Source of the DNA: Deltaproteobacteria bacterium RBG_16_64_85
GTDB taxonomy: Bacteria > Desulfobacterota > Deferrimicrobia > Deferrimicrobiales > Deferrimicrobiaceae
Assembly (NCBI GenBank): GCA_001798885.1
Contig: MGQW01000008.1
Location: 1,146-65,145, forward strand
Length of the DNA: 64,000 nucleotides
Direction: 5' to 3'
In this document: piece by piece, positions 1 to 64,000 of the stretch
Numbering within the stretch: position 1 is the first letter of the stretch
How the letters are laid out: every line of letters starts with the position of its first letter
Notes under the pieces: generated by a model
What the model was told of the DNA's origin: nothing
Database searches by the model: none
The model's input: only the letters and a program-made list of their open reading frames with translations
Position numbers and translations under genes: made by a program

Positions 1-427
1 CCTGTCGGCCGCGGAGACCGGCCACATGGTCATGGGAACGCTCCATTCGAACAGCGCCACGGCGGCAGTGGACCGGATCGTCGATATCTTCCCGGGGAGC
101 CAGCAGCCCCAGATCCGTGCCCAGCTGGCCGAATCCCTCCTGCTCGCTTTCTCCCAGCGTCTCCTCCGGCGCGCCTCCGGAACCGGCAGGGTCCTCGCAT
201 GGGAGAAGATGAGCACATCCCTGCGCGTGCGGAACGCGATCCGGGAGGGGAAGGTCAGCCAGCTGCGCGGAATGATGCAGGCGAACGTCGAGGAGCTGGT
301 CAGCATCGACTGGACCCTGGCGGAGCTGGTCGCCTCCGGCAAGGTGAAGTACGAGGAGGCGTGCAAGTACGCCGACAATATCACGTATCTGAACGACCAG
401 CTCAAGGTGCGGGGAGTCTACAAATAG
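1..427 (+). CDS. pilT: Type IV pilus retraction ATPase PilT/PilU family, C-terminal portion (5' end lies upstream of window)
   Basis: ORF 26..427 translation has GTLHSNSA...DRIVDIFP...QIRAQLAESL, matching the PilT C-terminal region; reading frame is open to the window edge. Confidence 0.8.
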   Translation, partial: LSAAETGHMVMGTLHSNSATAAVDRIVDIFPGSQQPQIRAQLAESLLLAFSQRLLRRASGTGRVLAWEKMSTSLRVRNAIREGKVSQLRGMMQANVEELVSIDWTLAELVASGKVKYEEACKYADNITYLNDQLKVRGVYK

Positions 428-473
428 GGACCGGGCCGAAAGAGTCTTCATCACGGCGGGGAGAGGTTGACCG

Positions 474-1277
474 ATGATCGGGAAGAAGATCCGCCTGGAG
501 CGGATCATGGACCGGAACAACCGGAAGACGGTGATCGTCCCCATGGACCACGGGGTGACGGTCGGCCCCATCCCCGGGCTCATCCAGATCCCCCCCGCGG
601 CCAACCTCATTGCGGAGGGAGGGGCCAACGCCGCCATCGTGCACCGGGGGGCGGCGATGTTCGGGCACCGGGGGTACGGGAAGGACCTGGGGCTTATCCT
701 CCACCTCTCCGCCAGCACGAACCTTTCCCCTGACTCCAACCGGAAAGTCCTGGTGGCGACGGTCGAGGATGCCCTGCAGATGGGCGCCGACGCGGTCTCC
801 ATCCACGTGAACCTGGGGGCCGACGACGAGGCACGGATGCTCCGGGATTTCGGCGCGGTGTCCAGCGCCTGCCAGCGGTGGGGGATGCCGCTTCTCGCGA
901 TGATCTACACCCGCGGCCCCAAGATCAAGAACGAGTATGACCTCCGCTACGTGCGCCATGCCGCCCGGGTGGGGGCGGAAATGGGCGCGGACATCGTGAA
1001 GGTCCCCTACACCGGCAGCCCCGAGACGTTCCGGGAGGTGGTGGAAGGGTGCGCGAGCCCGGTGGTCATCGCCGGCGGAGAGAAGATGGAAAGCGACGAG
1101 CAAGTCCTGCGGATGGTCCGGGACGCCGTCGCGGCGGGAGGATCCGGGGCCTCCATCGGGAGGAACGTCTTCCAGCACCCGTCTCCGGCCACGATGGTCC
1201 GGGCCATCGTGGCGATCGTCCACGGCGGGGCGACCCTTCAGGAAGCGATGGGGTTGCTCAAGGCCAAGGGGAAGTGA
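474..1277 (+). CDS. aroA': 2-amino-3,7-dideoxy-D-threo-hept-6-ulosonate (ADH) synthase, archaeal-type shikimate entry enzyme AroA' (DhnA-type class I aldolase family)
   Basis: 267 aa; N-terminus [11 protein letters not shown]...TVIVPMDHG typical of DhnA/ADH synthase family; GGAGAGG Shine-Dalgarno upstream; immediately followed by aroB'-like gene. Confidence 0.65.
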
Positions 1278-2275
1278 TGGTTCCCGTGCTTTGGGCGCGG
1301 GTCATCCCGTGGAACAAGGAGATCGCGGTCGCCGCGCTGGAATCCGGCGTCGACACGCTGTGGATCCCCGACGGCTGCCTCGAAAGGGCGCGGGAACTGG
1401 GGCGGGTCCGTACCGCGTGCGCGGAGGGCGACTTCCGCGAGGGACGGGATTACCGCGTTACCGAGATGAAGGGGAAGTCGGACGAGGGAGCGATCCTTTC
1501 CTCTCCGCCGGAGACGATCTGGGTCGTCTTTCCCTGCGAGCGGGAGGTGATTCCCCTCGAGAATCTGGTCGCCTGGCGTCGGAAGATCCTGGCCGCCGCC
1601 CGGACCCCCGAGGAGGTGACGCTCTACCGCGGGGTCCTCGAAAAGGGCGTGCACGGAATCGTTCTCCTTGCGGACGACCCCGGCAGGATGCGCGCACTGG
1701 CCTCCGCAGCCCGGAAAGAGACCGAGGCGACCCGGCTGGTCGAAGCCGGGGTTACCGGGGTTTCCCCGCTCGGCATCGGCGACCGGGTCTGCGTGGATAC
1801 CTGCACGCTGATCGAGGGGAGCCGGGGGATGCTGGTGGGCAACTCGAGCGCGGGGCTGTTCCTGGTCTGCGCGGAGAATGTTCCCAACCCCTATGTCCTT
1901 CCACGCCCCTTCCGCGTCAACGCCGGTGGGGTTCATTTGTACTGCCGGCTCCCCGGCGGGCGCACCGCCTATCTTTCCGAACTTGCGTCCGGATCCGAAG
2001 TTCTCCTGGTGAACGAGGTGGGCGAGGGAGAAACCGCCACGGTCGGACGGGTCAAGGTGGAGCGGAGACCCCTTCTCCAGGTCCGTGCGAAGGCTCCTTC
2101 CGGGGCGGTCCACTCCGTCGTCCTGCAGAACGCGGAAACGATCCGTCTGGTAGGTCCGGGGGGCGCGACCGTTTCCGTGGCGAAGCTTCGCGAGGGGGAC
2201 GCCGTTCTTCTCGCGGAGGAAGCGGCGGGTCGGCACTTCGGCGTGGCGGTCGAGGAGACGATCCGCGAAAATTGA
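1277..2275 (+). CDS. aroB': 3-dehydroquinate synthase II (archaeal-type AroB')
   Basis: ATG at 1277 overlaps the upstream stop (TGATGG); about 332 aa; similarity pattern to DHQ synthase II ([15 protein letters not shown]...); the longer ORF 1049.. is rejected as an N-terminal over-extension. Confidence 0.7.
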   Translation: MVPVLWARVIPWNKEIAVAALESGVDTLWIPDGCLERARELGRVRTACAEGDFREGRDYRVTEMKGKSDEGAILSSPPETIWVVFPCEREVIPLENLVAWRRKILAAARTPEEVTLYRGVLEKGVHGIVLLADDPGRMRALASAARKETEATRLVEAGVTGVSPLGIGDRVCVDTCTLIEGSRGMLVGNSSAGLFLVCAENVPNPYVLPRPFRVNAGGVHLYCRLPGGRTAYLSELASGSEVLLVNEVGEGETATVGRVKVERRPLLQVRAKAPSGAVHSVVLQNAETIRLVGPGGATVSVAKLREGDAVLLAEEAAGRHFGVAVEETIREN

Positions 2276-2299
2276 GGGATTTCCCGCACGCCATAAAGG

Positions 2300-2305
2300 T
2301 ATAAT
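2300..2305 (+). promoter_or_regulatory. Putative sigma-70 -10 hexamer (TATAAT) upstream of tatA
   Basis: Perfect TATAAT about 35 nt upstream of the tatA ATG; the -35 element is weak. Confidence 0.3.
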
Positions 2306-2339
2306 GATTCTGTCGTAGGTCGCCGTTTGAGGAGGGAGC

Positions 2340-2525
2340 ATGTTCGGACTCGGATTGCCGGAGTTACTGGTTCTGCTGGTCATCGTCGTCCTGCTGTTCG
2401 GCGCGGGAAAGCTGCCGCAGATCGGACAGGGCCTGGGGGAAGGGATCCGCAATTTCAAGAAATCGATGAAGCAAAAAGACGAGGTCGACGTCACCCCTGC
2501 CAAGACCGACGACCAGAAAAAATAG
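2340..2525 (+). CDS. tatA: Twin-arginine translocase subunit TatA/TatE
   Basis: 61 aa, [26 protein letters not shown], the hallmark TatA N-terminus; GAGGAGGG RBS. Confidence 0.85.
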
Positions 2526-2545
2526 GCGCCCTTGCGGCGGCGCCT
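2524..2545. terminator. GC-rich hairpin (AGGCGCC-N8-GGCGCCT) between convergent tatA and the zinc-ribbon gene; possible bidirectional terminator without a U-tract
   Basis: 7-bp perfect inverted repeat located directly after the tatA stop codon. Confidence 0.25.
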
Positions 2546-2558
2546 CCATGGCGTCCCT

Positions 2559-3782
2559 TCAGTCGCTGTCCTTCGCTTCCAGGCGGTAGGCGCTGATCCC
2601 TTCGGGAGCGTTGATAAACACCACCATGAACGGCACGGATTTCCCCGGCGCGACGTCCATGTTGACCAGCTTTTCGCCGAACTGGTTGGAGAGGGATTCC
2701 TCGATCTTTTCACGGGTGGCCGTGCGCAGGGTTTCCGCGGAGAGGACGGTTCCCGCGTAGGAGGTTCTCTCCGCTAACGGCTGATCCTTGCTGTCCAGCA
2801 GCGCTGCGTGGATCCGGATGCCGCTCTTGCGGGTTCTTCCCATGTTCGCCACTTGGCCCTTGATGACAAACAGGTTCCCCGCCCTCGTGTTGGGTTCGTA
2901 GTAGCCGATCAGGTTCCTGACGTCGAATTGTGGGCCGGGCTTGCCGCTACGGGGCAGCCACAGCGATTCCATTCCGGGCACCAGCCCCCGCAGAAGGTCC
3001 TGCCCGTTCTTGGTGAACCCGAGGTAGGCCCCGCCTCCCGCAAGCGCAACGAACAGGAGGACAAGGGCGATCAGGGAGGGCCGCAAGGGCGGGGATGCCG
3101 CCTTCCGCGCCTCGGGCGGTCTCGTGGGAAGGGCTTCCCTGATTTTCCGCAATTCCGGCGAGACAGGAGCGTCCGGTGCGCTTTCCGCCGGAGCCGTCAT
3201 CGATTCCGGGGCGGCGGCGGATGGCGTCTCTTCCGTGGACTCCTGCCGGAGATGGGTGGAGAGATCGAACCTCTCCCCCTTCTCTTCTTTCCTGTGCTCC
3301 TCCTTCAGAAAGTCGTGGGCATCTCCGGTGCCGATGAGGAAATCGGGCATGGCCGCATCTTTCGGCGGTTCGGCGGGAAGATCGAGGTCGAACCTTTCCT
3401 CCGGCCGAAAGTCGATGGCGAGATCCGGAAGGGCGGTCGACTCTTTTTCCTCTTCCGCCGGCGAGGATTTCTCCGTCCCGCTGGTGGCGAGATATTTCCC
3501 GAAGGGGACATCGACCTCGTCTTTTCCCCCGGAGAGTCCGGCCGGGAGAGAGGGTTCCGGCGGCGCCTCTTCCGGCTTTTCCTCCATCGACTCCCGGATC
3601 ACGGAACGAAGGTCGAGGAAACCTTCGCCGGCCTCCTTCGCTGCTGCCGCCTGGGGTTCCTCGGGTTTCAAGACCATGATGGGCTCTCCGCAACGGCGGC
3701 AGCGGACCCGCGCCCCTCTCCCCTTGATCTTGGTCTCGTCCAGCCTGAACCGCGTCCGGCATGCGGGGCACTCGATGATCAT
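2559..3782 (-). CDS. MJ0042-type zinc-ribbon domain membrane protein with a C-terminal DUF3426-like domain
   Basis: N-terminal CPACRTRF...CRRCG zinc ribbon, acidic/Pro-rich linker, one TM helix (LIALVLLFVALAGGGAYLGF); ATG overlaps the hpt stop (ATGA). Confidence 0.55.
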   Translation of the reverse strand: MIIECPACRTRFRLDETKIKGRGARVRCRRCGEPIMVLKPEEPQAAAAKEAGEGFLDLRSVIRESMEEKPEEAPPEPSLPAGLSGGKDEVDVPFGKYLATSGTEKSSPAEEEKESTALPDLAIDFRPEERFDLDLPAEPPKDAAMPDFLIGTGDAHDFLKEEHRKEEKGERFDLSTHLRQESTEETPSAAAPESMTAPAESAPDAPVSPELRKIREALPTRPPEARKAASPPLRPSLIALVLLFVALAGGGAYLGFTKNGQDLLRGLVPGMESLWLPRSGKPGPQFDVRNLIGYYEPNTRAGNLFVIKGQVANMGRTRKSGIRIHAALLDSKDQPLAERTSYAGTVLSAETLRTATREKIEESLSNQFGEKLVNMDVAPGKSVPFMVVFINAPEGISAYRLEAKDSD

Positions 3783-4356
3783 CTGCGTCCTCCGTCAAGA
3801 ACCTTTCGACCGCCGGAAAGCGGCAAGGTGTAGATCTGCGGGAGCTGCCGGTACGCCTCCCCGTAATCCATTCCGTATCCCACGAGGAAGCCCCTTTTCA
3901 GGCGGAACCCCGGGAATTCGATGTCCGCGCCGGTCACCCTCCGCTCACGCTTGTCCACGAGGGCGCAGGAGCGGACCGATCGGGCGTTTTTCCCTTCCAG
4001 GTGCCGTCTCAGGAACGCCATGGTATTCCCCGTGTCGACGATGTCCTCCACGATCAGGACGTCCCTGCCGGAGACGTCGATCTCCACGTCCTTCGTGACC
4101 TCGATGCATTTCCCCGGAGCCTCCCCGTTGCCGTAGCTGCGTACCCGCAGGAAATCGATCCGGGCGGGGATCGCAAGCTCCCGGGCAAGGTCGCCGAGGA
4201 ACAGAAAGCCGCCCTTTAAAATGCCCACGAGGACAAGGTCCGCTCCGGCGTAGGACTTCTCGATCCGGCGGGCGAGCGAGGCGACCTTCCTCCGGATCTG
4301 CGCTGCGGTGAACCGCGGCCTTCTTCCGACTATAGTGAATTTCGGCCGCTTGCTCA
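3779..4356 (-). CDS. hpt: Hypoxanthine-guanine phosphoribosyltransferase
   Basis: 3' part of ORF 3779..4966 translates to ...LVLVGILKGGFLFLGDLAREL...VLIVEDIVDTGNTMAF..., the PRTase motif of Hpt; probable TTG start overlapping the tatC stop (TTGA); start is uncertain to within a few codons. Confidence 0.75.
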
Positions 4357-5124
4357 AGCCTGCAGCCTCGCCTTGTGCCGGCGCGCTCCCATGGCGCAGA
4401 GCAGGATGCCGGCTTCGTAGAGGATATAGAGCGGGATGGCGATCAGGATCTGGGAGGCCACGTCCGGAGGCGTCAGGACGGCGGCCAGGAGGAGCACCCC
4501 CAGCACGGCCACCTTTCTCCCCTTGCGCAACAGAGCCGGGGTAAGGATCCCGGCCCGCCCGAGGAGGTACAGCATCAGCGGGAGCTCGAACATGATGCCG
4601 AAGGTGAGGAGCAGCCGAAGGATCAAGGACAGGGATTCCTTCATCGACGGCATGGGGACGATGACGGAGCGGCCGAACCCCAGGAAGAAGGAGAGGACCT
4701 GCGGGATGGCCACGAAATATCCGAACGCCATGCCGGCGAGAAGCCCGAACGTCGACCACGCGACGCAGATCTGGACGACCGTCCGCTCCCTTCGATAGAG
4801 GCCCGGGGAGACGAAGCGCCAGAGCTGGTAGAGGATCACCGGGCTGGCGAGGACGAACCCGCCCCAGAGGGCCACCTTGAAGTAGGTGAGAAACGCCTCG
4901 GTGAGTTCGGTGAAGATGAGGCGGGAATTGCCGGGGAGGTGGATGAATAGCGGCCGTAGCAACCACTCGTAGATGTCCTCCGACCAGTTGTAACAGAGTC
5001 CCGCCCCGACCCCGAGCGCAAGAAGGGAGCGGATCAGGCGCTTTCGCAGTTCCTCCAGGTGCTCGGAGAGAGGGAGCCGGACTTCCTCTTCATTACGGGC
5101 TTCCTCGCGGACTTCCTCACTCAT
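4354..5124 (-). CDS. tatC: Twin-arginine translocase subunit TatC
   Basis: 256 aa polytopic membrane protein; N-terminus LSEHLEELRKRLIRSLLALGVG typical of TatC. Confidence 0.9.
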   Translation of the reverse strand: MSEEVREEARNEEEVRLPLSEHLEELRKRLIRSLLALGVGAGLCYNWSEDIYEWLLRPLFIHLPGNSRLIFTELTEAFLTYFKVALWGGFVLASPVILYQLWRFVSPGLYRRERTVVQICVAWSTFGLLAGMAFGYFVAIPQVLSFFLGFGRSVIVPMPSMKESLSLILRLLLTFGIMFELPLMLYLLGRAGILTPALLRKGRKVAVLGVLLLAAVLTPPDVASQILIAIPLYILYEAGILLCAMGARRHKARLQA

Positions 5125-5146
5125 GCGGCGGGGAAACCCGACGGGC

Positions 5147-5386
5147 TCATCCCTGGGAGACCGGCGGGCGGGGCGTGGTCTCTTCCTTCGCGGCCTCCTC
5201 CTTCGGGGCTTCCTCCTTCATGGCCTCGTCAATGCTCTTCTTGACCTCCTCCGAGGCCTTCTTGAACTCGGCAAGCCCCTTGCCCAGACTCTTGGCCAGG
5301 TCCGGCAGCCGCTTCGGCCCGAAAAAGATCAGGACCACGACCAAGATGAGGAGCATCTCCTGGAAGCCGATCCCGAACATTTGCAC
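5147..5386 (-). CDS. Twin-arginine translocase TatA/TatB-family subunit (second copy)
   Basis: 79 aa, MQMFGIGFQEMLLILVVVLIFFGPKRLP; sits directly upstream of tatC. Confidence 0.8.
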   Translation of the reverse strand: MQMFGIGFQEMLLILVVVLIFFGPKRLPDLAKSLGKGLAEFKKASEEVKKSIDEAMKEEAPKEEAAKEETTPRPPVSQG

Positions 5387-5469
5387 CCCCGTGACGATCT
5401 TCTTTTACTACTATACCCCAGGGTTCCGTTCCAAATCCATGTTATCCAATAGGATAAAACCCGCTATCC

Positions 5470-5481
5470 GATCGGATGGAA
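5470..5481. promoter_or_regulatory. Perfect 12-bp palindrome ATCCGATCGGAT in a divergent promoter region
   Basis: Located between the minus-strand tat operon and the plus-strand ATPase-fusion operon; candidate operator. Confidence 0.2.
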
Positions 5482-5608
5482 GGAACGGATCGCGAACCTT
5501 CGCCCGAATGCGCAGACCGCCGTTTTACACGGATTTTTAAAAAGGCACGGCATTTGATAGGAAGATCCATTGAGGTCTTATCCACCACCGATCGCAGGGA
5601 GGAACCGC

Positions 5609-8600
5609 GTGTTCCTGGGTGTCGACATCGGATCGATCAGCGTGAAATTCGCCCTTTTCGTGCCGCCGGGAGGCGGGCCGGTGAGCGAGGAGGTTCTCGG
5701 GACGTTCCAGAATCCGGAGCCGATCGGGATTCCGGGAAGGGGGCAGGCGTATCTACTGTCCTACGATCGGCTCCTCGGGGATCCGAACCGGAAAGTTCCG
5801 GAGCGATTGCGGTACTGGCTGGGCACACTGGGAGCCTCCCGCGTGCCGTCCTTGGCCGTTACGGGGAAGGCCAGCAAGCACCTCTCGGAGAAACTTTCCG
5901 CCCATTACGAAAACGATTTTCGCTGCCTGGTGAAGGCGGTGACCGCGATCTACCCGGATGTCCGCACGATCTTCGAGATGGGAGGGGAAAACTCCAAGGT
6001 GATTCGCCTCGAACCCGGGCGCCCGGGCGAGGCGGTCCGGATCAAGGACTACGACACCAACGGGGACTGCGCCGCCGGCACGGGCTCCTTTATCGACCAG
6101 CAGGCCAACCGGATGCAGTTTGCCGTGGAGGAGATCGGGGAGATGGTCGTACGGGCCGCGAATTCGGCCAGGATCGCCGGGCGCTGTTCCGTGTTCGCCA
6201 AGTCCGACATGATCCATGCCCAGCAGAAGGGGTTTTCCCCCGAGGAAATCCTGAAAGGTCTGTGCGAGGCGGTGGCCCGCAACTTCAAGAGCAACATCAA
6301 TAAGGGGAAAGACCCGGGACCGAAGGTGGCGCTGGCCGGCGGATTGTTCGCAAACCAGGGGGTCGTCCGGGCGGTCTGCGACGCATTCGGGTTCGCCTCC
6401 GGGGACGTCGTCCTTTCCCCCGGCTTCGCGCACCTGAGCGCCATCGGGGCTGCGCTGGCGGCGGCGGAGATCCCGGCGTCGGAGAGGAAAGTCGTTATTG
6501 CGGAGATCTCCGATTCGGACGTCGGGAAGGAGTTCCATAAATCCTTCCCGGCCTGGCCGAGGCTGTCCACGGAAAACGTCGTCTTCCTCCGGGACCGGGT
6601 GGCTCCTCCTCCCCGGATCGAGGGGAAGCCGGAAGTCTTCCTCGGAATCGACATCGGTTCGGTGAGCACCAATTTCGTCCTCACCGACTGGGAGGGGAAT
6701 CTCCTGAAGGAGATTTACGTCGGCACGCAGGGGCGCCCCGTCCAGGTGGTCACCGACGGCCTGCGGGACCTGTGGGAGGAGTTTGGCGACACGGTGACGA
6801 TCCGAGGGGTGGGGACCACCGGTTCGGGCCGGGAGCTCATCGGGGAGCTGGTGGGAGCGGACACGGTCCAGGACGAGATCACGGCCCACAAGACCGGCTC
6901 CACCTTCATCAGCCGCCGCTTCTTCGACCAGCCGGTCGACACCATCTTCGAGATCGGGGGGCAGGATTCCAAGTTCATCGGCCTCGAAAACGGGGTCGTG
7001 GTGGACTTCGCGATGAACGATGCCTGCGCGGCGGGGACGGGATCGTTCCTCGAGGAGCAGGCGGAGCGGCTGGGCATCCAGATCAAGGGAGAGTTCGCCA
7101 CGCTTGCGCTCTCCTCCAAGGCGCCGATCCGGATGGGCGAGCGGTGCACGGTGTTCATGGAGCAGGACCTGAACAACTTCCTCCACCTGGGCGCGGAAAA
7201 GATCGACCTCGTGGCGGGGCTGGCTTATTCCGTGGTCCTCAACTACCTCAACCGGGTGGTCCGCGGGCGCAGGATCGGCGACACCATCTACTTCCAGGGA
7301 GGAACGGCCTACAACGACGCCGTGGCGGCCGCCTTCACGCACGTCCTGGGGAAGAAGATCATCGTCCCGCCGCACAACGGGGTCATCGGCGCCATCGGCA
7401 TGGCGCTGCTCGCGCGAGACAAGGTGAAAGCGCTCGGACGGTCCACACGGTTCCGCGGGTTCGACCTCCAGCAGGTGGACTACCGGCGCCGGGAGTTCGT
7501 CTGCAAGGGGTGCAGCAACGTCTGCGACATGCAGGAGATCCAGGTCGACGGGACGCGCACCTACTGGGGCGACAAGTGCTCCGAGAAGTACCGGAAGGCC
7601 GCCCGCACCGAGACGCGGCCGGTGATCGACGACCTGCCGGCGCGCCGGGCCGAGTACCTCGACCGATTGGCCGAGGGAGCCGAGAGCGGGCCGCGGGGGA
7701 TCGCGGGATATCCCCGCGCCATGTACTACTTCGAGCGGTTCCCGTTCTGGAAGGGGTTCCTCTCGGCCGTCGGGTTCGGGGTGAAGGTCAGCCCGCGGAC
7801 CGACAAGACGATCGCCCGCGAGGGGCTCGAGCTTACGGTCGCGGAGCCGTGCTACCCGATCCAGGTCGCCCACGGACACGTGGCGGCGCTGCTTCGGGAC
7901 GGGATCGACTTCCTGTTCGTCCCCAACGTCATCAACTCGGAGACGGAGCACATGCACACCGAATCCCACTTCTGCCCCTGGGGGCAGACGCTGCCGTTCG
8001 TGCTGGGCGCCGTTCCCAAGTGGGAGAAGGAGCTGCGCCAGAAGCTGCTGTCTCCCACGGTGCGCTTCCGGGACGGCGAGAAGTACGTCGTCGAGGACCT
8101 GTTCGAGTGCTTCGGTTCCCTGGGCGTCTCCCGCCGCGAGATCCGGGAAGGGATACGCGCCGGAACCCGCGAGCAGCGGAAGTTCCACGACTTCCTGATG
8201 AGCGCGGGGGCCGTCGCGGTATCCGAAGTGGAGAAGGCGGGGGCCAACGCCATCGTCCTGCTCGGCCGCCCGTACAACCTGTACGACCGCGACATCAACC
8301 TGAACATCCCCTCCAAGCTGCGTGACCAGTACGGGGCCAACGTCCTCCCGATCGATTTCCTTCCCGTGGACGACATCGACATCCGGGACATCCACGACAA
8401 CATGTTCTGGAACTACGGGAGGAAGATCATCGCCGCGGCGAGGTGGTGCCGGCCCCGCCCGAAATTCCACTTGATCTACATCACGAACTTCAAGTGCGGG
8501 CCGGATTCGTTCATCCGTCATTTCATCACCCGCGCCTCGGAGTCGCCGTATCTCTCGCTGCAGTTCGACGGGCACGGCAACGACGCGGGATACATGACCC

Positions 8601-8656
8601 GGTGCGAGGCCTATCTCGACAGCAAGGGGGTATTGCGCTGGTGGGCGGAAACGTGA
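5609..8656 (+). CDS. Tandem BadF/BadG/BcrA/BcrD(HgdC)-type ASKHA ATPase domains fused to a Cys-rich 2-hydroxyacyl-CoA dehydratase/DCCP-like (DUF2229-type) domain
   Basis: Two FLGxDIGSxS ATPase phosphate-1 motifs (about aa 14 and aa 355 of the ORF) plus a downstream Cys-rich region (CKGCSNVCD...C); GTG at 5609 sits 5 nt after GGGAGGA and is preferred over the TTG at 5570. Confidence 0.65.
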   Translation: MFLGVDIGSISVKFALFVPPGGGPVSEEVLGTFQNPEPIGIPGRGQAYLLSYDRLLGDPNRKVPERLRYWLGTLGASRVPSLAVTGKASKHLSEKLSAHYENDFRCLVKAVTAIYPDVRTIFEMGGENSKVIRLEPGRPGEAVRIKDYDTNGDCAAGTGSFIDQQANRMQFAVEEIGEMVVRAANSARIAGRCSVFAKSDMIHAQQKGFSPEEILKGLCEAVARNFKSNINKGKDPGPKVALAGGLFANQGVVRAVCDAFGFASGDVVLSPGFAHLSAIGAALAAAEIPASERKVVIAEISDSDVGKEFHKSFPAWPRLSTENVVFLRDRVAPPPRIEGKPEVFLGIDIGSVSTNFVLTDWEGNLLKEIYVGTQGRPVQVVTDGLRDLWEEFGDTVTIRGVGTTGSGRELIGELVGADTVQDEITAHKTGSTFISRRFFDQPVDTIFEIGGQDSKFIGLENGVVVDFAMNDACAAGTGSFLEEQAERLGIQIKGEFATLALSSKAPIRMGERCTVFMEQDLNNFLHLGAEKIDLVAGLAYSVVLNYLNRVVRGRRIGDTIYFQGGTAYNDAVAAAFTHVLGKKIIVPPHNGVIGAIGMALLARDKVKALGRSTRFRGFDLQQVDYRRREFVCKGCSNVCDMQEIQVDGTRTYWGDKCSEKYRKAARTETRPVIDDLPARRAEYLDRLAEGAESGPRGIAGYPRAMYYFERFPFWKGFLSAVGFGVKVSPRTDKTIAREGLELTVAEPCYPIQVAHGHVAALLRDGIDFLFVPNVINSETEHMHTESHFCPWGQTLPFVLGAVPKWEKELRQKLLSPTVRFRDGEKYVVEDLFECFGSLGVSRREIREGIRAGTREQRKFHDFLMSAGAVAVSEVEKAGANAIVLLGRPYNLYDRDINLNIPSKLRDQYGANVLPIDFLPVDDIDIRDIHDNMFWNYGRKIIAAARWCRPRPKFHLIYITNFKCGPDSFIRHFITRASESPYLSLQFDGHGNDAGYMTRCEAYLDSKGVLRWWAET

Positions 8657-9951
8657 GCGGCTCTTCCCTCGAGGGACGAACGGTATTTTTTCCAACGATG
8701 ACCGATGCGGGATCCAGGGTCATCGCGGCGGCGTTCCGGTCGGTCGGAATCGATGCCCGGACCATGCCGCCTTCCGACGAAGAGACGCTGGTCCTGGGGG
8801 GGCGCCACTCCTCCGGCGAGGAATGCCTCCCGCTGAAAGTGACCCTCGGGGATGCCCTGAAGCTGCTGGTACACAGTAAGATTCCCCCCGAGAGGATGGC
8901 CATTTTTATGCCGACTTCCGACGGTCCCTGCCGCTTCGGGCAGTACGGCTCGTTCATGAAAGTGGTTTTCCGTGAGATGGGGTACGGCGACGTGCTCCTG
9001 CTGTCGCCCACCTGCGAGGACGGGTACTCCGGCGTGGGAAAGCATGCGGACGAGCTGCTGCGCACCGCATGGCGCGCGCTGGTGGCGGGCGACCTGCTCC
9101 AGAAGCTTTTGCTCCGGGTACGGCCGTACGAAAAGGTGAAGGGGGCCGCGGACGCGGCGTTCGAGGAGGCGATCGACCTGGTCTGCCGGGCGGTCGAGGT
9201 CCGGGGGGAGACCCACAAGCAAAGACTCGAGCGGATCGTGAAGAGCCTGCGACAGGGGAGGGCCCTCCTGAACCAGGTCCCTGCCGATTTCTCGGTCCTC
9301 CGGCCGCTCATCGGCGTGGTCGGGGAGATCTTCTGCCGGCTGAACACGTTCAGCAACGACGATGCGCTGCGGAAGGTGGAGGAGGCCGGCGGGGAGTGCT
9401 GGATCTCCGACGTGAGCGAATGGGTGTGGGCGACCAACGCCGAGCAGATCCGCATGCTCAAGCGCTTCCGCAAGCATCTCACAGTGGAAATGTTCGGCGC
9501 CTGGCTGAAATGGCACTTCCAGCGGAAGGACGAGCATGCCCTCCTGGACGTGTTCCAGGGGGATTTCCGGGGCTACGAGGAGCCGCACGACATCCGGGTC
9601 ATCTACGACCTTGCGCGCCCCTACCTGCCGCCGGAGGGAGCCTTGGGCGAGATGATGCTGTCCGTCGGGAAGACGGTCTACCTGCACCGGAAAGGAGCCG
9701 ACGGAATCCTGGACATCAACCCCTTTTCCTGCATGAATGGAATCGTATCGGAGGCGGTCTACCCCCGCGTCTCCCGCGATTGCGACGGGCTGCCGGTCCG
9801 GGTACTCTATTTCGACGGGACGCGGGTGGACCGAAGGTACGAGCTGGAGATCTTCATGGACCTGGTGCGCGCCTATTCGGCGAGGAAAAAGACGCTGCGC
9901 CGCCTCCCGGAAGGCGTGGGGGTTGCTGTCCCGCGCGCGGATGCCGGTTGA
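8653..9951 (+). CDS. DUF2229/HgdAB-like partner subunit of the upstream ATPase fusion (putative Fe-S radical enzyme component)
   Basis: GTG overlaps the upstream stop (GTGA); conserved Cys residues (CLPLK, CRFGQYG, PTCEDGY); family assignment made by pattern only. Confidence 0.55.
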   Translation: MSGSSLEGRTVFFPTMTDAGSRVIAAAFRSVGIDARTMPPSDEETLVLGGRHSSGEECLPLKVTLGDALKLLVHSKIPPERMAIFMPTSDGPCRFGQYGSFMKVVFREMGYGDVLLLSPTCEDGYSGVGKHADELLRTAWRALVAGDLLQKLLLRVRPYEKVKGAADAAFEEAIDLVCRAVEVRGETHKQRLERIVKSLRQGRALLNQVPADFSVLRPLIGVVGEIFCRLNTFSNDDALRKVEEAGGECWISDVSEWVWATNAEQIRMLKRFRKHLTVEMFGAWLKWHFQRKDEHALLDVFQGDFRGYEEPHDIRVIYDLARPYLPPEGALGEMMLSVGKTVYLHRKGADGILDINPFSCMNGIVSEAVYPRVSRDCDGLPVRVLYFDGTRVDRRYELEIFMDLVRAYSARKKTLRRLPEGVGVAVPRADAG

Positions 9952-10685
9952 ACATCGCCATCCTTTCGGACCTTCATTCCAACGGCGACGCACTGGATGC
10001 CGTGGCGCGGGAGCTCGCCGCGCGACGCGTTGACCGCGTCTACCATCTGGGGGACCTGGTCGGGTACAACGCCGAGCCCGAAAAATGCGTGCAGTGGGCC
10101 ATCGGGCACACCGCCGGAGGCATCCTGGGCAACCATGACGCCGTCGCCTGCGGGAAGGCGGACGGGGAGTTCTTCAACGCGCCGGCGCTGATTGCGGCGC
10201 GTTGGTCGGCGGAGCATCTCTCCGCCCGGTCCCGGGAATATCTGAAATCCCTCCCCGATCGGCTGGTCGTGGAGAAGGAGCTCCTGATGGTGCACGGGGC
10301 TCCCTCCGACCCCGACCGCTACCTCTTCACGCTGGACGACGCGGTGGAAGAGCTGGACGCCTTGACGGAGGACCCGAGCGTGAAGGTCGTGTTTTTCGGC
10401 CACACCCACGTCCCCGCGGCGGTCATCCGCCGGCGGGACGGAAGCACCGTCTCCGTTCCTACCGGCGAATACCGTCTGAAGGAAGGGGAGACCGCCCTGC
10501 TCAACCCCGGCAGCGTCGGCCAGCCCCGCGACCGGAACCCGGAGTCTTCCTTCCTCCTCTTCGACACCCGGATCCGCGCAGCCTCCTGGGTCCGAACGCC
10601 GTACGACATTCCGGGGTGCCAGCGGAAGGTGCTGGACGCGACCCTGCCCCGCTTCTTCGCCACGCGGCTCACGGAAGGGACGTGA
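9948..10685 (+). CDS. Calcineurin-like metallophosphoesterase (YfcE/MJ0936-type phosphodiesterase)
   Basis: TTG start overlapping the upstream stop (TTGA); motifs LSDLHSN, HLGDLVGY, GNHD, MVHGAP, GHTHVP. Confidence 0.75.
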   Translation: MNIAILSDLHSNGDALDAVARELAARRVDRVYHLGDLVGYNAEPEKCVQWAIGHTAGGILGNHDAVACGKADGEFFNAPALIAARWSAEHLSARSREYLKSLPDRLVVEKELLMVHGAPSDPDRYLFTLDDAVEELDALTEDPSVKVVFFGHTHVPAAVIRRRDGSTVSVPTGEYRLKEGETALLNPGSVGQPRDRNPESSFLLFDTRIRAASWVRTPYDIPGCQRKVLDATLPRFFATRLTEGT

Positions 10686-11101
10686 AACCGCGGGGCTATC
10701 GCCTCCTGCCCCACACCGCGGACATCCGCCTGGAGGTCCGCGGACAGGACCTGGCCGGGCTTTTCGCGACGAGCGTCACATCCCTCTTCTCCCTCCTCAC
10801 CGACCGCCGCCGCGTCCGCGCAGCGGAAACGAGGACCCTCGAGGTCTCCGGGAGAGACCTCGAGGACCGGCTTTTCCTGCTGCTTCGCGAGGCGCTGCTG
10901 CTCTTTACCGTGGACCGTTTTCTCGTCCGGAGCGCACGTGGTAAGATGAACAGATCGGGAGTGCGGGTGGAGGTTCGGGGCGAGGCGTTCGACGCCTCCC
11001 GGCACCACGCATTTCGCGAGATCAAGGCGGTGACCGCCCACGGGATGGTCGTGGAAAGGATCCCGGGCGGGTTTGCCGCACGGTACGTGATCGACGTCTA
11101 G
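10682..11101 (+). CDS. Archease (RtcB activator / RNA-ligase specificity factor)
   Basis: About 140 aa with the N-terminal HTADIRLEV motif; GTG overlaps the upstream stop (GTGA); directly upstream of rtcB. Confidence 0.8.
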   Translation: MKPRGYRLLPHTADIRLEVRGQDLAGLFATSVTSLFSLLTDRRRVRAAETRTLEVSGRDLEDRLFLLLREALLLFTVDRFLVRSARGKMNRSGVRVEVRGEAFDASRHHAFREIKAVTAHGMVVERIPGGFAARYVIDV

Positions 11102-11137
11102 CCCCTTCGGCGGCCTTGAGAAAGAGGAGGGCCGGCC

Positions 11138-12585
11138 ATGCAATACCACGGCGTCTCTTTGAATAAATTGTCCGACATCATGTGGGAAATTCCTCAGGCC
11201 GGCGGGATGCGGGTCCCGGGCCTGATCTTCGCCTCCGAGGCGATGATGGGCGACATCCTGAAAGACGAGGCCGTGCGGCAGGTGATGAACGTGGCCTACC
11301 TGCGGGGATCCTCCGGTACAGCATCGGGATGCCCGACATCCACTGGGGATACGGCTTCCCCATCGGGGGAGTGGCGGCGATGGACCTCGACGAGGGGGTA
11401 ATCTCCCCCGGTGGCGTGGGGTACGACATCAACTGCGGCGTGCGCCTCCTGCGGTCCGGTCTCACCGTCGAGGCGCTGCGTCCGAGACTCCCGGAGCTGT
11501 TGGGCGCCCTGCATCACGGGGTTCCCTCGGGGGTCGGCTCCACGGGCTTCGTCCGCCTTTCGGGACCCGACGTGGAGACGGTGTTGAGCGAAGGATCCCG
11601 CTGGGCGTCGTCGGCGGGGTTCGGGACGGACGAGGACGTCGCGTTCACCGAGAGCGGGGGAAAGTACCCCGGCGCCGACCCGGACGCCGTCTCGACGGTG
11701 GCGAAGAAGCGAGGCAGGGAACAGCTGGGGACTCTCGGATCGGGGAACCACTTCCTCGAAGTGGACGAAGTCATGGAGATCCACGACGACGAGGCGGCGG
11801 CGGCTTACGGGCTCTTCATCGGACAGGCGGTGGTCCTCATCCACTCCGGATCGCGGGGGCTCGGCTACCAGGTGTGCGACGACTACCTGGTGACCATGGC
11901 GGAGTACATGCGGAGGAACCGCATCGAACTGCCGGACCGCCAGCTGGCATGTGCACACATACGCTCCCCCGAGGGGGAACGGTACCTCTCCGCCCTGGCG
12001 GCGGCGGCGAACTTCGCCTTCGCCAACCGGCAGCTCCTGGCGCACCAGGCCAGGGAGACGTTCCTCAAGGTGCTTAAGATAGGGCCGCGCGACCTCGGGA
12101 TGCGGCAGGTGTACGACGTCGGCCACAACAACGCCAAGTTCGAGGAGTACGAGGTCGACGGGCGAAAGAAGAAGGTGCTGGTCCACCGGAAGGGTGCGAC
12201 CCGGGCGTTTCCGCCGGGGCACCCCGAGATCCCGGGGGAGTACCGGAAGGTCGGCCAGCCGGTGTTCATCCCCGGCGAGATGGGCAATGCTTCCTATGTC
12301 CTTGCGGGGGCCCCGGGAGCGATGCGGCTGTCGTTCGGCTCCACCTGCCACGGGGCGGGCCGCCGGATGAGCAGGACCCAGGCCAAGGCGAGCGTCCGCG
12401 GGAAATCGATCGTCCAGGAGATGGAAAGGCGGGGGGTGCTGGTCGCCTGCGCCTCCATGAAGACCCTCGCCGAGGAGATCCCCGAGGCGTACAAGGACGT
12501 GTCCGCCGTCGTGGACGTCGTGCACGAGGCGGGGATCGCGCGGAAGGTGGCCAGGCTCAAGCCCGTTGCGGTCGTGAAGGGCTGA
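11138..12585 (+). CDS. rtcB: RNA-splicing ligase RtcB, interrupted by a 1-nt frameshift in a G4 run near 11304-11308 (sequencing error or pseudogene)
   Basis: ORF 11138..11401 encodes the RtcB N-terminus up to NVAYLRG; ORF 11182..12585 continues with ILRYSIGMPDIHWGYGFPIGGVAA...GSGNHFLEV...; adding one G restores a single RtcB-length ORF of about 482 aa. Confidence 0.8.
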
Positions 12586-12598
12586 CGGGGGGAAGAGG

Positions 12599-13348
12599 TT
12601 GCAGCAGCGACCCTGGTTCGAGACGATCTTCGACGAACGGTACCCGGAGCTGTTCGGGCCGATCGAGGGGAACGCCGAGGAGGAGGTCGAGGAAATCCTC
12701 GGTTTCCTCCGTCTCCCCGCCGGGGCCGCCGTGGAGGATCTGGGGTGCGGGCGCGGGAGGCACGCCATCCCGCTTGCCCGCAGGGGATACAGGGTCGCCG
12801 GAGTGGACATCTCGGAGAACATGCTCCGCCTGGCGCGCAGCCGCGCCGAGCGGGAAGGGGTCCAGGTCGAGTGGGTGAAGGAGGACATGCGAACGTTCTG
12901 CCGGCAGGATGCGTTCGACCTTGCCCTAAGCCTGTTCACGTCCTTCGGGTATTTCAGCGACGCGGAGAACCAGACGGTCCTGGACAACATCGGAAAGAGC
13001 CTCAAGCAGGGAGGGGCGCTCCTCCTCGATCTGCGCAACGCCGGCAAGGGGCTCTTGCGCCTGGAGGACCTGGACAAGACCATGAAGGTACCCTCGGGGA
13101 GCCTCCGGATGTCGGTGCGGTTCGACCGGCGCACGATGCGCGCCAAGGCGGAGCACACGCTCACTCGGCCCGACGGAATCCGGATCTCCTCCGCTTTCGA
13201 CGTGCGGGTCTACTCGATGGAGGAACTCTGGAAGATGCTCCGGAGGGCGGGGATGGAGGTGAGGGATTTCTACGGTTCCCTCTCGGGCGCACCGTTCACG
13301 GACGAATCCACCCGGTTGGTGACCCTTGCCGTGCGGTTGGGATCCTAG
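12599..13348 (+). CDS. Class I SAM-dependent methyltransferase
   Basis: VEDLGCGRGRHAIPLARRGYRVAGVDIS (motif I) and LKQGGALLLD; TTG start 11 nt after the rtcB stop. Confidence 0.8.
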   Translation: MQQRPWFETIFDERYPELFGPIEGNAEEEVEEILGFLRLPAGAAVEDLGCGRGRHAIPLARRGYRVAGVDISENMLRLARSRAEREGVQVEWVKEDMRTFCRQDAFDLALSLFTSFGYFSDAENQTVLDNIGKSLKQGGALLLDLRNAGKGLLRLEDLDKTMKVPSGSLRMSVRFDRRTMRAKAEHTLTRPDGIRISSAFDVRVYSMEELWKMLRRAGMEVRDFYGSLSGAPFTDESTRLVTLAVRLGS

Positions 13349-13351
13349 GGT

Positions 13352-15373
13352 CTAGAGCAGGTCGTCGGACGGCTGCCGGCGAGGGAAGCGCTGCTTCCCT
13401 GCGGGACCCGCCTCGGGGATGGTCCCCAGCCGGAAGGGCAGGGAGATCCCCTCGGTTGCTCCCGGGGGAAGAGCCTTTCCGGTGGCTGGGTCGAAGCGGG
13501 CGAAGGTGACCCCCGGCGGAACCGGGAAGTCCCGTTCGGGGTACTGCGTCAGCGCCCGGCCCATGAACTGGATCCAGATCGGCAGCGCCACCACGGCGGC
13601 CGACTGGCGGTCGCCCAGCGGTTTCGGCGTGTCGAAGCCGATCCAGACTCCCGCCAGAAGGTCAGGGGAGAACCCGATGAACCACGCGTCGGTGTTTTCG
13701 TTGGTGGTCCCCGTTTTTCCCGCAAGGTACTTTCCGAGCCCGCGCGCCGCCGTCCCCGTTCCGCTCCGGATCACCTCCTGCATCAGCCGGACGGTCAGGT
13801 AGGCGGTCTCCGGGGGGATCGCGCGCTTCGTCTGGGGCTCGGTGCTCTCCAGGATCCTTCCCGAACCGTCCCGGACTTCCCGGATGAAGTAGGGCGTGGG
13901 GCGTACCCCTCCGTTGGCGAAGGCGGCGTAGGCCGCGCACATCTCCAGCGGTGTGATCCCCGAGGAGCCGAGCGCGATGGAGAGGTTCCGCTCGATCGGC
14001 GATTCGATCCCCAGCGCCCTGGCCGTCTGGATCGCCGTGTCGACGCCGATCTCGTTGAGGAGCCGGACGGTGGCCAGGTTGCGGGACTTGGCCAGCGCCT
14101 CCAGCATGGGGATGGGGCCGAGGAACGTGCCGTCGTAGTTCTTGGGCTTCCACAGCTCGTCCTCGTTCCGATCGAACTCGATGGGGGAGTCGTCCACCGT
14201 CGAGACGACGGTCTTTCCTTTATCCAGTGCAGCGGTATAGATGATCGGCTTGAAGGCAGACCCCGGCTGTCTCCTTGCCTGGATCGCCCGGTTGAACTGG
14301 GACTCCGCGAAGTCCACCCCGCCGACCATCGCGAGAACCCCGCCGGTGTGCGGGTCGATCGCCAGGATGGCCCCCTGCAGTCCCTTGTACTTGTTCCTCT
14401 CTTCCGTCTTGCGGACGCCCTCGATCAGCGCGTTGTGGGCCAATTCCTGGAGGGGACCGTCGATCGACGAGTAGATCTGCATCTCGCTCTTGTAGAGGGC
14501 ATCCGAGCCGTACTTCTCCTGGATGTAGGCCCGGATGTATTCCAGGAAATACGCTGCCTTGGAACGGAAGCTGGAGGGCGGGGCCAGCGTGATCCTGGCC
14601 TGGTAGGCCCGGTCCGCCTCCGGGGAGGCAAGGAATCCCACCTCCACCATCCTGCGGAGAACGTATCGCTGCCTCGCCTTTGCCTGGTCGAGATGGTTCC
14701 TCGGGGAATGGCGGGTAGGCGCCTGGGTGAGCCCCGCGAGCAGCGCCCCCTCCGCGACGTTCAGGGCATTGACCCCCTTCCCGAAATAGGCTCGCGAGGC
14801 GGCCTCCACCCCGTAGGCACCATCCCCAAGGTAGATCTGGTTCAGGTAGAGGAAGAGGATTTCCTCTTTGGTCAGTTTCTTCTCGATGCGATACGCGAGG
14901 ATGATCTCCTTGAGCTTCCTCCGGATGCTCTTCTCCGGCGTGAGAAAGAGCGACTTGACCGTCTGCTGGGTGATCGTGCTTGCCCCCTGGGCGAACCCGC
15001 CCGACAGGAGGTCCTTCAGCACCGCCCGGGCGATGGCGATGTAATCCACCCCCTTATGCTTGAAGAAGTTGGCATCTTCGGCGGCAAGGAAGGCCTTCAC
15101 GACGTGTTTCGGGATCGCCTGGTAGGGGACGACCGTCCTCTTCTCGAGGTAAATCTCCCCGACAATTCGGTTATTCCGGTCGTAGATCTTGGAGGAAACA
15201 CTCGGTCGGTAAGCTGCGGCGGATTCGATCGAGGGGAAGTCGCCGAATTGCGCCAACAGGGCCAGTGCCGCCGCCCCCCCCAGGAGGAAGCAGAGACAGA
15301 GGACGAAGCCCAGAAGAAACAGTTTTTTCCAGGGGAACCCGGCCGGTTCCTCGAGCGAGCTGCGGCGTTCCAA
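13352..15373 (-). CDS. mrcA: Class A penicillin-binding protein (PBP1A-type transglycosylase/transpeptidase)
   Basis: 673 aa; N-terminal TM segment, GT51 motifs EDANFFKHKGVD and GASTITQQ, transpeptidase SAFKP motif. Confidence 0.85.
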   Translation of the reverse strand: MERRSSLEEPAGFPWKKLFLLGFVLCLCFLLGGAAALALLAQFGDFPSIESAAAYRPSVSSKIYDRNNRIVGEIYLEKRTVVPYQAIPKHVVKAFLAAEDANFFKHKGVDYIAIARAVLKDLLSGGFAQGASTITQQTVKSLFLTPEKSIRRKLKEIILAYRIEKKLTKEEILFLYLNQIYLGDGAYGVEAASRAYFGKGVNALNVAEGALLAGLTQAPTRHSPRNHLDQAKARQRYVLRRMVEVGFLASPEADRAYQARITLAPPSSFRSKAAYFLEYIRAYIQEKYGSDALYKSEMQIYSSIDGPLQELAHNALIEGVRKTEERNKYKGLQGAILAIDPHTGGVLAMVGGVDFAESQFNRAIQARRQPGSAFKPIIYTAALDKGKTVVSTVDDSPIEFDRNEDELWKPKNYDGTFLGPIPMLEALAKSRNLATVRLLNEIGVDTAIQTARALGIESPIERNLSIALGSSGITPLEMCAAYAAFANGGVRPTPYFIREVRDGSGRILESTEPQTKRAIPPETAYLTVRLMQEVIRSGTGTAARGLGKYLAGKTGTTNENTDAWFIGFSPDLLAGVWIGFDTPKPLGDRQSAAVVALPIWIQFMGRALTQYPERDFPVPPGVTFARFDPATGKALPPGATEGISLPFRLGTIPEAGPAGKQRFPRRQPSDDLL

Positions 15374-15492
15374 CGGATCTTCTTTCCCCGAAATATATTT
15401 TCGATCGGGCCGCCTGACGGTCAGCCGAATCGGTTAATTATAACAATACCAATATGTAAAAATACCAAGGTGTCGATGCCGGGGGGAGTCCG

Positions 15493-16149
15493 ATGCCGAT
15501 ATACCGTTTCGCGCTTGCGATGGTGAACTTCCTTCTGATCGCCGGCTGCGGGGGGAGTTTCTCGCTGTTCCTGTCGGTCGGAAGCGGCACGACGCCCGGC
15601 AGCTTCGTCGTGGCGAGCGATCCGCGCACTGACGGGGATATCCGCCAGGACGGCCTCGTGACGACGGGGGCGGTGATCTTTTCCGGGTTCGACCCCTTCG
15701 CTCCTTCTCCACGGCCGGAATACCGGGGGTTCCTCTCCTTCCCGATCGACGGAATCCCGGTCGGGGCGCTCGTCGAGTCGGCCACGGTTACGTTTTTCGT
15801 CGACCGGATCGATCCGCTCCCCGGGAGCGGCGATCTCCTCCTGGATCTCGATCACGTCCACTATGGGTCGGTGTTGGCGTTTTCCGCCTTCGGCTCACCC
15901 GGAGTGGCGGTGGGCAGCGTCATTGCAGGCATCCGGCTGCTGCCGTCGGCGAGCCCGCAGCCGGCATCCTTCGGCGTGATCCCCGAACTGCAGGCGGATG
16001 TCGACAACCCGTCCGTCCGGTTTTTCCAGCTGCGGATCTTCGGCACGGGAGGGCTGGCGCAGGTCGTGGGCGGGGCGGGTAACCGGTCCGGCGGACTGCC
16101 TCCCGACCCCGGGCTCGCGCCGGTTCTTTCCGTACAGTTCAGGTTCTGA
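15493..16149 (+). CDS. Hypothetical lipoprotein (paralog 1)
   Basis: Signal peptide with lipobox LIAGC; shares the E[YF]R[GA]F[LM]xFP[IL]DG motif with the next gene. Confidence 0.55.
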   Translation: MPIYRFALAMVNFLLIAGCGGSFSLFLSVGSGTTPGSFVVASDPRTDGDIRQDGLVTTGAVIFSGFDPFAPSPRPEYRGFLSFPIDGIPVGALVESATVTFFVDRIDPLPGSGDLLLDLDHVHYGSVLAFSAFGSPGVAVGSVIAGIRLLPSASPQPASFGVIPELQADVDNPSVRFFQLRIFGTGGLAQVVGGAGNRSGGLPPDPGLAPVLSVQFRF

Positions 16150-16251
16150 GCCACCGCGATCGGCTACGCGGAAAACTTGGTACGTATTCCGGAGTTGAAT
16201 ATCTTATAATCGGGGTCGTCGAACAGAAAAAGCGGGACAAGGGGGCTGGCG

Positions 16252-16890
16252 ATGAAGAAGCTGCTACTTCTGGGGCTGGCGCTGATTCTGGCGGTTTCCC
16301 TGGCGGGATGCGGAGGCGGCGGCAATCGCAACGACACGGTCATCGTACAGACGTTCAGCGACCGTAACGCCGACGGCGATATCTCGTTCACTCCCCCTTC
16401 CACGTTCACGTTTTCCCAGGACATTACCCCCAGGCCAGACTTTGTGCTGTTCGGTCTCGGCGGAACAGGGACCGAATTCCGTGCATTTATGGATTTTCCG
16501 CTCGATGGCTCCAATGGTGGCGGGGTCGTTCCGTCCGGTGCGACAATCGTGTCGGCGGACATAGAGGTTTTTGTTTTCAACGTCAGCTTCTCCTCGATCG
16601 TCCCGACGCTGGTGGATCTGGTTCCTTTTCCAATAACCCATCTCAGGCCGGCAGATTTTAATTCCATCCCCTTTGCCACGCGATCTCCGTTCAATTTTCT
16701 GGCTGCCGATATCAACAATTTCGTGAGAATCGACGTTACTTCGTTGATGCTGGAAGCGCAGAGGCAAGGGCTGAAGAACTTCCAGGTCCGGTTCCTGCTC
16801 GACCTGGTGCCGGGCGCCGATGGACTTGTCGAGATCTCAGACGGGCCTTCATTGAATACCGCTCCGATATTGACCGTGGAATACAGGTGA
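16252..16890 (+). CDS. Hypothetical lipoprotein (paralog 2)
   Basis: MKKLLLLGLALILAVSLAGC lipobox; EFRAFMDFPLDG motif shared with the upstream paralog. Confidence 0.55.
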   Translation: MKKLLLLGLALILAVSLAGCGGGGNRNDTVIVQTFSDRNADGDISFTPPSTFTFSQDITPRPDFVLFGLGGTGTEFRAFMDFPLDGSNGGGVVPSGATIVSADIEVFVFNVSFSSIVPTLVDLVPFPITHLRPADFNSIPFATRSPFNFLAADINNFVRIDVTSLMLEAQRQGLKNFQVRFLLDLVPGADGLVEISDGPSLNTAPILTVEYR

Positions 16891-16936
16891 CGACCGCGGG
16901 GGGTCACCCCCCGTATCGGGCGGAATTCCCGCATTT

Positions 16937-17722
16937 TTGTTGTACAATTGGCTCGTGCCGACCACGGGGACGAAGAAGAAGATAGCCGACCTGGGAGCGG
17001 TCGCGTCGGGCCTGGCCCACGAGATCCGCAACCCGTTGAACTCCCTCTACATAAACGGCCAGCTCCTCGTAGAGATGCTTTCGGACCTCCCCGACAGCGA
17101 CAAGGCGCGCAAGGAAGAGCTTCTCTCGATGGCCCAGTCCAACCTGAAAGTTACCCAACGGCTGAAGGATCTTCTTACCGATTTCCTCAGGTTCGCCCGC
17201 CCCCCTTCCATGGAACTGATCCTAGCGGACCTGAACCGGGTCGTCGCCGAGACCGTCCGCTTCCTGGAGCTCGACTTTTCCCGCCGCGGAATCGAACTGA
17301 TCACGAAGCTTCACCAGGCGCCCCTTCCCCTGCTGGCCGACGAGAAACAGCTCAAGCAGGCGCTCCTGAACCTCCTGCTCAACGCCGAGGAGGCGATGGA
17401 CAAGAATTGCAAGCGGATCCGCGTGGTGACGGGGCTTTCGGGGGGCCGGCCCTTCGTGCGGGTGCAGGACAACGGGCGCGGGATCCCCCGGGCGGAGCGC
17501 AGTCAGATTTACCGGCTCTTCTTCACCACGAGGAAAAACGGCAGCGGGCTGGGGCTTCCCATCGTCCGGCAGATCGTCCGTGATCATGGCGGGAAGATCT
17601 CCATCCGCAGCCGCGAGGGGCGCGGGACGACGGCCACCATCCTCCTTCCCTCCGAAGCTCAGTTCAAGACGATGCTTTCGGGAAGATCGAAGAAGGGACT
17701 GCTTCCGGAGAAGGTCCGATGA
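16937..17722 (+). CDS. Soluble histidine kinase lacking a sensor domain (HisKA + HATPase_c only)
   Basis: H-box LAHEIRNPLNS within about 30 aa of the N-terminus; N-box LLLNAEEAM; G-boxes DNGRGIP and GSGLGLPIV; TTG start, no in-frame ATG upstream. Confidence 0.7.
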   Translation: MLYNWLVPTTGTKKKIADLGAVASGLAHEIRNPLNSLYINGQLLVEMLSDLPDSDKARKEELLSMAQSNLKVTQRLKDLLTDFLRFARPPSMELILADLNRVVAETVRFLELDFSRRGIELITKLHQAPLPLLADEKQLKQALLNLLLNAEEAMDKNCKRIRVVTGLSGGRPFVRVQDNGRGIPRAERSQIYRLFFTTRKNGSGLGLPIVRQIVRDHGGKISIRSREGRGTTATILLPSEAQFKTMLSGRSKKGLLPEKVR

Positions 17723-19083
17723 GGGGGAAGCCCCGCGTGATCGTCATCGACGACGACCCCGACAGCCTGGGAAGCGTCGCCGCCGCGCTGCGCCGGGACG
17801 GGTACGAAGTTCACCCGTTCTCGGATCCCCGGGAAGGGCTTTCGTACCTCTCCTCCGAGGGGGCGGACGTCGTCCTCACCGACCTGAAGATGCCGGGCCT
17901 GAGCGGGATGGAGGTGATCGGCCGGGTCGTCGCGGAGCACGCGGGGGTGTCGGTGGTGGTGCTCACCGCCTTCGGAACCGTTTACAACGCGGTGGAAGCG
18001 ATGCGCGCGGGCGCCTCGGACTTCCTCGAGAAGCCGGTGGGGATCCCGCAGCTGCGCGCCGCGGTGTTCAAGGCGGTGAAGGATCGGGAAAAGAACCGGG
18101 AGATCGAACAGCTGCGGGAGGAAATGGGGCAGCGGTACGGGCCGGAGGGGATCATCGCATTCTCGCGGGCGATGGAGGAGGTCATCCGGAAGATCCGGCT
18201 CGTCGCACCGACCCGGATGAACGTCCTCATCCAGGGAGAGAGCGGAACGGGGAAGGAGCTCGTGGCCCGGGCCATCCACGGCTTGAGCCCCAGGCGAAAC
18301 AAGCCGTTCCTCCCGCTGAACTGCGCCGCCATCCCCGAGAGCCTGCTGGAATCGGAGCTGTTCGGCCACGAGAAGGGGGCTTTTACCGGTGCCGTTGCCA
18401 CTCGCCAGGGGAAGATGGAGGCCGCGGAGGGGGGAACCCTTTTTCTCGACGAGGTCGGAGACATGGCCCAGCCGCTGCAGGCCAAGCTTTTGCGGGCGAT
18501 CGAACAGAAGGAGATTTCACGGGTCGGCGACTCGCAGGTGATCAAGGTCGACGTCAGGATCCTGGCCGCATCCAACCAGGATCTCAAGGAGCGGGTTGCG
18601 CAGAAGGCCTTCCGGGAAGACCTTTTCTACCGTCTTAACGTCTTCCGTATTATCGTGCCTCCTTTGCGGGACCGCAGGGACGACATCGCGCGGCTCGCCG
18701 ACCATTTCCTGCAGGAGATCGGACAGGAAAACAAGGCAGCGCCGAAGCGCCTCTCCGCCGGAACGCTCAAGGCGCTCCTCGCCTGCCGCTGGCCGGGGAA
18801 TGTGCGCGAGCTGAGAAACGCGATGGAGGTGGCCGCCCTCGTCGCCAGGGGAGAGGCGATCGAACCGGAGGACCTTCCGCCCGGAATCGTCGAAGGGAGC
18901 ATTCCTCCCTCGGCAGACGGGCCGATCCCGCTCCCCGCCATCAGGACCCTCGAGGAGATCGAGCGCGACGCCATCCGGGCAGCCCTGAAGGAAACGAAGG
19001 GGAACAAAAAGGAGACGGCGAAGATCCTGGGGATCGGCATTGCCACTCTTCACCGCAAGGTCAAGGAATACGGCATCTCTTGA
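17719..19083 (+). CDS. Sigma-54-dependent response regulator (NtrC family enhancer-binding protein: REC-AAA+-HTH)
   Basis: REC domain (VIVIDDDPD...DLKMPGLSG); sigma-54 interaction motifs GESGTGKE and GAFTGA; C-terminal Fis-type HTH; ATG overlaps the histidine kinase stop. Confidence 0.9.
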   Translation: MRGKPRVIVIDDDPDSLGSVAAALRRDGYEVHPFSDPREGLSYLSSEGADVVLTDLKMPGLSGMEVIGRVVAEHAGVSVVVLTAFGTVYNAVEAMRAGASDFLEKPVGIPQLRAAVFKAVKDREKNREIEQLREEMGQRYGPEGIIAFSRAMEEVIRKIRLVAPTRMNVLIQGESGTGKELVARAIHGLSPRRNKPFLPLNCAAIPESLLESELFGHEKGAFTGAVATRQGKMEAAEGGTLFLDEVGDMAQPLQAKLLRAIEQKEISRVGDSQVIKVDVRILAASNQDLKERVAQKAFREDLFYRLNVFRIIVPPLRDRRDDIARLADHFLQEIGQENKAAPKRLSAGTLKALLACRWPGNVRELRNAMEVAALVARGEAIEPEDLPPGIVEGSIPPSADGPIPLPAIRTLEEIERDAIRAALKETKGNKKETAKILGIGIATLHRKVKEYGIS

Positions 19084-19111
19084 TGGGGCATTGCGACCCC
19101 TGCCGAAGGAA

Positions 19112-19170
19112 GATTCGACGATCAAAATGATAGTACGAAGGAGGTAAAACACTCTCAATTTGATTCGACG
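19112..19170. promoter_or_regulatory. Pair of 9-bp direct repeats GATTCGACG spaced 50 bp apart; candidate enhancer (UAS) sites
   Basis: Lie about 90-150 bp upstream of the sigma-54-type promoter and are followed by an AT-rich stretch (19198-19245) that could support DNA bending. Confidence 0.2.
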
Positions 19171-19258
19171 CCAGGGTTGCCGTCAGGACCTCTCTTCGTG
19201 TAATTAAAATTTCCAAGCAATATTCAATGGATAACAATCTCTGCCGGGTTGCCGACCG

Positions 19259-19273
19259 TGGCACGGAACTTGT
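19259..19273 (+). promoter_or_regulatory. Sigma-54 (RpoN)-type promoter, TGGCACggaacTTGT
   Basis: Matches the -24 GG / -12 element spacing (TGGCAC-N5-TTGC) at 9 of 10 core positions; lies directly downstream of the NtrC-type activator gene and about 27 nt upstream of the preferred GTG start of the CheY-like gene. Confidence 0.45.
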
Positions 19274-19299
19274 TGTGTTTTCATGTGGAGGCAGGAGCC

Positions 19300-19677
19300 G
19301 TGACCCGAAGAGTGGTGTTTATAGCGGATTCGCAGGCGGATGATTTCGGGCCGATGGGCCCCATCCTCGGGGCATTGTCCGAGGCGGGAGCCATGACGGA
19401 ACTGTTCACGGACGGCACCGCGGGGCTGGAAAGCGTGGTGCGCGGGGGGACCGATCTCCTGGTCGTCGACCTGGACACCCCGTCCCTGTGCGGTCTGGAA
19501 GCGCAGATCGAGATTGGCCGCATCGCCTCGCGCATCCCCGTCCTCCTGCTGACCGCCGAGGACAGCAGGGCAAGGCGCATGTGGGCCGTCGGGGCGGGCG
19601 TCATGGGGTACGTGACCAAGCCGGTCGACGGGCAGGTGCTGGTGCGGTTCATCGCGAAGGTATTGCGGGAAATCTGA
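19300..19677 (+). CDS. Single-domain CheY-like response regulator (REC only)
   Basis: IADSQAD...[10 protein letters not shown]...YVTKP receiver motifs; GTG at 19300 (GGAGG 8 nt upstream) is preferred because the longer ORF starting at 19249 would overlap the sigma-54 promoter. Confidence 0.65.
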
Positions 19678-19708
19678 TCGAAATAACGAGCGGAAGGAGC
19701 AACGGACA

Positions 19709-21619
19709 ATGGCCAAGATTATCGGGATCGACCTCGGGACGACGTACTCGGTGGTCGCCGTGATGGAAGGCGGGGAGCCCAAGATCATCATCAACGAGGA
19801 AGGGAGCCGGCTCACCCCGTCGGTGGTGGCGTTCGGGAAGGGCGGCGAAATCCTCGTCGGCCAGGTGGCAAAGCGCCAGGCGGTGCTGAACGCCGAGAAC
19901 ACGGTCTTCTCCATCAAGCGATTCATGGGCCGGCGGTACGACGAGGTCACCGAGGAGATGAAGCTCGTCCCCTACAAGGTTGTCCGGGGCCCCAACCAGG
20001 AGGCTCGCGTTTCCGCGGGGGGAAAGGAGCACACGCCGCAGCAGATCTCCGCGATGGTGCTCGGGAAACTCAAGAAGGCCGCAGAGACCTATATCGGCGA
20101 GGAGGTGAAGCAGGCCGTCATCACGGTGCCGGCCTACTTCAACGACTCCCAGCGGCAGGCGACCAAGGACGCCGGGACGATCGCAGGGCTCGAGGTCCTG
20201 CGGATCATCAACGAGCCCACCGCGGCGGCCCTCGCCTACGGTCTCGACAAGAAGAAGAACGAACTGATCGCGGTATTCGACTTCGGAGGCGGTACCTTCG
20301 ACATCTCCATCCTCGAGGTGGGCGACAACGTCGTGGAGGTGAAGGCCACCAACGGCGACACGCACCTGGGCGGAGACAATATCGACCAGCGGATCATCGA
20401 GTGGATCATTGCCGAGTTCAGGAAGGACCAGGGGATCGACCTCTCCAAGGACCGTACCGCGCTGCAGCGCCTGAAGGAGGCGGCCGAGAAGGCGAAGATC
20501 GAGCTCTCCTCGGTGCTGGAGTCCGAGATCAGCCTGCCGTTCATCACGGCGGACGCGACGGGACCGAAGCACCTGCAGATGAAGCTCACCCGCTCGTCGT
20601 TCGAGCAGATGGTCCAGGATATCCTCGACCGGACGTTGAAACCGTGCGAGCTGGCGGTCAAGGATGCCGGGATTCCGGTGGGCAAGATCGACGAGGTTGT
20701 CCTCGTCGGCGGGTCCACGCGGATTCCGAAGGTCGTCCAGATGGTGAAGGATTTCTTCGGGAAGGACCCGCACCAGGGGGTCAACCCCGACGAGGTCGTG
20801 GCCGCCGGCGCCGCCGTGCAGGCGGGGGTTCTGGGGGGCGAGGTCAAGGACATCCTCCTCCTGGACGTGACACCGCTATCGCTGGGGATCGAGACGCTGG
20901 GGGGCGTGATGACGAAGCTGATCGAGCGAAACACCACGATCCCGGTGCGCAAGAGCGAGTTTTTCACCACCGCGGCGGACGGGCAGACGAGCGTCGAGGT
21001 CCACGTCCTCCAGGGCGAGCGCGAGATGGCGGCGGCCAACCGGACGCTGGGCAGGTTCCACCTGGAGGGGATTCCCACAGCGCCCCGCGGCGTCCCCAAG
21101 ATCGAGGTGACCTTCGACATCGACGCCAACGGCATTTTGCATGTCAACGCGAAGGACACCGCGACAGGCAGGGAGCAGAAGATCACGATCACGGCGTCGA
21201 CCGGCTTGAACAAGGAGGACATCAACCGGATGGTGAAGGAGGCCGAGGTGCACTCCGCCGAGGACCGGCAGCGGAAGGCCGTCATCGAGGCGCGGAACCA
21301 CCTCGACTCCCTGGTCTACAACACGGAGAAGACGATCCGGGAGAACCGGGAGAAGCTGCCTTCCGACCTGGTCGCGAAGGTCGAGACCGCGGTGTCCGAG
21401 GCGAAGGAGTCGCTCAAATCGGACGATGAGGCGACCCTGCGCGGCGCTTCGGAAAAGCTGATGCGGGAAGCGCATGCCCTTGCGGAAAAGATGTACCAGC
21501 AGGCGGCCTCCTCGCCCCCGCCGCCGGGGGGAGGCGAGGCTGCGGGAGGCGCGGGAGGAGGAAAGGGAGCGGAAGGGGACGTCGTCGAAGCGGAATATGA
21601 AGACCCGGGGAAAAAGTAA
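19709..21619 (+). CDS. dnaK: Chaperone DnaK (Hsp70)
   Basis: [18 protein letters not shown]..., 636 aa, canonical Hsp70. Confidence 0.95.
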
Positions 21620-21675
21620 CCCCCGGAGCAACCAGAATCCGGCCCCGCGCGGACCGGAAGAGAGGAGGAACGACC

Positions 21676-22128
21676 ATGAGGATCGTTCGTTGGATGGACC
21701 CGTTTCGGGAACTGTCAACCATTCAGGAGAGGATGAACCAGCTGTTCGGAGACTTCGTCGGCCGCGCACGCGGCGGACGGGAGGGAGAGCTCGCGGCTGG
21801 TGGCTGGGCGCCGACCGTCGACATCTACGAAACCGATGACGACATCGTCGTCACGGCGGAACTTCCGGGCTTGGAGAAGGACCAGATCGGCGTCGAGTAC
21901 AAGGAAGGGGTCCTGACCCTGCGCGGCGAGCGGAAACTGGTGCGGGAGGTCAAGGAGGAGAGCTGCCACCGCATCGAGCGGTCTTATGGCGCCTTCCACC
22001 GCTCGTTCAAGCTGACAGGCTCCATCGATGAGGAGAAGATCACCGCCAGGATGAAGAACGGCGTCCTGGAGGTCCATCTCCCGAAGAAGGAAGCGGCCAA
22101 GCCGAAGCAGATCCAGGTGGCCGCCTGA
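21676..22128 (+). CDS. Hsp20/alpha-crystallin family small heat-shock protein
   Basis: 150 aa; P-x(14)-GVL-type alpha-crystallin domain (AELPGLEKDQIGVEYKEGVLTLRGER). Confidence 0.9.
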   Translation: MRIVRWMDPFRELSTIQERMNQLFGDFVGRARGGREGELAAGGWAPTVDIYETDDDIVVTAELPGLEKDQIGVEYKEGVLTLRGERKLVREVKEESCHRIERSYGAFHRSFKLTGSIDEEKITARMKNGVLEVHLPKKEAAKPKQIQVAA

Positions 22129-22211
22129 TCGGTTAGGAAACCGCCGCAAACCGGCCGGCCCGGCCGGCCAAGCCGGCTCACATCAAAGACCGAAGCAAAG
22201 GAGGAGAAGCC

Positions 22212-22664
22212 ATGGCCATCGTACGTTGGTGGGATCCCTTGAGGGATTTGTCGGGCATCCAGGACAAAATGAATCAGCTCTTCGAGGATACCTTTTCCCG
22301 GACCCGGGGGCGCGACGAGGCGCTCGCGAAGGGGATGTGGACGCCCGCGGTCGACATTTACGAGACGGAGGACTCCGTCGTCGTCAAAGCGGAGCTTCCC
22401 GGCCTGGAGAAGGACCAGATCGGCGTGGAGGTCAAGGACGGCATCCTGTCCCTGCACGGAGAGCGGAAGTTCGAGAAGGAGGTAAAGGAGGAGAACTATC
22501 ACCGGATCGAGCGGGCCTACGGGTCGTTCCACCGCTCCTTCTCCCTGCCGACTTCGGTGGAGCAGGACAAGATCAGCGCGAAGTTCAAGGACGGGGTGCT
22601 GGAAGTGCAGCTCCCCAAGAAGGCGCAGGCCAAGCCCAAGCAGATCAAAGTCGACGTGAAGTAG
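22212..22664 (+). CDS. Hsp20/alpha-crystallin family small heat-shock protein (paralog)
   Basis: 150 aa, highly similar to the upstream Hsp20 (AELPGLEKDQIGVEVKDGILSLHGER). Confidence 0.9.
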   Translation: MAIVRWWDPLRDLSGIQDKMNQLFEDTFSRTRGRDEALAKGMWTPAVDIYETEDSVVVKAELPGLEKDQIGVEVKDGILSLHGERKFEKEVKEENYHRIERAYGSFHRSFSLPTSVEQDKISAKFKDGVLEVQLPKKAQAKPKQIKVDVK

Positions 22665-22670
22665 GCGGGG

Positions 22671-23669
22671 ATGGATCCGAAAAAAAACTATTACGAGATC
22701 CTCGGGGTGCCGAAAAGCGCCAAGGAGGAGGACATCAAGAAGGCGTTCCGGCGGATGGCCAGGAAGTGCCATCCGGACGTCAACCCGGGGGACAAGTCGG
22801 CCGAAGCCAGGTTCAAGGAGATCAACGAGGCCCATGCGGTCTTAAGCGACAGGAAGAAGCGGGAGGAGTACGACGCCATCCGGAGCGGGGCCTTCTCCGG
22901 GGGATTCCGGCAGGGAGGCCCATCTGGATGGCCGGGCGGTTTCGGCTTCGAGCCTGGCGGACGGGTGTACCACACCGAGACCGTTGACTTCGATGAGATC
23001 CTCGGCGACCTGCTCCGCGGGGGGCGGGGGGGGGTCGCCCAGGGGGGACAGGGGCGCGACGTCCACGCGGAGGTCGCGGTCGAGTTTATGGACATGGCCC
23101 AGGGCATGGTCCGTGAAGTCCGCTATAACCGCCCCCGGACTTGCGCGTCTTGCGGCGGCTCGGGCCGCTCGGGACGCAAGGGATGCCCGCAGTGCTTCGG
23201 CTCGGGAATCACGGAAGGCGAAGAAAGGGTCAAGGTGAAGATCCCGGCCGGCGCGCAGGACGGCTCCAAGATCCGCGTGGCGGGGAAGGGAGAGGAGTCG
23301 GCCGGGACGGGCAAGAGCGGGGATCTCGTGATCACGATCCGGATGATCCCGCACCCGTATTTCCGCCGGGAAGGGAACGACGTCCTCCTCGACGTCCCCA
23401 TCCACTATTCCGAGGCGGTGAAGGGGGCGAAAATCTCGATCCCCACGATCGACGGCCCGGTGATGATGTCGATCCCCCCGGGCTCCTCCAGCGGAAGGAA
23501 GCTCCGTCTCCGGGGAAAAGGGGTCCCCGCGCCGGGCACCACGTCGCGTGGAGACCAATACGTAATTCTGCACGTAGCGGTTCCTGGCGCCCGTTCGGAG
23601 GAGTTCCTCAAGCTCGTGGAAAAGGTCGTTGCGTTCGAGGACCCGAATTTGAGAGGCGATTGGAACTGA
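22671..23669 (+). CDS. DnaJ/CbpA-like J-domain co-chaperone (J domain, Gly-rich linker, partial zinc finger, C-terminal domains)
   Basis: YYEILGV...HPD J-domain motif; only two CxxCxGxG repeats ([16 protein letters not shown]). Confidence 0.8.
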
Positions 23670-23741
23670 TTTGTCTATAATGGAATCAATACCCGCAGGG
23701 CACGCTTCGTATCTCATAGGAGAAAGGGAGAACCCAGAAAG

Positions 23742-24605
23742 ATGAGCAACACGCTGAAGACGGGATTGCTGCTGGCGGTGCTGACCGCCTTGTTCCTCCT
23801 CATCGGGAATGCCGTGGGAGGACAGAACGGCATGGTGATGGCCTTCGGGTTGGCCGTGCTGATGAATTTCGGGGCGTACTGGTTTTCCGACAAGATCGTC
23901 CTCAGGATGTACGGGGCCAAGGAGGTTTCCGAGGCGGAGGCGCCGCAGCTGCATGGCGTCGTCCGGCGGATTTCGCTTGCGGCAGGGCTTCCGATGCCGA
24001 AGGTCTACCTCATCCCGACGGATTCCCCCAACGCCTTCGCGACGGGGAGGAACCCGGAGCACGCGGCCGTGGCGGTGACGGAAGGGATCCTGCGGTTGCT
24101 GTCCCCCGACGAGCTGGAGGGGGTGCTGGCGCACGAGATGGCCCACGTGCGGAACCGGGACATCCTCGTCGGGACGGTGGCGGCGACGCTGGCCGGGGCG
24201 GTGATGATGCTCGCCCGGTTTGCCCAGTTCGCCGCGATCTTCGGGGGCGGAGGGCGCGACCGGGACGAGGAAGGCGGCGGCGGGATCGTCGGCATGCTGT
24301 TCCTGGCGATCGTGGCGCCGATCGGCGCGATGCTGATCCAGATGGCCGTGTCCCGTTCCCGGGAGTACCTTGCCGACGAGACCGGCGCGAAGTTCTGCGG
24401 GAAGCCGTTGTCGCTGGCGAGGGCGCTGGAGAAGATTTCCGGGATTTCCCGCGAGGTCCCGATGGACGCCACGCCGGCGACGGCGCACATGTTTATCGTC
24501 AGCCCGCTGACGGGCAAAGGGGTACTTTCGATGTTCAGCACGCATCCTCCCGTCGAGAAGCGGGTGGAGCGGCTGCGGTCGATGGCGGTTGCGACGACCC
24601 GGTGA
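23742..24605 (+). CDS. htpX: Membrane zinc metalloprotease HtpX (M48)
   Basis: HEMAHV zinc motif and TM helices; TATAAT hexamer about 60 nt upstream. Confidence 0.9.
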
Positions 24606-24633
24606 GGCCGTCCGAGAGGAGAATCCCAAAGCC

Positions 24634-26904
24634 ATGATGGAAATATCGTTCTACCGGGAGAAGCTCTCCGAGTCCGGGCAGCGGGTGCTGAATGCCTCGA
24701 TCGAGGAGTCGCAACGGCGGCACCATTATTACCTGGGGCTCGAGCACCTGTTCATCGCGTTCGCCGAACAGGAAAAGCCGCTGTTCCGGGAGCTCATGAC
24801 GTCGATCGGGCTGAACGTCGAGGCGGTGCTCTATTCGGTGAACGAGCACCTGAACATTTCCCGCCAGTACCTCGGGGTGGGACTCAAGGTTCCCCCCGCC
24901 ACCAAGCAGGTGTTTCGCGTCGCGTGGGAAACGGCCCAGAGGAACCGCCGGACCCAGATCGAGTCCGAGGACCTCTTCCTGGGGATCTTCCACGAAGTCC
25001 ATTCCATCCCGGCGAGGATCCTCAAGAGCTACGGCGTGGACCCCGCCCTCGCGCTGTCCCGCTTCGCCTCGCAGCTGCGCAGCCGCGAGGAGAAGGTCGA
25101 GGAGTTCCGCAAGCGCTACGAGCTGCCGGCGAACCTGCGGGCCTTCGGGGTGAACCTGAACCTGCTCGCCCGGGAGGGGAAGATCCCCCCGATCATCGGG
25201 CGCGAGCGGGAGATCGACCAGATCGTCGAGTACCTTTGCCACAAGGACCGCAGCAACTCGGTGATGATCATCGGCGACCCCGGCGTCGGCAAGACCGCCG
25301 TGGCGGAAGGGCTGGCGATGCGGCTGGAGTACGAGCCGCACCGGATCCCGGAGCGTCTGCGGGAGAGCCAGATCATCAACCTGCAGATGAACACGGTCGT
25401 GGCGGGGACCGTCTTCCGGGGGATGTTCGAGGACCGGATCGAAAAGGTGATCGCCGAGGTCAAGGAGCGCCGGAACATCATCCTGTTCATCGACGAGGCC
25501 CACACCCTGATCGGGGCGGGGTCCGCGATGGGGGTCCCTTCCGACGCGGCCAACATCTTCAAGTCGAGCCTGGCCCGCGGCGAAGTGCAGATCATCGGCG
25601 CCACCACGGTCACCGAGTACAAGGAGATCATCCAGGAGGACGAGGCGCTTTCGAGGCGGTTCCGCGTGGTCAAGATCGAGGAGCCCACGATCGACGAGAC
25701 CCGGGAGATCCTTTTCGGCCTCAAGCCGAGGCTCGAGGCCAACTACGGGGTGGAGATCGAGGACGACGCGATCGACCGCGCGCTCTCCATGTCCGACCGG
25801 TATGCGCGGTCCTTGCGGCTGCCCGACAAGGTCATCAACTGGATCGACACGGCCTGCGTCCGCGTGGAGATCCGCGGGGGCGAGGAGAAGACCGTCTCGG
25901 CCAAGGATGTCCTGGACGTCATCTCGGGGGAGACGAAGACCCCCGTGGACATCGTGAAGCGGGACGTCATCGACCGCTTCCGGGACATCGAGGAGAAGCT
26001 CTCCCGGCGGGTGGTCGGACAAACGGAGGCCATCGCAGCGGTCGCCAAGGCGCTGCGGCTCAACAAGGGGCCGCTCAAACCGAATGTCTACCGACCCGAC
26101 GGCGTGCTGCTGTTCCTGGGGCCCACCGGCGTCGGTAAGACGGAAATGGCCAAGGCGCTGGCGGAGTACCTCTTCGGCGACGAGCGCCACATGGTGCGCG
26201 TCGACATGTCCGAGTACCGCGACGGGACGCTTGCCGTCGACAAGCTGATCGGGATGCCGCGGGGGATCGTCGGCTCCGAGAGGGGGGGGATCCTCACCAA
26301 CCAGGTGCGGGACAACCCCTACACGGTGGTCCTGCTCGACGAGATCGAGAAGGCCGACCCGTACGTGCACAGCCTCTTCCTCCAGGTGTTCGACGAGGGG
26401 TGGCTGACCGACGGACGGGGGAAAAAGGTCTACTTCTCCGACGCGATCATCCTCATGACGAGCAACCTGGGGGCCGAGGAGCTGGCGAAACTGACCCGGC
26501 CGCTGGGGTTCGCGCATGGCCCTGAGGACTTCGAACCGGTCAGGAAGAGCGTGCTGAAGGCGGTCGAAAACCGGTTTGCGCCGGAGTTCATCAACCGGCT
26601 CGACGACGTCATCGTCTTTTCCCCGCTCTCCTTCGAGGAGGTCAAGGCGATCGCCGCGTTGTACGTCGCCCAGATCCGGGCCACGATGGCCGGGCACGGG
26701 AAGACGGTGGACGTGAGCGACGCCGCCCTCTCCGCCCTGACGCGTGCCGGCTTCAGCGTGAAGTACGGCGCACGGTTCCTCAAGCGATTCATCGACGATA
26801 AGGTGAAGATGCCGATCACCCTGCGCTGGAAGGAATCCGATCGCTTTTTCGTCGAGGAGGTCGGGGGGGAAGTGGCCGTCATCACTCAAAAGGTGCCCGC
26901 CTAG
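24634..26904 (+). CDS. Clp/Hsp100 AAA+ ATPase, ClpA/ClpC-like (Clp_N domain, two AAA+ modules, no long M-domain, LGF ClpP-docking loop)
   Basis: Walker [10 protein letters not shown] (D1) and GPTGVGKTE (D2); the start at MMEISFY (ATG 24634, GAGAGGAGAA upstream) is preferred over the ORF-track start at 24589. Confidence 0.85.
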   Translation: MMEISFYREKLSESGQRVLNASIEESQRRHHYYLGLEHLFIAFAEQEKPLFRELMTSIGLNVEAVLYSVNEHLNISRQYLGVGLKVPPATKQVFRVAWETAQRNRRTQIESEDLFLGIFHEVHSIPARILKSYGVDPALALSRFASQLRSREEKVEEFRKRYELPANLRAFGVNLNLLAREGKIPPIIGREREIDQIVEYLCHKDRSNSVMIIGDPGVGKTAVAEGLAMRLEYEPHRIPERLRESQIINLQMNTVVAGTVFRGMFEDRIEKVIAEVKERRNIILFIDEAHTLIGAGSAMGVPSDAANIFKSSLARGEVQIIGATTVTEYKEIIQEDEALSRRFRVVKIEEPTIDETREILFGLKPRLEANYGVEIEDDAIDRALSMSDRYARSLRLPDKVINWIDTACVRVEIRGGEEKTVSAKDVLDVISGETKTPVDIVKRDVIDRFRDIEEKLSRRVVGQTEAIAAVAKALRLNKGPLKPNVYRPDGVLLFLGPTGVGKTEMAKALAEYLFGDERHMVRVDMSEYRDGTLAVDKLIGMPRGIVGSERGGILTNQVRDNPYTVVLLDEIEKADPYVHSLFLQVFDEGWLTDGRGKKVYFSDAIILMTSNLGAEELAKLTRPLGFAHGPEDFEPVRKSVLKAVENRFAPEFINRLDDVIVFSPLSFEEVKAIAALYVAQIRATMAGHGKTVDVSDAALSALTRAGFSVKYGARFLKRFIDDKVKMPITLRWKESDRFFVEEVGGEVAVITQKVPA

Positions 26905-27357
26905 ATGTCTGAACAGGAACCGAGGGGATTCAAGATCGTCGACAAGCGGGGGATGGCCGACGAGGGAGAAGGAAAACCCTCCGTGGCTCCACCACCCCCC
27001 GTACCCCCGAAGGAAACCGGGAACCGGCCGGAGCCCGAGGGTGTCGAAGGAAAGAAAAGCCCTGTGGACGAACCCGCCGCGGTGGGCGGTCCCACGTTCC
27101 TGGACCTGGTGGGAACGCTGCAGTTTGGTGCGATGGCCCACCTGGGGATGATCCAGACACCGGACGGCAAGCGATCGCCGGTCAACCTGCCGGCCGCCAA
27201 GGACTCGATCGACATCCTCGTGATCCTTCAGGAGAAGACGAAGGGAAACCTGACGTCCGAGGAAAACGAGGTGATGGGCGAGGGACTGTACCATCTCCGG
27301 ATGGCGTATCTCGCGGTGCTGAACGCGGGGCAGGGCGCAGGAGGGAAGGAGAAGTGA
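26905..27357 (+). CDS. DUF1844-like small protein (heat-shock-cluster associated)
   Basis: ...LQEKTKGNLTSEENEVMGEGLYHLRMAYL motif recalled from DUF1844; ATG directly abuts the upstream TAG stop. Confidence 0.45.
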   Translation: MSEQEPRGFKIVDKRGMADEGEGKPSVAPPPPVPPKETGNRPEPEGVEGKKSPVDEPAAVGGPTFLDLVGTLQFGAMAHLGMIQTPDGKRSPVNLPAAKDSIDILVILQEKTKGNLTSEENEVMGEGLYHLRMAYLAVLNAGQGAGGKEK

Positions 27358-28817
27358 TCCGGAAGAGCAAGGTCGTCATCCTCGTGCTGGCGGCGGTGGC
27401 CGCCGGGCTCGTGATTTCGGCGGCGTTCAACCTGTCGCCGATCAGCAACGCGTTGTTCCTGGGGAACAAGGACAAGGACTCCGCGGTCCCGACCTCGCCG
27501 TCGGTCCGGATGCTCCCGGTGGACATCCCGACGCTGTTCAAGGAGGTCTCCCCGGCAGTCGTCAACATCAGCACCACGCAGGTGGTCCGGTTCAACCGGC
27601 CGCGGATGCGCGCGCCCTTCGGGCAGCAGGACCCCTTCGAGGAGTTCTGGAACAACTTCTTCGGTCATATGCCCAGGGAGCAGAAGCGCAGGAGCCTGGG
27701 CTCCGGGTTCATCGTTTCGGAGGACGGGTACATCCTCACCAACAATCACGTGGTGGAGAAGGCCGACGAGATCGCGGTGACTCTCCTGGACAAGGAGGAG
27801 TTCAAGGCGGAGGTGGTGGGAACCGATCCCAAGACCGATATCGCGCTCATCAAGATCAAGACCACCAAGAAGCTTCCCTTCGTCCGGCTCGGCGATTCGG
27901 AGAAGCTGGAGATCGGGGAGTGGGTCCTCGCGATCGGGAACCCCTTCGGCCTGGGTCACACCGTCACAACGGGGATCGTGAGCGCCAAGGGGCGGATCAT
28001 CGGCTCGGGCCCTTATGACGACTTCATCCAGACCGACGCGTCGATCAACCCCGGGAATTCCGGCGGCCCCCTCTTCAACCTGAGAGGGGAGGTCGTAGGG
28101 ATCAATACGGCGATCATCCAGGGGGGGCAGGGGATCGGCTTCGCCACCCCGATTCACCTCGCAAAATCGATTCTCGGGCAGCTCAAGGAGAAGGGGAAGG
28201 TCACCCGGGGATGGCTGGGGGTCTACATCCAGCGGCTCACCCCCGACATGGCGGAGTCACTTGCCGTCCCCGGAAAGAAAGGGGCCCTGGTGGCGGACGT
28301 GACCAAGGACGGGCCCGCCGAAAAAGCGGGGATCCGCTCGGGGGACGTGATCGTGGCGTTCAACGGGAAGCCCGTTGCCGACGAGCATGAGCTTCCCCAA
28401 ATCGTCGCGTCCATCCAGCCTGGGAAAAAGGTCGACGTCAAGGTGATCCGGGAGGGCAAGGAGCTCTCGCTCCCCGTGACCATCAGCGAGATGGAGGGAG
28501 AGCCCGGGCGACGCGCCGGTGCGCCGGATCTCACCAAGGGGCTGGGGCTGACGGTTCAGGAAATCACCCCCGAAATCGCCAGGCATCTTGAAATCGAGAA
28601 CCGGAAGGGCGTGCTGGTCACCTCCGTCGATCGCGGGAGTCCCGCAGACGAAGCCGGGTTCCAGGAAGGGGACATCGTCCGGCAAATCAACCGGCAGGCG
28701 GTTGCCAGCACCGCTGAGTTCCAGAAGCGGCTGAAGCAGGTAATGGGCGAAAGGACCGTGCTGTTCCTGGTAGAGCGGGGGGACGCGCGGATCTTCCTCG
28801 CCGTGAAGAACAAGTAG
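27354..28817 (+). CDS. htrA: Periplasmic serine endoprotease DegP/HtrA (trypsin domain + 2 PDZ)
   Basis: Catalytic motifs TNNHVV and GNSGGPL; two PDZ-like regions; GTG overlapping the upstream stop. Confidence 0.9.
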
Positions 28818-28829
28818 ATCTTCCCTTAA

Positions 28830-28860
28830 GGCCCGCCCGGTCTCTTTCTCGGGGCGGGCC
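28830..28860 (+). terminator. GC-rich hairpin (GGCCCGCCC-N13-GGGCGGGCC) after htrA; weak U-tract
   Basis: 9-bp perfect stem 12 nt after the htrA stop; followed by GCTTTAC. Confidence 0.35.
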
Positions 28861-28876
28861 GCTTTACGGGGACCCG

Positions 28877-31468
<2,592 letters not shown>

Positions 31469-31560
31469 ATTCCAGAGAAGGCGCCGGCTCTCGTAACCAG
31501 TAGGTACTGTAAAGGTTTTTTTACAAGATCCTGCCGAAATCGACGGTCCCGCCCACATGC

Positions 31561-31589
31561 TTGACAAATGCCGATGACCCGGGTATGTT
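31561..31589 (+). promoter_or_regulatory. Sigma-70-type promoter TTGACA-N17-TATGTT upstream of ispE
   Basis: Consensus -35, 17-nt spacer, -10 with 4 of 6 matches; about 30 nt upstream of the ispE GTG. Confidence 0.45.
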
Positions 31590-31621
31590 GCTTTAAAAAC
31601 AACGTTTGATATGGGCACCGT

Positions 31622-32473
31622 GTGAACGCATCCAGTGGATTCTCCTTTCTTGCTCCCGCCAAGCTCAATATTTCCATGAAAGTGTTCGGCAAGCGTCCCG
31701 ACGGGTTTCACCACATACGGTCGGTCATGGTCCCCGTATCCCTCCATGACGAGGTCATTGTGGAGGAGACGGATGCGGGAATCCAGGTAGAGACCGACGA
31801 CCCTGTTGTCCCTACCGACAGTGCGAACACCTGCCATCGCGCGGCCGCGCTGTTCATGAATTGGGCGGGTGCACCAAAAGGAGTCCGGATACGAATCCGG
31901 AAGAGGATTCCGGCCGAGGCGGGCCTGGGGGGCGGCAGCTCGGACGCCGCCGCGACCTTCAAGGGGCTGATGGCCCTCACGGGGCGAATTCCCGAGCGGG
32001 AAACGCTCCTGGGGATGGCGGCCCGGGTCGGGGCGGATGTCCCCTTCTTCACGCTGGGAGCACCGGCGATGGCGGAAGGCATCGGCGAACGCCTTACGCC
32101 GGTCGAGTGGGGCGTCCCGTTCCACGCGCTGATCGTCAAGCCGCCGTTCGGGCTTTCCACGAGGGAAGGGTACGCAAATCTTCGGCGCGGAACGGGAGAT
32201 CCCCCGGTGGCGGCGGAAATTCCCGCCTTCCGGACCTGGGAGGATCTGGTTCCCGCCGTCAACAACGACTTCGAGAGTGCGTGGGAGGGCGTCCGGCCGG
32301 AGATCCGTGCGATCAAGGGGGAGCTGTTGTCCGCCGGCGCCAGGGCGGCGGGGCTGTGCGGCAGCGGCTCGGCGGTATTCGGGCTGTTCGAGAGCGCGGA
32401 AGGCGTGCGCGGTGCGCGGGGGATGCTTTCGCTGGAAGACGGGCGGAAGCTGTTGGTCGCCCGAAACATCTGA
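31622..32473 (+). CDS. ispE: 4-diphosphocytidyl-2-C-methyl-D-erythritol kinase
   Basis: GHMP kinase motifs; N-terminus FLAPAKLNISMKVFGKRPDGFHHI typical of IspE; GTG start. Confidence 0.85.
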   Translation: MNASSGFSFLAPAKLNISMKVFGKRPDGFHHIRSVMVPVSLHDEVIVEETDAGIQVETDDPVVPTDSANTCHRAAALFMNWAGAPKGVRIRIRKRIPAEAGLGGGSSDAAATFKGLMALTGRIPERETLLGMAARVGADVPFFTLGAPAMAEGIGERLTPVEWGVPFHALIVKPPFGLSTREGYANLRRGTGDPPVAAEIPAFRTWEDLVPAVNNDFESAWEGVRPEIRAIKGELLSAGARAAGLCGSGSAVFGLFESAEGVRGARGMLSLEDGRKLLVARNI

Positions 32474-32494
32474 GGAAGGGGAAGGAGGGGGGAG

Positions 32495-32779
32495 ATGGAA
32501 ATCACCGAGGTCAAGGTTTATCCGGTGTCCGGCAACGAGAAGCTCAAAGGGTATGCGACGATCATTTTCGACAACTGCTTCGTGGTGCGGGACCTGAAGA
32601 TCATCGACGGCAACAGCGGGCTGTTCATCGCGATGCCCAGCAAGAAGAAAAAGGACGGCACCTACCGGGACACTGCCCACCCGCTCAACAACGAGACCCG
32701 CGACAGAATCGAGAATGCAGTCCTTTCGGAGTACGAACTCGAGATGCGCAAGCTTGACGGCATGGTGGCAGCCCGATAA
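32495..32779 (+). CDS. spoVG: Septation protein SpoVG
   Basis: MEITEVKVYPVSGNEKLKGYATIIFDNCFVVRDLKIIDGNSGLFIAMPS matches SpoVG almost motif for motif. Confidence 0.9.
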   Translation: MEITEVKVYPVSGNEKLKGYATIIFDNCFVVRDLKIIDGNSGLFIAMPSKKKKDGTYRDTAHPLNNETRDRIENAVLSEYELEMRKLDGMVAAR

Positions 32780-32866
32780 GATTCTCCGGAGCCGTCCACC
32801 GGACAGCCTGCGTGAGCCCCCTCACCGGGGGGAGATGACGGTCGACTCCTCCGGATGGCTTTGCGC

Positions 32867-32937
32867 TGGGAGGTCGTCTAACGGCAGGACAGGGGCCTTT
32901 GGAGCCTCTAATGAAGGTTCGACCCCTTCCCTCCCAG
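32867..32937 (+). tRNA. tRNA-Gln (anticodon UUG); 3' CCA not encoded
   Basis: Hand-folded cloverleaf: U1-A72 acceptor pair, U8, A14, G18G19, A21, U33, anticodon TTG, TTCGA T-loop, G73 discriminator; acceptor TGGGAGG/CCTCCCA. Confidence 0.65.
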
Positions 32938-33090
32938 CCCTCTTTCCCCGAATGCCTTCCCGCGCCCGGTGCGCATCTTCTCGCGGCCCCCGCTAAAGTT
33001 CTTCTCCAGGCCCGTCGATACCTCTTATAGGGAACGACGGAATGAAGGAGTTCAGGGACGGTTGGTTTGACTCGAAGGGGATGAAACGCA

Positions 33091-34578
33091 TTGTCCGACG
33101 TTGAACCGAAAGAGACCCGGCCGGCGAATACCGGCCCGAAGACCGAAACGCTGGCAAGGAAGTTCATCGTCGCGTTCTCGGCGATGTTCATCATCCCTCT
33201 TCTCCTAGCGATCTACCTGTTCACCGAATACGCCCCCGCCTGGATCAAAGACACGACCCAGATCGTGGCGCTGGTCGCCTTCGTGCTCCTGCTCGGGATT
33301 GCGGGTTTTTTCGTGACCCGGTCTGTCATCCATACCCTCCTGCGCACGGCAAAAGACGCCGCGGCGATCGCGGAGGGGGACATCACCCGCCGGCTGAACA
33401 CCAACATGGCGTCCGAGATCAGCGAGCTCGCGAAGAACTTCAACCGGATCACCAGCCGGCTCCAGCAGACGGTCGACAACCTCCAGGCCTCCAAGAAGCA
33501 GATGCAAACCTTACTCGCGCAGGTCTGTGCCAGCACCGGCCAGCCCCACGACATGTCGGACATGTTCAACGTGTTCCTGAACACGCTGCTCTCCCTGGCC
33601 GGGCTCAATGTCGGGGCGATTTTTCTTGTGTCTTCCGACGGGAAGGCGTTGAGGGTGCGCGTCTCGGCGGGGCTGAGCGAGAAAATGAAGTCCACTGTGA
33701 TCCCGATGGGGGAAGGGGTCGTTGGATGGGTCGCCTCCCATGGACAGATGGTGACCACCTCGGAGTCGATGCCGTGGGGGAGGCCGGGGGGTCTCACGGA
33801 GCTCGAAAAGAGCATGCCGTGGGCGATCCACGTTCCCATGGGCGCCGCCGGAAAGACCCGCGGCGTCATCAGTATCGGGCTCCGGGAAGGTCAAAAGGAG
33901 ATCACGGGGGACGACCTGCTGATGATCCAGAACCTGGCCACCCAGGTGGCGGTCGCCTTGGAGAACGCGGATCTGAAGAGCCGAATGGAGATGACGTACG
34001 TCGAGACGGTCGCGGCGCTGGCGACGGCGGTGGAAGCGCGCGACAAGTACACGAGGGGCCACTCCAAGCGCGTGACGGAGTTTTCCGTGGAGATCGCCTG
34101 GAAGCTGAACCTTACCGAGTGGTTCGTGAAGGACCTGGAATCGGCGGCGCTCCTCCACGACATCGGCAAGATCGGGATGCCGGACCATATCCTCCACAAC
34201 AGGGGGGCGCTCCCTCCGGACGGGGTCTCGATCGTCCTCGGCCACCCCATCGGGGGCGAGAATATCCTGAGGCCGGTCGGCTCCCTCGCACGCCTCTGCC
34301 CGATCGTACGTCACCACCACGAGCGGTACGACGGGAAAGGGTACCCGGACGGCCTGAAGGGTGAGGAGATCCCCTTGGCCGCGCGCATCCTCTCGGTCGC
34401 AGACTGCTTCGACGCGATGATCTCGGCCCGTGCCTACAAGCCGTCCCGGACCCGGGAAGACGCCATGGAAGAACTGATCCGCTGCAGGGAGACCCAGTTC
34501 GACCCGCAGTGCGTGGACGCCTTCATCGCCTACCTGAATGAGAACCCCGAAGTGGGCATTCTCGCCCCGGCCTGCTGA
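33091..34578 (+). CDS. Membrane-anchored HAMP-GAF-HD-GYP protein (putative c-di-GMP phosphodiesterase)
   Basis: TM helix, HAMP-like linker, GAF region, HD domain with HHERYDGKGYP (HD-GYP) motif; TTG start. Confidence 0.8.
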   Translation: MSDVEPKETRPANTGPKTETLARKFIVAFSAMFIIPLLLAIYLFTEYAPAWIKDTTQIVALVAFVLLLGIAGFFVTRSVIHTLLRTAKDAAAIAEGDITRRLNTNMASEISELAKNFNRITSRLQQTVDNLQASKKQMQTLLAQVCASTGQPHDMSDMFNVFLNTLLSLAGLNVGAIFLVSSDGKALRVRVSAGLSEKMKSTVIPMGEGVVGWVASHGQMVTTSESMPWGRPGGLTELEKSMPWAIHVPMGAAGKTRGVISIGLREGQKEITGDDLLMIQNLATQVAVALENADLKSRMEMTYVETVAALATAVEARDKYTRGHSKRVTEFSVEIAWKLNLTEWFVKDLESAALLHDIGKIGMPDHILHNRGALPPDGVSIVLGHPIGGENILRPVGSLARLCPIVRHHHERYDGKGYPDGLKGEEIPLAARILSVADCFDAMISARAYKPSRTREDAMEELIRCRETQFDPQCVDAFIAYLNENPEVGILAPAC

Positions 34579-34774
34579 TCTCCATCGGTCCCTTTTACTT
34601 CCAGGAGGGAGAACGGACTTCCACTATCGATCCGCCGATTGGATGGGGGGTCCTGGGGGAGATTTTCCTCCGATCGTCGTATAATTATCCTGCGTTGCCG
34701 CCGTCAGGCAATTTCACGGCCCGCGGCGGAATGCAGAGATCCGGTGAGAAAAAAACCTACCTGGAGGAAGAGGA

Positions 34775-34966
34775 ATGGCCAGAATCCCCTATGTGGTGAA
34801 GGAAGAATGCACCTGCTGCGGCGTCTGTGTGGACACCCTCCCCACCGTATTCCAGCTCGACGACGAGACGAAGGCCGAAGTGTTCGATCCGGCAGGGGAC
34901 ACCGAGCAGGCGATCCAGGAAGCGATGGACCTGTGCCCCGTGGCGTGCATCCTCTGGAAGGAATAG
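34775..34966 (+). CDS. Small single-cluster [3Fe-4S]/[4Fe-4S] ferredoxin
   Basis: 63 aa with CTCCGVC ... CP motif; GGAGGAAGAGG RBS. Confidence 0.7.
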   Translation: MARIPYVVKEECTCCGVCVDTLPTVFQLDDETKAEVFDPAGDTEQAIQEAMDLCPVACILWKE

Positions 34967-35039
34967 CCGCAACGTCGGATCCCTCCATGGAATGATCCCC
35001 TGAATGATCCCCGTTTGTCGATCGTCAAAACGGGAGAGG

Positions 35040-35774
35040 AAAATGCGTGGCGCGAAACGGCATAACCGGATCTCCCTGCGGGGTCTCCTCGTATTTCTCC
35101 TCCTCGTGGGGGGGTGCGCGGGCAGGAAGAGCGCCGTTCGAGAGCCCGAGGCGCCTCTCCCGCCTGCGGGGCCGAAAGTTGCGGTTGCGCCCATGGAAAA
35201 CCGGAGCAACGACCTGGACGCCTCCGAAATCATCCGGGGCGCCTTTGTCGAGCAGATCGCGCGGCAGGGGTGGAATGTGATGCCCGTTGCGGAGAGCGAC
35301 CGCCTGCTGCGGGAGAGCCTGGGGATCAGCTATGGGGGGCAGCTGAAAGCATCCACGCCGGAGGAGGTCTGCCGGGCGCTCAAGGTGGAGGGGGTGTTCT
35401 ACGGGGAAGTCCAGGAGTGGAACAAGACGACGATCGGGCTCTACAACAGCCTGTCCGTCATCGCGGCCTTCAAACTTTACCGGACCGACGGCGCCCTGGC
35501 ATGGGAGGAGAGCGACCGCCAGTTCCAGATGCATATGCCGCGCGGCGGAGGCAGGGAGATCGGCGGCGAGATCATCGGCCACGCACTCGCGAACCTGCTG
35601 CTGAAACCGATGACGCCCGTTGGAAAGACGGTAGGCCGGAATCTCGCGGTGAAACTGCCCGCTGGCGCCCTCATAAAAGCCGAAATCCCCTGTCATAAGG
35701 ACAATTCCGTCCCGCCGGGGGGGCTGCCTGACAATACGAGTATCACCGGAGAAGACACAGGAGGGTCCAAATGA
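35040..35774 (+). CDS. DUF799/GNA1162-like lipoprotein
   Basis: Lipobox LVGGC; KVAVAPMENRSND pattern of the LpoB/CsgG/DUF799 fold family; start at MRGAK with GGGAGAGG RBS, preferred over ORF start 35004. Confidence 0.45.
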   Translation, partial: KMRGAKRHNRISLRGLLVFLLLVGGCAGRKSAVREPEAPLPPAGPKVAVAPMENRSNDLDASEIIRGAFVEQIARQGWNVMPVAESDRLLRESLGISYGGQLKASTPEEVCRALKVEGVFYGEVQEWNKTTIGLYNSLSVIAAFKLYRTDGALAWEESDRQFQMHMPRGGGREIGGEIIGHALANLLLKPMTPVGKTVGRNLAVKLPAGALIKAEIPCHKDNSVPPGGLPDNTSITGEDTGGSK

Positions 35775-36733
35775 AGAGAATCTTTCTGGGAATTCTGTCG
35801 CTTACGGCGGCCTTCGCGGTCGCCGGGTGCGCCACCTCGCCCCCCATCACCGGGCCGGCGGACCGGGCGTCCGCTCCTGCCGCTACCCTTCGCCGCGCCG
35901 AGGCGCCTCCTGGGGCCATCGTGACGAAAGGCCCCAAAAAACGGGTCGCCGTCATCAAGTTCCAGGACAAGAGCCCTTACGGACGCGGCCGACTGGGCGG
36001 GGCGGTCCAGGACATCCTGATCACCGAGCTGTCGAAGTCCGGTCTGTTCATCCTGGTGTCGCGCGGCGCCGACATGGACCTGATCCTGGACGAGCAGGAC
36101 CTCGCCAAGTCCGGCACGATCAAGGCAGGAACCGGCGCGAAGTCCGGGGAGATCCTCGGGTTGAACGCCATCGTAACAGGCGTGATTTCACAGTTCGGAG
36201 TGAAGCAGAAGTCAGCCACTTACCTTGTCGGGGCGAGCAAGACGCAGACGGCGGAGGCGACCGTCGACGTGCGGCTCATCGACGCCACGACCGGCCAGGT
36301 CGTCTTTGCCGACAGCGGGAACGGCGTGTATGAGGAGAGCTCGACCCAGGTCCTCGGCATGGGCGGGACCAAGGGGTACGACGAGACCCTGGAAGGGAAG
36401 GCGCTCCGCGCCGCGATCTCCAAGTTCATCGATAACCTGATCCAGCGGATGGAGGCGATGGAGTGGAGCGGGAAAGTCGCTGCCGTCGATGCGGAGGAGA
36501 TCACCGTCAACGCCGGGCGGAAGACGGGGCTTGCCGTCGGCGACCGGCTGCGGGTGTTCGGAGAGGGACGCGAGGTGATCGACCCCGACACGAAGGTGTC
36601 CCTGGGGCGCAAGCCGGGCCAGGAGAAGGGAGAGATCACCGTGACCGACTTCTTCGGGGAGGATGCGGCGGTGTGCCGGCGGGATCGCGGCGAGGGGATC
36701 GCCGTCAACGACATCGTGAAGCTGGCGAGATAG
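35771..36733 (+). CDS. CsgG/HfaB-family lipoprotein (curli-type secretion channel-like) with an extra C-terminal beta-rich domain
   Basis: Lipobox AVAGC; RVAVIKFQDKS...LGGAVQDILITELSKSGLFILVSRG...LDEQDL matches the CsgG N-terminal signature; ATG overlaps the upstream stop. Confidence 0.6.
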   Translation: MKRIFLGILSLTAAFAVAGCATSPPITGPADRASAPAATLRRAEAPPGAIVTKGPKKRVAVIKFQDKSPYGRGRLGGAVQDILITELSKSGLFILVSRGADMDLILDEQDLAKSGTIKAGTGAKSGEILGLNAIVTGVISQFGVKQKSATYLVGASKTQTAEATVDVRLIDATTGQVVFADSGNGVYEESSTQVLGMGGTKGYDETLEGKALRAAISKFIDNLIQRMEAMEWSGKVAAVDAEEITVNAGRKTGLAVGDRLRVFGEGREVIDPDTKVSLGRKPGQEKGEITVTDFFGEDAAVCRRDRGEGIAVNDIVKLAR

Positions 36734-36743
36734 GAGGCGCACT

Positions 36744-37061
36744 ATGAGAAGGATCCTTTTTCCCGTATTCGGCCTGCTGACGATCGCCCTCCTTGCCGGC
36801 TGCTACCCCAGGGGGCAGATTTACGGCGTGGGCAACGAGGGGGGACTGATCTTCGCGGTGAACCCACCGGACGCCGAGGTCGTGCTGGATGGCGTCATCC
36901 AGGGAAAGGCTTCGGAGTTCACCGAGGAGAGGTATCTCAAAGTGGCCAGTGGAACCCACAAGCTGGAGATTCGGCTCGCCGGCTTCGAGACGTACAACCG
37001 GGAACTCTACGTGTCGAATTCCCTGCTGCGGATCGAAACGACGCTGGTCCGGAAAGAGTAA
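36744..37061 (+). CDS. PEGA-domain-like lipoprotein
   Basis: Lipobox LLAGC; NPPDAEVVLDG...GTHKLEIRLAGFETY resembles a PEGA domain. Confidence 0.45.
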   Translation: MRRILFPVFGLLTIALLAGCYPRGQIYGVGNEGGLIFAVNPPDAEVVLDGVIQGKASEFTEERYLKVASGTHKLEIRLAGFETYNRELYVSNSLLRIETTLVRKE

Positions 37062-37071
37062 AGGGAAAATC

Positions 37072-37179
37072 GGGGACGTTCTTGAACTTTTGGAAAAGTT
37101 GGGGACGTTCTTGAACTTTTACAACATCCCTTCATAAAAAGTTCAAGAACGTCCCCAACTTTATTACAAGAACGTCCCC
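37072..37179. repeat. Cluster of four copies of a 20-nt motif GGGGACGTTCTTGAACTTTT (two direct, then two inverted) filling the gap between convergent genes
   Basis: Copies at 37072-37091 and 37101-37120; reverse complement AAAAAGTTCAAGAACGTCCCC at 37136-37156; partial CAAGAACGTCCCC at 37167-37179; same family recurs at 48.9 kb. Confidence 0.7.
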
Positions 37180-37194
37180 AATATCAAACGCCCT

Positions 37195-38547
37195 TTACTT
37201 TTTCCGGACGGCTCCCCACCAGGCCTTGAGACGATCCGAGATCGTCTTTTCGTAGCCCGCTTCCGAGGGCTCGTAATATTTGCGCCGGCCGAGCGTCTCG
37301 GGGAAGTAGTTCTCCGGGACGAAGGCCTCCGCGAAGTCGTGGGGGTACTGGTACTTCTCGCCGTATCCCAGCTCCTTCATCAGGCGGGTGGGGGCGTTGC
37401 GCAGGTGCATCGGCACCGGGTGGCTCCCCCCGCCCTGCACGTCCTTCATGGCACGGCCGAACGCCGTGTAGACCCGGTTGCTCTTGGGCGCGGTGGCGAG
37501 ATAGACGACCGCCTGGGCCAGTGCCAGCTCGCCTTCGGGGCTCCCCAGCGTGCGGTACGCCTCTGCCGCCGCAAGGGTGAGCTGGAGGGCTCCCGGGGCC
37601 GCATTCCCGACGTCCTCCGACGCGAAGCGGATCATCCGGCGGGCGATGTAGAGGGGGTCCTCGCCCGCCGAAAGCATCCGCGCCAGCCAGTAGAGGGCGG
37701 CGTCGGGGTCGGACCCCCGCAGGCTCTTGTGGAATGCCGAGATGAGATTGTAGTGCTCCTCCCCGTCCTTGTCATAGAGCAGCGCCTTCCTCCGGAGCGC
37801 CTCCTCGGCCACGGGCACGTCGACCTGCTCGAGGTTCCGGTGCTCCGCGATCGCTACCGCTGCCTCCAGCGCGTTCAGGGCGACGCGCGCGTCCCCGTCC
37901 GAGATCTCCACGATGTGCCGTAGGGCGTCGGGGGAGAGGAACGATTCCTTCTTTCCCAGTCCCCTTTCCGCTTCGGTCAATGCCCGCCGCGCGATGATTT
38001 CCACCTCGGCCGGAGCCAGGGGAGTGAGGACGAGAACGCGACAACGGGAAAGAAGCGCGTTGCGGATCTCGAACGAAGGATTCTCCGTCGTGGTTCCGAA
38101 GAGAGTGACGGTGCCGTCCTCGACGAATGGGAGCAGCGCGTCCTGCTGGGCCTTGTTGAACCGGTGGATCTCGTCGATGAAGAGGATCGCGGGTCGGCCC
38201 GCGGAGCGTCCGCTCCGTTTCAACTCGGAGAGCGCGTCCTTGATTTCCTTGATCCCGGAGAGGACGGCCGAATAGGGGAGAAAGACCGCCTTCGTCTCCG
38301 TGGCGATGATCCGGGCGAGCGTCGTCTTCCCCGATCCGGGGGGGCCCCAGAAGATCAGCGAGGGAAGGGGACGGGCCGAGAGCACAGAGGAGAGGAACCT
38401 CCCCTCCCCCAGGATCTCCTCCTGCCCGACGAATTCGAGGAGCGTCCTGGGGCGCATCCGGTCGGCAAGGGGAGCGCGGGGCGGCTGCGCGCCGGGAAAC
38501 AGCGAAAATGGCGGCCGGGGCTCGGTCATGGGCTTTCTCTTTTTCAT
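37195..38547 (-). CDS. rarA: Replication-associated recombination protein A (RarA/MgsA AAA+ ATPase)
   Basis: Walker A GPPGSGKTT, LFIDEIHRFNK, and the C-terminal MgsA helical domain. Confidence 0.9.
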   Translation of the reverse strand: MKKRKPMTEPRPPFSLFPGAQPPRAPLADRMRPRTLLEFVGQEEILGEGRFLSSVLSARPLPSLIFWGPPGSGKTTLARIIATETKAVFLPYSAVLSGIKEIKDALSELKRSGRSAGRPAILFIDEIHRFNKAQQDALLPFVEDGTVTLFGTTTENPSFEIRNALLSRCRVLVLTPLAPAEVEIIARRALTEAERGLGKKESFLSPDALRHIVEISDGDARVALNALEAAVAIAEHRNLEQVDVPVAEEALRRKALLYDKDGEEHYNLISAFHKSLRGSDPDAALYWLARMLSAGEDPLYIARRMIRFASEDVGNAAPGALQLTLAAAEAYRTLGSPEGELALAQAVVYLATAPKSNRVYTAFGRAMKDVQGGGSHPVPMHLRNAPTRLMKELGYGEKYQYPHDFAEAFVPENYFPETLGRRKYYEPSEAGYEKTISDRLKAWWGAVRKK

Positions 38548-38860
38548 TATATTCCGGATTGTCGGAAGTGGCGATGCAGGCGATGTCGGAGCATGATTAC
38601 CCCGGCGACGTTTCGTATTTACAACGTATTTGCAAAGCGGGTGAAATCAGGAGCCGCCGGACTCTCCGCGAATTAGAAAAGATCGCGATTGAAAGTGCCC
38701 TCGGAAAAATTTAAACTGCCTCCGGGAACATGCCGGGGAATTGGGACGCATCTTGGAGATGGATGCGAGCGATATCTTTCCGGTAGTGCAGTCAGCTCGC
38801 CGGCAGAAATCGGATCAGGATATGATTCCGTTGAAAATTCAGAACCATTAAGGGGAGTCT

Positions 38861-39910
38861 ATGAAAAAAGCGCTGACCGTCCATCTGGTTCTGGTGGGTT
38901 TGTTTGTCATCGGATTACAGGGAAAGGGATTCTGTCAGGAGCCAAGGAAAGACTGCTTTTTCTTCTCCAGTCTCCATTATACCGCGAAAGGGATGGCTTA
39001 TTGGTACGACAAGACCAATGGTGGATTGGAAATCCTTACAGGTGTCCCTTATTCAAACCTCGGGTGTAAGAATTGCCATACCCCGGGGTGTGATCGGTGC
39101 CATAAAGTTGAAAAGGATGGGAAAGCAGCCTATTCCACCAAAGCAGCAAAGAAACAAGAGATGTGTCTTGAATGCCATGCCCGTGAGCAGGCGATCCTTA
39201 AAATTGACAGGGCATCGAAACAGGAGGATGTCCATTTTGCTCTGGGAATGGCTTGTATGGACTGTCATTCCCAAAGAGAGGTGCATGGGGATGGGATCGA
39301 ATATGTCTCCATGAAACAAACTGGGGCCATGGATACAAAATGCGAGAAATGCCATAACTCCACCAAACCAACCGATTCTCATGCTGTACATAAGGAAAAA
39401 CTGGATTGTAAATCATGCCATGTTCGACATGTCGTCAGTTGTACGAATTGTCACTTTGAAACCCTTGTCAAAGAAGGAAAGCGTGTCTCCATTCCGGTTT
39501 CCGGATGGGTATTCCTCATGAACTACGGCGGAAAGGTAACTTCGGCGAACATGCAGACCTTCTTGGTAAAAGGCGACAAGACATTTTTCATGTTTGCCCC
39601 GCAGATGAGTCACTCTGTGATGAAAATGGGCAGGAAATGTGAAGATTGTCACGGCACAGAAACCATGAGACAGGTTCAGAAGGGGAATGTTTCTTTAACC
39701 TGGCTTGAAGAAGGAAAAGTAATGAATTTAAAGGGGGTTATTCCGGTAGTGGATGGAGTGGACTACCAATGTGTCTATCAAGATTTCAAGGAAGGAAAAT
39801 GGATTCCGATCAAAAATCCTTCCAAACCGATTTATCATTATCCCGCATTTGGTAAACCTCTTACGAAAGAACAACTCGATAAGCTTGCGGAGCGTATGGG
39901 GAGAAAGTAA
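38861..39910 (+). CDS. Secreted octaheme c-type cytochrome
   Basis: Signal peptide plus eight CxxCH motifs (CKNCH, CDRCH, CLECH, CMDCH, CEKCH, CKSCH, CTNCH, CEDCH); markedly lower G+C and A/T-rich codon choice than flanking genes. Confidence 0.85.
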   Translation: MKKALTVHLVLVGLFVIGLQGKGFCQEPRKDCFFFSSLHYTAKGMAYWYDKTNGGLEILTGVPYSNLGCKNCHTPGCDRCHKVEKDGKAAYSTKAAKKQEMCLECHAREQAILKIDRASKQEDVHFALGMACMDCHSQREVHGDGIEYVSMKQTGAMDTKCEKCHNSTKPTDSHAVHKEKLDCKSCHVRHVVSCTNCHFETLVKEGKRVSIPVSGWVFLMNYGGKVTSANMQTFLVKGDKTFFMFAPQMSHSVMKMGRKCEDCHGTETMRQVQKGNVSLTWLEEGKVMNLKGVIPVVDGVDYQCVYQDFKEGKWIPIKNPSKPIYHYPAFGKPLTKEQLDKLAERMGRK

Positions 39911-40000
39911 CCGAAGACACACGATTTAACAATGCGTCATTGTCCGCGGAAAGGAAAGTATTCAGGCCTCGTGGAGATCGTGCGGGCCCGGAACGGAATG

Positions 40001-40028
40001 GACCGGTTCATCCTGTGACCGGTTCATC
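40001..40028. repeat. Tandem direct repeat GACCGGTTCATC-N4-GACCGGTTCATC
   Basis: Two exact 12-mers 4 nt apart, between the convergent cytochrome and OsmC-like genes. Confidence 0.3.
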
Positions 40029-40045
40029 GGGACCCTTTCACGCAC

Positions 40046-40480
40046 CTATCGAAAGAACCCCTCGACCATGACCTTTGTCTTTATCGAATTGGAAATCAGA
40101 CAGTTGGCTTCCACCTTGGCCATTATCTCTTTGGCCTTTCCGGCATCCTCACTGTTCTTCAAGGTCACCTTCGGTCTCAGCGTGACCGAAGTCACCTGAA
40201 ACTTGCCGTCAACCAGTTCCAGGCGGCCTTCGGCATCGCACTCGTAGTCCGTAAAGGACAAGCCAGCCCGTTCGGCAAAAGCCAGAAACGTAGACAGGAC
40301 ACAAACATTCACAGAGGCAACATACAGATCCTCCGGTGACCAAATGCCCTCGTGCCCCTTGAACTCCGGCGGAGTCGCCACCTGGATGTCGGGTTTCCCC
40401 GGCGACGAGGCCACTCCCATCTTTTGCCCGGTCCATTTCACCGCCGTACGATAGGAGTAGACTTTGCCACGGACTTCCAT
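40046..40480 (-). CDS. OsmC/Ohr-family peroxiredoxin-like protein
   Basis: About 140 aa with the OsmC fold pattern (...ASVNVCVLSTFLAFAER...EANCLISNSIK); the second ATG after GGGAGG is chosen as start; ORF track extends to 40600. Confidence 0.7.
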   Translation of the reverse strand: MEVRGKVYSYRTAVKWTGQKMGVASSPGKPDIQVATPPEFKGHEGIWSPEDLYVASVNVCVLSTFLAFAERAGLSFTDYECDAEGRLELVDGKFQVTSVTLRPKVTLKNSEDAGKAKEIMAKVEANCLISNSIKTKVMVEGFFR

Positions 40481-40734
40481 TTTCATACCTCCCGTCGTAT
40501 CTGTCCAAAACAGGTCTTTTCTAAAATGGAATGGTGCGTCGGCGTTCCTTCCACTCCGGTCTTCTTTTTCCCAGGAATGCCTGCACCCCTTCCACGGCAT
40601 CTTCCTTGGCGCAGAGGGTGGCGAACAGATGGATCGTCAGGCACAACGCGATTCACCAGACCGTGTTTTTCGGTCGCCATCCTTCCTTCTTCGAGAGCTC
40701 AAGGGAACCGTCGTCCCCCTCTTTACACGATTCC

Positions 40735-40941
40735 TCATTCCTCGATCTCTACGACATCTGGAACATATCCAGTCCCGCCGCCACCGCAGCTGGTCTGGCC
40801 GCCCATCTCGGCATCGATAAGATCCGCAAGGAGGCGGGCATGATCGACCAAACTACGTTTGCAGTAGAGGGGGTCGGGCAATCCGGCTGTCGCAATATCA
40901 TCCTTGGTGGTGGTCTCCGTAACGACGAACCTGGAACTCAT
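40735..40941 (-). CDS. Small hypothetical protein (about 68 aa, 3 Cys)
   Basis: ORF 40735..41010 trimmed to MSSRFVV...; no recognisable family; lies in the lower-GC island. Confidence 0.2.
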   Translation of the reverse strand: MSSRFVVTETTTKDDIATAGLPDPLYCKRSLVDHARLLADLIDAEMGGQTSCGGGGTGYVPDVVEIEE

Positions 40942-41187
40942 CCTATCCCCCTTGCAGGAAAAGGGCCCCGGTCCGCCTTGTGTGGTCGCTCCTCCCACGC
41001 TAAAATCCACGGATCCCGGCGATCCGCAGGGATGCTATAGTATCCCCGTAACCGGATCATTCGGCAATCGCTTTTCAAGCGACACCGAAAACGGTCGGAG
41101 AAAGTGAATCATTCGCACTGAAGGGTTGGTTTGCGTGGGAGTTACAGGTCTTTCTCTTTTCCTTCCGATATATTATCCTAATCCCCG

Positions 41188-42042
41188 ATGAAGTGCGCCG
41201 GGATCATCGCCAAGCACACCGACCCCCGGGCGGGAAAGATCGTCTCCGACCTTTGCGAATGGATCATCGCCCGCGGTCGGCGGGTGGTCCTCGACCGGGA
41301 GACCGCTGCCCTCGTCCCCCGCGGCGACGCCGTCGTCCGCTCCAAGCTGCCAGAGAAATGCGACTTCCTCATCGTCCTCGGCGGGGACGGCACGCTCCTT
41401 TCCGCCGCGCGGGTGGTTGGGACCTCCGGGAAGCCGATCCTGGGCGTGAACCTCGGGGCGCTGGGGTTCCTCACCGCGATCACGCTGGACGAGCTGTACC
41501 CCGTCCTGGAAAAGATCTTCAACTACGACTTCGACTACGACGAGCGGATGTTGCTGGTCGCCCACGTCCACCGGTTGGGCGAGCGCGTGGCCAACTACAC
41601 GGTCCTGAATGACGTGGTCATCAACAAGGGGGCGCTCGCCAAGATCATCGACATCGAGACGACTGCGGGAGAGATGTACCTGTCCACCTTCAAGGCCGAC
41701 GGCCTCATCATCTCGACGCCCACCGGATCGACGGGGTACTCCCTCTCGGCGCAGGGCCCCATCGTCTACCCGATGCTGCGCACGATACTGATCACCCCGA
41801 TCTGCCCGCACACGCTCACCAACCGGCCGCTCGTCATCCCGGACGACATGGTGGTCCGCGCGGAGCTGCGCTCCCGGGAGACCGACGTGTTCCTGACGCT
41901 CGACGGCCAGGTGGGGTTCGGGCTCCGCGAGAGGGACGTGGTGGAGGTGAAGAAGGCGGAGGCCCCCCTGCGGTTCTTCCGTTCCCCCTCCAAGGACTAC
42001 TTCACCGTCCTGCGCACCAAGCTCAAGTGGGGAGAGCGGTGA
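41188..42042 (+). CDS. nadK: NAD(+) kinase
   Basis: GGDGT motif, NE/D short motif, 284 aa. Confidence 0.9.
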   Translation: MKCAGIIAKHTDPRAGKIVSDLCEWIIARGRRVVLDRETAALVPRGDAVVRSKLPEKCDFLIVLGGDGTLLSAARVVGTSGKPILGVNLGALGFLTAITLDELYPVLEKIFNYDFDYDERMLLVAHVHRLGERVANYTVLNDVVINKGALAKIIDIETTAGEMYLSTFKADGLIISTPTGSTGYSLSAQGPIVYPMLRTILITPICPHTLTNRPLVIPDDMVVRAELRSRETDVFLTLDGQVGFGLRERDVVEVKKAEAPLRFFRSPSKDYFTVLRTKLKWGER

Positions 42043-42055
42043 TTCCGTTCCCGCG

Positions 42056-43735
42056 ATGCTGATCGAGCTGTCCGTCCGCAACCTCGCCATCTTCGAAGAC
42101 GTCCGCGTCCCCTTCGCACCGGGCCTGAACATCGTCACCGGGGAGACGGGAGCCGGCAAGTCGATCCTCGTGGAGGCGATCCGCCTTGCGCTGGGCGAGA
42201 AGGCGGACCCGGTGACGGTGCGAAGCGGCGAGCCGGAGGCGGAGGTCTCCGCGCTGCTCGACCTGTCCCGCAGGGAGGACCTGAAGGAGGCTTGGGAGGA
42301 AGCAGGCTTCCCGTGGGAGGAGGAGCTCGTGCTGCGCAGGGTCATTCCCTCCGCCGGAAGAAGCCGCGCCTACTTCAACGGTCGTGCGGTCGCACAGTCC
42401 GCGCTGACGGAGCTCGCCCCCGTGCTCGTGGAGATGGTGAGCCAGCACAGCGTCCCCTTCCTGCTCTCGAAGGCGGCGGCGCTGGCCTCGATCGACGAGT
42501 TCTCCGGGACCGCTCCCTTGGCGAGGGAGGTTCGCCGGCTGTACCGGCGCGTTTCCGCGCTGCGGAGGCAGGCGGAGGAAGCCGGCGCACGGGGAGAGAG
42601 CGCGCGAGGGCGGATCGAATCGCTGGATTTCCAGGTCGCGGAGCTTGCACGGGCCGTCCTCGTCCCGGGGGAGGAGGAGGAGCTGGCCGCGGCCCATTCC
42701 GTCCTGCGGAACGCCTCGAAGGTCCAGGCGGCGTTGCGGGACGCAGAGGGGGCCCTGTCCTCGGCGGAACATTCCGCGTCATCGTCGGTTTCGTTTGCGG
42801 CCGCCAGGGTGCGGGAGGCGGCCGCCGCCGATCCGCGCCTGGCGGAGCTGGGCGAGCGTATCCGTGGGCTCCAGAGCGAGCTTACGGACCTGGCGCGCGA
42901 GCTGGTTTCCCGGGCGGGGAGGGTGACCCTTGACGCCGACCGTCGCGAGCACATCGAAGAGCGCCTGACCGAGATCCGCCGCCTGAAACGGAAGTACGCG
43001 AAGGAGGTCCCGGAGTTGATCGCCCACCTGGACGACCTCCGGGTGGAACGGGGCGCCCTCGACGCGACCCTCGAGGAGGGGCGCAGGGTGCACGCCGCAT
43101 TGGCGGCGGAGGAAGAGTCGTGCGTCGCCGCCGCTTCGGCATTGAGCCGGGGGAGACAGGGAGGGGCGAAGAAAATGGCCGCCTCCGTGGAAAAGGAGCT
43201 GGCGCGCGTGGCCCTTGCCGGCGCGAAGTTCCGGGCCGAGATCGCCTCCCGGAGCCCCACGGCCGCGTCCCTTTCCGCGGCGGGGCTCGACGAGGCGGAG
43301 CTCCTGTTCAGCGCCAATCCGGGACAGGACCTGCGTCCCCTGTCGCAGACGGCGTCGGGCGGGGAGCTTTCGCGCGTGATGCTGGCCCTGCGGAACGCCT
43401 CCTCCCGCGGGCAGAGCGGAAGGACGATCGTCTTCGACGAGATCGACGCGGGGATCGGAGGGCGGGTGGCGGAGAGGGTGGGTGCGCGCCTGAAAGAGCT
43501 AGCGGGGACCGCGCAGGTGGTCTGCGTGACGCATCTTCCCCAGGTGGCGGCCTTTGCGGACTGCCACCTCCTGGTGAGCAAGGTCTCCGGGAGGGGATCC
43601 GTGACCACCAGCGTGAAACCGCTCGCGAAACAGGATAGGATAACGGAACTGGCGCGCATGATCTCCGGGTCGGAGGTCACCGGAGAGGCGCACGCGCATG
43701 CCAGGGAGCTGATCGAGAGGGCTGCAGGCGGATGA
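42056..43735 (+). CDS. recN: DNA repair protein RecN
   Basis: SMC-like; N-terminal Walker A GETGAGKS; long coiled coil; C-terminal signature/Walker B; conserved nadK-recN synteny. Confidence 0.9.
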   Translation: MLIELSVRNLAIFEDVRVPFAPGLNIVTGETGAGKSILVEAIRLALGEKADPVTVRSGEPEAEVSALLDLSRREDLKEAWEEAGFPWEEELVLRRVIPSAGRSRAYFNGRAVAQSALTELAPVLVEMVSQHSVPFLLSKAAALASIDEFSGTAPLAREVRRLYRRVSALRRQAEEAGARGESARGRIESLDFQVAELARAVLVPGEEEELAAAHSVLRNASKVQAALRDAEGALSSAEHSASSSVSFAAARVREAAAADPRLAELGERIRGLQSELTDLARELVSRAGRVTLDADRREHIEERLTEIRRLKRKYAKEVPELIAHLDDLRVERGALDATLEEGRRVHAALAAEEESCVAAASALSRGRQGGAKKMAASVEKELARVALAGAKFRAEIASRSPTAASLSAAGLDEAELLFSANPGQDLRPLSQTASGGELSRVMLALRNASSRGQSGRTIVFDEIDAGIGGRVAERVGARLKELAGTAQVVCVTHLPQVAAFADCHLLVSKVSGRGSVTTSVKPLAKQDRITELARMISGSEVTGEAHAHARELIERAAGG

Positions 43736-44202
43736 TCCGGAAGGCCAGGATGGGGGACGTCAAGGCGATCCAGAAGCTGATCGCCGAGTACGCCCGCAAG
43801 GGAGACATGCTGCCGCGGTCGCTCAGCGAGATCTACGAGAACCTCCGGGACTACTTCGTGTACGAGGAGGACGGAGAGGAGGTGATCGGGTCGGCGGCAG
43901 TCCACCTCATGTGGGAGGATCTGGCCGAGGTTCGATCGCTCGCGGTGCGCGACGACCGGATGGGCCGCGGCATCGGCACGCAGCTGGTCGAGGCATGTAT
44001 CTCCGAGGCGATCGTCCTGGGGATCACGCGCGTGTTCGCCCTCACCTACAAGCCCGTATTCTTCGAGAAGCTGGGGTTCAAGCAGGTGGACAAATCGGAG
44101 CTTCCGCACAAGATCTGGTCCGACTGCCTGAAGTGTTCCAAGTTCCCCGATTGCGACGAAGTCGCGCTGGTGGCCGATTTCTCCGGGACGCGGCATGCCT
44201 GA
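43732..44202 (+). CDS. GNAT-family N-acetyltransferase (short ArgA-like)
   Basis: 156 aa; acetyl-CoA motif RMGRGIGTQLV; ATG overlaps the recN stop. Confidence 0.7.
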   Translation: MIRKARMGDVKAIQKLIAEYARKGDMLPRSLSEIYENLRDYFVYEEDGEEVIGSAAVHLMWEDLAEVRSLAVRDDRMGRGIGTQLVEACISEAIVLGITRVFALTYKPVFFEKLGFKQVDKSELPHKIWSDCLKCSKFPDCDEVALVADFSGTRHA

Positions 44203-45529
44203 GGAGCTTTTCGGCCTCGTCGAGCGGGAAGTCGCGCAGCGCGGCGGGGGACAGGCCGAGCTGTACCTCGTGAGGGAGCGTGCACGACGGTATGACGCTC
44301 GGGGGGGGGGGATCGATTCCATTTCCATCGCCGATGCTCTCTCCCTCGGCGTCCGCATCTTCCGCAACGGCCGGATGGGATTTTCCTACGGATTTCGCGA
44401 GAGCGGCGACGAGATCGCCCGGATGGTCGAGGCGGCGCTCTTCTGCGCCGATGCCTCGGACCCCGATCCGGCCTACGGCCTTCCCGATGCGGATGGCGAA
44501 TTCCCGGAGCCCGCCCTCTACGATCCTGCGTGGGAGAGCGTCGGGGATTCCGCAAAGGCGGGGTTCGCCGCCGACCTGGAGCGCAGGACCCTGGCCTTCG
44601 ACCCGCGGATGAAGCGGGTCCGCTCCGCTTCCCTCAAGGAGACGGTCACCGAGGCGAGGTTTTGGAATTCGGCCGGCCGCGGGGGCAGCTGGCGGGCGTC
44701 GCACTACTTCGCTTCCGTGGAGTCGGTGGCCGAACAGGGGAATGAGGGGCAGATCGGCTACGGGTTCGGGTTCGGCCGGCGGTTCGCCGACCTGGAGGTG
44801 GACACGGTGGCGAAGGAGGCCGGCCTGCGGGCGGTCCGGATGCTCGGGGCCCGCCGTCTGCCGACCGGACACTACGCCGCGGTCCTGGAGAACGGCGCCG
44901 CCGCCGATCTCCTCGAAGTGCTGATCCCTTCCTTCCTCGCCTCCCAGGTGGCAAAGGGGAAGTCGATGCTTGCGGGAAAGAGGGGGCGGACGATTGCTTC
45001 CCCGATGGTGGACATCTCCGACGATCCCCTGGATGCGCAAGGGAGCGGTTCGCAGGCATTCGACGGCGAAGGGTCTCCGTGCCGCCGGAACGTCCTGGTG
45101 GAGGAAGGAGTGCTGAAAGGGTACCTGGCCGACGCCTTCTGGGGGAGAAAGCTGGGGACAGGGACGACCGCCAGTTGCCGGCGCCCGGGATCCAAGACAG
45201 CGCCGACGGTCGGGATCTCCAACCTCCTCATCGCACCCGGCGACAAGACGCCCGCAGAGATGCTGCGACGGGCCGGGTCTGGGATCCTGCTGACGGAGTT
45301 TCTGGGAATCCACACCGCCGACCCGATCTCGGGGGATTTTTCCGTCGGCGCGGCGGGGATCCGTTTCGAGAGGGGCGAAGAGAAGGAACCGGTTCGCGGG
45401 TTCGCCGTCTCCGGGAACGTCCTTTCCCTTCTCCGGCAGGTGACGGAGGTCGGCTCCGACTTCCGGTGGTTCGGGAACGTAGGCTCGCCGTCCCTGGCGG
45501 TATCCGAGATCGCAGTGGGAGGGGAGTAG
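44195..45529 (+). CDS. TldD/PmbA-family metalloprotease
   Basis: 444 aa; conserved C-terminal PmbA/TldD pattern (GDFSVGAAGIRFERGE...). Confidence 0.8.
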   Translation: MPEELFGLVEREVAQRGGGQAELYLVRERARRYDARGGGIDSISIADALSLGVRIFRNGRMGFSYGFRESGDEIARMVEAALFCADASDPDPAYGLPDADGEFPEPALYDPAWESVGDSAKAGFAADLERRTLAFDPRMKRVRSASLKETVTEARFWNSAGRGGSWRASHYFASVESVAEQGNEGQIGYGFGFGRRFADLEVDTVAKEAGLRAVRMLGARRLPTGHYAAVLENGAAADLLEVLIPSFLASQVAKGKSMLAGKRGRTIASPMVDISDDPLDAQGSGSQAFDGEGSPCRRNVLVEEGVLKGYLADAFWGRKLGTGTTASCRRPGSKTAPTVGISNLLIAPGDKTPAEMLRRAGSGILLTEFLGIHTADPISGDFSVGAAGIRFERGEEKEPVRGFAVSGNVLSLLRQVTEVGSDFRWFGNVGSPSLAVSEIAVGGE

Positions 45530-45531
45530 CG

Positions 45532-46197
45532 ATGGCGGCGGAGCCGCTGTTCATCTTCGACCTCGACAACACGCTTTATCCGCCGGAGGTGAGCCTCTGG
45601 CGGATCGTGGACGCCCGAATCGAGCGCTACGTCCAGGAGAGGCTCGGCGTGAACCCGGAGGCCGCCCGGCGTGTCCGCAAGGACTTCCTGCAGGAGTTCG
45701 GGACCACCCTGCGCGGCCTCATGCACTATCATGATGTTCCGCCGGGAGAATATCTCGAATACGTCCATGACGTGCCGATCCCGGAGATCGTCCCCCCGCG
45801 GCCCGACCTCCGGAGCATGCTCTCCGGGCTCCCGGGGAGGAGCGTGGTATTCACCAACGGCTCGGAGTCGTATGCCCGCCGGGTTCTCAAGGCCCTGGAC
45901 GTTTCGGACATGATGGAAGGAATCTACGGGATCGAATTCATGGAGTACATCGCCAAGCCGTCGCCCTACCCGTATGCCAAGCTCCTGCAGGCGACCGGGG
46001 CCCGCGCGGAGGCCTCCCTGTTCTGCGAGGACGTCCGCGAGAACCTGCTTCCGGCCCGAGAGCTCGGCATGTTCACCGTCTGGGTGGGGGGCAGGGAAGA
46101 GGCATCTCCCGCCCATGCCGTGGTGAGCGACGTGTGCGAACTTCCGGGGATCCTGCCGAGGTTCCTGGAGCCGAAAATTTCAGGAGGAAATCGATGA
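45532..46197 (+). CDS. HAD-superfamily hydrolase (pyrimidine 5'-nucleotidase-like)
   Basis: HAD motif I FIFDLDNTLY; ATG at 45532 preferred over ORF start 45079. Confidence 0.7.
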   Translation: MAAEPLFIFDLDNTLYPPEVSLWRIVDARIERYVQERLGVNPEAARRVRKDFLQEFGTTLRGLMHYHDVPPGEYLEYVHDVPIPEIVPPRPDLRSMLSGLPGRSVVFTNGSESYARRVLKALDVSDMMEGIYGIEFMEYIAKPSPYPYAKLLQATGARAEASLFCEDVRENLLPARELGMFTVWVGGREEASPAHAVVSDVCELPGILPRFLEPKISGGNR

Positions 46198-48437
46198 CGG
46201 AAAAGAAAGGAAAGCGCAGGTACTGGAGGCGACGCCCCCGGCGCAAGGATGGAGAGGCAGCGGAATCCGCGCCTCCCGCTTCGCCTCAGTCCGGCCAGTT
46301 TCCCGGCGAGGGGGAATCCTCGAGCGGGGCGTCTGTTGAGGGAGAAGACGTACTTCCAGGAGGGGACAAGGTCCAAGCGCCGGAGGAATCGCAGGAGGCG
46401 CTGACGCGGCCGGAAATCCAGGAAGTCGCAAAAACGGTCGAGGGCGCAACCGCTGCGCCGAAGGGGCGCCGCCGCCGGTCGCGCCGGCGGGGAAGCAAGG
46501 GAGCGCAGGCAAGCCCCCCGGACCAGCCGCAGGGAGAGCAAGCGACGCAGCCGTTTGGGGGTTCTTCCTCCGAGGGGGCGACCGGCGCGGGGGAGGAAAC
46601 GCCGCAGGAATACGGTGCGACCCCGGCGATCCCGGAGGGTTTTCCAACGGAGGGGTGGGAGGAAACCGCGGCGGATCCGCAAGACACGAAAGGGGCGCAG
46701 GCGGGGGAACCCGGAGGCGAGCCGAAGAAGGGAAGGCGGCGCAGTCGCCGCCGGGGACGGCATCGCGGGAAAGGATTGCCGCAGACGCCCGAAGGGGAAC
46801 CCGTTCCCGAAGGTGCTCCCGCACAGGGAGAGTTCAACGGCGGGGCGGAAGGGACCTCCTCCGAGGAGCCCGTCGCGGCGCGAGAGGCCGTCGAGGAGAT
46901 CGAGGCGCGGCAGGACGAGGAGGAGTACGGGGAGGAAGCCTCCGCCGAAACCGCCGGCAAGGGGCCGCGGAAGGTGATGCTGATCGACGGGATCCACCCG
47001 GAAGAGATCCGGGTGGCATTCGTCAGCGACGGAAATCTCGACTACTTCGAGGTGGAGAACCAGCGCAGGAAGCAGTTCAAGGGGAACATCTACAAGGGCA
47101 AAGTGGTCAACGTCGCCCATGCGATCGAGGCGGCCTTCGTCGAGTTCGGAGGCGGGCGGCACGGCTTCCTCCCTCTGAACGAATACTGCGGCGGCGCGCT
47201 GATGGAGAACCTCGGGACGTGGAACGAGGGGGACAAGCGCCCCCACCTGCGGCCCGGGGTGGAGATCCTTGTCCAGGTGACCAAGGAGGAGTCCTCCATC
47301 AAAGGGGCCGCCCTCACCTCGTACATCAGCATCGCGGGGCGGTACCTCGTGATGATGCTGGGGATGAAACGGTACGGGATCTCGAAGAAGATCTCGAACG
47401 AGAAGGAGCGGGAGCGGATCCGGAAGAACATGGAGAAGCTGACCTACCCGGATCACCTGGGGTTCATCGTCCGGACGGTGGGGGCGGGGCAGCCCCTGAA
47501 AGATCTCAAGGCGGACCTCGAGAACCTGCTCAAGCTGTGGGACCGGACGGTGGAGGGGGCGCGCACGCAGAAGGCGCCGGCGCTTCTCTACGAGGAGCAG
47601 GACATCGTCATCCGGACGCTGCGGGACAGGTACTCGTCCGACGTCTCGGAAGTCCTGATGAACTCGGCCGACTCGTACCGCAAGGCGCAGGCGTTTTTCG
47701 ACGTCTACTATCCGAAGCAGATGCAGAAGCTCAGGCTGGTCCGGCAGAAACGGCCCCTGTTCTTCAAGTTCAACCTCGAGGAGCAGCTGGAGAGGGCCTG
47801 CGCCCGCAAGGTGGCGCTTCCCTCCGGCGGGCACATCGTGATCGACAGGACCGAGGCGCTGTGGTCGATCGACGTCAACTCCGGCCGGTCGGCCAAGGAC
47901 CGGGACATCGAGGACACGGCCTACCGGACCAACAAGGAAGCGGCATCGGAGGTGGCGCGGCAGCTCCGGATCCGCGATATGGGAGGCTTGATTGTCGTCG
48001 ATTTCATCGACATGGAGAACCGGAACCATATCAAGGACGTCGAGAAGACCCTCAAGGACACCCTGAAAAAGGACAAGGCGAAAAGCGACGTCTCCAACAT
48101 GGGGAAATTCGGTCTGGTGGGGATCAGCCGGCAGCGGATGGGGATCTCCTTCTACGACGTCGTGATGAAGGGATGCGACGTGTGCTTCGGCACGGGCTCC
48201 CATCCCACGCCGGACGCCGTGATGGTGCGTTTCCTGCGGCGGGTCCACAGCGAGCTGTCGCGCGACCCTGCGAAAGACCTGGCGGTCCGCGTGTCGCCGC
48301 AGCTCCTGGAGGCGCTGCTGAACCAGAAGCGCGAGGAGGTCACCTCCCTGGAGAAAATGTGCGGGGCCCGCGTCGTCTTCGAGGTGGACGCCTCTCTCCC
48401 CCCCGGGTCTTATTCCGTGGGCGAAGGGACGACATGA
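46194..48437 (+). CDS. rne: Ribonuclease E/G with a roughly 270-aa N-terminal Arg/Glu-rich disordered extension
   Basis: Catalytic core (S1 domain, DNase I-like region, Zn-link CxxC-type motifs) lies in the C-terminal 480 aa; N-terminus has multiple RRRSRRRG segments; ATG overlaps the upstream stop. Confidence 0.85.
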   Translation: MTEKKGKRRYWRRRPRRKDGEAAESAPPASPQSGQFPGEGESSSGASVEGEDVLPGGDKVQAPEESQEALTRPEIQEVAKTVEGATAAPKGRRRRSRRRGSKGAQASPPDQPQGEQATQPFGGSSSEGATGAGEETPQEYGATPAIPEGFPTEGWEETAADPQDTKGAQAGEPGGEPKKGRRRSRRRGRHRGKGLPQTPEGEPVPEGAPAQGEFNGGAEGTSSEEPVAAREAVEEIEARQDEEEYGEEASAETAGKGPRKVMLIDGIHPEEIRVAFVSDGNLDYFEVENQRRKQFKGNIYKGKVVNVAHAIEAAFVEFGGGRHGFLPLNEYCGGALMENLGTWNEGDKRPHLRPGVEILVQVTKEESSIKGAALTSYISIAGRYLVMMLGMKRYGISKKISNEKERERIRKNMEKLTYPDHLGFIVRTVGAGQPLKDLKADLENLLKLWDRTVEGARTQKAPALLYEEQDIVIRTLRDRYSSDVSEVLMNSADSYRKAQAFFDVYYPKQMQKLRLVRQKRPLFFKFNLEEQLERACARKVALPSGGHIVIDRTEALWSIDVNSGRSAKDRDIEDTAYRTNKEAASEVARQLRIRDMGGLIVVDFIDMENRNHIKDVEKTLKDTLKKDKAKSDVSNMGKFGLVGISRQRMGISFYDVVMKGCDVCFGTGSHPTPDAVMVRFLRRVHSELSRDPAKDLAVRVSPQLLEALLNQKREEVTSLEKMCGARVVFEVDASLPPGSYSVGEGTT

Positions 48438-48889
48438 TCGAACGGAAGGACAGGGTGGACCCCTCCGTCCAGGACCGCGCCACGCAGGATCGGCTGCACC
48501 GCCTCTGCCGCCGGTACATCCGGGTGGCCTTTTTCTACCTTGCCCTGGGCCTGCTCCTGGGCGCGGGGATGCTCGCCTTCGGCAACGACAACTTCCAGTT
48601 CGTCCACACCCACATGCTGCTCATCGGGTTCGTCCTCTTCCTGATCTACGGCATCGGGTTCAAGCTGATCCCCACGATGTTCTTCGGTCTGCCCCGGGTC
48701 GCCTCCATCGGCTGGGCGGAAGTCCAGTTCTGGCTGGCCAACGTCGGGCTGGCGGGCATGCTGGTCGGTGCCATGATGCCGGTGGGCCTGGGGCTGGACC
48801 GGATCTCCGTCCTCTTCGGGCTCGTCGAAGCCGCCGCAGGGATTCTCTTCGCGGCCCTGATGGGAAAAACGATCCAGGGCCGTTCCTGA
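48434..48889 (+). CDS. Hypothetical 4-TM membrane protein
   Basis: 151 aa, hydrophobic; ATG overlaps the rne stop; the long ORF 46655..48889 is otherwise an off-frame artefact. Confidence 0.5.
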   Translation: MIERKDRVDPSVQDRATQDRLHRLCRRYIRVAFFYLALGLLLGAGMLAFGNDNFQFVHTHMLLIGFVLFLIYGIGFKLIPTMFFGLPRVASIGWAEVQFWLANVGLAGMLVGAMMPVGLGLDRISVLFGLVEAAAGILFAALMGKTIQGRS

Positions 48890-48997
48890 AAACTTTTGTC
48901 TGAAGTTCGGGGACGTTCTTAAACTTTTTAATGTCCCCTTGCCCAGGGATTAAAAAGTTTAAGAACGTCCCCAGACAAAAGTTTTCAGGAACGCCTG
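48878..48997. repeat. About 120-bp near-perfect nested palindrome containing inverted copies of GGGGACGTTCTTAAACTTTTTAA
   Basis: Outer arms CCTGAAAACTTTTGTCTG / CAGACAAAAGTTTTCAGG; inner arms share the 37.1-kb repeat family; the palindrome overlaps the stop codon at 48887-48889. Confidence 0.7.
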
Positions 48998-49027
48998 ATC
49001 GGGAAGACGATCGGCGGGAAATAGCGA

Positions 49028-49798
49028 CTACGGCAGAAGCCTCTCCGACGGATGATAGGTCCGGAAGCCGTACTCGCCCTCCGCCGTCAGGAAGAAGTGC
49101 CGCCACTCCTCCCGCCACGAGGGCAGCACAGCGAGCACCTTTCCCGCCTCTCCTTGAGCGAATCGCAGGAGACGCTCCGAATGGAAATGGCCGAGGATTA
49201 CGAAATCCACGCCTGCCGTGAACTGCCGCAACGCGAACTCGCGGCAATCCTTTTCCGGGAACGATCCACGGAAGCGGTGGTTGGTCCGCTTGAGCTTCCT
49301 CTCCAACCGGTCGGCGAGCGGAAGGACGACCGAGGAGGGAAGCGCGGAGACGGCTCCGAAGGCGAGGCGGTTCTTCGAGATGGCCTTCCAGAACCGATAG
49401 GCGATGTCGGCGCGGTTGACCGTGTCCCCGTGGGAAAGGTAGAGCCTCTTCCCTCCGACGGCCGCTCTCATTTCCACCTCGGCCACCGAGTCGAACGTTT
49501 GTCCTTCGTGGTACTTTTTCAGATAGAAATCCCGGTTCCCCTCCACATAATATAAACGTAGTCCTCCGCGGCGCAGTTCCCGCAGGCGCGAGATGACCGG
49601 CTTCTGGAACCCGAAGGTGAGGTCGGGACTGCCGAACCACAGGTCGAACACGTCGCCCAACAGGAACAGGGCAACGTTTTCGGCAGCGGCTTTTTCGGCG
49701 AGGGCGACGAAATTGCGGGAATGGATGTCGTCTTGGTTCAGGTGGGCGTCGGACAGGAAGACCGCACGCTCCGGGGAGATCGGGGACCCCTTTTCCAT
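49028..49798 (-). CDS. lpxH: LpxH-like metallophosphoesterase (UDP-2,3-diacylglucosamine diphosphatase family)
   Basis: AVFLSDAHL, GDVFDLWFG and GNRD motifs; start placed at MEKGSP (ORF track starts 21 nt earlier at a TTG). Confidence 0.65.
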   Translation of the reverse strand: MEKGSPISPERAVFLSDAHLNQDDIHSRNFVALAEKAAAENVALFLLGDVFDLWFGSPDLTFGFQKPVISRLRELRRGGLRLYYVEGNRDFYLKKYHEGQTFDSVAEVEMRAAVGGKRLYLSHGDTVNRADIAYRFWKAISKNRLAFGAVSALPSSVVLPLADRLERKLKRTNHRFRGSFPEKDCREFALRQFTAGVDFVILGHFHSERLLRFAQGEAGKVLAVLPSWREEWRHFFLTAEGEYGFRTYHPSERLLP

Positions 49799-49845
49799 AC
49801 GTTGAATACGATAGCACAAGATTCGCCGGCGGGGAGGTGCAAGGG

Positions 49846-51027
49846 ATGTTGATGCTTTCCGGGATCCGCGTGCTGGACCTGTCGCTGCAGCTTCCAGGGC
49901 CCTTCTGCACGATGATGATGGCCGACCACGGGGCGGACGTGATCAAGGTGGACGAGCCCAACCCTCGCGTCCGGAACCCCTTCTCGGCGGAGGAGCCGGG
50001 GATCTCCCCGGCCGACCGGTACCTGAACCGGGGGAAGCGCAGCCTCACGCTCGACCTCAAGTCGGGGGAAGGGCGGGAGGCCTTCCTGCGATTGGCCTCC
50101 GGCGCCGACGTCGTCGTGGAAGGGTTCCGGCCCGGCGTCACCGCGCGGCTCGGCGTGAACTACTCGATCCTCTCGGCGGAAAATCCCCGCCTGGTGTACT
50201 GCTCGATCTCCGGTTACGGGCAGACCGGCCCGATGCGCGAAATCGCCGGCCACGACATCAATTACATCTCCCATGCGGGAGTCCTGGGACTTTCCGGCCG
50301 CAAGGGTTCTCCCCCCGTGCTTCCGCCGGTCCAGATCGGCGACCTCTTCGGGGGGGCCATGATGGCGCTGTCGGGAATCCTGATGGCGCTCCTCGCACGG
50401 CAGTCTTCGGGGAATGGGAAGTGGCTGGACCTCTCGATGACCGACGGGGCGATGGCCATGCTCTCGATCCACGCCGCGGCCTATTTTTCGGACGGGATTT
50501 CGCCGGAGCGCGGGACGATGCCCCTCACGGGAAAATTCCCCTGCTATGAAACCTACCGGTGCGCCGATGGACGGTACGTGAGTATCGGCCCCCTGGAGGC
50601 CTGGTTCTGGGAGAGAATGATCCGGGCGCTGGGCCGGGAGGACCTGCTAAGCTGCCAGTACGCCGACGGCGAGGAGGCGGATCGCGCGCGGGCCGAACTG
50701 GGAAAGCTCTTCGCGGCGAAGGGCCGGGATGAGTGGGTCCGGTTCTTCCGGGAACACGACGTCTGCCTCTCCCCCGTTCTCTCCCTCCCTGAAGCGCTTG
50801 CGCATCCCAACGCGCAGGCGCGGCGGATGGTGATCGAGGTGGAATCGCCCCTGGGGGGAAAGGAGCGGCAGCTGGGGATGCCGATCAAAGCCGCCGGGGG
50901 AGGGGAGGCGACCCCCCGCCGTTCTCCCCTCCTGGGGGAGCACGACGAGGAAATCCTAACGGGGATCGGGTACACGGCGGCGCAGATCGGGGATCTCCGG
51001 GCAAAGGGCGTGATCCGGGGGAAGTGA
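49846..51027 (+). CDS. CaiB/BaiF family III CoA-transferase
   Basis: IRVLDLS...PGPF N-terminal signature; about 390 aa. Confidence 0.85.
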   Translation: MLMLSGIRVLDLSLQLPGPFCTMMMADHGADVIKVDEPNPRVRNPFSAEEPGISPADRYLNRGKRSLTLDLKSGEGREAFLRLASGADVVVEGFRPGVTARLGVNYSILSAENPRLVYCSISGYGQTGPMREIAGHDINYISHAGVLGLSGRKGSPPVLPPVQIGDLFGGAMMALSGILMALLARQSSGNGKWLDLSMTDGAMAMLSIHAAAYFSDGISPERGTMPLTGKFPCYETYRCADGRYVSIGPLEAWFWERMIRALGREDLLSCQYADGEEADRARAELGKLFAAKGRDEWVRFFREHDVCLSPVLSLPEALAHPNAQARRMVIEVESPLGGKERQLGMPIKAAGGGEATPRRSPLLGEHDEEILTGIGYTAAQIGDLRAKGVIRGK

Positions 51028-51036
51028 GCCGCAAGG

Positions 51037-51192
51037 GATGTCGAAGGCGAAAAAGAAGATCGTCATTCCCCTTCCCAAGGTCAAGGAGCGGGGAATCATG
51101 CCGAAGCCGGGTCGGGTGATCCCGGACCCGAAAAAGTCGGCGAGCAAGGCAGCCTGCCGCAGGAAGGTGACCGAGGAGAAAGAGGACGGGTG
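51037..51192 (+). CDS. Possible small basic protein (51 aa, MSKAKKKIVIPLPKVKERG...)
   Basis: Short ORF not in the 60-aa ORF track, sitting between the CoA-transferase and E1-alpha genes; weak RBS; speculative. Confidence 0.15.
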
Positions 51193-51258
51193 AATCCTCC
51201 CGCGGGAAGATTCATCGGATAAGAAGAGGCGCGGACGATCCCAGGCACGGAGGCCGGC

Positions 51259-52335
51259 ATGGAACTGCCGTTGTTGGTGGCGCTTCGCGACGACGGGTCC
51301 GTCGACCCGGACCTGGACCCCGGATTCGACGGGGATACCCTCCTTTTTCTTTTCAATAAAATGGTTTTCTTAAGGGCGCTGGACGAGAAGGCGCAGCATC
51401 TCCAGCGGGCGGGGCGAATCGGCTTCTACATCGGCGCCGCCGGGCAGGAGGCGGCGGAGATCGGATCCGGGTTCGCCCTGCGGAAGGGCGACTGGATGTT
51501 CCCCTCCTATCGGGAGCATGGGGCGGCCCTCATGCACGGATACCCCCTTTCCTCCCTCGTCGGACAGCTCTTCGGCAACTCCGCGGACGCCACGAAGGGC
51601 AGGCAGATGCCCAACCACTGGTGCGACCGCTCGGCGCGCGTGGTCTCTGTGTCCTCCCCTGTGGCCACCCAGCTCCCCCAGGCGGTGGGGGTCGCCTACG
51701 CCGCCAAGCTGGGCGGGGAGAAGTCGGCGGTCATCGCGTACTTCGGTGACGGCGGCAGCTCCACGGGGGAGTTCCACGTCGCGATGAACTTTGCCGGGGT
51801 CTTCAAGACCCCGAACGTCTTCTTCTGCAGCAACAACCAGTACGCCATCTCGCTTCCTTTCGCGAAGCAGACCGCGGCCGGGTCGATCGCGGTCAAGGCT
51901 GCGGCATACGGGTTTCAGGGCGTCCGGGTGGACGGCAACGACATCCTGGCGGTCGTCCGGGTGACCCGCGATGCCCTGGAGCGGGCGAGAGCGGGGGAGG
52001 GGCCGACCCTGGTCGAGGCGCTGACCTACCGGATGGGCGCCCACTCCACCTCCGACGATCCGACGCATTACCGGTCCGAGGAAGAGGTCGAGGCGTGGCG
52101 ACGGAAAGACCCCATCCGCCGGTTCGCCGCCTATCTCAAGAAGGAAGGGGTGCTCACCGACCAGGCCGAAGCCGCGGTCGCGGAGGAGGCCCGCGAGGAG
52201 GTGCAGCGGGCGGTTGCGGCGTGCGAGGCGGCCCCCCCGGTGCCCCCGGAGAGCCTGGTCGAGGACGTCTACGCGGAGATGCCGTGGCACCTCAAGGAGC
52301 AGCAGGAGTGGATCCGGATACCGGTGAAGGGGTGA
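51259..52335 (+). CDS. 2-oxoacid dehydrogenase E1 component alpha subunit (TPP-dependent; BCKDH/acetoin-type)
   Basis: TPP-binding GDG(X)n N motif ([19 protein letters not shown]...NNQYAIS). Confidence 0.85.
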
Positions 52336-52339
52336 TCCC

Positions 52340-53314
52340 GTGGCGACGATGACGCTGGTCCAGGCGATCCACGACGCGCTGGCCCTCGAGATGGAACGCG
52401 ACCCCCGTGTCGTCCTTCTGGGAGAGGACATCGGGAAGAACGGGGGCGTCTTCCGGGCGACCGAAGGGCTATGGGCGCGGTTCGGATCGGACCGAGTGAT
52501 CGACACCCCGCTGGCGGAGGCGGGAATCGTCGGAATGGCGATCGGGATGTCGCTTTCCGGCCTGCGCCCCGTCGCCGAGATCCAGTTCGTCGATTTCATC
52601 TACCCCGCTTTCGACCAGATCGTGTCGGAGCTGGCGAAGTTCCGGTACCGGTCTGCGGGCCAGTTTACCGCCCCGGTCGTTATCCGGACCCCCTCGGGGG
52701 GAGGGATCAAGGGGGGGCACTACCATTCGCAGAGCCCGGAGGCCTACTTCATCCACACCGCGGGGCTTAAAGTGGTCATGCCATCGACGCCTGCGGACGG
52801 CAAGGGGCTGCTCGCCGCAGCGATGCGCGACCCTGACCCGGTGATCTTCCTGGAGCCGAAGGCGCTCTACCGGACCGCAAAGGGGGAAGTGCCGGAAGGG
52901 GACTACACCGTTCCCCTGGGCAAGGCGCGCGTAGTGAGAGAAGGGGAGGACGTTTCGCTGATCACCTATGGCGCAACCGTGCACGTAGCAGAGGAGGCCG
53001 CGGCGATGGCCGAGGAGGAGGGGATCCACGTGGAGGTGATCGACCTTCGGACCCTTTGGCCCCTGGACGTCGAGGCGGTCGTCCAGTCGGTGGAGATGAC
53101 GGGCCGGGCGGTCGTCCTCCACGAGGCGCCACGGACGTGCGGTTTCGGTGCGGAGCTTGCCGCCCTGATCCAGGAGAAAGCGTTCCTTCACCTGAAAGCC
53201 CCGGTCGCCAGGGTGACCGGATTCGACACGCCGTTCCCGTATTCGCTGGAAAAGCTCTACCTCCCCGATGCCCTGCGCGTGATCGGGGCGATCCGCGCGA
53301 CGGTAAATTTCTGA
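52340..53314 (+). CDS. 2-oxoacid dehydrogenase E1 component beta subunit
   Basis: Transketolase-like pyrimidine-binding and C-terminal domains, 324 aa. Confidence 0.9.
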
Positions 53315-53356
53315 CCGAAAACAGGGAAATCGCAATCCGGAGCCAAGGAGGAAACC

Positions 53357-54796
53357 ATGGCGAAAAAAGTGACGGCAAGGCCGTACCGGCTGTTCGTCGG
53401 GGGGAAATGGGTGGGCGACAAGGAGACCATGCCGGTGATCGACAAGTACACGGGGGAGACGATCGGGATCGTCCCGGCGGCCTCCCGGGAGACGGTGGAC
53501 CGCGCCATCGGCGCCGCCCACGCCGCCTTTCCCGACTGGTCGCGGACACCCGCCCACCGGCGTTTCCGGATCCTCGAAAAGGCGAGCAACCTGCTGGCGA
53601 AGCACCAGGAGGAGATCGCGGCGATCATCTGCCGGGAGGCGGGAAAGGCCTGGAAATACTCGGTGGGCGAGGTTTCGCGGGCCGTGGAAACGTACCAGTT
53701 CTCCGCCGAGGAGGCCAAGCGGATCCACGGGGAGACCGTGCCGATGGACGCCAGCACCGCGGGGGAGGGGCGGATGGGGTTCTACCTGCGCTGCCCGGTG
53801 GGGGTCGTGGCTGCCATCACGCCGTTCAACTTTCCCTTGAACCTCGTCGCACACAAGGTCGGCCCGGGGCTGGCGGCGGGGAACACCTTGGTCCTGAAAC
53901 CCGCGTCTACAACCCCCCTGACCGCGATCCGCCTCGCGGAGATCCTCGAGGAGGCGGGGGTGCCCGCAGGGGTGTTCAACGTCATCGTCGGCTCCGGCGG
54001 CACCGTCGGGGACTGGATCACCACCGACCCGCGGGTCGCCAAGATCTCCTTTACCGGGAGCCCTCCGGTCGGGGAGGCGATCATTCGGAAGGCAGGCCTT
54101 AAAAAAGTGACGATGGAGCTCGGAAACAACTCCGGCACGATCATCGAGCCCGACGCCGATCTCGATGCGGCGGTGCCGCGCTGCGTGGTCAGCGCCTTCG
54201 CCAATTCCGGCCAGGTGTGCATCTCCCTGCAGCGGCTCTATGTCCATCGATCGATAGCGAAGGAATTCACGATGCGATTCGTCGACGCCACCTCGAAGCT
54301 GAAGGTCTGCAATCCCCTGGAGAAGGATTGCGACGTCGGCCCGATGATCGAAGAGGCCGAGGCGAAGCGCGCGGAGGCCTGGATCAAGGAGGCGATCGCG
54401 GAAGGGGCGAAGCTCCTGATCGGAGGGAAGCGCGAAGGGAGGGTCCTGTACCCGGCCATCCTGACCAACGTCCGCGCCGAGATGAAGGTGATGTGTCAGG
54501 AGGCGTTCGCCCCGCTGGTTTCCCTTTACGAATACGAAAAGTTCGAGGACGCGGTACGGATGGTGGAGGATTCCCCCTACGGGCTCCAGGCGGGGGTCTA
54601 CACGAACGACCTGCGGAAGGCGCTGTACGCGGTGGAGCGGATCAACGTCGGCGGAGTGATGATCAACGACACGTCGATCTTCCGGGTCGACCACATGCCG
54701 TACGGCGGCAACAAGATGAGCGGCCTGGGCCGGGAAGGGGTCCGGTTCGCCGTCGAGGAGATGACGAACATCAAGATGGTGATGATCAAGCCGTAG
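53357..54796 (+). CDS. NAD(P)-dependent aldehyde dehydrogenase
   Basis: 479 aa; catalytic Cys context (GQVCISLQRLYV), Glu motif (MELGNNSG) and Rossmann GSxxxG. Confidence 0.9.
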   Translation: MAKKVTARPYRLFVGGKWVGDKETMPVIDKYTGETIGIVPAASRETVDRAIGAAHAAFPDWSRTPAHRRFRILEKASNLLAKHQEEIAAIICREAGKAWKYSVGEVSRAVETYQFSAEEAKRIHGETVPMDASTAGEGRMGFYLRCPVGVVAAITPFNFPLNLVAHKVGPGLAAGNTLVLKPASTTPLTAIRLAEILEEAGVPAGVFNVIVGSGGTVGDWITTDPRVAKISFTGSPPVGEAIIRKAGLKKVTMELGNNSGTIIEPDADLDAAVPRCVVSAFANSGQVCISLQRLYVHRSIAKEFTMRFVDATSKLKVCNPLEKDCDVGPMIEEAEAKRAEAWIKEAIAEGAKLLIGGKREGRVLYPAILTNVRAEMKVMCQEAFAPLVSLYEYEKFEDAVRMVEDSPYGLQAGVYTNDLRKALYAVERINVGGVMINDTSIFRVDHMPYGGNKMSGLGREGVRFAVEEMTNIKMVMIKP

Positions 54797-54843
54797 GGCT
54801 ATTATGAATAGCTGCCGATCCCTCCAGGAGGATAGCGACCGGA

Positions 54844-55968
54844 ATGGCCTTTGAGCTTCGGCTGCCCGACATCGGGGAAGGGGTTGCCGAGGGGGAGATC
54901 GTCCGCTGGCTGGTGGCCGAAGGCGCATCGGTCAAGGAGGACGACCTCCTGGTCGAGGTTCTGACGGACAAGGCGAACATCGAAATCCCCTCCCCCCTCA
55001 ACGGTGTGCTCGCGAGGATCCTGGCGAAGCCCGGCCAGATCGTGAAGGTGGGGGAGGTCATCGCCCTCATCGAGGCTGCCGGCGCCATCCCCACATCGCC
55101 TGCGACTCCGTCCCGCGCACCCGCAGGCGCGCTGCTGGCCACCCCCGTCGTCCGGAAGCTCGCGAAAGACCTCGGAGTGGACCTGTCGAAGGTCACGGGC
55201 ACCGGTCCCGGCGGGAGGGTGACCGAGGAGGATGTCGGCACGGCCGCCGCAGCCGCCGTTCCCGCCGCGGGGGCAAAACCGCTGGAGGAGCGAGTCCCCT
55301 TCCGCGGCAAGCGCAGGATGGCGGCGAAGAAGATGGTCCTCTCCAAGTCCACCATCCCCCACGCGCTCCTGGTCGATGAAGCCGACACCACGAATCTTTT
55401 GGCGATGCGCGAGTCCCTGCGGGAAATCGGGCAGCGCGAAGGGGTGAAAATCACGATCCTGCCGTTCCTCATCCAGGCGGTCGTGACCGCCTTGCGCGTC
55501 CACCCCGCGATGAACGCCTCCCTCGACGAGGAGAGGGGGGAAATCGTCCTGAAAAGATATTTCAACATTGGGATGGCCGTGGACGCCGAGGACGGGCTGG
55601 TCGTCCCCGTCATCCGGGATGCCGGCGAGAAGACGATTGTGGAACTCGCCCGCGAAATCGAGCATCTGTCGGAAGGGGCCCGCACGGGGAAGCTTTCGAT
55701 TTTCGACCTTTCCGGCGGCACCTTCACCGTCACCAGCATCGGGTCGATCGGCGGGCTCTTCAGCTACCCGGTGATCCATCCCCCGGAGGCGGCCATCCTC
55801 GGCCTGCACAAGATCGTCCGGCGGCCGGTGGTGCGAGGAGGCGAAATCGTCGAGAGGGACATGATGTACCTGAGCCTGTCCTTCGACCACCGGCTGATCG
55901 ACGGTGGGACGGCCACGCGGTTCATGAACGACGTCATCCTTCAGATCGAAGCGCTGGGCACGGAATGA
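54844..55968 (+). CDS. Dihydrolipoamide acyltransferase E2 (single lipoyl domain)
   Basis: Lipoyl-lysine motif EVLTDKANIEIPS; PSBD domain; catalytic DHRLIDG. Confidence 0.9.
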   Translation: MAFELRLPDIGEGVAEGEIVRWLVAEGASVKEDDLLVEVLTDKANIEIPSPLNGVLARILAKPGQIVKVGEVIALIEAAGAIPTSPATPSRAPAGALLATPVVRKLAKDLGVDLSKVTGTGPGGRVTEEDVGTAAAAAVPAAGAKPLEERVPFRGKRRMAAKKMVLSKSTIPHALLVDEADTTNLLAMRESLREIGQREGVKITILPFLIQAVVTALRVHPAMNASLDEERGEIVLKRYFNIGMAVDAEDGLVVPVIRDAGEKTIVELAREIEHLSEGARTGKLSIFDLSGGTFTVTSIGSIGGLFSYPVIHPPEAAILGLHKIVRRPVVRGGEIVERDMMYLSLSFDHRLIDGGTATRFMNDVILQIEALGTE

Positions 55969-55975
55969 GGACCCC

Positions 55976-57346
55976 ATGAAACCTTTCGACCTGGTGGTGA
56001 TCGGAGCGGGACCCGGCGGTTATGTCGCGGCGATCCGGGGGGCGCAACTCGGGATGCGGGTGGCCGTCGTGGAGCGGGACCGTCCCGGGGGGGTCTGCGT
56101 CAACTGGGGATGCATTCCTTCCAAGTCGATCCTCAAGTGCGCCGACCTCTACGAGGAGATGAAGAACTCGGCGGCGTACGGCATCGCTTGCCAGGGGTTG
56201 TCCGTCGACTACGGGGAGGTCATCCGCCGCAGCCGGAAGGTCGCCGAGCGGATGTCGCGCGGCGTCGGCTACCTGTTCAAGAAAAACGGCATCGAACTGA
56301 TCGCGGGGAGCGCAACGATCACTTCTCCCCGGACGGTTCGAGCGGGCGATGAAGAGCTCGAGGCCGACAACATCCTGGTGGCCACGGGCACGGCGGTGCG
56401 GGGGCTGCCGGGGATCGAACCGGACGGCGAGGCCGTCATCACCAGCGACGACGCGTTGGCCCAGGAGACGCTCCCCCGCTCGGTCGCGGTGTTAGGCGGC
56501 GGTGCGGTGGGTGTGGAGTTTGCCTACGTCTACCGCATCTTCGGGGCCGAGGTGACCGTCATCGAAATGATGGACCAGCTCCTCCCCCGCGTCGACCGGG
56601 AAGTGGCCGAGGAACTTGCAAAGTCGTTCCGCAAACGGGGGATCCGCGTTCTCACCTCTGCCACCGCAAAAGCGCTCGACAAGGTCCAAGGGACGCTCAC
56701 GGTGTCCTCGGGGGGGAAGGAAGAGACGATTTCCGCAGAGAAGATCCTGGTCGCGGTAGGTCGAAAGCCTCTTACGGAGGGGCTGGGCCTGGAGGCGTGC
56801 GGCGTGCAGCTCGAGCGGGGGTTCATCCGGGTGGACCATAGGTTCCGGACCGCCTGTCCGACGATCCATGCGATCGGCGACGTCATCGGAGGGATGCTCC
56901 TGGCCCACGAGGCGTCCGCGGAAGGGGTGGCGGCGGTGGAGATGATGTCCGGGATCGAGACCCATCGGCCGGACCCCGACAAGATCCCGGCGTGCATCTA
57001 TTGCCAGCCCGAGGTCGCCACGATCGGGCTCTCCGAGGAGGAGGCGCGCAAGCGCGGGATTCCCGTGAAGGTATCGAAGTTCCCCTTCACGGCGCTCGGT
57101 CGCGCCGTGGCTTCGGGCCACACGGAGGGGTTCGTCAAGATGGTGGCGGACGAGCGGTACGGCGAGGTGATCGGCTGTCACATCATCGGGCACGGGGCGC
57201 CGGACCTGATCTCCGAGCTGTCGCTCGCGCGCACGCTCGAGGCGACGTTCCACGAAATCGGTAAAACCGTCCACCCCCACCCGACCCTGCCGGAGGCGAT
57301 CCGGGAAGCGGCGCTGATGCTGGGCGGCGAGGCGATCGACATTTAA
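55976..57346 (+). CDS. lpd: Dihydrolipoyl dehydrogenase E3
   Basis: FAD motif VVIGAGPGGY, redox-active GGVCVNWGCIPSK, C-terminal HPTLPE. Confidence 0.95.
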   Translation: MKPFDLVVIGAGPGGYVAAIRGAQLGMRVAVVERDRPGGVCVNWGCIPSKSILKCADLYEEMKNSAAYGIACQGLSVDYGEVIRRSRKVAERMSRGVGYLFKKNGIELIAGSATITSPRTVRAGDEELEADNILVATGTAVRGLPGIEPDGEAVITSDDALAQETLPRSVAVLGGGAVGVEFAYVYRIFGAEVTVIEMMDQLLPRVDREVAEELAKSFRKRGIRVLTSATAKALDKVQGTLTVSSGGKEETISAEKILVAVGRKPLTEGLGLEACGVQLERGFIRVDHRFRTACPTIHAIGDVIGGMLLAHEASAEGVAAVEMMSGIETHRPDPDKIPACIYCQPEVATIGLSEEEARKRGIPVKVSKFPFTALGRAVASGHTEGFVKMVADERYGEVIGCHIIGHGAPDLISELSLARTLEATFHEIGKTVHPHPTLPEAIREAALMLGGEAIDI

Positions 57347-57361
57347 CGCGGCGGAGGAGGT

Positions 57362-58333
57362 ATGACCGAGCAGAAGGAGCGGGAACTCTATTTCTGGCTT
57401 CGCCTCATCCGGGAGTTCGAGGACCGGATTTCCGCGCTGGACAAGCAGGGAAAGATTCAGGGGGGCGTCTACTCCGGGAAAGGGCAGGAGGCCGTTGTCG
57501 TGGGGGTCTGCCACGAGCTTAAGGCCGACGACTGGATCTTCCCCCTGCACCGCGATCTCGGGGCGTTCCTCGTGAAGGGGGCCGACCCCCGGCGCCTGAT
57601 GGCGCAGATCCTGGGGAAAAAGGACGGGTTCTCCAAGGGGAAGGACTCCTTCCTCCATGGCGGGGACTTCTCGCACTGCATCTTCGGGGCGACCTCGATG
57701 CTGGGCTCCACCCTCCCGGTGGCGGTCGGCACCGCCTACAAGTTCAAGATCAAAAAGGAGGACCGCGTGGCGGTCGCCTTCTTCGGCGAGGGGGCGAGCT
57801 CCCGGGGGGACGTTCACGAGGCGATGAATTTCGCCGGGATCTACAAGCTGCCCGTCGTCTTCGTCTGCGAGAACAATTTCTACGCCTATTCCACCCCCAA
57901 CGAGCTGCAGTTCGCAGTGGAGGACGTGGCCGACCGGGGCCCGGGATACGGATTCAAGGGGGACGTCTGCTCGGGGAACGACCTCCACTCGGTGATGAAG
58001 GCCGCGAAAAAAGCGATCGACCGGGCGCGAAGCGGAGAGGGGCCGACGTACCTCGAATGCAAGACGTACCGGTACCATGGCCATTCCGAGCACGACCGCG
58101 CCACCTACCGCAGCGATGAGGAACTGATCACCTGGGAGAGCCGCGATCCGATCGAGCGGTGGGAGGTCTACCTGGAGAAGCGGAAGTACGACCGTGCCGC
58201 CATCCAGACGGAGACGGAGCAGCGGGTGAAGAAGATCGTCGAGGACGCGTTGGCGTTCGCGGAGGCGAGCCCCCTGCCGGAAGGCCTGGAGGCGATGGAA
58301 GACCTCTACGCCACGCCGATCACGGAGGAGTAA
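57362..58333 (+). CDS. Pyruvate/acetoin dehydrogenase E1 component alpha subunit (second set)
   Basis: TPP motif FFGEGASSRGDVHEAMNFA...ENNFYAYS. Confidence 0.9.
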   Translation: MTEQKERELYFWLRLIREFEDRISALDKQGKIQGGVYSGKGQEAVVVGVCHELKADDWIFPLHRDLGAFLVKGADPRRLMAQILGKKDGFSKGKDSFLHGGDFSHCIFGATSMLGSTLPVAVGTAYKFKIKKEDRVAVAFFGEGASSRGDVHEAMNFAGIYKLPVVFVCENNFYAYSTPNELQFAVEDVADRGPGYGFKGDVCSGNDLHSVMKAAKKAIDRARSGEGPTYLECKTYRYHGHSEHDRATYRSDEELITWESRDPIERWEVYLEKRKYDRAAIQTETEQRVKKIVEDALAFAEASPLPEGLEAMEDLYATPITEE

Positions 58334-59308
58334 ATGCAGGTCACCTACATCCAGGCGATCAACCAGGCGATGCACGAGGAGATGGCGCGCGACGGGAATG
58401 TGCTGCTCCTCGGGGAGGATGTCGGCGTCCTCGGAGGGGCCTTCAAGGCGACCGAGGGGCTGCTCGCGAAATTCGGCTCTGAGCGCGTTGTGGACACCCC
58501 GATCGCCGAGTCGCTCATCGTCGGCGCGGGGGTGGGCCTTGCCATCCATGGGATGCGCCCGATCCTGGAGATGCAGTTCATCGACTTCATCTCGTGCGGG
58601 TTCGACCAGATCGTCAACATGGCGGCGACGCTCCGGTACCGGCACGGGGGGCAGGCCTCCTGCCCGATCGTCATTCGGGGGCCGTGCGGGGCGGGCGTCC
58701 ACGGGGGTATCTACCACTCCCAGAACCCGGAGGCGTGGTTCTTCCACGTCCCGGGCTTGAAGGTCGTGGCACCGGCGACGGCGTACGACGCCAAGGGACT
58801 TCTCAAAAGCGCCATCCGGGACGACGACCCCGTGATCTACCTGGAGCACAAGTTCCTCTACCGCCGGATCAAGGAGGACATTCCGGACACGGAATACCTC
58901 GTCCCCATCGGGAAGGCGGTGCTGCGCAAGGAGGGGAGGGACCTCTCCGTCATCACCTACGGATCCCCGGTGCACGCGGTGATGAAGGCCGCGAAGGACA
59001 TGGCGGGGGAGATCGACATCGAGGTGATCGACCTGCGGACGATCCTGCCGCTGGACTGGAAGACGATCCGGGCGTCGGTGGCCAAGACGGGCAAGGTCCT
59101 GATCGTCCACGAGGCGAGGCGCACCGGCGGCATCGGGGGGGAGGTCGCCGCCCGCATCGCGGAGGAGCTGTTCGAGTCCCTGGACGGGCCGGTCGTGCGG
59201 GTGGCCTCGAAGGACACCCACAACGCCTTCGCCGCGACGATGGAGGATTACATCCTCCCGAACCAGGAGAAGATCACAGAAGCGATTCGAAATCTTGCGG
59301 CCTACTGA
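58334..59308 (+). CDS. Pyruvate/acetoin dehydrogenase E1 component beta subunit (second set)
   Basis: 324 aa, paralogous to the gene at 52340; ATG directly abuts the E1-alpha stop. Confidence 0.9.
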   Translation: MQVTYIQAINQAMHEEMARDGNVLLLGEDVGVLGGAFKATEGLLAKFGSERVVDTPIAESLIVGAGVGLAIHGMRPILEMQFIDFISCGFDQIVNMAATLRYRHGGQASCPIVIRGPCGAGVHGGIYHSQNPEAWFFHVPGLKVVAPATAYDAKGLLKSAIRDDDPVIYLEHKFLYRRIKEDIPDTEYLVPIGKAVLRKEGRDLSVITYGSPVHAVMKAAKDMAGEIDIEVIDLRTILPLDWKTIRASVAKTGKVLIVHEARRTGGIGGEVAARIAEELFESLDGPVVRVASKDTHNAFAATMEDYILPNQEKITEAIRNLAAY

Positions 59309-59401
59309 TCGAATTCCCGGTTGCAGCGGACCGGGTGCGGAGTCCATCCCTCCCGGCCGCTGAACCGGGGTGTCGGCAACAAGGGGAAAGGGGTAAGGCA
59401 G

Positions 59402-60685
59402 ATGCACGTCGACGTCGTCATGCCCCAGCTGGGGGAAAGCGTGGTCGAGGGGGTGGTGGCCAAGTGGCTGGTCAAGGCGGGCGACTCCGTGGCCAAGGAC
59501 CAGCCGCTGGTCGAAATTTCCACCGACAAGGTGGATGCCGAGATCCCCTCCCCGGCCGCCGGCGTGGTCGTAGAGATCCTGGCGAAGGAGGGAGAGACGA
59601 TCCCGATCCTCGCGGTGATCGCCCGGATCGAGACGGAGAAGGGGGAGGCCAAGCCCGCCGATGTCCCTCCCCCGAAAGCTCCGTGGGACGAGGAAACCGA
59701 GGGGTTCCCCGGGGCGATGGCCCGCCGCTCGGAACCGCCGCTGCCGTCTCCTCCTCGGGTCGAACCGTCCAAGGCACCACCCGCGCCTCCGCCCGCGGAA
59801 GGGCCGAAGGTGAGGATCTCGCCGGTGGTCGCCCGGATGGCCGCCGAGCACGGGCTCGACCTGTCCATGATTCCCGGGACGGGAATCGACGGCCGGGTCA
59901 CGAAGAAGGACGTGGAGGATTATCTCGCGAGGGGCGGGGCCGCCGCGCCGCCCGCCCCCCCCTTGGCCCCGCCTCCGCCTCCCGCACCTGCGGAGCCGGA
60001 AGGGGACCAGGTCGTCCCCTTCACTCCGATCCGGAAGCGGATCGCCGAACACATGGTGATGAGCAAGCGCACCTCCCCGCACGTCCACACCTTTGCGGAG
60101 GTGGACATGCACAAGGTGGTTGCTTTCCGCGCCAAGGCGAAGGGAATGGGCGTTTCCCTCACCTATCTTCCGTTCGTCATCTGGGCGTCTGTTACGGCCC
60201 TGCGCGAATTTCCTTACCTGAACGCCTCCGTGGCGGGGGAGAGCACGGTCCTTAAAAAAGCGATCCACATGGGGATCGCAGTCGAGACGGACCGCGGGCT
60301 CATCGTACCGGTCATCCGGGACGCGGACCGGAAGTCGATCGGGGATCTGTCAAAAGCGGTGGAAGATTTTTCCGCCCGGGCGAAGGCTCACCGGATCCTC
60401 CCCGACGAAATGGCCGGCGGGACGTTTACCGTTACCAACCCCGGGCCGAAGGGGAACCTCTTCGGGACGCCGATCCTCAACCAGCCTCAGGTGGGAATCC
60501 TCCGGATGGGGCAGGTGGTCAAGAGGGCCGTTGTCGTCGATGCGGGAGGGGAGGATGCGATCGTCGTCCGGCCGATGATGTACCTGTGCCTGGGATACGA
60601 CCACCGGATCGTCGATGGAGTGACAGGGAACGAATTCCTTTTCCGCGTGCGGGAGATCCTGGAAACGGGGGGTTTTTCCCTGTAG
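59402..60685 (+). CDS. Dihydrolipoamide acetyltransferase E2 (second set)
   Basis: Lipoyl motif EISTDKVDAEIPS, Pro/Ala-rich linker, PSBD, catalytic DHRIVDG; start at MHVDVVMPQ. Confidence 0.9.
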   Translation: MHVDVVMPQLGESVVEGVVAKWLVKAGDSVAKDQPLVEISTDKVDAEIPSPAAGVVVEILAKEGETIPILAVIARIETEKGEAKPADVPPPKAPWDEETEGFPGAMARRSEPPLPSPPRVEPSKAPPAPPPAEGPKVRISPVVARMAAEHGLDLSMIPGTGIDGRVTKKDVEDYLARGGAAAPPAPPLAPPPPPAPAEPEGDQVVPFTPIRKRIAEHMVMSKRTSPHVHTFAEVDMHKVVAFRAKAKGMGVSLTYLPFVIWASVTALREFPYLNASVAGESTVLKKAIHMGIAVETDRGLIVPVIRDADRKSIGDLSKAVEDFSARAKAHRILPDEMAGGTFTVTNPGPKGNLFGTPILNQPQVGILRMGQVVKRAVVVDAGGEDAIVVRPMMYLCLGYDHRIVDGVTGNEFLFRVREILETGGFSL

Positions 60686-60698
60686 GGGACGGCGTCCG

Positions 60699-61325
60699 AT
60701 GGAGGCGAACTGGCTCGGGCAGGTGGAGTACCGGCAGGCGCTGGAGCTCCAGATGCAATGCATCGGGCGGCGAGCGGCCGGGGAGATTCCCGACATCCTT
60801 CTCCTGCTGACTCACCCGCACGTCTACACGATCGGCCGGATCGGCGACGACGCCAACCTGCTCGTCCCTCCCGATCTGCTGGCGCGGGAAGGGATCCCCT
60901 TGGCGAGGATTTCGCGAGGCGGCGACATCACCTACCACGGGCCCGGGCAGCTGGTCGGCTATCCCATCGTGCTGCTTTCCCGGCCCGACGTCCACCGGTT
61001 CGTCCGCAGCATCGAGGCCGCCCTCATCGAGGCGCTTTCGCAATTCGGCGTCTCCGGCGCGCGCATCGAGGGGCTTACCGGCGTGTGGACGATGGGGAAA
61101 AAGATCGCCTCGATCGGGATCGGCGTGCGGCGGTGGGTCACGTATCACGGCTTCGCCCTGAACGTGGACACCGATCTGTCGTATTTCCGGCGCATTCACC
61201 TGTGCGGACTGAAAGGCCGCGAGGCGACTTCCATCGCGGAAGCCACCGGCAGGAAGGTCCCGATGGAGGCGGTTTGCGACGCCGTTACGCTCGCCTGCGG
61301 GAACCATCTGCGGGGGTTTTCATGA
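60699..61325 (+). CDS. lipB: Octanoyltransferase LipB
   Basis: RGGDITYHGPGQ and catalytic C in HLCGLKG. Confidence 0.9.
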   Translation: MEANWLGQVEYRQALELQMQCIGRRAAGEIPDILLLLTHPHVYTIGRIGDDANLLVPPDLLAREGIPLARISRGGDITYHGPGQLVGYPIVLLSRPDVHRFVRSIEAALIEALSQFGVSGARIEGLTGVWTMGKKIASIGIGVRRWVTYHGFALNVDTDLSYFRRIHLCGLKGREATSIAEATGRKVPMEAVCDAVTLACGNHLRGFS

Positions 61326-62179
61326 AGCCGCCGACGCCATTGGTCCGGCCGCCCTGGCTCAAGGTGCGCCCCCCCTCCGGGGAAAAGGTGGAGAGGGTTG
61401 CAGAGGTGCTGCGCCGGTACGGCCTGCGCACGGTATGCCGCGACGCGCGGTGCCCCAACATGGGCGAGTGCTGGGGGGAAGGGACCGCGACCGTTCTCAT
61501 CCTCGGCGAAACGTGCACCCGCGGCTGTGCGTTCTGCAGCGTCGCAACGGGAACCCCTCTCCTCCCGGATCCGCACGAGCCGGCCCGTGTTGCCTGGGCG
61601 GCGGCCGAGCTGGGCTGGAAACACATCGTCGTCACATCGGTGACGCGCGATGACCTGGAAGATGGGGGCGCGTTCCAGTTCGTCGCCGTGGTAAAGGAGA
61701 TCCGGAAGCGGGCTCCGTCGGCAACCGTCGAACTCCTCGTGCCCGACTTCAAGGGGGACCGGGAGGCTCTGCGGCGGGTGGTTGGCGCCTATCCGCACGT
61801 CCTTGCGCACAACGTGGAAACCGTCCCCCGGCTCTACCCCGAGGTGCGGCCGGGGGCGGTTTATCTCCGTTCCCTGGAACTCCTCGGGCACGCGCATGCC
61901 CTTGCGCCCCGGCTCGAGCTCAAATCGGGGCTCATGGTCGGCTTCGGGGAGAGCCGCGAGGAGGTGGTTTCCGTGCTGGAGGACCTCTACGCCGCCGGGG
62001 TCCGGTCCGTCACGCTGGGCCAGTACCTCCCCCCCTCCCGGAATCATCTTCCCGTCAGGGAATATCTGACCGTAGAGGCGTTTTCGATGCTTGCGGACGA
62101 TGCCCGCAGACTGGGGTTTCAGCGGGTCGCGTCCGGGCCGCTGGTGAGAAGTTCCTACAAGGCGGGAACCGGAATGTGA
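61322..62179 (+). CDS. lipA: Lipoyl synthase LipA
   Basis: CxxxCxxC radical-SAM motif (CTRGCAFC) plus auxiliary cluster Cys (CRDARCPNMGEC); ATG overlaps the lipB stop. Confidence 0.95.
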   Translation: MKPPTPLVRPPWLKVRPPSGEKVERVAEVLRRYGLRTVCRDARCPNMGECWGEGTATVLILGETCTRGCAFCSVATGTPLLPDPHEPARVAWAAAELGWKHIVVTSVTRDDLEDGGAFQFVAVVKEIRKRAPSATVELLVPDFKGDREALRRVVGAYPHVLAHNVETVPRLYPEVRPGAVYLRSLELLGHAHALAPRLELKSGLMVGFGESREEVVSVLEDLYAAGVRSVTLGQYLPPSRNHLPVREYLTVEAFSMLADDARRLGFQRVASGPLVRSSYKAGTGM

Positions 62180-63426
62180 TCGGTCGCCCCCCAAGAGACA
62201 TCCTCCACCTGGACATGGATGCCTTTTTCGCATCCGTCGAAATGCTGGACAACCCGGCTCTCAAAGGGAAAGCGGTGATCGTGGGGGGGAGCGAGCGGAG
62301 GGGAGTCGTCTGCGCCGCCTCTTACGAGGCCAGGAAGTTCGGCGTCCACTCCGCCCAACCCACGGCCGCTGCGAAGCGCCTTTGCCCGCATGGAATCTTC
62401 CTGCCCCTGCGCATGGAACGGTACCGGGAAGCGTCCGATCGTGTCTTCGAAATCTTCCACCGCTTTACTCCATTGATCGAAGCACTCTCCATCGACGAAG
62501 CTTTCCTGGACGTGACGGCTTCCACCCGCCTGTTCGGGTCGCCGGAGGCGATCGCGAAGAAGATCAAGGCCGCGGTAAGGAAAGAAACGGGGCTGACCGT
62601 TTCCGCCGGAGTGGCCGCAAGCAAATTCGTCGCGAAAATCGCCTCCGACCTTCGCAAGCCCGACGGGCTCGCCATTGTTCCCCGTGGGAAGGAAAGGGAG
62701 TTCCTGGCGCCTCTTCCCGTGGGCAAACTCTGGGGCGTGGGGAAGGTTACGCAGGCGGAGCTCCACCGCATGGGGGTTGAAACGATCGGAGACCTGAGCC
62801 GTATCTCGGTCGAGGTTCTCGCCAAGAGGTTCGGAAAGCACGGCGTCCTCCTTCACGAGCTTTCCCTGGGGATCGATGAACGGGAGGTGGTGCCCGAGCA
62901 GGAGGCCAGGTCGATCGGGCGCGAGGAAACGTATCCCGAAGACCTCGTGGACATGGAAACGATAAAAAAGGAACTTCTGTCCTTTGCCACCCGGGTCGCG
63001 GAACGGATTCGGCGCCACGGGGTCAAGGGCAGGACGGTCGCCCTGAAGGTGAAATATCATGACTTCACTCTCATCACGCGAGTCGTCAAGCTGGATCACG
63101 GCACCGACGACGGTGGAGAGATCTACCGGAGCGTACTCGCGCTCCTTCCGAAGACGGAGGCGGGAAAGCGGCCGGTCCGCCTGCTGGGGATCGCGGTGTC
63201 CAACCTCAGGGGAGGCGACGAGGTTACTCCTCCCGGAGAACCGGTGCAACTCCCCCTGTTCGGAAAGACTTCGGGTGGCAGGAGCGGGAGCTTCACCGGC
63301 GGGAAGGGGGATGCCCCCCCGGTTTCCCGGGAAAAGAAGGAAAAGCTCAATCGCGCAGTCGACCGGATCCGGGAGAAGTTCGGGAAGAAGGGGATATGTC
63401 CTGCGACGCTGATCGGCGAGGAGTGA
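62176..63426 (+). CDS. dinB: DNA polymerase IV (DinB, Y-family) with about 60-aa C-terminal extension
   Basis: HLDMDAFFASVE, SIDEAFLDV, little-finger domain; ATG overlaps the lipA stop. Confidence 0.9.
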   Translation: MIGRPPRDILHLDMDAFFASVEMLDNPALKGKAVIVGGSERRGVVCAASYEARKFGVHSAQPTAAAKRLCPHGIFLPLRMERYREASDRVFEIFHRFTPLIEALSIDEAFLDVTASTRLFGSPEAIAKKIKAAVRKETGLTVSAGVAASKFVAKIASDLRKPDGLAIVPRGKEREFLAPLPVGKLWGVGKVTQAELHRMGVETIGDLSRISVEVLAKRFGKHGVLLHELSLGIDEREVVPEQEARSIGREETYPEDLVDMETIKKELLSFATRVAERIRRHGVKGRTVALKVKYHDFTLITRVVKLDHGTDDGGEIYRSVLALLPKTEAGKRPVRLLGIAVSNLRGGDEVTPPGEPVQLPLFGKTSGGRSGSFTGGKGDAPPVSREKKEKLNRAVDRIREKFGKKGICPATLIGEE

Positions 63427-63441
63427 TCCACCCGCCGATTC

Positions 63442-64000
63442 CTACGACTTCTGCCCCCGGAAACCGTGGCACTTCGTGCAGGCACCCCCGTCCTTGTTGT
63501 GCTCCTTCATGTCGCTGTGGCAATCGAGGCAGAGGTTGCGTCCGGCGACGGTCCATGCGTGCGGCTTGTGGCAATCGATGCACGCCGTCTCGGCGTGCCC
63601 TCCCTTACGGTGCAGGCCGGAGAGGGGGTCATGGCACTCCTTGCAATCGGAAACGGGCCGCACCTCCTGCACCTTGCGGTGGCAGTCGGCGCACTTCATC
63701 GACGACATCATCGGCGCGGAGGAGTCGATCTTGTGGCACTCCGCGCAATCCGTGGGGGGGCGGTACCCCGCCGAGTGGCACTGGTTGCAGAGGATCCGGC
63801 CATGCTTCCCCGAAAGCTCCACGGGGTGCCACGGCATCCCGCTCTTCGACGCAAAGGTACCGAGGGGCATCAACGGCGAACGCACGGGAAACGTGTGGCA
63901 GACCGCGCACTCCATGCTGAGGATCTTTCCTGTTTTCGACACGTGCCGGCCATCGTGGCATCGGAAGCAGCCCGGCCAGTTCCGGTGCCCGATGTTGGAG
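63442..64000 (-). CDS. Multiheme c-type cytochrome, 3' portion (5' end beyond window edge)
   Basis: At least nine CxxCH motifs within about 185 aa read up to the window edge (CFRCH, CAVCH, CNQCH, CAECH, CADCH, CKECH, CIDCH, CLDCH, CTKCH); the frame stays open to the edge, so the ORF-track start at 63942 is internal. Confidence 0.75.
   Translation of the reverse strand, partial: SNIGHRNWPGCFRCHDGRHVSKTGKILSMECAVCHTFPVRSPLMPLGTFASKSGMPWHPVELSGKHGRILCNQCHSAGYRPPTDCAECHKIDSSAPMMSSMKCADCHRKVQEVRPVSDCKECHDPLSGLHRKGGHAETACIDCHKPHAWTVAGRNLCLDCHSDMKEHNKDGGACTKCHGFRGQKS

Follow-up and report, generated by a model that had tools for sequence, protein, structure and literature searches.

A conserved six-gene row of Deferrimicrobiaceae-like bacteria looks like a mixed operon holding a PlsA/PlsR-Ger-type reductase, an archease–RtcB pair and an NmbA-like methyltransferase

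Six genes in a tightly packed row

We analysed a stretch of 64,000 nucleotides (the window) of contig MGQW01000008.1 from Deltaproteobacteria bacterium RBG_16_64_85. Open reading frame calls showed six plus-strand genes filling positions 5609-13348, and every domain assignment made for them in a first-pass annotation of the bare sequence agreed with Pfam and NCBIfam.

g1, 5609-8656, plus strand: 1015 aa; PlsA/Ger-like (Act1-Act2-Red1), with two ATPase (activase) domains of BcrAD/BadFG type, a CxxCxxxC...C linker and a reductase-like DUF2229 domain
g2, 8653-9951, plus strand: 432 aa; PlsR-like (Red2), the second component, reductase/dehydratase-like and paralogous to DUF2229 of g1
g3, 9948-10685, plus strand: 245 aa; metallophosphoesterase of the calcineurin type (Metallophos_2), with YfcE/MJ0936 as relatives
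g4, 10682-11101, plus strand: 139 aa; archease, cofactor of RtcB
g5 (rtcB), 11138-12585, plus strand: archaeal/eukaryal-type RNA 3'-phosphate/5'-OH ligase; frame interrupted, repaired product 482 aa
g6, 12599-13348, plus strand: 249 aa; SAM-dependent class I methyltransferase that groups with NmbA-like natural-product N-methyltransferases

Three junctions are 4-nt overlaps of start and stop codons: GTGA at 8653 (g1/g2), TTGA at 9948 (g2/g3) and GTGA at 10682 (g3/g4). The remaining two are short gaps, 36 nt before the ATG of g5 at 11138 and 13 nt before the TTG of g6 at 12599. Relatives repeat the order and the overlaps of the row. The g1/g2 overlap is 4 nt in nearly all of them; that of g3/g4 is 4 nt in the close-clade loci with both genes, and 7 nt and 1 nt in two deep relatives. 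Every genome with both g3 and g4 has them overlapping, including relatives with 41% g3 identity. No sigma-70-like promoter motif and no intrinsic-terminator motif was found inside the row. The row of overlapping or abutting genes described in the first-pass annotation is real, and the junctions, their conservation and the lack of internal promoter or terminator motifs support its view that co-transcription of the six genes is likely.

Rough gene calls in the rest of the window indicated that 4-nt overlaps are common and appear to join unrelated genes too, for example:

43732: 4-nt overlap of RecN and GNAT genes, apparently unrelated
46194: 4-nt overlap of HAD hydrolase and RNase E-G genes, apparently unrelated
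27354: 4-nt overlap of DUF1844 and HtrA genes, apparently unrelated

Such an overlap thus argues for co-expression, not for common function.

A two-component reductase encoded by g1 and g2

In Pfam, g1 matches BcrAD_BadFG twice (PF01869, 4e-76) and DUF2229 once (PF09989, 2e-51), and its ATPase domain matches HgdC (1hux, E 2e-29). Cysteines 154, 193, 473, 513, 632, 635, 639, 657, 748, 789 and 963 do not vary among 78 homologues. The sole Pfam match of g2 is DUF2229, below threshold; hhalign related it to the DUF2229 domain of g1 at 93%. Its fold is that of HAD/BCR/DCCP, with benzoyl-CoA reductases, 2-hydroxyacyl-CoA dehydratases and DCCP among the fold-level PDB relatives. Together, g1 and g2 are collinear end to end with single fused proteins of ~1400 aa: g1 aligns with these over its whole length at 36-45% identity, and g2 corresponds to the C terminus of one of them (P0377).

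An HgdC-like activase with cluster-bridging cysteines and a two-component HgdAB-fold module place the pair in the 2-hydroxyacyl-CoA dehydratase/benzoyl-CoA reductase/DCCP superfamily. Moreover, g1 has two BcrAD_BadFG domains followed by DUF2229 (BBD), and a PlsR/Red2-like component is encoded directly downstream, overlapping the g1 stop. Enzymes of the PlsA/PlsR-Ger group, glycerolipid ester reductases published in 2021-2022 (PMC12838417, PMC13159169), share this architecture, which replaces the earlier description of g1 and g2 as a redox enzyme of unknown substrate. BBD is reported to be conserved in all alkyl-ether producers (PMC13159169), and Clostridium perfringens plsA-plsR is likewise split into ~1000 aa and ~400 aa, ~4.2 kb in total (PMC12838417). 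Architecture, fold and conserved cysteines set the assignment; the lipid substrate is predicted from the family, in which PlsA and Ger cannot be told apart by sequence (PMC13274423).

Archease and an interrupted rtcB

The product of g4 matches Archease in Pfam (9e-33) and P. horikoshii archease (4n2p, E 2e-16). Archease and rtcB are always both present or both absent in the relatives. The product of g5 has an RtcB domain (Pfam, 9e-166), but the frame from ATG 11138 stops at 11401 and the domain goes on in the frame of the ORF at 11182-12585. The window reads CTGCGGGG where five relatives and a 97%-identical strain read CTGCCGGGG, so that one C is missing at ~11303. In that strain rtcB is intact; in the window the open reading frame is broken by this 1-nt deletion, genuine or an assembly error. 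The break had escaped the first-pass annotation. The repaired product aligns with RtcB of P. horikoshii (E 1e-174) and retains the metal-binding and guanylylation motifs (DINCG, GSGNHF, HSGSRG and CHGAGR), with archease adjacent.

Phosphoesterase and methyltransferase

The g3 protein matches Metallophos_2 (1e-24) and, over its full length, an uncharacterised Sphaerobacter phosphoesterase (3rqz, E 8e-36).

For g6, Pfam reports Methyltransf_25 (4e-23) and Methyltransf_11. Its best solved relative is 9ri2, the bacillithiol N-methyltransferase NmbA of Chlorobaculum tepidum, at E 3e-30 and 36.9% identity over 236 aligned positions, followed by daptide and cypemycin N-methyltransferases (PMC12719100). 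NmbA homologues have been defined by E <= 1e-20, similar length, coverage >80% and identity >25% to CtNmbA (PMC12719100, section 4.1), and g6, with 242 of 249 residues covered, falls within these limits.

A Hen1-like identity, which the end-of-operon methyltransferase had called to mind, was considered and rejected. The 249-aa protein comprises a methyltransferase core and cap, with no extra domain and no Hen1 N-terminal Pnkp-activating domain. Its best 60 PDB matches (down to E ~1e-4) include no Hen1 and are all NmbA, natural-product or small-molecule methyltransferases. Placement in an unrelated small-molecule family had been named beforehand as a finding against the RNA-repair proposal, and it is NmbA to which g6 is closest. 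The g6 enzyme most probably acts on a low-molecular-weight thiol or a metabolite of that kind rather than on RNA. No bacillithiol synthesis (bsh) genes occur among the ~20 other annotated genes of the window, and outlying NmbA homologues may methylate other acceptors according to the NmbA authors (PMC12719100).

Distribution across loci

We compared 24 informative loci of Deferrimicrobiaceae and relatives, this window included. Absence was judged at the locus, with ~10 kb of flank visible, so copies may lie elsewhere in a genome. All six genes are present at 11 of the 24 loci, g1-g3 only at 7 and g1-g2 only at 1. Three loci have g4-g5 and lack g6 (L019, L035 and L040), while two have the reverse (L004 and L012); g6 is therefore not co-inherited with the ligase. 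L026 carries g1-g2 alone, as does L082 (g2 60% identical). The adjacency is thus not peculiar to this genome, the row being conserved in a family-level lineage. The flanking PBP1A gene is kept throughout. One subclade has a spacer of 60-375 nt between g2 and g3, which in L021 contains a perfect hairpin. Row order holds down to ~54% g1 identity (L035 and L040, both without g6), and g1-g5 are conserved in two deep relatives. Because this order and the g3/g4 overlap persist, there may be selection for expressing g3-g5, at the least, along with g1-g2, a point that counts against wholly unconnected units.

Outside the lineage, g1-g2 stand as a pair of their own in no fewer than 8 phyla. At 52 loci of other phyla, 37 of them with >=3 kb of sequence 3' of g2, g2 comes after g1 in every case where the contig runs on, and g3-g6 gave no match.

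Upstream region and candidate promoter

An alignment of the upstream regions of nine relatives contained two conserved islands, and a sigma-54-like motif lies between them and g1:

5444-5455, no strand assigned: 12-bp palindrome ATCCAATAGGAT
5466-5477, no strand assigned: 12-bp palindrome ATCCGATCGGAT
5544-5556, plus strand: GGCAC-N5-TTG with sigma-54 -24/-12 spacing, 52 nt before the g1 start

The palindromes, 22 nt apart centre to centre, are putative transcription factor sites, possibly for a sigma-54 enhancer-binding protein. In the motif, GGCAC and TTG are conserved and the spacer is otherwise variable in all informative relatives. This promoter-like motif is present with or without RtcB. 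Its -12 element reads TTGA, the consensus C of TTGC being replaced. The window holds one further match, likewise intergenic, at 19260-19272, 3' of a sigma-54 activator gene (17719-19083), with a same-strand candidate GTG start ~30 nt further on. Chance alone would give 1.35 matches to the bare pattern per window, so a sigma-54 assignment is provisional.

Interpretation of the row

We consider the region probably to be a lineage-specific mixed operon of Candidatus Deferrimicrobiaceae-like bacteria, in which at least three functionally separate units are probably read from a single promoter, possibly of the sigma-54 type, ahead of g1. What it seems to hold is a set of known, unrelated functions under that promoter, not a new combined RNA-repair machine. 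The g1 and g2 proteins would together make up a low-potential iron-sulfur reductase of the BCR/HAD superfamily that is powered by ATP. Its two ASKHA ATPase domains would inject electrons into a Red1/Red2 heterodimer. Under anoxia, this heterodimer is predicted from the family to convert the acyl ester at sn-1 of membrane glycerolipids by reduction into an alkyl or alkenyl ether. The g4 and g5 proteins would act as a canonical archease–RtcB pair, joining RNA 2',3'-cyclic-phosphate or 3'-phosphate ends to 5'-OH ends, with g3 translationally coupled to archease and g6 serving as an NmbA-like small-molecule N-methyltransferase. These units would share expression without needing each other.

Alternatively, the row could consist of two modules, the lipid reductase g1-g2 and, docked behind it, a true RNA end-processing and ligation module of g3-g4-g5, with or without g6. 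The phosphoesterase would then have RNA ends as its target, for instance by trimming them or serving as a 2',3'-cyclic phosphodiesterase. YfcE/MJ0936-type enzymes are phosphodiesterases, the g3/g4 overlap extends even to 41% g3 identity, and the subclade with a g2-g3 spacer has none between g3 and g4. Nevertheless, nine genomes that lost g4-g5 still keep g3, and g3 homologues at 31-40% identity (on plasmids and chromids) adjoin Ser/Thr kinase, gltX, ars or aromatic-catabolism genes and never RtcB in the four places inspected. A literature search found no paper linking RtcB, archease and a metallophosphoesterase. We regard a dedicated RNA module as doubtful.

It is unlikely that g1-g2 are a PlsA-like paralogue whose substrate is not a lipid ester but, for instance, an acyl-CoA, an aromatic compound or, as proposed for DCCP, a small inorganic molecule. 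PlsA homologues of unclear role exist (PMC13274423), the fold-level relatives include enzymes of this kind, and our comparison with the validated enzymes was by architecture, not by their sequences. Yet the full BBD plus Red2 arrangement is that of validated Ger and PlsA (PMC13159169, PMC12838417), and the pair is collinear with the ~1400-aa fused proteins. The neighbours, moreover, include no CoA-ligase or aromatic-pathway genes, and an MMPL-type (lipid) transporter lies downstream of g1-g2 at eight Actinomycetota loci.

A bolder proposal, to which we give little credence, is that these anaerobes keep the ether-lipid reductase, phosphoesterase, RtcB–archease and NmbA-like thiol methyltransferase behind one sigma-54-type promoter, across ~50% protein divergence, as one co-regulated response, covering envelope, redox and RNA damage, to a single signal of stress. 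If so, RtcB would have in the phosphoesterase an accessory enzyme that had gone unrecognised.

RtcB ligation requires a 3'-phosphate, which a healing phosphoesterase would take away. The first-pass idea of one composite RNA-repair or stress system, in which the phosphoesterase heals, RtcB–archease seals, g6 marks the junction in the manner of Hen1 and the redox enzyme supports or regulates, is strongly disfavoured and highly improbable: the tight packing, conserved overlaps, single conserved promoter-like element and persistence of all six genes in 11 genomes (and of g1-g5 in two deep relatives) fit it, but g6 is NmbA-like without the Hen1 N-terminal domain, no Pnkp is nearby, g6 is kept in two genomes without RtcB and absent from three with it, g1-g3 persist without RtcB in nine, g1-g2 stand alone at the 52 other-phyla loci and at L026 and L082, and rtcB is frameshifted in this very window. 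Archease–RtcB and g6 are each lost independently while g1-g3 stay, which does not support an integrated heal-seal-methylate pathway, and the other-phyla loci without g3-g6 beside g1-g2 speak against functional integration at large.

Comparison with known systems

The anaerobic plasmalogen synthase PlsA-PlsR of C. perfringens (Q8XL48/Q8XL47) shares with g1-g2 the two-gene layout of ~1000-aa Act1-Act2-Red1 and ~400-aa Red2, the BCR/HAD superfamily and conserved cysteines for Fe-S clusters (PMC12838417, PMC8788747). The likeness is one of architecture, not of measured identity, and plsA and plsR are parted by a short non-coding stretch whereas g1 and g2 overlap by 4 nt. Fused versions of ~1400 aa also exist, such as PlsA of Enterococcus faecalis (Q835P9), in keeping with the collinearity of g1-g2 with fused homologues. 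The glycerol ester reductase Ger ('modified PlsA'), known from Thermotoga maritima (Tmari_0479) and Desulfatibacillum alkenivorans (SHJ90043), has the same BBD with two activation domains and occurs in anaerobic deltaproteobacteria-like lineages (PMC13159169). Validated Ger, however, is a single polypeptide, while the C-terminal reductase part is a separate gene in the window.

NmbA (9RI2) aligns with g6 over the full length, N-terminal and cap segments included. It differs in context, there being no bacillithiol synthesis genes among the window genes examined, and the g6 substrate is a prediction. By contrast, Pnkp-Hen1 resembles the row only in its general plan, whereby genes for a phosphoesterase, a ligase and a methyltransferase lie together. 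None of the six proteins contains a kinase, phosphatase or adenylyltransferase-ligase domain of Pnkp (Pfam, NCBIfam), RtcB has the opposite chemistry (3'-P/5'-OH), and the window methyltransferase is NmbA-like and inherited separately from the ligase.

Pyrococcus horikoshii RtcB, which works with archease (as do Thermus TTHA1785 and human RTCB), is matched over the full length with active-site motifs kept, and archease is encoded directly upstream. The window rtcB, however, is frameshifted and follows predicted lipid genes, in surroundings that are neither of the tRNA-splicing nor of the Rtc kind. Like the rtcBA operon of E. coli and Salmonella with RtcR, the row has its RtcB gene 3' of an apparent sigma-54-type promoter with upstream palindromes. 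It differs in having neither RtcA nor a CARF-domain RtcR and in an RtcB of the archease-dependent type, and its candidate promoter precedes g1 and is conserved in relatives without rtcB.

Organization of the gene row

Six plus-strand genes (g1–g6) lie between a divergent TatA/TatC cluster on one side and a convergent gene for a class A penicillin-binding protein (PBP1A) on the other, in a window with a G+C content of ~65%:

5609-8656, plus: g1, large PlsA-like protein
8653-9951, plus: g2, large PlsR-like protein
9948-10685, plus: g3, metallophosphoesterase
10682-11101, plus: g4, archease
11138-12585, plus: g5, rtcB
12599-13348, plus: g6, SAM-dependent methyltransferase
13352-15373, minus: class A penicillin-binding protein (PBP1A)

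The first-pass annotation had described the junctions correctly, as three 4-nt overlaps (GTGA, TTGA and GTGA) and gaps of 36 nt and 13 nt, and Pfam and NCBIfam confirmed all of its domain calls. Good Shine–Dalgarno sequences are found at g1 and g5; g2 and g3 have none of similar quality, which fits termination–reinitiation. A motif scan detected no sigma-70-like promoter or intrinsic-terminator motif inside the row, which is weak evidence in this organism. In a compact, high-GC genome, start/stop overlaps themselves say little about shared function; by rough gene calls, 4-nt overlaps elsewhere in the window seem to link unrelated genes (RecN/GNAT and HAD hydrolase/RNase E-G). PADLOC returned no defence-system match other than generic methyltransferase-domain similarity.

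Elsewhere, a heat-shock/proteostasis cluster spans 21676-28817 of the window. It opens with a tandem pair of ORFs resembling Hsp20 on sequence inspection and continues with genes for a DnaJ-like protein of 332 aa, ClpB, a DUF1844 protein and a PDZ protease of the HtrA type. Two sets of 2-oxoacid (pyruvate-type) dehydrogenase genes occupy 51259-59308, followed at 60699-62179 by LipB and a radical-SAM (LipA-like) gene:

51259: E1 alpha
54844: E2
55976: E3
57362: second E1 alpha
58334: ORF resembling a second E1 beta (judged from translation)

A single tRNA gene (32867-32937) is the sole Rfam match in the window at the gathering threshold. The TatA-like gene (5150-5383, minus) has a 15-nt in-frame deletion near 5181 relative to a closely related strain (L081), within a short repeated TCTTCCTTCGCGG-like stretch.

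g1 and g2 form a probable split PlsA/PlsR–Ger-type reductase

By Pfam, g1 comprises two BcrAD/BadFG ATPase domains and a DUF2229 domain, and g2 yields only a sub-threshold DUF2229 match. Profile alignment with hhalign identified g2 as a paralogue of the g1 DUF2229 domain (probability 93%, E 2.5e-7), with the cysteine motifs ECxP and C(R/P)(F/W)GQ lining up. When 1.8 billion cluster representatives were searched by phmmer, the strong g1 matches were mostly proteins of ~1400 aa with 36–45% identity across the entire g1, and g2 matched residues 1031–1419 of one such fused homologue (36% identity, E 1e-72). g1 and g2 thus represent the split form of a fused family. Cluster-bridging Cys pairs in both ATPase domains, a CxxCxxxC...C linker and three Cys in the DUF2229 domain (Red1) are invariant or near-invariant in 78 g1 homologues, as are four Cys of g2 in 69 homologues. 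Profile searches with g2 and the DUF2229 domain gave no matches among PDB sequences.

The anaerobic plasmalogen synthase PlsA/PlsR of Clostridium perfringens is encoded by a ~4.2 kb two-gene operon and contains two ATPase (activase) domains, Act1 and Act2, and two reductase components, Red1 and Red2; in enterococci and lactococci, PlsA is fused into one ORF (PMC12838417, PMC9702350, PMC8788747). Ger, a glycerol ester reductase described as a 'modified PlsA', has a BBD core (2x PF01869 + PF09989) that is kept in all alkyl-ether producers (PMC13159169), and sequence does not separate PlsA from Ger (PMC13274423). Two look-ups of the cluster members of 20 fused homologues returned unnamed or MAG proteins only, with no validated PlsA or Ger among them. 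Architecture, fold and cysteines place g1 and g2 in this family. Together they would act as an ATP-driven Fe–S glycerolipid ester reductase making ether lipids or plasmalogens under anoxia, glycerolipid being the predicted substrate.

The row is gained and lost in modules

A scan with one genome per species yielded 80 loci with a g1 homologue; two more (L081 and L082) were added via exact protein look-up. We used tblastn to locate the six proteins and the flanking PBP1A in these loci, called neighbouring genes by six-frame ORF clustering and built a neighbour-joining tree from one protein, g1. Wherever the contig permits, g2 comes after g1. Flanking synteny is shared by a lineage of 28 scanned loci, namely 26 at 71–89% g1 identity and two deep relatives at ~54%; 22 of the 28 are informative, giving 24 loci with L081 and the window. 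All six genes are present in 11 of these 24. Three loci (L019, L035 and L040) have g1–g5 without the methyltransferase, two (L004 and L012) have g1–g3 and the methyltransferase without archease or RtcB, seven pass from g1–g3 directly to PBP1A, and one (L026) retains g1–g2 only. Complete and reduced forms are interleaved in one subclade of the g1 tree, so several independent deletions must have occurred. Archease and RtcB are gained or lost as a unit, and the methyltransferase independently of both.

L082, whose g2 is 60% identical, has g1–g2 only. No match to g3–g6 was found in the fetched flanks of 52 loci from other phyla (51–55% identity; Terriglobia, Thermoleophilia, Gaiellales, Krumholzibacteriota, Nitrospinota, Poribacteria and others), of which 37 extend 3 kb or more past g2, and the neighbours of g1–g2 in these loci are lineage-specific. 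In Actinomycetota (Thermoleophilia and Gaiellales; L030, L036, L043, L058, L062, L066, L067 and L072), an MMPL-family transporter of 871 aa follows g1–g2 on the same strand (at about 14.5–17.2 kb in L062). This sole suggestive neighbour of g1–g2 outside the lineage fits a lipid-related role.

The g1–g2 overlap is 4 nt in nearly all loci. That of g3–g4 is 4 nt in close-clade loci with both genes, and 7 nt and 1 nt in the two deep relatives. A non-coding g2–g3 spacer of 60–375 nt is found in one subclade (L021, L006, L018, L020, L010 and L012); in L021 (14390-14765) this spacer harbours a perfect 13-bp hairpin (GGGGACACTCTTG...CAAGAGTGTCCCC), which may be a terminator or repeat element uncoupling g3–g6 from g1–g2.

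The RNA ligase module and its frameshift

The first-pass annotation overlooked a break in the reading frame of rtcB. Translation opened at ATG 11138 ends at 11401; the RtcB domain is read in the frame of ORF 11182-12585. The cause is a 1-nt deletion at 11295-11310, where the window reads CTGCGGGG and five relatives read CTGCCGGGG. L081 (GCA_040961595.1, 97.4% identical) has an intact rtcB, and the deletion is the sole frame-breaking indel in the 10.4 kb compared; the other window genes checked are intact. It is therefore either a recent, real inactivation or an isolated assembly error. Programmed frameshifting was rejected, as a slippery heptamer is absent and all relatives read straight through. 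With the archease–rtcB pair deleted several times in relatives, the lesion could reflect ongoing decay or an assembly error. The repaired RtcB matches that of Pyrococcus horikoshii (E 1e-174) and retains the metal-binding and guanylylation motifs, and g4 is a typical archease; the two would form a canonical archease–RtcB ligase to which the phosphoesterase is coupled.

g3 is a Metallophos_2 enzyme with full-length similarity to the uncharacterized Sphaerobacter protein 3RQZ (E 8e-36). That it assists RtcB seems unlikely to us: the g3–g4 overlap is conserved universally where both genes exist, but nine genomes keep g3 after loss of g4–g5. Homologues with 31–40% identity to g3 occur on 68 plasmids or chromids. 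The four neighbourhoods inspected contained, respectively, a Ser/Thr kinase–USP protein, gltX, an ars operon and aromatic-catabolism genes; an RtcB or PlsA-like gene occurred in none of the four. On a Hymenobacter plasmid (L085, NZ_CP110140.1, 4066-7388), the g3 homologue lies within an arsenic-resistance operon (ArsR, DUF6428, phosphoesterase, GNAT, ACR3), and homologues of ~31% identity lie within such operons on many Hymenobacter plasmids. The plasmid collection contained no archease homologue, and the literature searched yielded nothing on RtcB, archease and a metallophosphoesterase together.

g6 resembles a bacillithiol N-methyltransferase

g6 (METHYLTRANSFERASE) is a class I enzyme of 249 aa. 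Among solved structures, 9RI2 is its nearest relative by a wide margin; this is NmbA of Chlorobaculum tepidum, for which biochemical work demonstrated N-methylation of bacillithiol at the cysteine nitrogen (PMC12719100). The two proteins align over their full length, N-terminal strand and cap region included (36.9% identity over 236 positions, E 3e-30), and g6 counts as a homologue by the criteria of the NmbA authors (PMC12719100). The next matches are peptide or natural-product N-methyltransferases (cypemycin CypM, YtkW and a daptide methyltransferase); matches in the plasmid collection were uninformative. The 60 best PDB matches include no Hen1 entry. The Hen1-like methyltransferase proposed by the first-pass annotation is thus replaced by a member of a clearly unrelated small-molecule family, an outcome named there as refuting. 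g6 would be an NmbA-like small-molecule N-methyltransferase, probably acting on a thiol.

Conserved elements upstream of g1

When the ~220 nt 5′ of g1 in the window were aligned with those of nine informative relatives, two conserved islands stood out in otherwise variable sequence:

5444-5455 and 5466-5477: island 1, a pair of 12-bp palindromes
5544-5556: island 2, GGCAC-N5-TTG(A/T), TTGA in the window, 70–100 nt downstream of the palindromes

Island 2 shares the spacing of a sigma-54 −24/−12 promoter, although the consensus C at −12 is missing. Both elements are kept in relatives with and without rtcB; retention of the GGCAC motif without RtcB suggests that this sigma-54-like element belongs to g1–g2 and not to the RNA ligase. 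The only other match in the window, GGCAC-N5-TTGT, is intergenic, ~30 nt before a candidate GTG start for the next plus-strand gene, and sits just past a histidine kinase and sigma-54 activator pair:

16937-19083: histidine kinase and sigma-54-dependent response regulator (Response_reg, Sigma54_activat, HTH_8), overlapping by 4 nt
19260-19272, plus: GGCAC-N5-TTGT

Sigma-54 dependence of g1–g2 is thus a prediction, and the putative promoter and operator make it testable.

A mosaic of known functions

The row is best read as a mixed operon holding three kinds of content: the predicted ester reductase, the RNA ligase module and the methyltransferase. Every gene falls in a known family, and the row looks more like inherited synteny in the course of decay than like a new system; the six-gene order did not appear in the literature searched. 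The main value of the analysis is corrective, in that a striking-looking operon resolves into a mosaic of known functions. It also provides a natural series of genomes in which archease–RtcB has been repeatedly deleted and, in the window, is perhaps pseudogenizing. Judged by homology, it places PlsA/PlsR–Ger-type ether-lipid capacity in Deferrimicrobiaceae, a family that, judging from sample names, occurs commonly in metagenomes of groundwater, soil and sediment. Such capacity is relevant when looking for bacterial ether lipids and brGDGT precursors of anaerobic origin.

The heal–seal–methylate analogy drawn in the first-pass annotation fails on three tested defining features. Unlike the Pnkp–Hen1 system, the row has no Pnkp, g6 lacks the Hen1-type N-terminal domain, and the methyltransferase is not inherited together with the ligase. 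In architecture, g1 and g2 match the published descriptions of PlsA/PlsR and of Ger, and they stand to their ~1400-aa homologues as PlsA and PlsR stand to fused PlsA.

What the first reader, a model, noticed from the sequence alone, without database searches (positions are those of the whole stretch)
37062..37190. Dispersed palindromic repeat family GGGGACGTTCTTRAACTTTT filling convergent intergenic gaps (locus 1)
The 133-bp gap between the PEGA-like gene and rarA is almost entirely two direct plus two inverted copies of a 20-nt motif. It can fold into a long nested hairpin: copy 2 pairs with copy 1' over 20 bp with a 15-nt loop, and copy 1 pairs with copy 2' over about 13 bp. The same motif with one R difference forms the core of a second palindrome at 48.9 kb. 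Two occurrences within 64 kb imply many genomic copies. This resembles REP/BIME or MITE-like elements and could act as a bidirectional terminator, an mRNA stabiliser or a protein-binding site. The element does not match any repeat family I can name.
Basis: seen in the sequence. Interest (0 to 1): 0.65.

Follow-up and report, generated by a model that had tools for sequence, protein, structure and literature searches.

The report
Repeat family of a RAYT-like transposase
The palindromic repeats between the PEGA-like gene and rarA are real copies of a dispersed 20-24-nt inverted-repeat family that, in related genomes of the uncultured phylum Deferrimicrobiota, also brackets a single-copy REP-type tyrosine transposase gene, so this is a new lineage-specific example of a known kind of small bacterial mobile repeat.

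Summary
The window holds six copies of GGGGACGTTCTTRAACTTTT at two loci (0.01 expected by chance), and both loci fold into very stable hairpins.

A scan of species-representative genomes found the exact 20-mer in 90 DNA stretches. Nearly all lie in about a dozen Deferrimicrobiaceae-type MAGs, with at least 22 unit copies in one complete 2.32-Mb genome.

Main features of the family:
- Copies occur as singlets, as hairpin doublets of about 57 or about 113 nt, and as nested multi-tier clusters.
- The GGGG end always faces the flanking gene, typically 3-11 nt after its stop codon.
- There are no target-site duplications.
- The two arms of a doublet co-vary.

In eight related genomes or metagenome contigs, a roughly 300-aa Y1/HUH transposase is flanked by inverted copies of this motif. 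It passes Pfam Y1_Tnp; its best NCBIfam hit is the REP-associated tyrosine transposase and its best PDB hit is E. coli TnpA_REP. It always sits at the same syntenic position.

Most of 57 more distant homologues are also flanked by inverted repeats beginning GGG(G)ACG. This matches the published "TIRYT/TIRtron" class (TnpA_REP subclass 2.1).

Verdict: a new member of a known kind. The RNA-level roles (terminator, mRNA stabiliser) remain inferred.

The parts
37047..37065 (+). Outermost palindrome arm of locus 1: last four codons (VRKE), TAA stop (37059-37061) and 4 nt after the PEGA-like gene
   Evidence: Pairs with 37191-37209, 19 nt at 95%. The same arrangement is seen in the orthologous locus L032.
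37072..37091 (+). Unit copy 1 (forward), G variant, GGGGACGTTCTTGAACTTTT; second tier of the nested hairpin
   Evidence: Exact match; pairs with 37167-37182.
37095..37120 (+). Left arm of the inner hairpin; contains unit copy 2 (37101-37120)
   Evidence: 26-nt perfect inverted repeat. Arms are conserved 19/20 and 20/20 in orthologue L032.
37121..37136 (.). 16-nt loop of the inner hairpin
   Evidence: The loop has diverged (9/17 identical) from orthologue L032 while the arms are conserved.
37137..37162 (-). Right arm of the inner hairpin; contains unit copy 1' (37137-37156, reverse)
37167..37181 (-). Partial unit copy 2' (reverse; core GGGGACGTTCTTG plus 2 nt), second-tier partner of copy 1
   Evidence: nhmmer E = 0.0099.
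37191..37209 (-). Outermost palindrome arm of locus 1: TAA stop (37195-37197) and last four codons (VRKK) of rarA. It contains CTTTACTTTTT, a sequence otherwise seen only inside clusters of this repeat family.
   Evidence: The 11-mer occurs once in the window (0.00 expected) and, in the fetched loci, only within or beside repeat clusters.
48881..48902 (+). Outer stem arm of locus 2; includes the TGA stop (48887-48889) of ORF 46655-48889
   Evidence: 22-nt perfect inverted repeat with 48972-48993. It is a member of a two-tier composite with compensatory changes in 9 copies.
48903..48908 (+). Asymmetric 6-nt bulge AAGTTC, conserved in the composite subfamily
   Evidence: Present on one side only in all 9 aligned copies.
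48909..48932 (+). Forward 24-nt unit, A variant, GGGGACGTTCTTAAACTTTTTAAT
   Evidence: This is the commonest form of the family.
48933..48948 (.). 16-nt loop of locus 2
48949..48972 (-). Reverse 24-nt unit, A variant
48972..48993 (-). Outer stem arm of locus 2 (partner of 48881-48902)

Best explanation
Both loci are clusters of a lineage-specific family of short, non-autonomous repeats. The unit is a 20-24-nt terminal-inverted-repeat sequence, GGGGACGTTCTT[A/G/C]AACTTTT(TAAT).

Two units in inverted orientation form a hairpin doublet, organised like a REPIN. Doublets can be nested inside one another to give multi-tier hairpins. Locus 1 has three tiers, the outermost decayed. Locus 2 is a two-tier composite.

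The family is the cognate repeat of a single-copy, vertically inherited Y1 (HUH) tyrosine transposase of the RAYT/TnpA_REP superfamily. This enzyme belongs to the long form that carries a C-terminal DnaA_C-like helix-turn-helix region (TIRYT; subclass 2.1). In related genomes its gene is bracketed by the same units in inverted orientation.

Shown here:
- the repeats, their dispersal and their clade restriction;
- the bracketing of the transposase gene;
- the absence of target-site duplications;
- co-variation of hairpin arms;
- placement just after stop codons.

Inferred, not shown:
- The transposase copies or moves the doublets through a single-stranded hairpin DNA intermediate, as shown for IS200/IS605 TnpA and proposed for E. 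coli TnpA_REP.
- Nested clusters arise by insertion into, or duplication within, existing copies.
- Once transcribed at the 3' end of both convergent mRNAs, the hairpins act as 3' barriers. Because they start within 15 nt of the stop codon, they may also damp translation of the upstream gene, as E. coli REPs do.
For: Family and distribution:
- The 20-mer occurs 5 times in the window against 0.01 expected.
- It occurs in 90 genome stretches, almost all from about a dozen Deferrimicrobiaceae/'Deltaproteobacteria' MAGs.
- There are 176 profile-detected units in those stretches: at least 22 in the complete 2.32-Mb genome CP070783 and 56 in JACRIV01, the closest relative of the window (synteny at 81-86% identity).

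Transposase link:
- A 291-308-aa ORF is flanked by a forward unit upstream (about 117 nt before the ATG in the six genome-scan loci, about 50 nt in L091/L092) and a reverse unit at or within about 50 nt after its stop. This is seen in L021, L023, L024, L025, L056, L085 and in L091/L092.
- It scores 32-35 bits against Pfam Y1_Tnp (cutoff 23).
- Its only NCBIfam hit is REP_Tyr_transpos (63-68 bits).
- Its best PDB hit is 4ER8 TnpA_REP, with the HUH motif and catalytic Tyr aligned. NHFH and RYIHLNP are invariant in 22 homologues.
- There is one copy per genome among the fetched loci.
- Synteny is conserved: ETF, UDP-glucose dehydrogenase, epimerase, transposase, TrmI, TtuA.
- Homologues at about 40% identity carry Bac_DnaA_C above its cutoff.
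- Of 57 metagenomic homologue loci at 32-52% identity, most are flanked by an inverted repeat beginning GGG(G)ACG, about 45-70 nt before the ATG and at the stop codon. This fits the published TIR consensus GGGGWSAS of TIRYTs (PMC3733652; PMC6006769).

Element biology:
- No target-site duplication: the best direct repeat at junctions averages 1.47 nt against 1.70 in controls.
- The variable base 13 is the same in both arms in 32 of 34 doublets.
- In the two-tier composite, 13 of 39 pairs show compensatory changes.
- At orthologous loci the arms are 199/200 identical, against 76% for spacers and 85% for flanks.
Against: - No transposase homologue lies in the 64-kb window, and the rest of this genome could not be examined.
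- The NCBIfam REP_Tyr_transpos score is below the curated cutoff of 80.
- A single unit is not a palindrome and has no GTAG tag, so the mechanism worked out for E. coli REP/TnpA_REP may not transfer directly.
- PMC6006769 reports that no REP-like sequences were found next to subclass 2.1 genes. No biochemistry for this subclass was found in the papers read here.
- No clean filled-site versus empty-site pair was found, and many copies sit at orthologous positions. Present-day mobility is therefore not shown.
- The arm-conservation figures carry an ascertainment bias, because loci were retrieved by an exact 20-mer.
- Palindromic co-variation cannot separate selection for a hairpin from copying of doublets as units.
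Confidence: 0.8

Rival explanations
1. The motif is a host-selected functional site, such as an RNA 3'-end hairpin or a binding site for a host protein. It would be kept by purifying selection after each gene, and it would not be mobile DNA. On this view the transposase gene merely lies next to two such sites.
For: - The arms are more conserved than the neighbouring coding sequence at orthologous loci.
- 47 of 68 assigned gene ends lie within 15 nt of the GGGG end.
- Some stop-proximal units stay exact while the partner arm decays (group E).
- E. coli REPs within 15 nt of a stop codon are reported to affect translation (Liang 2015, as cited in PMC12306157).
Against: - Inverted repeats beginning GGG(G)ACG bracket most homologues of the transposase across a wide clade, while the rest of the repeat differs. 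This ties the sequence to the enzyme, not to host genes.
- Composite multi-tier units with the same idiosyncratic 6-nt bulge recur at non-orthologous loci.
- Spacing between arms varies from 16 to more than 70 nt.
- The elements are not canonical terminators.
- This rival is compatible with secondary co-option, so it is partly not exclusive of the best explanation.
Confidence: 0.1
2. A classical MITE: a deletion derivative of a DDE-type insertion sequence with these terminal inverted repeats, mobilised in trans by that transposase.
For: The units behave as terminal inverted repeats with the GGGG end outward. Element sizes of 57-220 nt are in the MITE range.
Against: - There are no target-site duplications.
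- About 550 kb of fetched flanking DNA holds no recurrent transposase other than the Y1 enzyme.
- The only gene bracketed by the units is a Y1/HUH transposase.
Confidence: 0.04
3. Recombination sites of another system (integron attC-like sites) or palindromes generated locally by replication fold-back, with no dedicated enzyme.
For: The imperfect palindromes lie at the 3' ends of genes. Outer stems extend into locus-specific sequence, including stop codons.
Against: - Flanking genes are ordinary housekeeping genes in mixed orientations.
- No integrase was seen.
- The same 20-24-nt sequence recurs at about a hundred unrelated loci in many genomes, which local fold-back cannot produce.
- The outer stem of locus 2 is itself a recurrent module.
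Confidence: 0.02

Closest known systems
TIRtrons / TIRYT-associated TIR repeat families (Di Nocera et al. 2013, PMC3733652); TnpA_REP subclass 2.1 (Quentin et al. 2018, PMC6006769)
   Same: - A long (about 300 aa) Y1/HUH transposase related to RAYTs, with a C-terminal DnaA_C/HTH-type region.
- The gene is bracketed by terminal inverted repeats that are not themselves hairpins.
- The TIR begins GGGGAC, against the published consensus GGGGWSAS.
- The TIRs form a moderately abundant genomic family arranged as singles, dimers and groups.
   Different: - The sequence after GGGGAC departs from the consensus (GT where AS is expected).
- The host lineage (Deferrimicrobiota / MBNT15) is not among the groups named in the parts of those papers read here.
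- Features documented here that were not seen in the parts of those papers I read: nested multi-tier hairpins, a conserved two-tier composite with a 6-nt bulge, tight placement after (often TAA) stop codons, and conservation at orthologous loci.
REPINs and RAYTs (Bertels & Rainey 2011, PMC3116915; PMC5581495)
   Same: - Two repeat units in inverted orientation form a hairpin doublet that appears to be the replicating unit.
- Singlets look like decayed doublets.
- The cognate transposase is single-copy, vertically inherited, and flanked by the repeats.
   Different: - The unit is not an imperfect palindrome and has no GTAG-type tag.
- Copy number is tens rather than hundreds per genome.
- The transposase is not of the short RAYT type, and it scores below the NCBIfam REP_Tyr_transpos cutoff.
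- Clusters are nested (F F R R) rather than tandem.
E. coli REP/BIME elements and TnpA_REP (PDB 4ER8; PMC3479197)
   Same: - Extragenic palindromic repeats concentrated after gene 3' ends and between convergent genes.
- The transposase is the best solved-structure relative, with HUH and Tyr conserved.
- The expected RNA effects are the same: a 3' hairpin barrier, and a translation effect when within 15 nt of the stop.
   Different: - REP units are 20-40-nt hairpins with a 5' GTAG.
- BIMEs alternate unit orientation with defined linkers.
- Here the stems are 20-26 bp, perfect, and formed between units.
DDE-type MITEs such as Correia elements of Neisseria (own knowledge)
   Same: Short intergenic elements bounded by roughly 25-nt terminal inverted repeats, often co-transcribed with neighbouring genes.
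   Different: MITEs make target-site duplications and derive from DDE insertion sequences. Neither is seen here.

Membership tests
TIRtron / TIRYT TIR family (TnpA_REP subclass 2.1) | Y1 transposase with HUH motif and catalytic tyrosine, related to RAYT | tested here: met
   Pfam Y1_Tnp 32-35 bits against a cutoff of 23. NHFH and RYIHLNP are invariant in 22 homologues. HUH and Tyr align to 4ER8 TnpA_REP. This was tested in related genomes, not in the window.
TIRtron / TIRYT TIR family (TnpA_REP subclass 2.1) | Transposase gene flanked by terminal inverted repeats that are not REP hairpins, with a GGGG[AT][CG]A[CG]-like start | tested here: met
   A forward unit lies upstream and a reverse unit at or just after the stop in 8 loci. 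Arms beginning GGG(G)ACG flank most of 57 homologue loci. GGGGACGT matches 6 of the 8 consensus positions. A single unit does not fold.
TIRtron / TIRYT TIR family (TnpA_REP subclass 2.1) | C-terminal extension with a Bac_DnaA_C or HTH-like domain | tested here: inconclusive
   An extension of about 170 aa is present. Bac_DnaA_C scores only 14.5 bits (E = 0.036) in the CP070783 protein and gives no hit in the L025 protein. It scores above the cutoff (32.5-34.2 against 31.5) in full-length homologues at about 40% identity.
TIRtron / TIRYT TIR family (TnpA_REP subclass 2.1) | The TIR sequence forms a repeated family elsewhere in the same genome (singles, dimers, groups) | tested here: met
   At least 22 units in CP070783 and 56 in JACRIV01, arranged as singlets, doublets and nested groups.
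REPIN-RAYT system | Doublet of two inverted units forming a hairpin, over-represented in extragenic space | tested here: met
   34 forward/reverse doublets were found. Their arms co-vary: base 13 is concordant in 32 of 34 doublets, and 13 of 39 pairs in the two-tier composite show compensatory changes. Fold z-scores are -10 to -15.
REPIN-RAYT system | Single-copy RAYT flanked by the repeats, in the same genome | not testable with these tools
   Met in eight related genomes or contigs. The window has no homologue, and the rest of its genome is not available.
Canonical REP (GTAG- or CGTC-tagged) | Each unit is a 20-40-nt imperfect palindrome with a conserved terminal tetranucleotide | tested here: not met
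   The single unit has no stable fold (0 to -0.9 kcal/mol, z about +0.5 to +0.7). There is no GTAG. CGTC occurs inside the reverse complement of the arm, but the published CGTC-REP architecture of an 8-9-bp stem and 4-5-nt loop is absent.
RAYT equivalog (NCBIfam NF047646 REP_Tyr_transpos) | Score at or above the curated cutoff (80 bits) | tested here: not met
   63.5-68.3 bits. It is the only hit, but it is below the cutoff.
DDE-type MITE | Target-site duplication flanking the terminal inverted repeats | tested here: not met
   The best junction direct repeat averages 1.47 nt against 1.70 +/- 0.21 in shuffled controls.
Intrinsic (Rho-independent) terminator | GC-rich stem, short loop, T-run immediately 3' of the stem | tested here: not met
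   The consensus scan does not call either element. The loops are 16 nt and no T-run follows the stems.

The most novel reading that the evidence does not exclude
In Deferrimicrobiota, the TIRYT class (TnpA_REP subclass 2.1, reported to lack REPs) would maintain a true REPIN-like population with three properties:
- It is vertically inherited and held at orthologous sites across species.
- It grows by self-targeted insertion into its own hairpins, which would explain the nested multi-tier stems.
- It has been absorbed into gene ends. It supplies TAA stop codons and even the last codons of host proteins (for example VRKE*/VRKK* of the PEGA-like gene and RarA), and it places a 20-26-bp hairpin within the ribosome footprint of the stop codon.

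That would make it a built-in regulator of the 3' ends of dozens of housekeeping genes rather than mere selfish DNA.
Probability: 0.25. Interest if true: 0.5.

Novelty: new member of a known kind. Interest (0 to 1): 0.3.

Why it matters
- It assigns a previously unnamed repeat in an uncultured phylum (Deferrimicrobiota / MBNT15) to a known mechanism class, together with its probable enzyme.
- It adds a well-resolved case to the poorly studied TIRYT / subclass 2.1 branch of Y1 transposases, for which no biochemistry was found in the papers read here and whose link to genomic repeats has been questioned.
- For annotation: these hairpins mark gene 3' ends, overlap stop codons, can break assemblies, and can reveal mis-binned contigs.
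- The tight placement next to stop codons and the TAA enrichment give a testable hypothesis about translational or mRNA-stability effects.

Tried and rejected
- Rfam scan of the whole window: only a tRNA, nothing at either locus.
- Sigma-70 promoter and intrinsic-terminator scans: the elements are not called. A sigma-54 promoter reading of GGGGACG...TTGAAC was considered by eye and dropped, because the -12 element fails and most copies have A at position 13.
- Coding reading of the variant ATGAAAAAGTTTAAGAACGTCCCC (MKKFKNVP): considered and dropped, because only short open frames follow.
- DDE MITE: rejected, with no target-site duplication and no such transposase among recurrent neighbours.
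- Integron attC and CRISPR readings: rejected on gene content, orientation and spacing.
- Search for degenerate copies elsewhere in the window: none found.
- Search for the transposase in the window: none found.
- Attempt to find a clean empty-site orthologue to define insertion boundaries: the orthologous sets all carry some form of the element.
- Strand asymmetry of G-U versus C-A mismatches, to separate RNA from DNA selection: too few cases.
- Literature search for the motif string: only two unrelated primer hits.
- The Liang 2015 paper itself is not held, so it is cited through PMC12306157.

Full report
1. OBSERVATION

The sequence is as described. At locus 1 the 133-nt gap lies between a PEGA-domain ORF (36744-37061, +) and rarA/mgsA (37195-38547, -).
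- It holds three exact copies of GGGGACGTTCTTGAACTTTT: 37072-37091 (+), 37101-37120 (+) and 37137-37156 (-).
- It also holds a 13-nt partial copy at 37167-37179 (-).

At locus 2 the A variant occurs at 48909-48928 (+) and 48953-48972 (-).

Five matches to the 20-mer are found where 0.01 is expected. A profile built from 156 copies finds nothing else in the 64 kb.

- Locus 1 has a 26-bp perfect inner stem with a 16-nt loop, then a 16-nt second tier. A 19-nt outer tier (37047-37065 / 37191-37209) includes the last four codons and the stop of both convergent genes (VRKE* and VRKK*).
- Locus 2 has a 24-bp perfect stem and a 22-bp perfect outer stem that contains the upstream gene's TGA.
- Predicted folds are -97.7 and -78.9 kcal/mol as RNA (z = -13.4 and -14.0). 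They are -42 to -50 kcal/mol as DNA.

2. A DISPERSED, CLADE-RESTRICTED FAMILY

One scan of species-representative genomes found the exact 20-mer in 90 eight-kb stretches.
- Nearly all come from about a dozen MAGs labelled Candidatus Deferrimicrobiaceae or 'Deltaproteobacteria bacterium'. The phylum is Ca. Deferrimicrobiota.
- One of them is the complete 2.32-Mb chromosome CP070783.
- About two matches would be expected by chance in a collection of that size. This is my estimate, and it fits the few isolated hits in unrelated phyla.
- The profile detects 176 units in these stretches: at least 22 in CP070783 and 56 in JACRIV01. These are lower bounds, because only stretches holding an exact 20-mer were fetched.
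- JACRIV01 is the closest relative of the window. L032 is syntenic with window 30.7-37.4 kb at 81-86% identity and carries the orthologue of locus 1.

3. ANATOMY OF THE FAMILY

- The unit is GGGGACGTTCTT-[A 69% / G 21% / C 10%]-AACTTTT, usually extended to ...TTAAT.
- Outside the GGGG end lie about 14 AT-rich, G-poor bases with a loose AACTTTA / TTACTAAA box.
- The GGGG end always faces outward, toward the flanking gene.
- A single unit has no secondary structure of its own.
- Two inverted units form doublets with a modal length of 57 nt (20-nt arms, about 17-nt loop) or 113-116 nt (24-nt arms).
- Doublets are nested as F F R R or F F F R R R in several loci (L012, L017, L028, L082). Window locus 1 is one of these.
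- Window locus 2 belongs to a recurrent two-tier composite: outer stem AAAACTTTATCTG / CAGATAAAGTTTT with a conserved one-sided 6-nt bulge. Nine copies were found in at least five genomes.

4. HAIRPIN CO-VARIATION AND JUNCTIONS

- The variable base 13 is identical in both arms in 32 of 34 doublets (AA 16, GG 10, CC 6).
- In the composite, RNAalifold predicts 39 pairs, and 13 of them show compensatory double changes.
- This shows that the doublet or composite, not the single unit, is what is conserved or copied.
- It cannot tell RNA from single-stranded DNA, or selection from copying of whole doublets.
- No target-site duplications exist. The best junction direct repeat averages 1.47 nt against 1.70 +/- 0.21 in shuffled controls.

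5. RELATION TO GENES

I used a crude ORF test supported by third-codon-position GC content.
- 68 of 106 outermost units lie just after the stop of a gene.
- 13 lie next to a gene start.
- 25 are unassigned.
- The median stop-to-GGGG distance is 9.5 nt, and 47 of 68 are within 15 nt.

The stop codon of these genes is TAA in 36 of 55 cases, against 102 of 461 for other predicted genes in the same loci. The TAA usually lies inside the AT-rich outer box. Either the element end supplies the stop, or insertion favours such sequence.

At window locus 1, the 11-mer CTTTACTTTTT overlaps the rarA stop. It occurs nowhere else in the window, and in the fetched loci it occurs only within or beside repeat clusters. 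This suggests, by inference, that the terminal codons of rarA and of the PEGA-like gene are element-derived. L032 shows the same symmetry.

Flanking genes are ordinary housekeeping genes. The elements are not canonical intrinsic terminators.

6. THE ENZYME

Aligning orthologous loci exposed an ORF beginning MPRxxRIDFPGAxHHVYARGIEKR downstream of one unit.
- In six genomes a 256-308-aa ORF has a forward unit about 117 nt before its ATG and a reverse unit (AAAGTTCAGCAACGTCCCC or AAAAAGTTTAAGAACGTCCC) right after its stop.
- The 256-aa ORF in L024 contains an ambiguous base.
- Two further metagenome contigs show the same arrangement.
- The protein passes Pfam Y1_Tnp.
- Its only NCBIfam hit is REP-associated tyrosine transposase, below the cutoff (63-68 against 80 bits).
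- Its best PDB relative is E. coli TnpA_REP (4ER8), with HUH and the catalytic Tyr aligned. Both are invariant in 22 homologues.
- It occurs once per genome among the fetched loci.
- It always sits in the same neighbourhood: ETF, UDP-glucose dehydrogenase, epimerase, transposase, TrmI, TtuA.
- The family has 1881 detectable relatives, named 'REP element-mobilizing transposase RayT' by JGI.
- Relatives at about 40% identity carry a C-terminal Bac_DnaA_C domain above its cutoff, whereas the Deferrimicrobiaceae proteins give only a weak hit.
- Among 57 metagenomic homologue loci (32-52% identity) with enough flank, most are bracketed by an inverted repeat whose arm begins GGG(G)ACG. The arm lies about 45-70 nt before the ATG and at the stop, and the rest of the arm differs between loci.
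- The repeat is therefore tied to the enzyme across the clade.
- No homologue lies in the window itself.

7. COMPARISON WITH WHAT IS KNOWN

Di Nocera et al. (PMC3733652) described RAYT-like genes flanked by long TIRs instead of REPs.
- They named these 'TIRtrons' and the enzymes 'TIRYT'.
- The TIRs share a motif GGGGWSAS.
- They form moderately abundant genomic families arranged as singles, dimers and groups.

Quentin et al. (PMC6006769) place most TIRYTs in TnpA_REP subclass 2.1.
- This subclass is marked by a C-terminal DnaA_C/HTH domain.
- They note that no REP-like sequences were found beside these genes.

The present family fits this class on enzyme type, bracketing TIRs, the GGGGAC start and a repeated family. 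It fails the tests for canonical REP (the unit is not a palindrome and has no GTAG), for the NCBIfam RAYT equivalog, for DDE MITEs and for intrinsic terminators.

In organisation it works like a REPIN-RAYT system (PMC3116915, PMC5581495): hairpin doublets, decayed singlets, and a single-copy, vertically inherited transposase.

The exact motif was not found in the literature searched.

8. MECHANISM, AND WHAT IS SHOWN VERSUS INFERRED

Shown: the family, its clade restriction, the bracketing of the Y1 transposase, the absence of target duplication, arm co-variation and the placement next to stop codons.

Inferred from established knowledge of IS200/IS605 TnpA and TnpA_REP (PMC3479197, PMC6006769): single-strand, hairpin-guided cleavage and joining by the Y1 enzyme, with nested clusters arising by insertion into or duplication within existing hairpins.

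Inferred from E. coli REP biology: transcribed hairpins protect the 3' ends of both convergent mRNAs. Because they begin within 15 nt of the stop, they may also reduce translation of the upstream gene (Liang 2015, as summarised in PMC12306157).

At orthologous loci the arms are 199/200 identical, against 76% for spacers and 85% for flanks. This points to long persistence under constraint or homogenisation. The figure is inflated, because loci were selected by an exact 20-mer.

9. VERDICT

It is a new, lineage-specific member of a known kind, the TIR/REP-like repeats of a RAYT-family (TIRYT) transposase.

The points of modest interest are:
- the nested multi-tier hairpins;
- the conserved two-tier composite;
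- the TAA-stop association and the overlap with coding ends;
- a clear repeat family for a transposase subclass said to lack one.

Interest 0.3. Confidence in the main explanation 0.8.

Noticed in passing
window 38000-41200: A lower-GC segment (0.52 in 38001-40000 against about 0.64 elsewhere) lies directly beside rarA. It carries a multihaem cytochrome c ORF (38861-39910, Cytochrome_C7/c3 hits) and an OsmC-like ORF (40046-40600, minus strand). It may be an acquired island.
   Followed up: partly
window 32867-32937: A tRNA gene is the only Rfam hit in the window. The surrounding 76-nt stretch (32864-32939) is 100% identical to the syntenic L032 of JACRIV01, while surrounding genes are 81-86% identical.
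   Followed up: no
L002, L076 (DATHRT01, labelled Limnocylindria); L080 (labelled Gemmatimonadota): Contigs binned to unrelated phyla carry the same motif. L002 is syntenic with CP070783 block L029. They are probably mis-binned Deferrimicrobiaceae contigs, so the repeat could serve as a binning marker.
   Followed up: partly
L012 3451-3670 and 6110-6295; L017 335-518 (JACRIV01): Three-tier nested palindromes (F F F R R R). Each tier is a distinct unit variant (AAACTTTTCAG outer, CAACTTTACTTTT middle, C/GAACTTTC inner) joined by conserved linkers, and the same order recurs at different loci. This suggests the whole composite is copied as a unit.
   Followed up: partly
55 gene ends next to units in L001-L090 and the window: The TAA stop codon is strongly enriched (36 of 55, against 102 of 461 in other predicted genes), and it usually lies inside the AT-rich outer box of the element.
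   Followed up: partly
L056 3967-4842, L025 6429-7355, L085 1917-2825 and homologues: The RAYT-like transposase has a C-terminal region of about 170 aa ending in a conserved W.G......Y.L motif. This region is recognisable as Bac_DnaA_C only in more distant homologues. Its DNA target is unknown.
   Followed up: partly
window 46655-48889: A 744-aa ORF with strong coding signal (third-position GC 0.91) has no Pfam family at E <= 0.001. Its TGA stop lies inside the outer stem of repeat locus 2.
   Followed up: no
L007/L068, L016/L089/L063: Doublets of about 113 nt sit between co-directional genes, with one arm 5-12 nt after a stop. The other arm lies 6-7 nt before the ribosome-binding site of the next gene (16-18 nt before its start codon). 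This is the intercistronic position known for E. coli malE-malF REPs.
   Followed up: no

Follow-up and report, generated by a model that had tools for sequence, protein, structure and literature searches.

The segment at positions 38554-41146 of the window (the whole 64,000-nt stretch of the Deltaproteobacteria bacterium RBG_16_64_85 contig analysed here) is very probably a composite islet of about 2.6 kb that arrived by horizontal transfer and now occupies the 26-bp gap holding the divergent promoters of rarA and nadK. Comparison with relatives shows that the gain of the islet postdates divergence from the nearest relatives with an empty site and predates, or coincides with, divergence from L050, a close relative that also carries it. 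Its non-essential parts were deleted differently in each variant, and the reading frames of two genes, encoding an octaheme c-type cytochrome and an OsmC-family protein, have been held by purifying selection. As horizontal gene transfer the case is an ordinary one, and its history can be retraced step by step. It illustrates, cleanly and with datable steps, how respiratory and stress genes reach an uncultured subsurface lineage that cycles iron: the empty site, the insert at three stages of decay and an almost identical copy in a second genome are all on view, with selection keeping just the two useful genes. Two points merit study, namely an octaheme family for which no characterised member was found, and a very small intergenic site that takes up different cargo again and again with no visible recombinase.

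The first-pass annotation of this DNA had described, by eye, a compositionally distinct lower-GC island, and computation bore this out. The GC content of 38548-41185 is 50.5%, versus 64.3% for the whole window; within the region, the cytochrome gene (38861-39910) has a GC content of 45.1% and a GC3 of 0.48, the OsmC gene has a GC content of 53.9% and a GC3 of 0.65-0.68, and positions 40601-41187 have a GC content of 55.5%. GC3 is 0.86 in the flanking gene rarA, 0.94 in nadK and 0.86 in recN. When 1050-nt windows were slid along the 64 kb, the minimum was the one starting at 38801 (45.0%, versus a mean of 64.2% and a standard deviation of 3.6), approximately 5 standard deviations below the mean. 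The proposed codon-usage check gave a deviation as well: mean GC3 over 52 open reading frames is 0.81 (s.d. 0.11), and a CAI-like index is 0.395 for the cytochrome gene versus a mean of 0.70 (s.d. 0.12). The deviant composition and codon usage that mark genomic islands are thus present.

A stretch of 1123 nt containing the cytochrome gene (38832-39954) is 94.3% identical at the nucleotide level to the metagenome contig L007, where it lies in an unrelated genomic context near tRNA-Pro and is also compositionally foreign. It could be argued that the region was instead already present in the ancestor of the family and disappeared from relatives, its low GC reflecting a gene-specific constraint on a Lys-rich heme protein. 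The cytochrome is Lys-rich, and precise loss between junction repeats seems to occur at this site (L015 versus L014 and L013, described below); however, amino-acid sequence does not constrain GC3, and in 57 cytochrome loci the GC content of the homologue tracks that of its host (r = 0.83; mean difference 0.4%), with high-GC copies in high-GC hosts (GC3 of 0.77-0.82 in L123 and L128). There is therefore no intrinsic GC constraint on the gene, and the copies in the window and in L007 are outliers. Furthermore, the L007 copy differs by a Ks of only 0.156, compared to 0.42-0.61 for the nearest empty-site relatives, and the islet holds pseudogene debris from other loci. Ancestral presence followed by differential loss is consequently very improbable.

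Placement of the region between rarA and nadK was confirmed by Pfam for both genes. The left core-genome flank is rarA/mgsA (37195-38529, minus strand, 444 aa; MgsA_C, AAA_assoc_2 and AAA), and the right core-genome flank is nadK (41188-42042, plus strand; NAD_kinase and NAD_kinase_C), whose orthologues in relatives are 83-95% identical. The true rarA start codon (CAT, 38527-38529) agrees with the gene calls on L001-L006 and with the start seen in relatives, and the foreign DNA therefore begins at approximately 38544-38554. Six Ca. Deferrimicrobiaceae relatives (L012, L043, L016, L017, L015 and L020) have empty sites, with rarA and nadK divergent and their start codons 26-28 bp apart. By tblastn, the cytochrome, the OsmC protein and a 68-aa open reading frame of the islet were absent from all 35 related loci scanned (genome contigs, one genome per species), while the islet occupies the rarA-nadK site in two close relatives outside that scan, L050 and L056. 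The cargo is thus absent from the orthologous site of relatives rather than universally conserved, and the empty sites, the discordant composition, the 94% identical copy in an unrelated context and the flanking direct repeat described below support the earlier proposal of horizontal acquisition into the core genome.

In principle, the islet could be an assembly or binning chimera in which a low-GC contig was joined to a high-GC genome. The source is a metagenome-assembled genome, the drop in GC is abrupt, and the contigs of three relatives (L010, L019 and L023) end at the rarA-nadK junction. Against this, the exact cytochrome is indexed in 36 collection blocks, 24 contigs were read, and the six loci fetched share the junctions of the window and match it at 99.9% identity, their assemblies (JGI and ENA) being separate. 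The diverged variants in L050 and L056 have the same insertion between the same genes, and host sequence is duplicated at the junction; a chimera is therefore extremely improbable.

No mobility genes were found by Pfam labels within 10 kb on either side of the islet, and no tRNA is present at the insertion site, the nearest being 5.6 kb away. The cytochrome was not found in plasmid, phage or IMG/VR collections, an Rfam scan of 38300-41400 gave nothing credible, and a literature search on the host family returned nothing specific. The region resembles small genomic islands ('islets') in its deviant GC and codon usage, absence in relatives, direct repeat and deletion decay, and in mixing intact cargo with the debris of pseudogenes. 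It differs from them in having no integrase, transposase or tRNA target of the kind seen in classical islands, in measuring only 2.6 kb, in lying inside a 26-bp divergent promoter and in being a composite of two source blocks.

A search of the flanks for duplications of the attachment-site type, which the first-pass annotation had suggested, revealed a direct repeat of about 24 nt (repeat family D6), so that flanking target repeats like those of islands are present. The left copy (GGGCTTTCTCTTTTTCAT----TATATT; 38530-38553) covers the rarA leader and ribosome-binding site together with a minus-strand -10-like TATAAT, and a promoter-like TCGCCA-17-TATAAT lies on the minus strand at 38574-38546. 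The right copy is contained in 41147-41187 along with the conserved nadK-proximal promoter and leader (GGTCTTTCTCTTTTCCTTCCGATATATTATCCTAATCCCCG). In local alignment, the score of the pair 38530-38553 and 41147-41174 was reached by 0 of 500 shuffles. A 36-nt core upstream of nadK is present with no more than 5 substitutions in the window and in 14 of the 16 family loci scanned; of the remaining two, L022 has a core copy with a 1-nt insertion and L044 is without the nadK 5' end. The insertion would have occurred by recombination inside the spacer, duplicating approximately 24-29 nt with the rarA ribosome-binding site and -10 element, and by virtue of this duplication both flanking genes would have retained their expression signals.

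The same 26-bp site holds at least five different contents in about 15 family genomes: it is empty, or it carries cytochrome-OsmC, HD_5, Redoxin plus MPG, DUF2867 or a 125-bp filler, and in L018 it is rearranged. Three independent inserts are flanked by direct repeats of 24-29 nt, no significant repeat was found around the inserts in L011 and L021, and no recombinase is encoded inside any insert at this junction. L013 and L014, the latter a sister of L015, have a common HD-domain insert that co-diverged with its flanks, and the site in L015 is empty; it seems that an insert was lost precisely from L015, and emptiness at this junction is not always ancestral. These observations raise the doubtful idea that the rarA-nadK promoter is a dedicated cassette-exchange site, in which a duplication of about 24-29 nt regenerates both promoters and precise removal is possible. 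The cargo, free of recombinases and often concerned with stress defence, would be moved by a recombinase encoded elsewhere or by RecA acting on minimal homology. If true, the site would act as a 'promoter-trap' on the chromosome, analogous to integron and pdif cassette systems.

In a rival explanation of the islet, the spacer is a dedicated attachment site at which a remote recombinase inserts and excises recombinase-less cassettes in the manner of integrons, pdif modules or CIMEs/IMEX. Like integron cassettes, Acinetobacter pdif modules and CIMEs/IMEX, the inserts use one short site, bring alternative cargo lacking a recombinase, have repeats at both ends and show an apparent precise loss, although this is a resemblance only. 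Unlike in those systems, no attC- or dif-like element was recognised here (likeness to dif is weak, as judged by eye), the repeats are host promoter sequence, and no association with an integron integrase or Xer came to light. Several further points weigh against this explanation. Beyond the host-derived repeat, different inserts have no element ends in common, and for two of the inserts no significant repeat was found. The repeat consists of the functional rarA ribosome-binding site and -10 element and the nadK promoter, so selection alone could filter duplications. In addition, the junction core (for example CTTTCYCTTTNCCNNCCGATATATTAT) has no match in IMG/VR, and the cytochrome block of L007 occupies another kind of site, near tRNA-Pro. 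On balance, a dedicated attachment site is unlikely.

As judged by DNA identity, the islet is shown to comprise two parts with different affinities, a low-GC block resembling L007 and an ECH-OsmC block resembling a second metagenome contig, L052. The low-GC block is made up of fragments of a 110-aa open reading frame together with the cytochrome gene (87.5-94% identity to L007), preceded by a possible activator remnant. This remnant (38554-38708, plus strand; YPGDV...RELEKIAIESAL) is possibly the decayed C-terminal end of a sigma54-dependent activator, given a weak NCBIfam PspF match (E 0.007); PAS-sigma54 activators adjoin the cytochrome gene in 16 of 84 loci, and in L007 one precedes a paralogous small open reading frame. 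Fragment A (38709-38828, plus strand) corresponds to residues 61-99 of the 110-aa open reading frame, with 87.5% identity over 120 nt to L007 positions 9785-9904 by blastn and 72% over 39 aa by tblastn; the open reading frame is intact upstream of the cytochrome gene in L007. A search by eye for a sigma54 promoter upstream of the cytochrome gene gave only a poor match, which lies inside fragment A.

The seam between the two source blocks (39955-40045) contains the short tandem repeat reported earlier at 40001-40028, which consists of two 12-nt copies of GACCGGTTCATC (40001-40012 and 40017-40028; repeat family D8). The repeat sits in decaying sequence that is deleted in the sister lineage, and window positions 39920-40024 have no aligned counterpart in L050. 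The seam may be the decayed remnant of a NifX-like open reading frame that follows the cytochrome gene in L007 and L056; L056 keeps approximately 110 nt of L007 positions 11335-11443 at this point. To the right of the seam, the ECH-OsmC block is 86-88% identical at the nucleotide level to an intact ECH-OsmC pair in L052. Its left part is the OsmC gene and its right part is an enoyl-CoA hydratase (ECH_1) pseudogene (40542-40953, minus strand), identified by tblastn with the 329-aa L052 protein and by blastn at 86-88%. Surviving residues are 1-69 (40941-40738), 243-255 (40671-40633) and 301-329 (40628-40542), and the rest is deleted. Pfam ECH_1 was found on the intact L052 protein; the 68-aa open reading frame of the islet, previously listed as a small gene of unknown function, covers only the N-terminal extension preceding that domain, contains no intact ECH_1 domain, and is in fact the 5' stump of the degraded hydratase.

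Beyond the pseudogene, a stretch of 140 nt (40954-41093) has no significant match elsewhere; it contains CTATAGTATCCCCGTAA (41035-41051), which is identical at 16 of 17 positions to the rarA-proximal junction of L011, a marginal likeness (score of 29 versus a shuffle maximum of 28). Fragment B (41094-41150, plus strand) holds the end of the same 110-aa open reading frame, namely its final codons and the 3' flank, with 87.7% identity over 57 nt to L007 positions 9912-9968 by blastn. It is located at the right end of the islet in the window and in L050, and in L056 a portion is found upstream of the cytochrome gene. It should be noted that the position of fragment B at the opposite end from fragment A is unexplained by a single simple insertion. 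A single contiguous donor, with L007 joined to L052, was considered but gained no support: in the further OsmC contigs fetched, the gene after OsmC encodes at least 456 aa, and the tRNA-Pro/cytochrome block is not there.

L050 is 94-96% identical to the window over both flanks and the islet, with a Ks of 0.135 for the cytochrome gene and of 0.02-0.14 for the flanks, and L056 carries a less-deleted variant. The three islet variants lost different non-coding parts, with further deletions in the hydratase pseudogene of L050, and the cytochrome and OsmC genes are intact in all three. Ka/Ks is 0.18-0.21 for the cytochrome gene in all three pairs compared and is below 1 for OsmC. The three copies of the cytochrome gene compared lie at similar distances from one another (Ks 0.12-0.16), so the data are compatible with transfer in either direction between the lineages of L007 and of the window, and with a third party as the source. 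The ultimate source of the cytochrome gene would be a genome of about 45-48% GC, probably in the Syntrophaceae-like clade to which the next-closest homologues belong. The homologues of OsmC form a graded series of identity, and its GC3 (0.68) is mildly atypical; its donor could be a relative within the family rather than a distant one.

The cytochrome (38861-39910, plus strand; 349 aa) was correctly called an octaheme protein: eight CxxCH motifs are present, each invariant in 47 homologues, in accordance with the several conserved motifs of a multiheme cytochrome c. Pfam Cytochrome c7/c3 models (PF14522 and PF14537) were above thresholds at residues 121-187 (38.4 and 26.6 bits). Those models describe a three- or four-heme unit, whereas this protein has eight hemes and approximately 150 further residues, and it forms a conserved family of its own. 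The search returned 649 homologues, and the family, which numbers 173 clusters (50% identity; E<=1e-30), is conserved across Desulfobacterota, Nitrospirota and Bacteroidota at 60-79% identity, as judged by the source labels of the hits. The searches turned up neither a characterised member nor a descriptive name or solved structure, and the literature yielded nothing specific to the family. A hydrophobic signal-like segment at the N terminus (MKKALTVHLVLVGLFVIGL), seen by eye, is aligned in homologues, and the protein seems to be soluble and located in the periplasm. The cytochrome would be exported by Sec and loaded with eight c-hemes, to serve as a soluble periplasmic electron-transfer protein or reductase, and seven conserved extra His and conserved Met could provide distal heme ligands.

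Extracellular electron transfer had been suggested as one role of the cytochrome, but nothing in this analysis supports it. Similarity to Mtr/Omc-type proteins was not above chance: the MtrA/DmsE decaheme model TIGR03508 scored 29.8 bits versus a cut-off of 192, and a PDB search gave OmcE (7tfs) at E 0.59 over 34 residues and no match to OmcS or OmcZ. By sequence, the protein thus falls outside the outer-surface cytochromes MtrA/DmsE and OmcS/OmcE/OmcZ. Weak local profile similarity was detected over residues ~92-198 (hemes 3-7) to NrfB (E = 0.0013) and to MccA, ONR and NrfA (0.008-0.05). The protein does not belong with NrfA or with the octaheme enzymes HAO, ONR, OTR and MccA, as the local matches extend for ~60-90 residues and every motif is CxxCH. 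With NrfB, NrfA, octaheme nitrite reductase and MccA (2ozy, 1gu6, 3sxq and 4rkm) it has in common multiple CxxCH motifs and this weak local similarity, but it lacks full-length similarity (349 aa versus 160 or 450-730 aa), has no CxxCK or other special active-site motif, and carries heme 8 in a beta-rich C-terminal part that is unmatched in them. An AF2 model built from a 47-sequence alignment reached a pLDDT of only 61, and Foldseek of this model against PDB gave no match at E<1. The structural route was uninformative, an expected outcome when a multiheme protein is modelled without its hemes. In a less likely reading, the cytochrome could be the first of a new family of periplasmic octaheme enzymes. 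MccSep, a pentaheme selenoprotein polysulfide reductase (PMC13510729), was rejected as its identity, since MccSep has five hemes and selenocysteine, versus eight hemes and no in-frame UGA here.

The OsmC-like assignment was confirmed by Pfam (PF02566; 60.5 bits versus a threshold of 27.5). The correct open reading frame encodes 144 aa (40046-40480, minus strand) and replaces one of 184 aa; the protein has a 100% match in 'Deltaproteobacteria bacterium RBG_16_64_85', where it bears the name OsmC, and at the nucleotide level there is 86% identity to the ECH-OsmC locus of L052. Similar to the OsmC/Ohr thiol hydroperoxide reductases, it has the domain above threshold and, in translation, two Cys at the usual positions (NVCVLS and ANCLIS), which places it in that group; however, it reaches no defined NCBIfam subfamily, scoring under all cut-offs (SACOL1771, 56 versus 166; Ohr, 32 versus 89; OsmC, 31 versus 86).

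The first-pass annotation had treated the cytochrome and OsmC as one redox module. In that reading, the two genes would be a co-selected redox/stress module transferred as a unit, for example a periplasmic peroxide or nitrosative defence feeding a cytoplasmic peroxiredoxin. Both open reading frames being intact in three variants amid surrounding decay, with Ka/Ks below 1 for each, would fit this, as would the stress- or repair-related cargo elsewhere at the junction (Redoxin/AhpC-TSA and a DNA glycosylase in L011) and the DUF1858 (a sub-threshold ScdA_N match) and Prismane-family genes among the neighbours of the cytochrome in other loci. However, the two genes match different source loci and are convergent, and therefore do not form one operon. 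OsmC adjoins the cytochrome in 0 of 84 other loci, the cytochrome is absent near OsmC at L052, L054 and L136-L140, and the two proteins would occupy different compartments. Transfer as a functional unit is thus quite unlikely. In a composite islet, the cytochrome and OsmC would be neighbours by accident of insertion, each kept for its own usefulness, with OsmC predicted to be a cytoplasmic two-cysteine thiol hydroperoxide reductase that works on its own.

An islet of about 2.6 kb (38554-41146) lies between rarA (37195-38529, minus strand) and nadK (41188-42042, plus strand), and carries genes for an octaheme cytochrome c (38861-39910, plus strand, 349 residues) and an OsmC protein (40046-40480, minus strand) as well as a hydratase pseudogene (40542-40953, minus strand). 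The first-pass annotation had described an A/T-rich island, most pronounced in the cytochrome gene, and this was borne out by sliding GC, GC3 and codon-adaptation calculations. GC content is 64.3% in the window, 50.5% across 38548-41185 and 45.1% in the cytochrome gene, and the minimum among 1050-nt windows of all 64 kb, about 5 sd under the mean, starts at 38801. GC3 is 0.48 in the cytochrome gene and 0.65-0.68 in osmC, compared to 0.86 in rarA and recN, 0.94 in nadK, and a mean of 0.81 (sd 0.11; 52 ORFs); with the other genes of the window as reference, the codon-adaptation index of the cytochrome is 0.395 against a mean of 0.70. Two milder dips (53.5-54%) occur at 31400-31800 and at 36800-37400, the latter spanning the 3' end of a PEGA-domain gene and the convergent gap ahead of rarA. 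The gene content reported earlier (eight CxxCH motifs, an OsmC domain, rarA and nadK) was all found, as was a 12-nt tandem repeat at 40001-40028; three details needed correction, in that rarA begins at 38529 rather than 38547, OsmC comprises 144 residues, and the "small unknown ORF" is a piece of the enoyl-CoA hydratase pseudogene.

Synteny was compared by a NadK scan of one genome per species, which gave 35 loci, 16 of them from the same family, with NadK identities of 82-95% and labels of Deltaproteobacteria or Ca. Deferrimicrobiaceae. In six relatives (L012, L043, L016, L017, L015 and L020), the divergent start codons of rarA and nadK are 26-28 bp apart, as in CAT-gggCTTTCTCTTTTCCTTCCGATATATTATCCTAATCCCAC-ATG, and the islet is absent; the cytochrome, OsmC and small ORF were found in no relative among the 35 loci. 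The collection indexes this exact cytochrome in 36 blocks; six loci fetched from separate assemblies (JGI and ENA) match the window at 99.9% identity across 21 kb, ruling out an assembly artefact. Two diverged variants of the islet are inserted between the same two genes: L050, with 94-96% identity across both flanks and the islet, and L056, a 2.9-kb contig.

Among 57 loci with sufficient flanking sequence, the GC content of the cytochrome follows that of its host (r = 0.83, mean difference 0.4%), and copies in hosts of 58-60% GC have a GC3 of 0.77-0.82. Strong discordance was seen only in the window (45% vs 64%) and in L007 (44% vs 59%), a 28.5-kb metagenome contig of about 59% GC that matches window 38832-39954 at 94.3% identity amid neighbours entirely unlike those of the window. 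The next-closest homologues (73-79% amino-acid identity; one labelled Syntrophaceae) are compositionally native to genomes of 45-49% GC; because of this, and because the window and L007 are discordant, we infer that the cytochrome came ultimately from a genome of about 45-48% GC. The proposal of a horizontally acquired insert in the core genome is thus well supported by the empty site in six relatives, the L007 match and the GC discordance.

The Ks between the window and the nearest empty-site relatives (L012 and L043) is 0.42-0.61, while that between the window and L050 is 0.02-0.14 for flanking genes and 0.135 for the cytochrome; the gain of the islet is therefore placed later than the divergence from L012/L043 and no later than that from L050. 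The L007 cytochrome is separated from those of the window and L050 by Ks values of 0.156 and 0.122, respectively, so that the three are roughly equidistant and Ks gives no direction of transfer. A Ka/Ks of 0.18-0.21 indicates purifying selection on the cytochrome; the value for OsmC, from few substitutions, is 0.35-0.43.

The islet consists of two blocks matched to different source loci. In the cytochrome block, an intact 110-aa ORF upstream of the cytochrome in L007 is left only in pieces in the window, fragment A at 38709-38828 and fragment B at 41094-41150, the far end of the islet. Fragment B is upstream of the cytochrome in L007, and partly so in L056 (743-775), and its position opposite fragment A needs two ancestral copies or multiple rearrangements. 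Sequence to the left of fragment A might, on a weak resemblance, be what is left of the C-terminus of a sigma54 activator. In L007, a paralogue of the 110-aa ORF has a PAS-sigma54 activator upstream of it, and activators of this type are among the neighbours of the cytochrome at 16 of 84 loci. In L007 the block (9500-11100) likewise forms a low-GC islet (44% vs 59%), with a 75-aa ORF and a NifX-like ORF (Nitro_FeMo-Co, weak match) after it and, some 700 nt away at the contig end, a tRNA-Pro(cgg) gene (11757-11833).

The OsmC block (40007-40953, minus strand) is 86-88% identical to L052 and L053, loci in which an intact 329-aa enoyl-CoA hydratase gene is immediately upstream of osmC. Only hydratase residues 1-69, 243-255 and 301-329 survive in the window, the first of these being the former small ORF (40735-40941), an N-terminal extension that precedes the ECH_1 domain. 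On the L052 contig (L136, 1221-3265 and 4536-8837), the intact pair is beside arsenic and thiol-redox genes, encoding an ArsP permease, an LMW phosphatase, ArsR-type regulators, an SBF transporter, DsbD and thioredoxin-like proteins. The 12-nt repeat is located in the seam joining the two blocks, most of which (39920-40024) is without an aligned counterpart in L050. L056 retains more of the L007-like block: part of fragment B lies 5' of its cytochrome, and some 110 nt survive from the NifX-like ORF located 3' of the cytochrome in L007. What was retained differs among the window, L050 and L056, so each variant documents its own deletions from an ancestral insert that was larger; all three have kept both reading frames, of the cytochrome and of OsmC, intact. 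The islet is a small decaying genomic islet, a kind already known.

The cytochrome has a hydrophobic N-terminus, eight CxxCH motifs that are invariant in the homologue alignment, seven further conserved histidines (H39, H125, H142, H174, H177, H190 and H251) and two conserved methionines (M45 and M130). On this count alone, one heme may be ligated by His and Met or have a free coordination position. In the predicted structure, heme 8 belongs to a beta-rich C-terminal stretch of 140 residues. The family is large: the first search gave 649 proteins, and 173 clusters at 50% identity were counted at E<=1e-30. All available names are "hypothetical" or "cytochrome c3 family", and among solved structures only NrfB, MccA, ONR and NrfA gave matches, all of them marginal and local. 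Proteins of 680-1150 aa also occur in which the octaheme unit (residues ~33-345) is repeated in tandem, two or three times; P0241 (978 aa), P0244 (1150 aa; on contigs up to ~3.4 Mb) and P0245 (694 aa) would thus carry 16-24 hemes. This unstudied family is a side lead. Elsewhere, the neighbours are anaerobe-typical: CbiA/MinD-type ATPases with ferredoxin domains and radical SAM proteins (38 of 84 loci), NifU_N and DUF1858 (14 each), Prismane family (12), Nitro_FeMo-Co/DUF5320 (11), DUF302 (8) and CGGC (7). A role in extracellular electron transfer, suggested initially, is unsupported, and an outer-surface conduit is not favoured, as membership in the Mtr/Omc families was not found and no lipobox was seen by eye; the cytochrome is read as a putative soluble periplasmic electron-transfer protein or reductase.

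OsmC has its domain and both cysteines, reaches no defined subfamily, and is predicted to be a thiol hydroperoxide reductase; a database protein of Deltaproteobacteria bacterium RBG_16_64_85 is identical to it. The idea of a joint redox module finds no support, since the two genes are convergent and of different sources, and OsmC is a neighbour of the cytochrome in 0 of the 84 loci elsewhere. The proteins would also act in different compartments, and their adjacency is best explained as a product of insertion history.

A search of the flanks for a duplicated attachment-type sequence revealed a direct repeat bracketing the islet (left, 38530-38553, GGGCTTTCTCTTTTTCAT----TATATT; right, 41147-41174, GGTCTTTCTCTTTTCCTTCCGATATATT), with an alignment score reached by 0 of 500 shuffles. 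The left copy provides the rarA leader and a TATAAT box, and the right copy is part of a 36-nt sequence conserved 5' of nadK; of the 16 family loci scanned, 14 match it with <=5 substitutions, as does the window. The candidate mechanisms are a single crossover on minimal-length homology, or staggered-break repair followed by selection for those events alone in which the rarA RBS/-10 and the nadK promoter were duplicated. A third candidate is an att-type reaction with a recombinase encoded elsewhere. The inserts, and the 10 kb on either side of the site in the window, contained no integrase or transposase; the site has no tRNA, and the junction core had no match in IMG/VR. At CTATAGTATCCCCGTAA (41035-41051), a statistically marginal 16/17 identity to the rarA-proximal junction of relative L011 may mark a relic of an older junction or promoter copy.

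Other relatives hold different cargo at this junction. L013 (9083-10000) and L014 (4869-5742) contain an HD_5-domain protein with flanking 27-29-nt repeats; L011 (8053-10000), and L010, a Redoxin/AhpC-TSA protein, a YajQ-like ORF (by eye) and a methylpurine DNA glycosylase (MPG); L021 (3530-5110), an NAD_binding_10 and DUF2867 protein; and L022 (9200-9324), a 125-bp filler. No significant repeat was found at the L011 and L021 inserts. In L018 the junction is rearranged: some 150 nt upstream of nadK (upstream of 10001) is a gene for a 124-aa protein with four CxxCH motifs, and there is no rarA within 10 kb. Contigs L010, L019 and L023 end 40-220 nt upstream of nadK. Divergence of the HD insert between L013 and L014 is about equal to that of their flanks, and L015, sister to L014 (94-96% nucleotide identity), has a clean empty site (6360-6389) even though the more distant L013 also has the L014 insert (4868-5742, with 27-nt repeats); by implication, L015 either lost the insert precisely between the repeats or had it replaced by an empty allele. 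Such a recombinase-less variable junction within a 26-bp divergent promoter is a further side lead, and several of the alternative cargos in this rarA-nadK spacer are stress or repair genes.

Follow-up and report, generated by a model that had tools for sequence, protein, structure and literature searches.

A nested palindrome across the stop codon of a Deferrimicrobiaceae membrane-protein gene: a probable member of a REP-like hairpin repeat family with a core found in several phyla

Introduction

What places a long, nearly perfect palindrome between two convergent genes and across the stop codon of one of them? The question was raised by a locus (locus 2) in a 64,000-nucleotide stretch of DNA from Deltaproteobacteria bacterium RBG_16_64_85, here called the window, which shares its repeat core with a further site in the same stretch (locus 1). 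The initial annotation had proposed for it either a mobile or selfish palindromic element or a dedicated family of bidirectional terminators. Several kinds of bacterial repeat invite comparison with such a structure. The BIMEs of E. coli combine REPs of alternating orientation and defined linkers into mosaics, and they bind gyrase, IHF and Pol I; ERIC/IRU and similar elements are transcribed palindromic MITE-like repeats of enterobacteria.

Results

A repeat search of the window revealed a nested perfect palindrome of 113 bases at positions 48881-48993. The outer arms, CGTTCCTGAAAACTTTTGTCTG (48881-48902, plus strand) and CAGACAAAAGTTTTCAGGAACG (48972-48993, minus strand), are 22 nt long and 100% complementary, and they enclose inner arms of 24 nt, again 100% complementary, namely GGGGACGTTCTTAAACTTTTTAAT at 48909-48932 on the plus strand and its partner at 48949-48972 on the minus strand. 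A 12-base core, GGGGACGTTCTT, occupies 48909-48920 of the left inner arm and, on the minus strand, 48961-48972 of the right one. The 16-nt centre GTCCCCTTGCCCAGGG (48933-48948) opens with an inverted half-core, GTCCCC, and a one-sided bulge of 6 nt, AAGTTC (48903-48908, plus strand), is present on the left side only. The nested, near-perfect architecture described in the initial annotation was thus borne out; its arms of about 24 and 23 nt and its centre of 18 nt were slightly off. At the left edge, a further plus-strand unit, AGGGCCGTTCCT (48876-48887), agrees with the core at 9 of 12 positions and may be inferred to be a degenerate core; read together with its next bases it gives G-R-S-stop. 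When small indels were allowed, the complementarity extended to about 48870-49001.

The hairpin potential suspected from the letters was fully reflected in the folding energies. The plus-strand RNA folded at -82.6 kcal/mol, as compared with a mean of -35.2 for 200 shuffled sequences, none of which was as good (z = -12.7), and the minus-strand RNA folded at -82.8 kcal/mol (shuffles about -37, z = -11.4). Folded as DNA, the locus gave -56 kcal/mol (z = -14.9). The hairpin has an AT-rich stem of 46 bp in a genome of 65% GC.

The palindrome lies between convergent genes, as had been annotated. On the plus strand, a small membrane-protein gene of 151 aa (ORF 48434-48889, with a weak COX1-like Pfam match) runs into it; the TGA stop of this gene (48887-48889) was correctly placed inside the left outer arm, and the last codons (…Q-G-R-S) as well as the TGA are encoded by the element. 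On the minus strand lies an LpxH-like metallophosphoesterase gene (49028-49819), which matched LpxH models below their cut-offs. Its stop codon, 35 nt away from the right arm, is unaltered by the insertion, the same stop context being found in the relative L121.

Comparison with L121 further revealed that the insert is flanked by a direct repeat of target sequence of 16-19 nt. The two copies in the window are 19 nt long: the left copy D1, CCTGATGGGAAAAACGATC (48856-48874), is the original coding sequence for …ALMGKTI and was also found in L243 and L245, and the right copy D2, CCTGATCGGGAAGACGATC, lies at 48994-49012. The ancestral end of the membrane-protein gene, GGGAAGACGATCGGCGGGAAATAG, is still found, displaced, on the plus strand at 49001-49024; it would read G-K-T-I-G-G-K-stop, is now non-coding and aligns to the gene end at the empty site of L121, …gggaaagacgatcagcgggaaaTAGcgaCTAcggcag.

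Four states of this site were observed among the relatives. In L121, a relative with a 96% identical membrane protein, it is empty: the sequence reads …gatgggaaagacgatcagcgggaaaTAGcgaCTAcggcag and leaves the two stop codons 3 nt apart. L124 has an empty site as well. In the filled state of the window, D1 is followed by CAGGGC, the palindrome, D2 and ggcgggaaaTAGcgaCTA…, and the reading frame enters the element to give …K-T-I-Q-G-R-S-stop. An expanded state in L243 has identical outer arms at the same place and five inner cores. A footprint is left in L245, in which D1 and CAGGGCCGTTCC plus D2 are kept and the palindrome is gone, apparently by deletion between CCTGA repeats, and L244 is similar. 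In addition, L122 and L123 carry a single degenerate unit a little further downstream.

The protein tails follow these states. Homologues of the membrane protein from sites without the element end in …KTI(S/G)GK, and those with the element or its footprint end in …KTIQGRS; database homologues likewise end in SGK or GGK on the one hand and in QGRS, KGRS or QKQGRS on the other, the named ones belonging to Candidatus Deferrimicrobiaceae or 'Deltaproteobacteria bacterium'. The alignments show what appears to be the gain of an element at the 3′ end of the gene, which would have displaced the old last codons and given the protein a new tail and stop. The empty sites may be ancestral, or may have been made by a precise deletion between D1 and D2; under either polarity, these sequences indicate that the element is gained, remodelled and lost over short time scales. 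Mobility is inferred from the comparison between genomes.

The window has six copies of the core GGGGACGTTCTT, at 37072, 37101 and 48909 on the plus strand and at 37145, 37168 and 48961 on the minus strand (0.73 expected when up to one mismatch is allowed), and a profile of the related units run on the window returned the same six sites only. All of them fall within locus 1 and locus 2, in agreement with the shared core first noted, and both loci are convergent gene junctions. Locus 1 (37066-37182) consists of four core units in the order + + - - (37072, 37101, 37145 and 37168), with a PEGA-domain gene on one side and mgsA/rarA on the other. The tail of the PEGA gene with its TAA, GTCCGGAAAGAGTAAAGGG (37047-37065, plus strand), recurs in inverted orientation as the mgsA 3′ end (37191-37209). 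A syntenic element that is built differently is present in L047, in which TGA replaces TAA on both arms, so that the stop codon covaries, and L122 and L124 have no element there. A low-GC island beside locus 1, considered as a possible source of a transposase, was rejected because its genes are for a multihaem cytochrome c and an OsmC-like protein.

A metagenome scan with the pattern GGGGACGTTCTTNAACTT yielded at least 118 loci, and 44 inverted pairs were catalogued among the matches listed together with three genome loci. All 44 pairs are extragenic or overlap just a stop codon. The scan fixed only 17 bases of the 24-mer inner arm GGGGACGTTCTTAAACTTTTTAAT, yet exact copies of the full 24-mer numbered 42, spread over 34 related metagenome loci among the matches listed; this arm is a master sequence of the family. 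Single-core matches in low-GC contigs are probably due to chance, given the 17 specified bases, and were left out of the evidence. The palindrome is therefore not unique: copies of a dispersed family were found in the window, in metagenomes and in a genome collection. The window itself holds two loci with six units per 64 kb, several contigs per MAG carry copies, and L216 has up to 7 units in 14.6 kb, including two near-identical copies of 66 nt at separate sites.

The members of this family share a layered construction. The loops of the catalogued elements range from 12 to more than 110 nt, and those of copies other than locus 2 frequently include GGGGAC or GTCCCC. A second kind of arm, type B (AAAAAYTTTDTCTG with the AAGTTC bulge), is the outer layer of the element in the window, where it corresponds to the AAAACTTTTGTCTG portion of the outer left arm, as well as in L047, L180, L011, L073 and L243; the bulge is conserved in type B, and the same hexamer stands beside the core in L047, L180, L011 and L073. 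The outermost units are often degenerate (AGGGCCGTTCCT or AGGGACGTTCCT) and the inner ones canonical, the variant AGGGACGTTCCT marking the outer edge of the element in L122, L123 and L238. An element can also be nested within the loop of another, as at L011 3112-3276. At an orthologous etfB-etfA site in two species (L166 versus L175), the 24-nt arms are identical, whereas the loop and the coding flanks have diverged, as is the pattern in REPINs (PMC3116915).

Over the 44 elements, inverted complementarity of the flanks was raised, with a mean of 7.4 against 5.5 in permuted pairs (sd 0.23). The direct-repeat score beside the cores of the same 44 elements was not (5.2 versus 4.9 in permuted pairs), and no general direct-repeat signal was found beyond the outer arms of family members. 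A target-site duplication, which the initial annotation had suggested looking for, is therefore seen as the repeat of about 16-19 nt at locus 2 but not as a family-wide signal.

The copies are closely tied to gene ends. Where both neighbouring genes could be called, 11 elements separate co-directional genes and 6 separate convergent ones, and none falls between divergent genes. The first core begins 0-15 nt past the stop codon, and four ORFs extend 14 nt into the core before they end. The core followed by R reads GG GGA CGT TCT TGA/TAA, that is G-R-S-stop, which is why unrelated proteins (the membrane protein, several sugar epimerases) end in (K/Q)GR(S/T/A) before the stop. Many copies are squeezed between a stop codon and the ribosome-binding site of the next gene, for instance in etfB-etfA and gmd-fcl operons. 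The only neighbours to recur are housekeeping genes and, to a noticeable extent, genes for sugar nucleotides and polysaccharides: epimerases and dehydratases account for 14 of 175 adjacent ORFs, L216 is next to capsule genes, and L069, L032 and L039, from other phyla, are next to nucleotidyl transferase or phosphomannomutase genes. REPs have been reported with a matching distribution, between co-directional or convergent genes (PMC3733652). The distribution of the element fits REPs and does not fit a dedicated terminator.

In a 596-Gb genome collection, the inverted core pair GGGGACGTTCTT-N25-55-AAGAACGTCCCC was found at 120 or more loci, as compared with 0.07 expected by chance. Among the matches listed, most carriers were Collinsella, the others being Syntrophomonadaceae/Syntrophomonas, Clostridia MAGs (28% GC), 'Deltaproteobacteria'/Deferrimicrobiaceae (Deferrimicrobiota), Nitrospiraceae, Elusimicrobia and Myxococcota (up to 70% GC), and several genomes had more than one contig among them. 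The core is thus present in at least six phyla: Actinomycetota, Bacillota, Deferrimicrobiota, Nitrospirota, Elusimicrobiota and Myxococcota. The sequence beyond the 12-mer is lineage-specific, the information content falling from 2 to about 0.2 bits at the 5′ edge. REP families are normally lineage-specific, and a 12-mer that is invariant across phyla is unusual for REPs.

The core is flanked by mutually complementary bases in Collinsella, Syntrophomonadaceae and Clostridia, with a sequence that differs by lineage (TAGTCATT/AAATGACTA, CCAACAA/TTGTTGG, GAAGCAA/TTGCTTC and CAACCAAT/ATTGGTTG); in Collinsella this pairing reaches 86-95%. A core placed in every case within the loop of a small local hairpin was considered and rejected as the common feature: this arrangement has strong support in Collinsella and partial support in Bacillota but fails in the lineage of the window. 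Since this local flank pairing is absent there, the universal feature is the core itself with its inverted pairing. The Collinsella copies form arrays, with the exact core in 283 of 311 clustered core-like sites, and species differ in unit number at one locus (3 or 4 units). Array units are 23-29 nt long and occur in tandem and in mixed orientation, L097 having four tandem 23-nt units.

The search for a mobilising enzyme gave negative results throughout. All-against-all ORF clustering across taxa returned no recurrent transposase in about 1.65 Mb of neighbourhoods, and Pfam scans of 242 adjacent ORFs gave only housekeeping and polysaccharide genes and no transposase. No gene for a RAYT (Y1 HUH transposase) flanked by units was found in the window or in the roughly 1.65 Mb of neighbourhoods; neither did tblastn with an IS200 TnpA query, a weak test, reveal an IS200-like ORF in about 1.65 Mb. 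The fetched loci held no full-length element or transposase with core-bearing ends, and the core had no match in viral contigs, plasmids or phages. As the neighbours are ordinary housekeeping genes without a recurrent transposase, the elements are considered non-autonomous. Three tyrosine recombinases were observed, an integrase twice beside a lone degenerate core and a XerD-like protein beside a probable chance match.

No known RNA family accounted for the element. In Rfam 15, no family was matched at its gathering threshold, and at E <= 10 only generic miRNA-precursor hairpins appeared, far below their thresholds; the Collinsella copies matched neither Collinsella-1 nor any other Rfam family. 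In the literature, the core string was found only as unrelated primers, and a search on Collinsella repeats or RNA motifs returned only Weinberg 2010.

Discussion

The palindrome is, in our opinion, probably one copy of a REP/BIME/REPIN-like family of non-autonomous hairpin repeats built on GGGGACGTTCTT units, which are arranged as inverted and sometimes tandem repeats. Of the two possibilities first raised, the mobile or selfish palindromic element gains support from the dispersed multi-copy family, the empty, filled and footprint states, and the variable copy number of the interior. Copies would spread within genomes through a single-stranded hairpin intermediate, an enzyme encoded elsewhere presumably recognising the core and handling this intermediate. 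New units may enter the centre of older copies, which would produce the nesting that is degenerate outside and canonical inside. Intrastrand template switching, a mechanism known from quasipalindrome correction, could keep the arms perfectly complementary and extend them into the flanks, and palindromes would come to overlap stop codons because the arms are extended outward in this way. Deletion between short repeats would remove elements. As a by-product, both convergent transcripts would carry a 46-bp hairpin in their 3′ untranslated ends. This hairpin would be a barrier to 3′ exonucleases or a cleavage site for RNase III, and not a terminator of the classical kind.

Among known systems, REPINs have conserved ends, a variable spacer and compensatory changes (PMC3116915). 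The present elements resemble them as hairpins of about 100 nt with two conserved inverted ends, a less conserved spacer and compensatory changes that keep the hairpin; like REPINs they are extragenic, with some ordered tandem clusters, persistence at orthologous sites and singlets as decay products. As in REPs and REPINs, the units lie outside genes and pair up as inverted doublets that fold into a hairpin. The elements differ in that no GTAG (or GGAG) head adjoins the units, the conserved block being GGGGACGTTCTT, and in that the 12-mer is common across phyla; REPIN sequences, by contrast, are inherited vertically and are specific to a lineage. Unlike REPINs, moreover, locus 2 carries a long direct repeat of target DNA. 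This repeat of 16-19 nt counts against IS200/RAYT-type transposition, which is not known to yield direct repeats of this kind; it was not seen at other copies. The likeness to BIMEs lies in mosaic arrays of alternating or tandem units with family-specific linkers and a strain-variable unit number (Collinsella, L097, L243), and the unit sequence is not the same.

A further parallel is given by the GTAG and CGTC super-families of REPs, in which a short conserved tag stands beside a lineage-specific palindrome in several phyla (Di Nocera et al., 2013, PMC3733652). As in these super-families, there is a tag beside a lineage-specific palindrome in several phyla, and the copies lie at co-directional or convergent junctions; as in CGTC-REPs, no dedicated transposase is found alongside (PMC3733652). 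The reverse strand of the core (AAGAACGTCCCC) contains CGTC, and the adjoining stem opens with A/T pairs. On the other hand, the tag is 12 nt instead of 4, CCC intervenes between CGTC and the palindrome, there is no CCA tail, and the stems of 5-11 bp with variable loops depart from the rule of an 8-9 bp stem and a 4-5 nt loop. The phyla that carry the core are not the five in which CGTC repeats were described (PMC3733652). With ERIC/IRU, the elements have in common imperfect palindromes of about 120 nt, a position in transcribed intergenic regions or 3′ ends and presence or absence at orthologous sites, but neither sequence similarity nor a cross-phylum core. For whole REP super-families of the CGTC type, the mobilising enzyme is, to our knowledge, still unknown.

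Other candidates were rejected on inspection. Integron attC sites were dismissed, as the sequence has no R boxes (RYYYAAC … GTTRRRY) and the elements lie between convergent housekeeping genes. Sequence or spacing also spoke against a sigma-54 promoter, a hix-like invertase site, a DNA-uptake sequence, the tmRNA 5′ end and Tn3-type inverted repeats. Since none of the GTAG, CGTC, MITE, terminator, attC and Rfam descriptions fits it in full, the family is filed as REP-like and outside every named family.

The strongest rival to a REP-like family is a classical MITE, derived from a DDE-type IS or transposon whose inverted repeats open with GGGGACGTTCTT, moved in trans as double-stranded DNA and leaving a target-site duplication. 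The inner element, GGGG…CCCC with perfect 24-nt terminal inverted repeats, has the right form; the 16-19-nt direct target repeat surrounds the insert at locus 2, L243 and L245, and the two near-identical 66-nt copies at different sites of L216 are also in its favour. We nevertheless consider this origin unlikely, because there is no duplication of fixed length across the family (5.2 versus 4.9 beside the cores and none beyond the outer arms), because about 1.65 Mb of neighbourhoods held neither a full-length element with these ends nor a recurrent transposase, and because plasmids, phages and viral contigs gave no matches; arrays of 23-29-nt units in tandem and mixed orientation would also be atypical. 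An artefact of assembly, that is a palindromic chimera or a fold-back read, can practically be discounted. Chimeric reads can give perfect long palindromes, but both flanks of locus 2 are syntenic in four independent assemblies, the same architecture with differing sequence details recurs in many independent assemblies, and the palindrome is asymmetric, with its 6-nt bulge and a non-palindromic centre of 16 nt. With the multiple copies, these observations dispose of both grounds on which the mobile reading was to be given up, a unique occurrence and an assembly artefact.

Two further explanations, each of which we regard as improbable and slightly more so than a MITE, dispense with mobility or replace it by binding. 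The repeats could be host-selected RNA 3′-end elements, which would terminate transcription in both directions or stabilise mRNAs by their hairpins. In favour of this, the hairpin is of great stability, it always stands just past coding regions and never in divergent promoter regions, its arms are conserved while loops drift at orthologous sites, and a minus-strand T-run (TCGTTTTTCC) follows the hairpin of locus 2. A stable hairpin at gene ends and between convergent genes is indeed what an intrinsic terminator would offer, but the 46-bp stem is far longer than that of a terminator and AT-rich, and the plus strand has no U-tract after the locus 2 hairpin. A consensus scan found one terminator-like site at locus 1, outside the element and no more than in shuffled sequences, and at locus 2 only small minus-strand sub-hairpins at a rate not above that of shuffles. 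Many copies, moreover, lie between co-transcribed genes, a few bases before a ribosome-binding site, where termination would be harmful; close relatives lack the element at the same junctions (L121, L124, L122), and a host terminator gives no reason for the invariance of a 12-mer over phyla of 28-70% GC. A dedicated bidirectional terminator family, as a general function, is thus not supported, given the missing plus-strand U-tract and the many members inside operons. We regard it as equally improbable that the units form a row of sites bound by some conserved DNA- or RNA-binding protein, which could be a nucleoid or topology factor or, in polysaccharide operons, a NusG paralogue that reads them as an ops-like signal; conservation of the protein would then account for that of the 12-mer. 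The invariant core amid lineage-specific surroundings, the regular spacing of 23-29 nt in arrays and the over-representation of the core beside sugar-nucleotide and capsule genes in several phyla speak for such a role, whereas the patchy presence in close relatives, the two unit orientations within one array, the position of units at 3′ ends and not in 5′ leaders, and the predominance of unrelated housekeeping neighbours, with no candidate protein known, speak against it.

A REP-like family of hairpin repeats thus remains our preferred reading, and a more far-reaching and decidedly more tentative version of it can be put forward. The core may be the recognition site of a horizontally spreading hairpin-DNA transposase or nuclease of a new kind, or of an exploited conserved host factor, present in at least six phyla; the palindromes would then expand from within through self-targeted insertions and recode gene 3′ ends (the …GRS-stop tails).

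REP-like hairpin repeats at gene ends are an already well-known class, and it is the sharing of the core across phyla that goes beyond what was expected from the sequence at first reading. A 12-base block that is identical in Actinomycetota of the gut, in Clostridia, in syntrophic Bacillota and in several phyla of groundwater or sediment, over genomes of 28% to 70% GC and amid differing surroundings, offers a sharp handle on the protein that recognises it. The empty, filled, expanded and footprint sites at the 3′ end of the membrane-protein gene likewise form a natural series for following how a palindrome arrives, grows, changes the C-terminus and stop codon of its host gene, and is lost.

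Gene ends formed by the elements

The invariant 12-base core common to all units of the REP-like hairpin element was found to generate an in-frame stop when the next base was G or A (GGA CGT TCT TGA/TAA), and for this reason unrelated genes end in …GR(S/T/A)*. Such core-made stops were recorded in the fetched loci L166, L171, L175, L145, L174, L217 and L241, as well as at window positions 48876-48889, where the TGA of the membrane-protein gene lies with a degenerate outer core unit; in four ORFs the stop fell exactly 14 nt into a core. At locus 1, the final codons of the PEGA-domain gene together with its stop (37047-37065) repeated, in inverted orientation, the 3′ terminus of mgsA/rarA (37191-37209), which converges on it. 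In L047, a relative with a syntenic element, the TAA stop codon had become TGA in each of the two arms.

Unusual arrangements of the elements

In L177 (1169-1685), two inverted half-elements 500 nt apart enclosed a DoxX-family membrane-protein gene, an arrangement that resembles a gene carried in the element loop, like a cassette. The palindrome located 3′ of a uvrC fragment in L180 (~400-595) reached ~190 nt, with an extra perfect 21-nt outer arm (CGTTCCGGCTGGCGACGACTT) past an asymmetric internal loop. In both L195 (3-1230) and L211 (1915-3160), the same phage-type integrase gene had a solitary, degenerate core hairpin (CGTTCTT-GTAAAGTTG-AAGAACGTCCCC) at a distance of ~100 nt; this proximity may be a coincidence or may mark an island edge.

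Other features of the window

Near locus 1, a stretch at 38600-41150 had a GC content of 42-57% as against ~65%, and it contained a multihaem cytochrome c gene (38861-39910, plus strand) and an OsmC-like gene (40046-40600, minus strand). The syntenic relatives L122 and L124 had no such island, mgsA and the NAD kinase gene being separated there by 42 nt. The island appears to have been inserted recently, and 38600-41150 contained no gene with an evident role in mobility. Further along, the RNase E/G gene was extremely purine-rich in its N-terminal third (46134-47100), where AT skew reached up to 0.5, and this part coded for a highly charged, low-complexity region. A tRNA gene (32867-32937) was the sole Rfam match in the window at the gathering threshold.

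Elements in polysaccharide gene clusters

Sugar-nucleotide, O-antigen and capsule gene clusters were a conspicuously frequent home of the elements (L011, 800-3400; L137; L167; L216; L069, 1-2800; L032; L039), the genes there including gmd, fcl, epimerases, Wzi, glycosyltransferase 4, nucleotidyl transferase and phosphomannomutase; they were likewise frequent in such clusters of Clostridia and Syntrophomonadaceae. The capsule cluster of L216 held two paralogous AAA_14 + DUF4143 ATPase genes (2284-3459 and 5077-6402), each bordered by single core units, and two almost identical 66-nt element copies were found on the same contig. The abundance of the elements in polysaccharide clusters may reflect a route of horizontal spread, or these clusters may simply be a tolerated niche.
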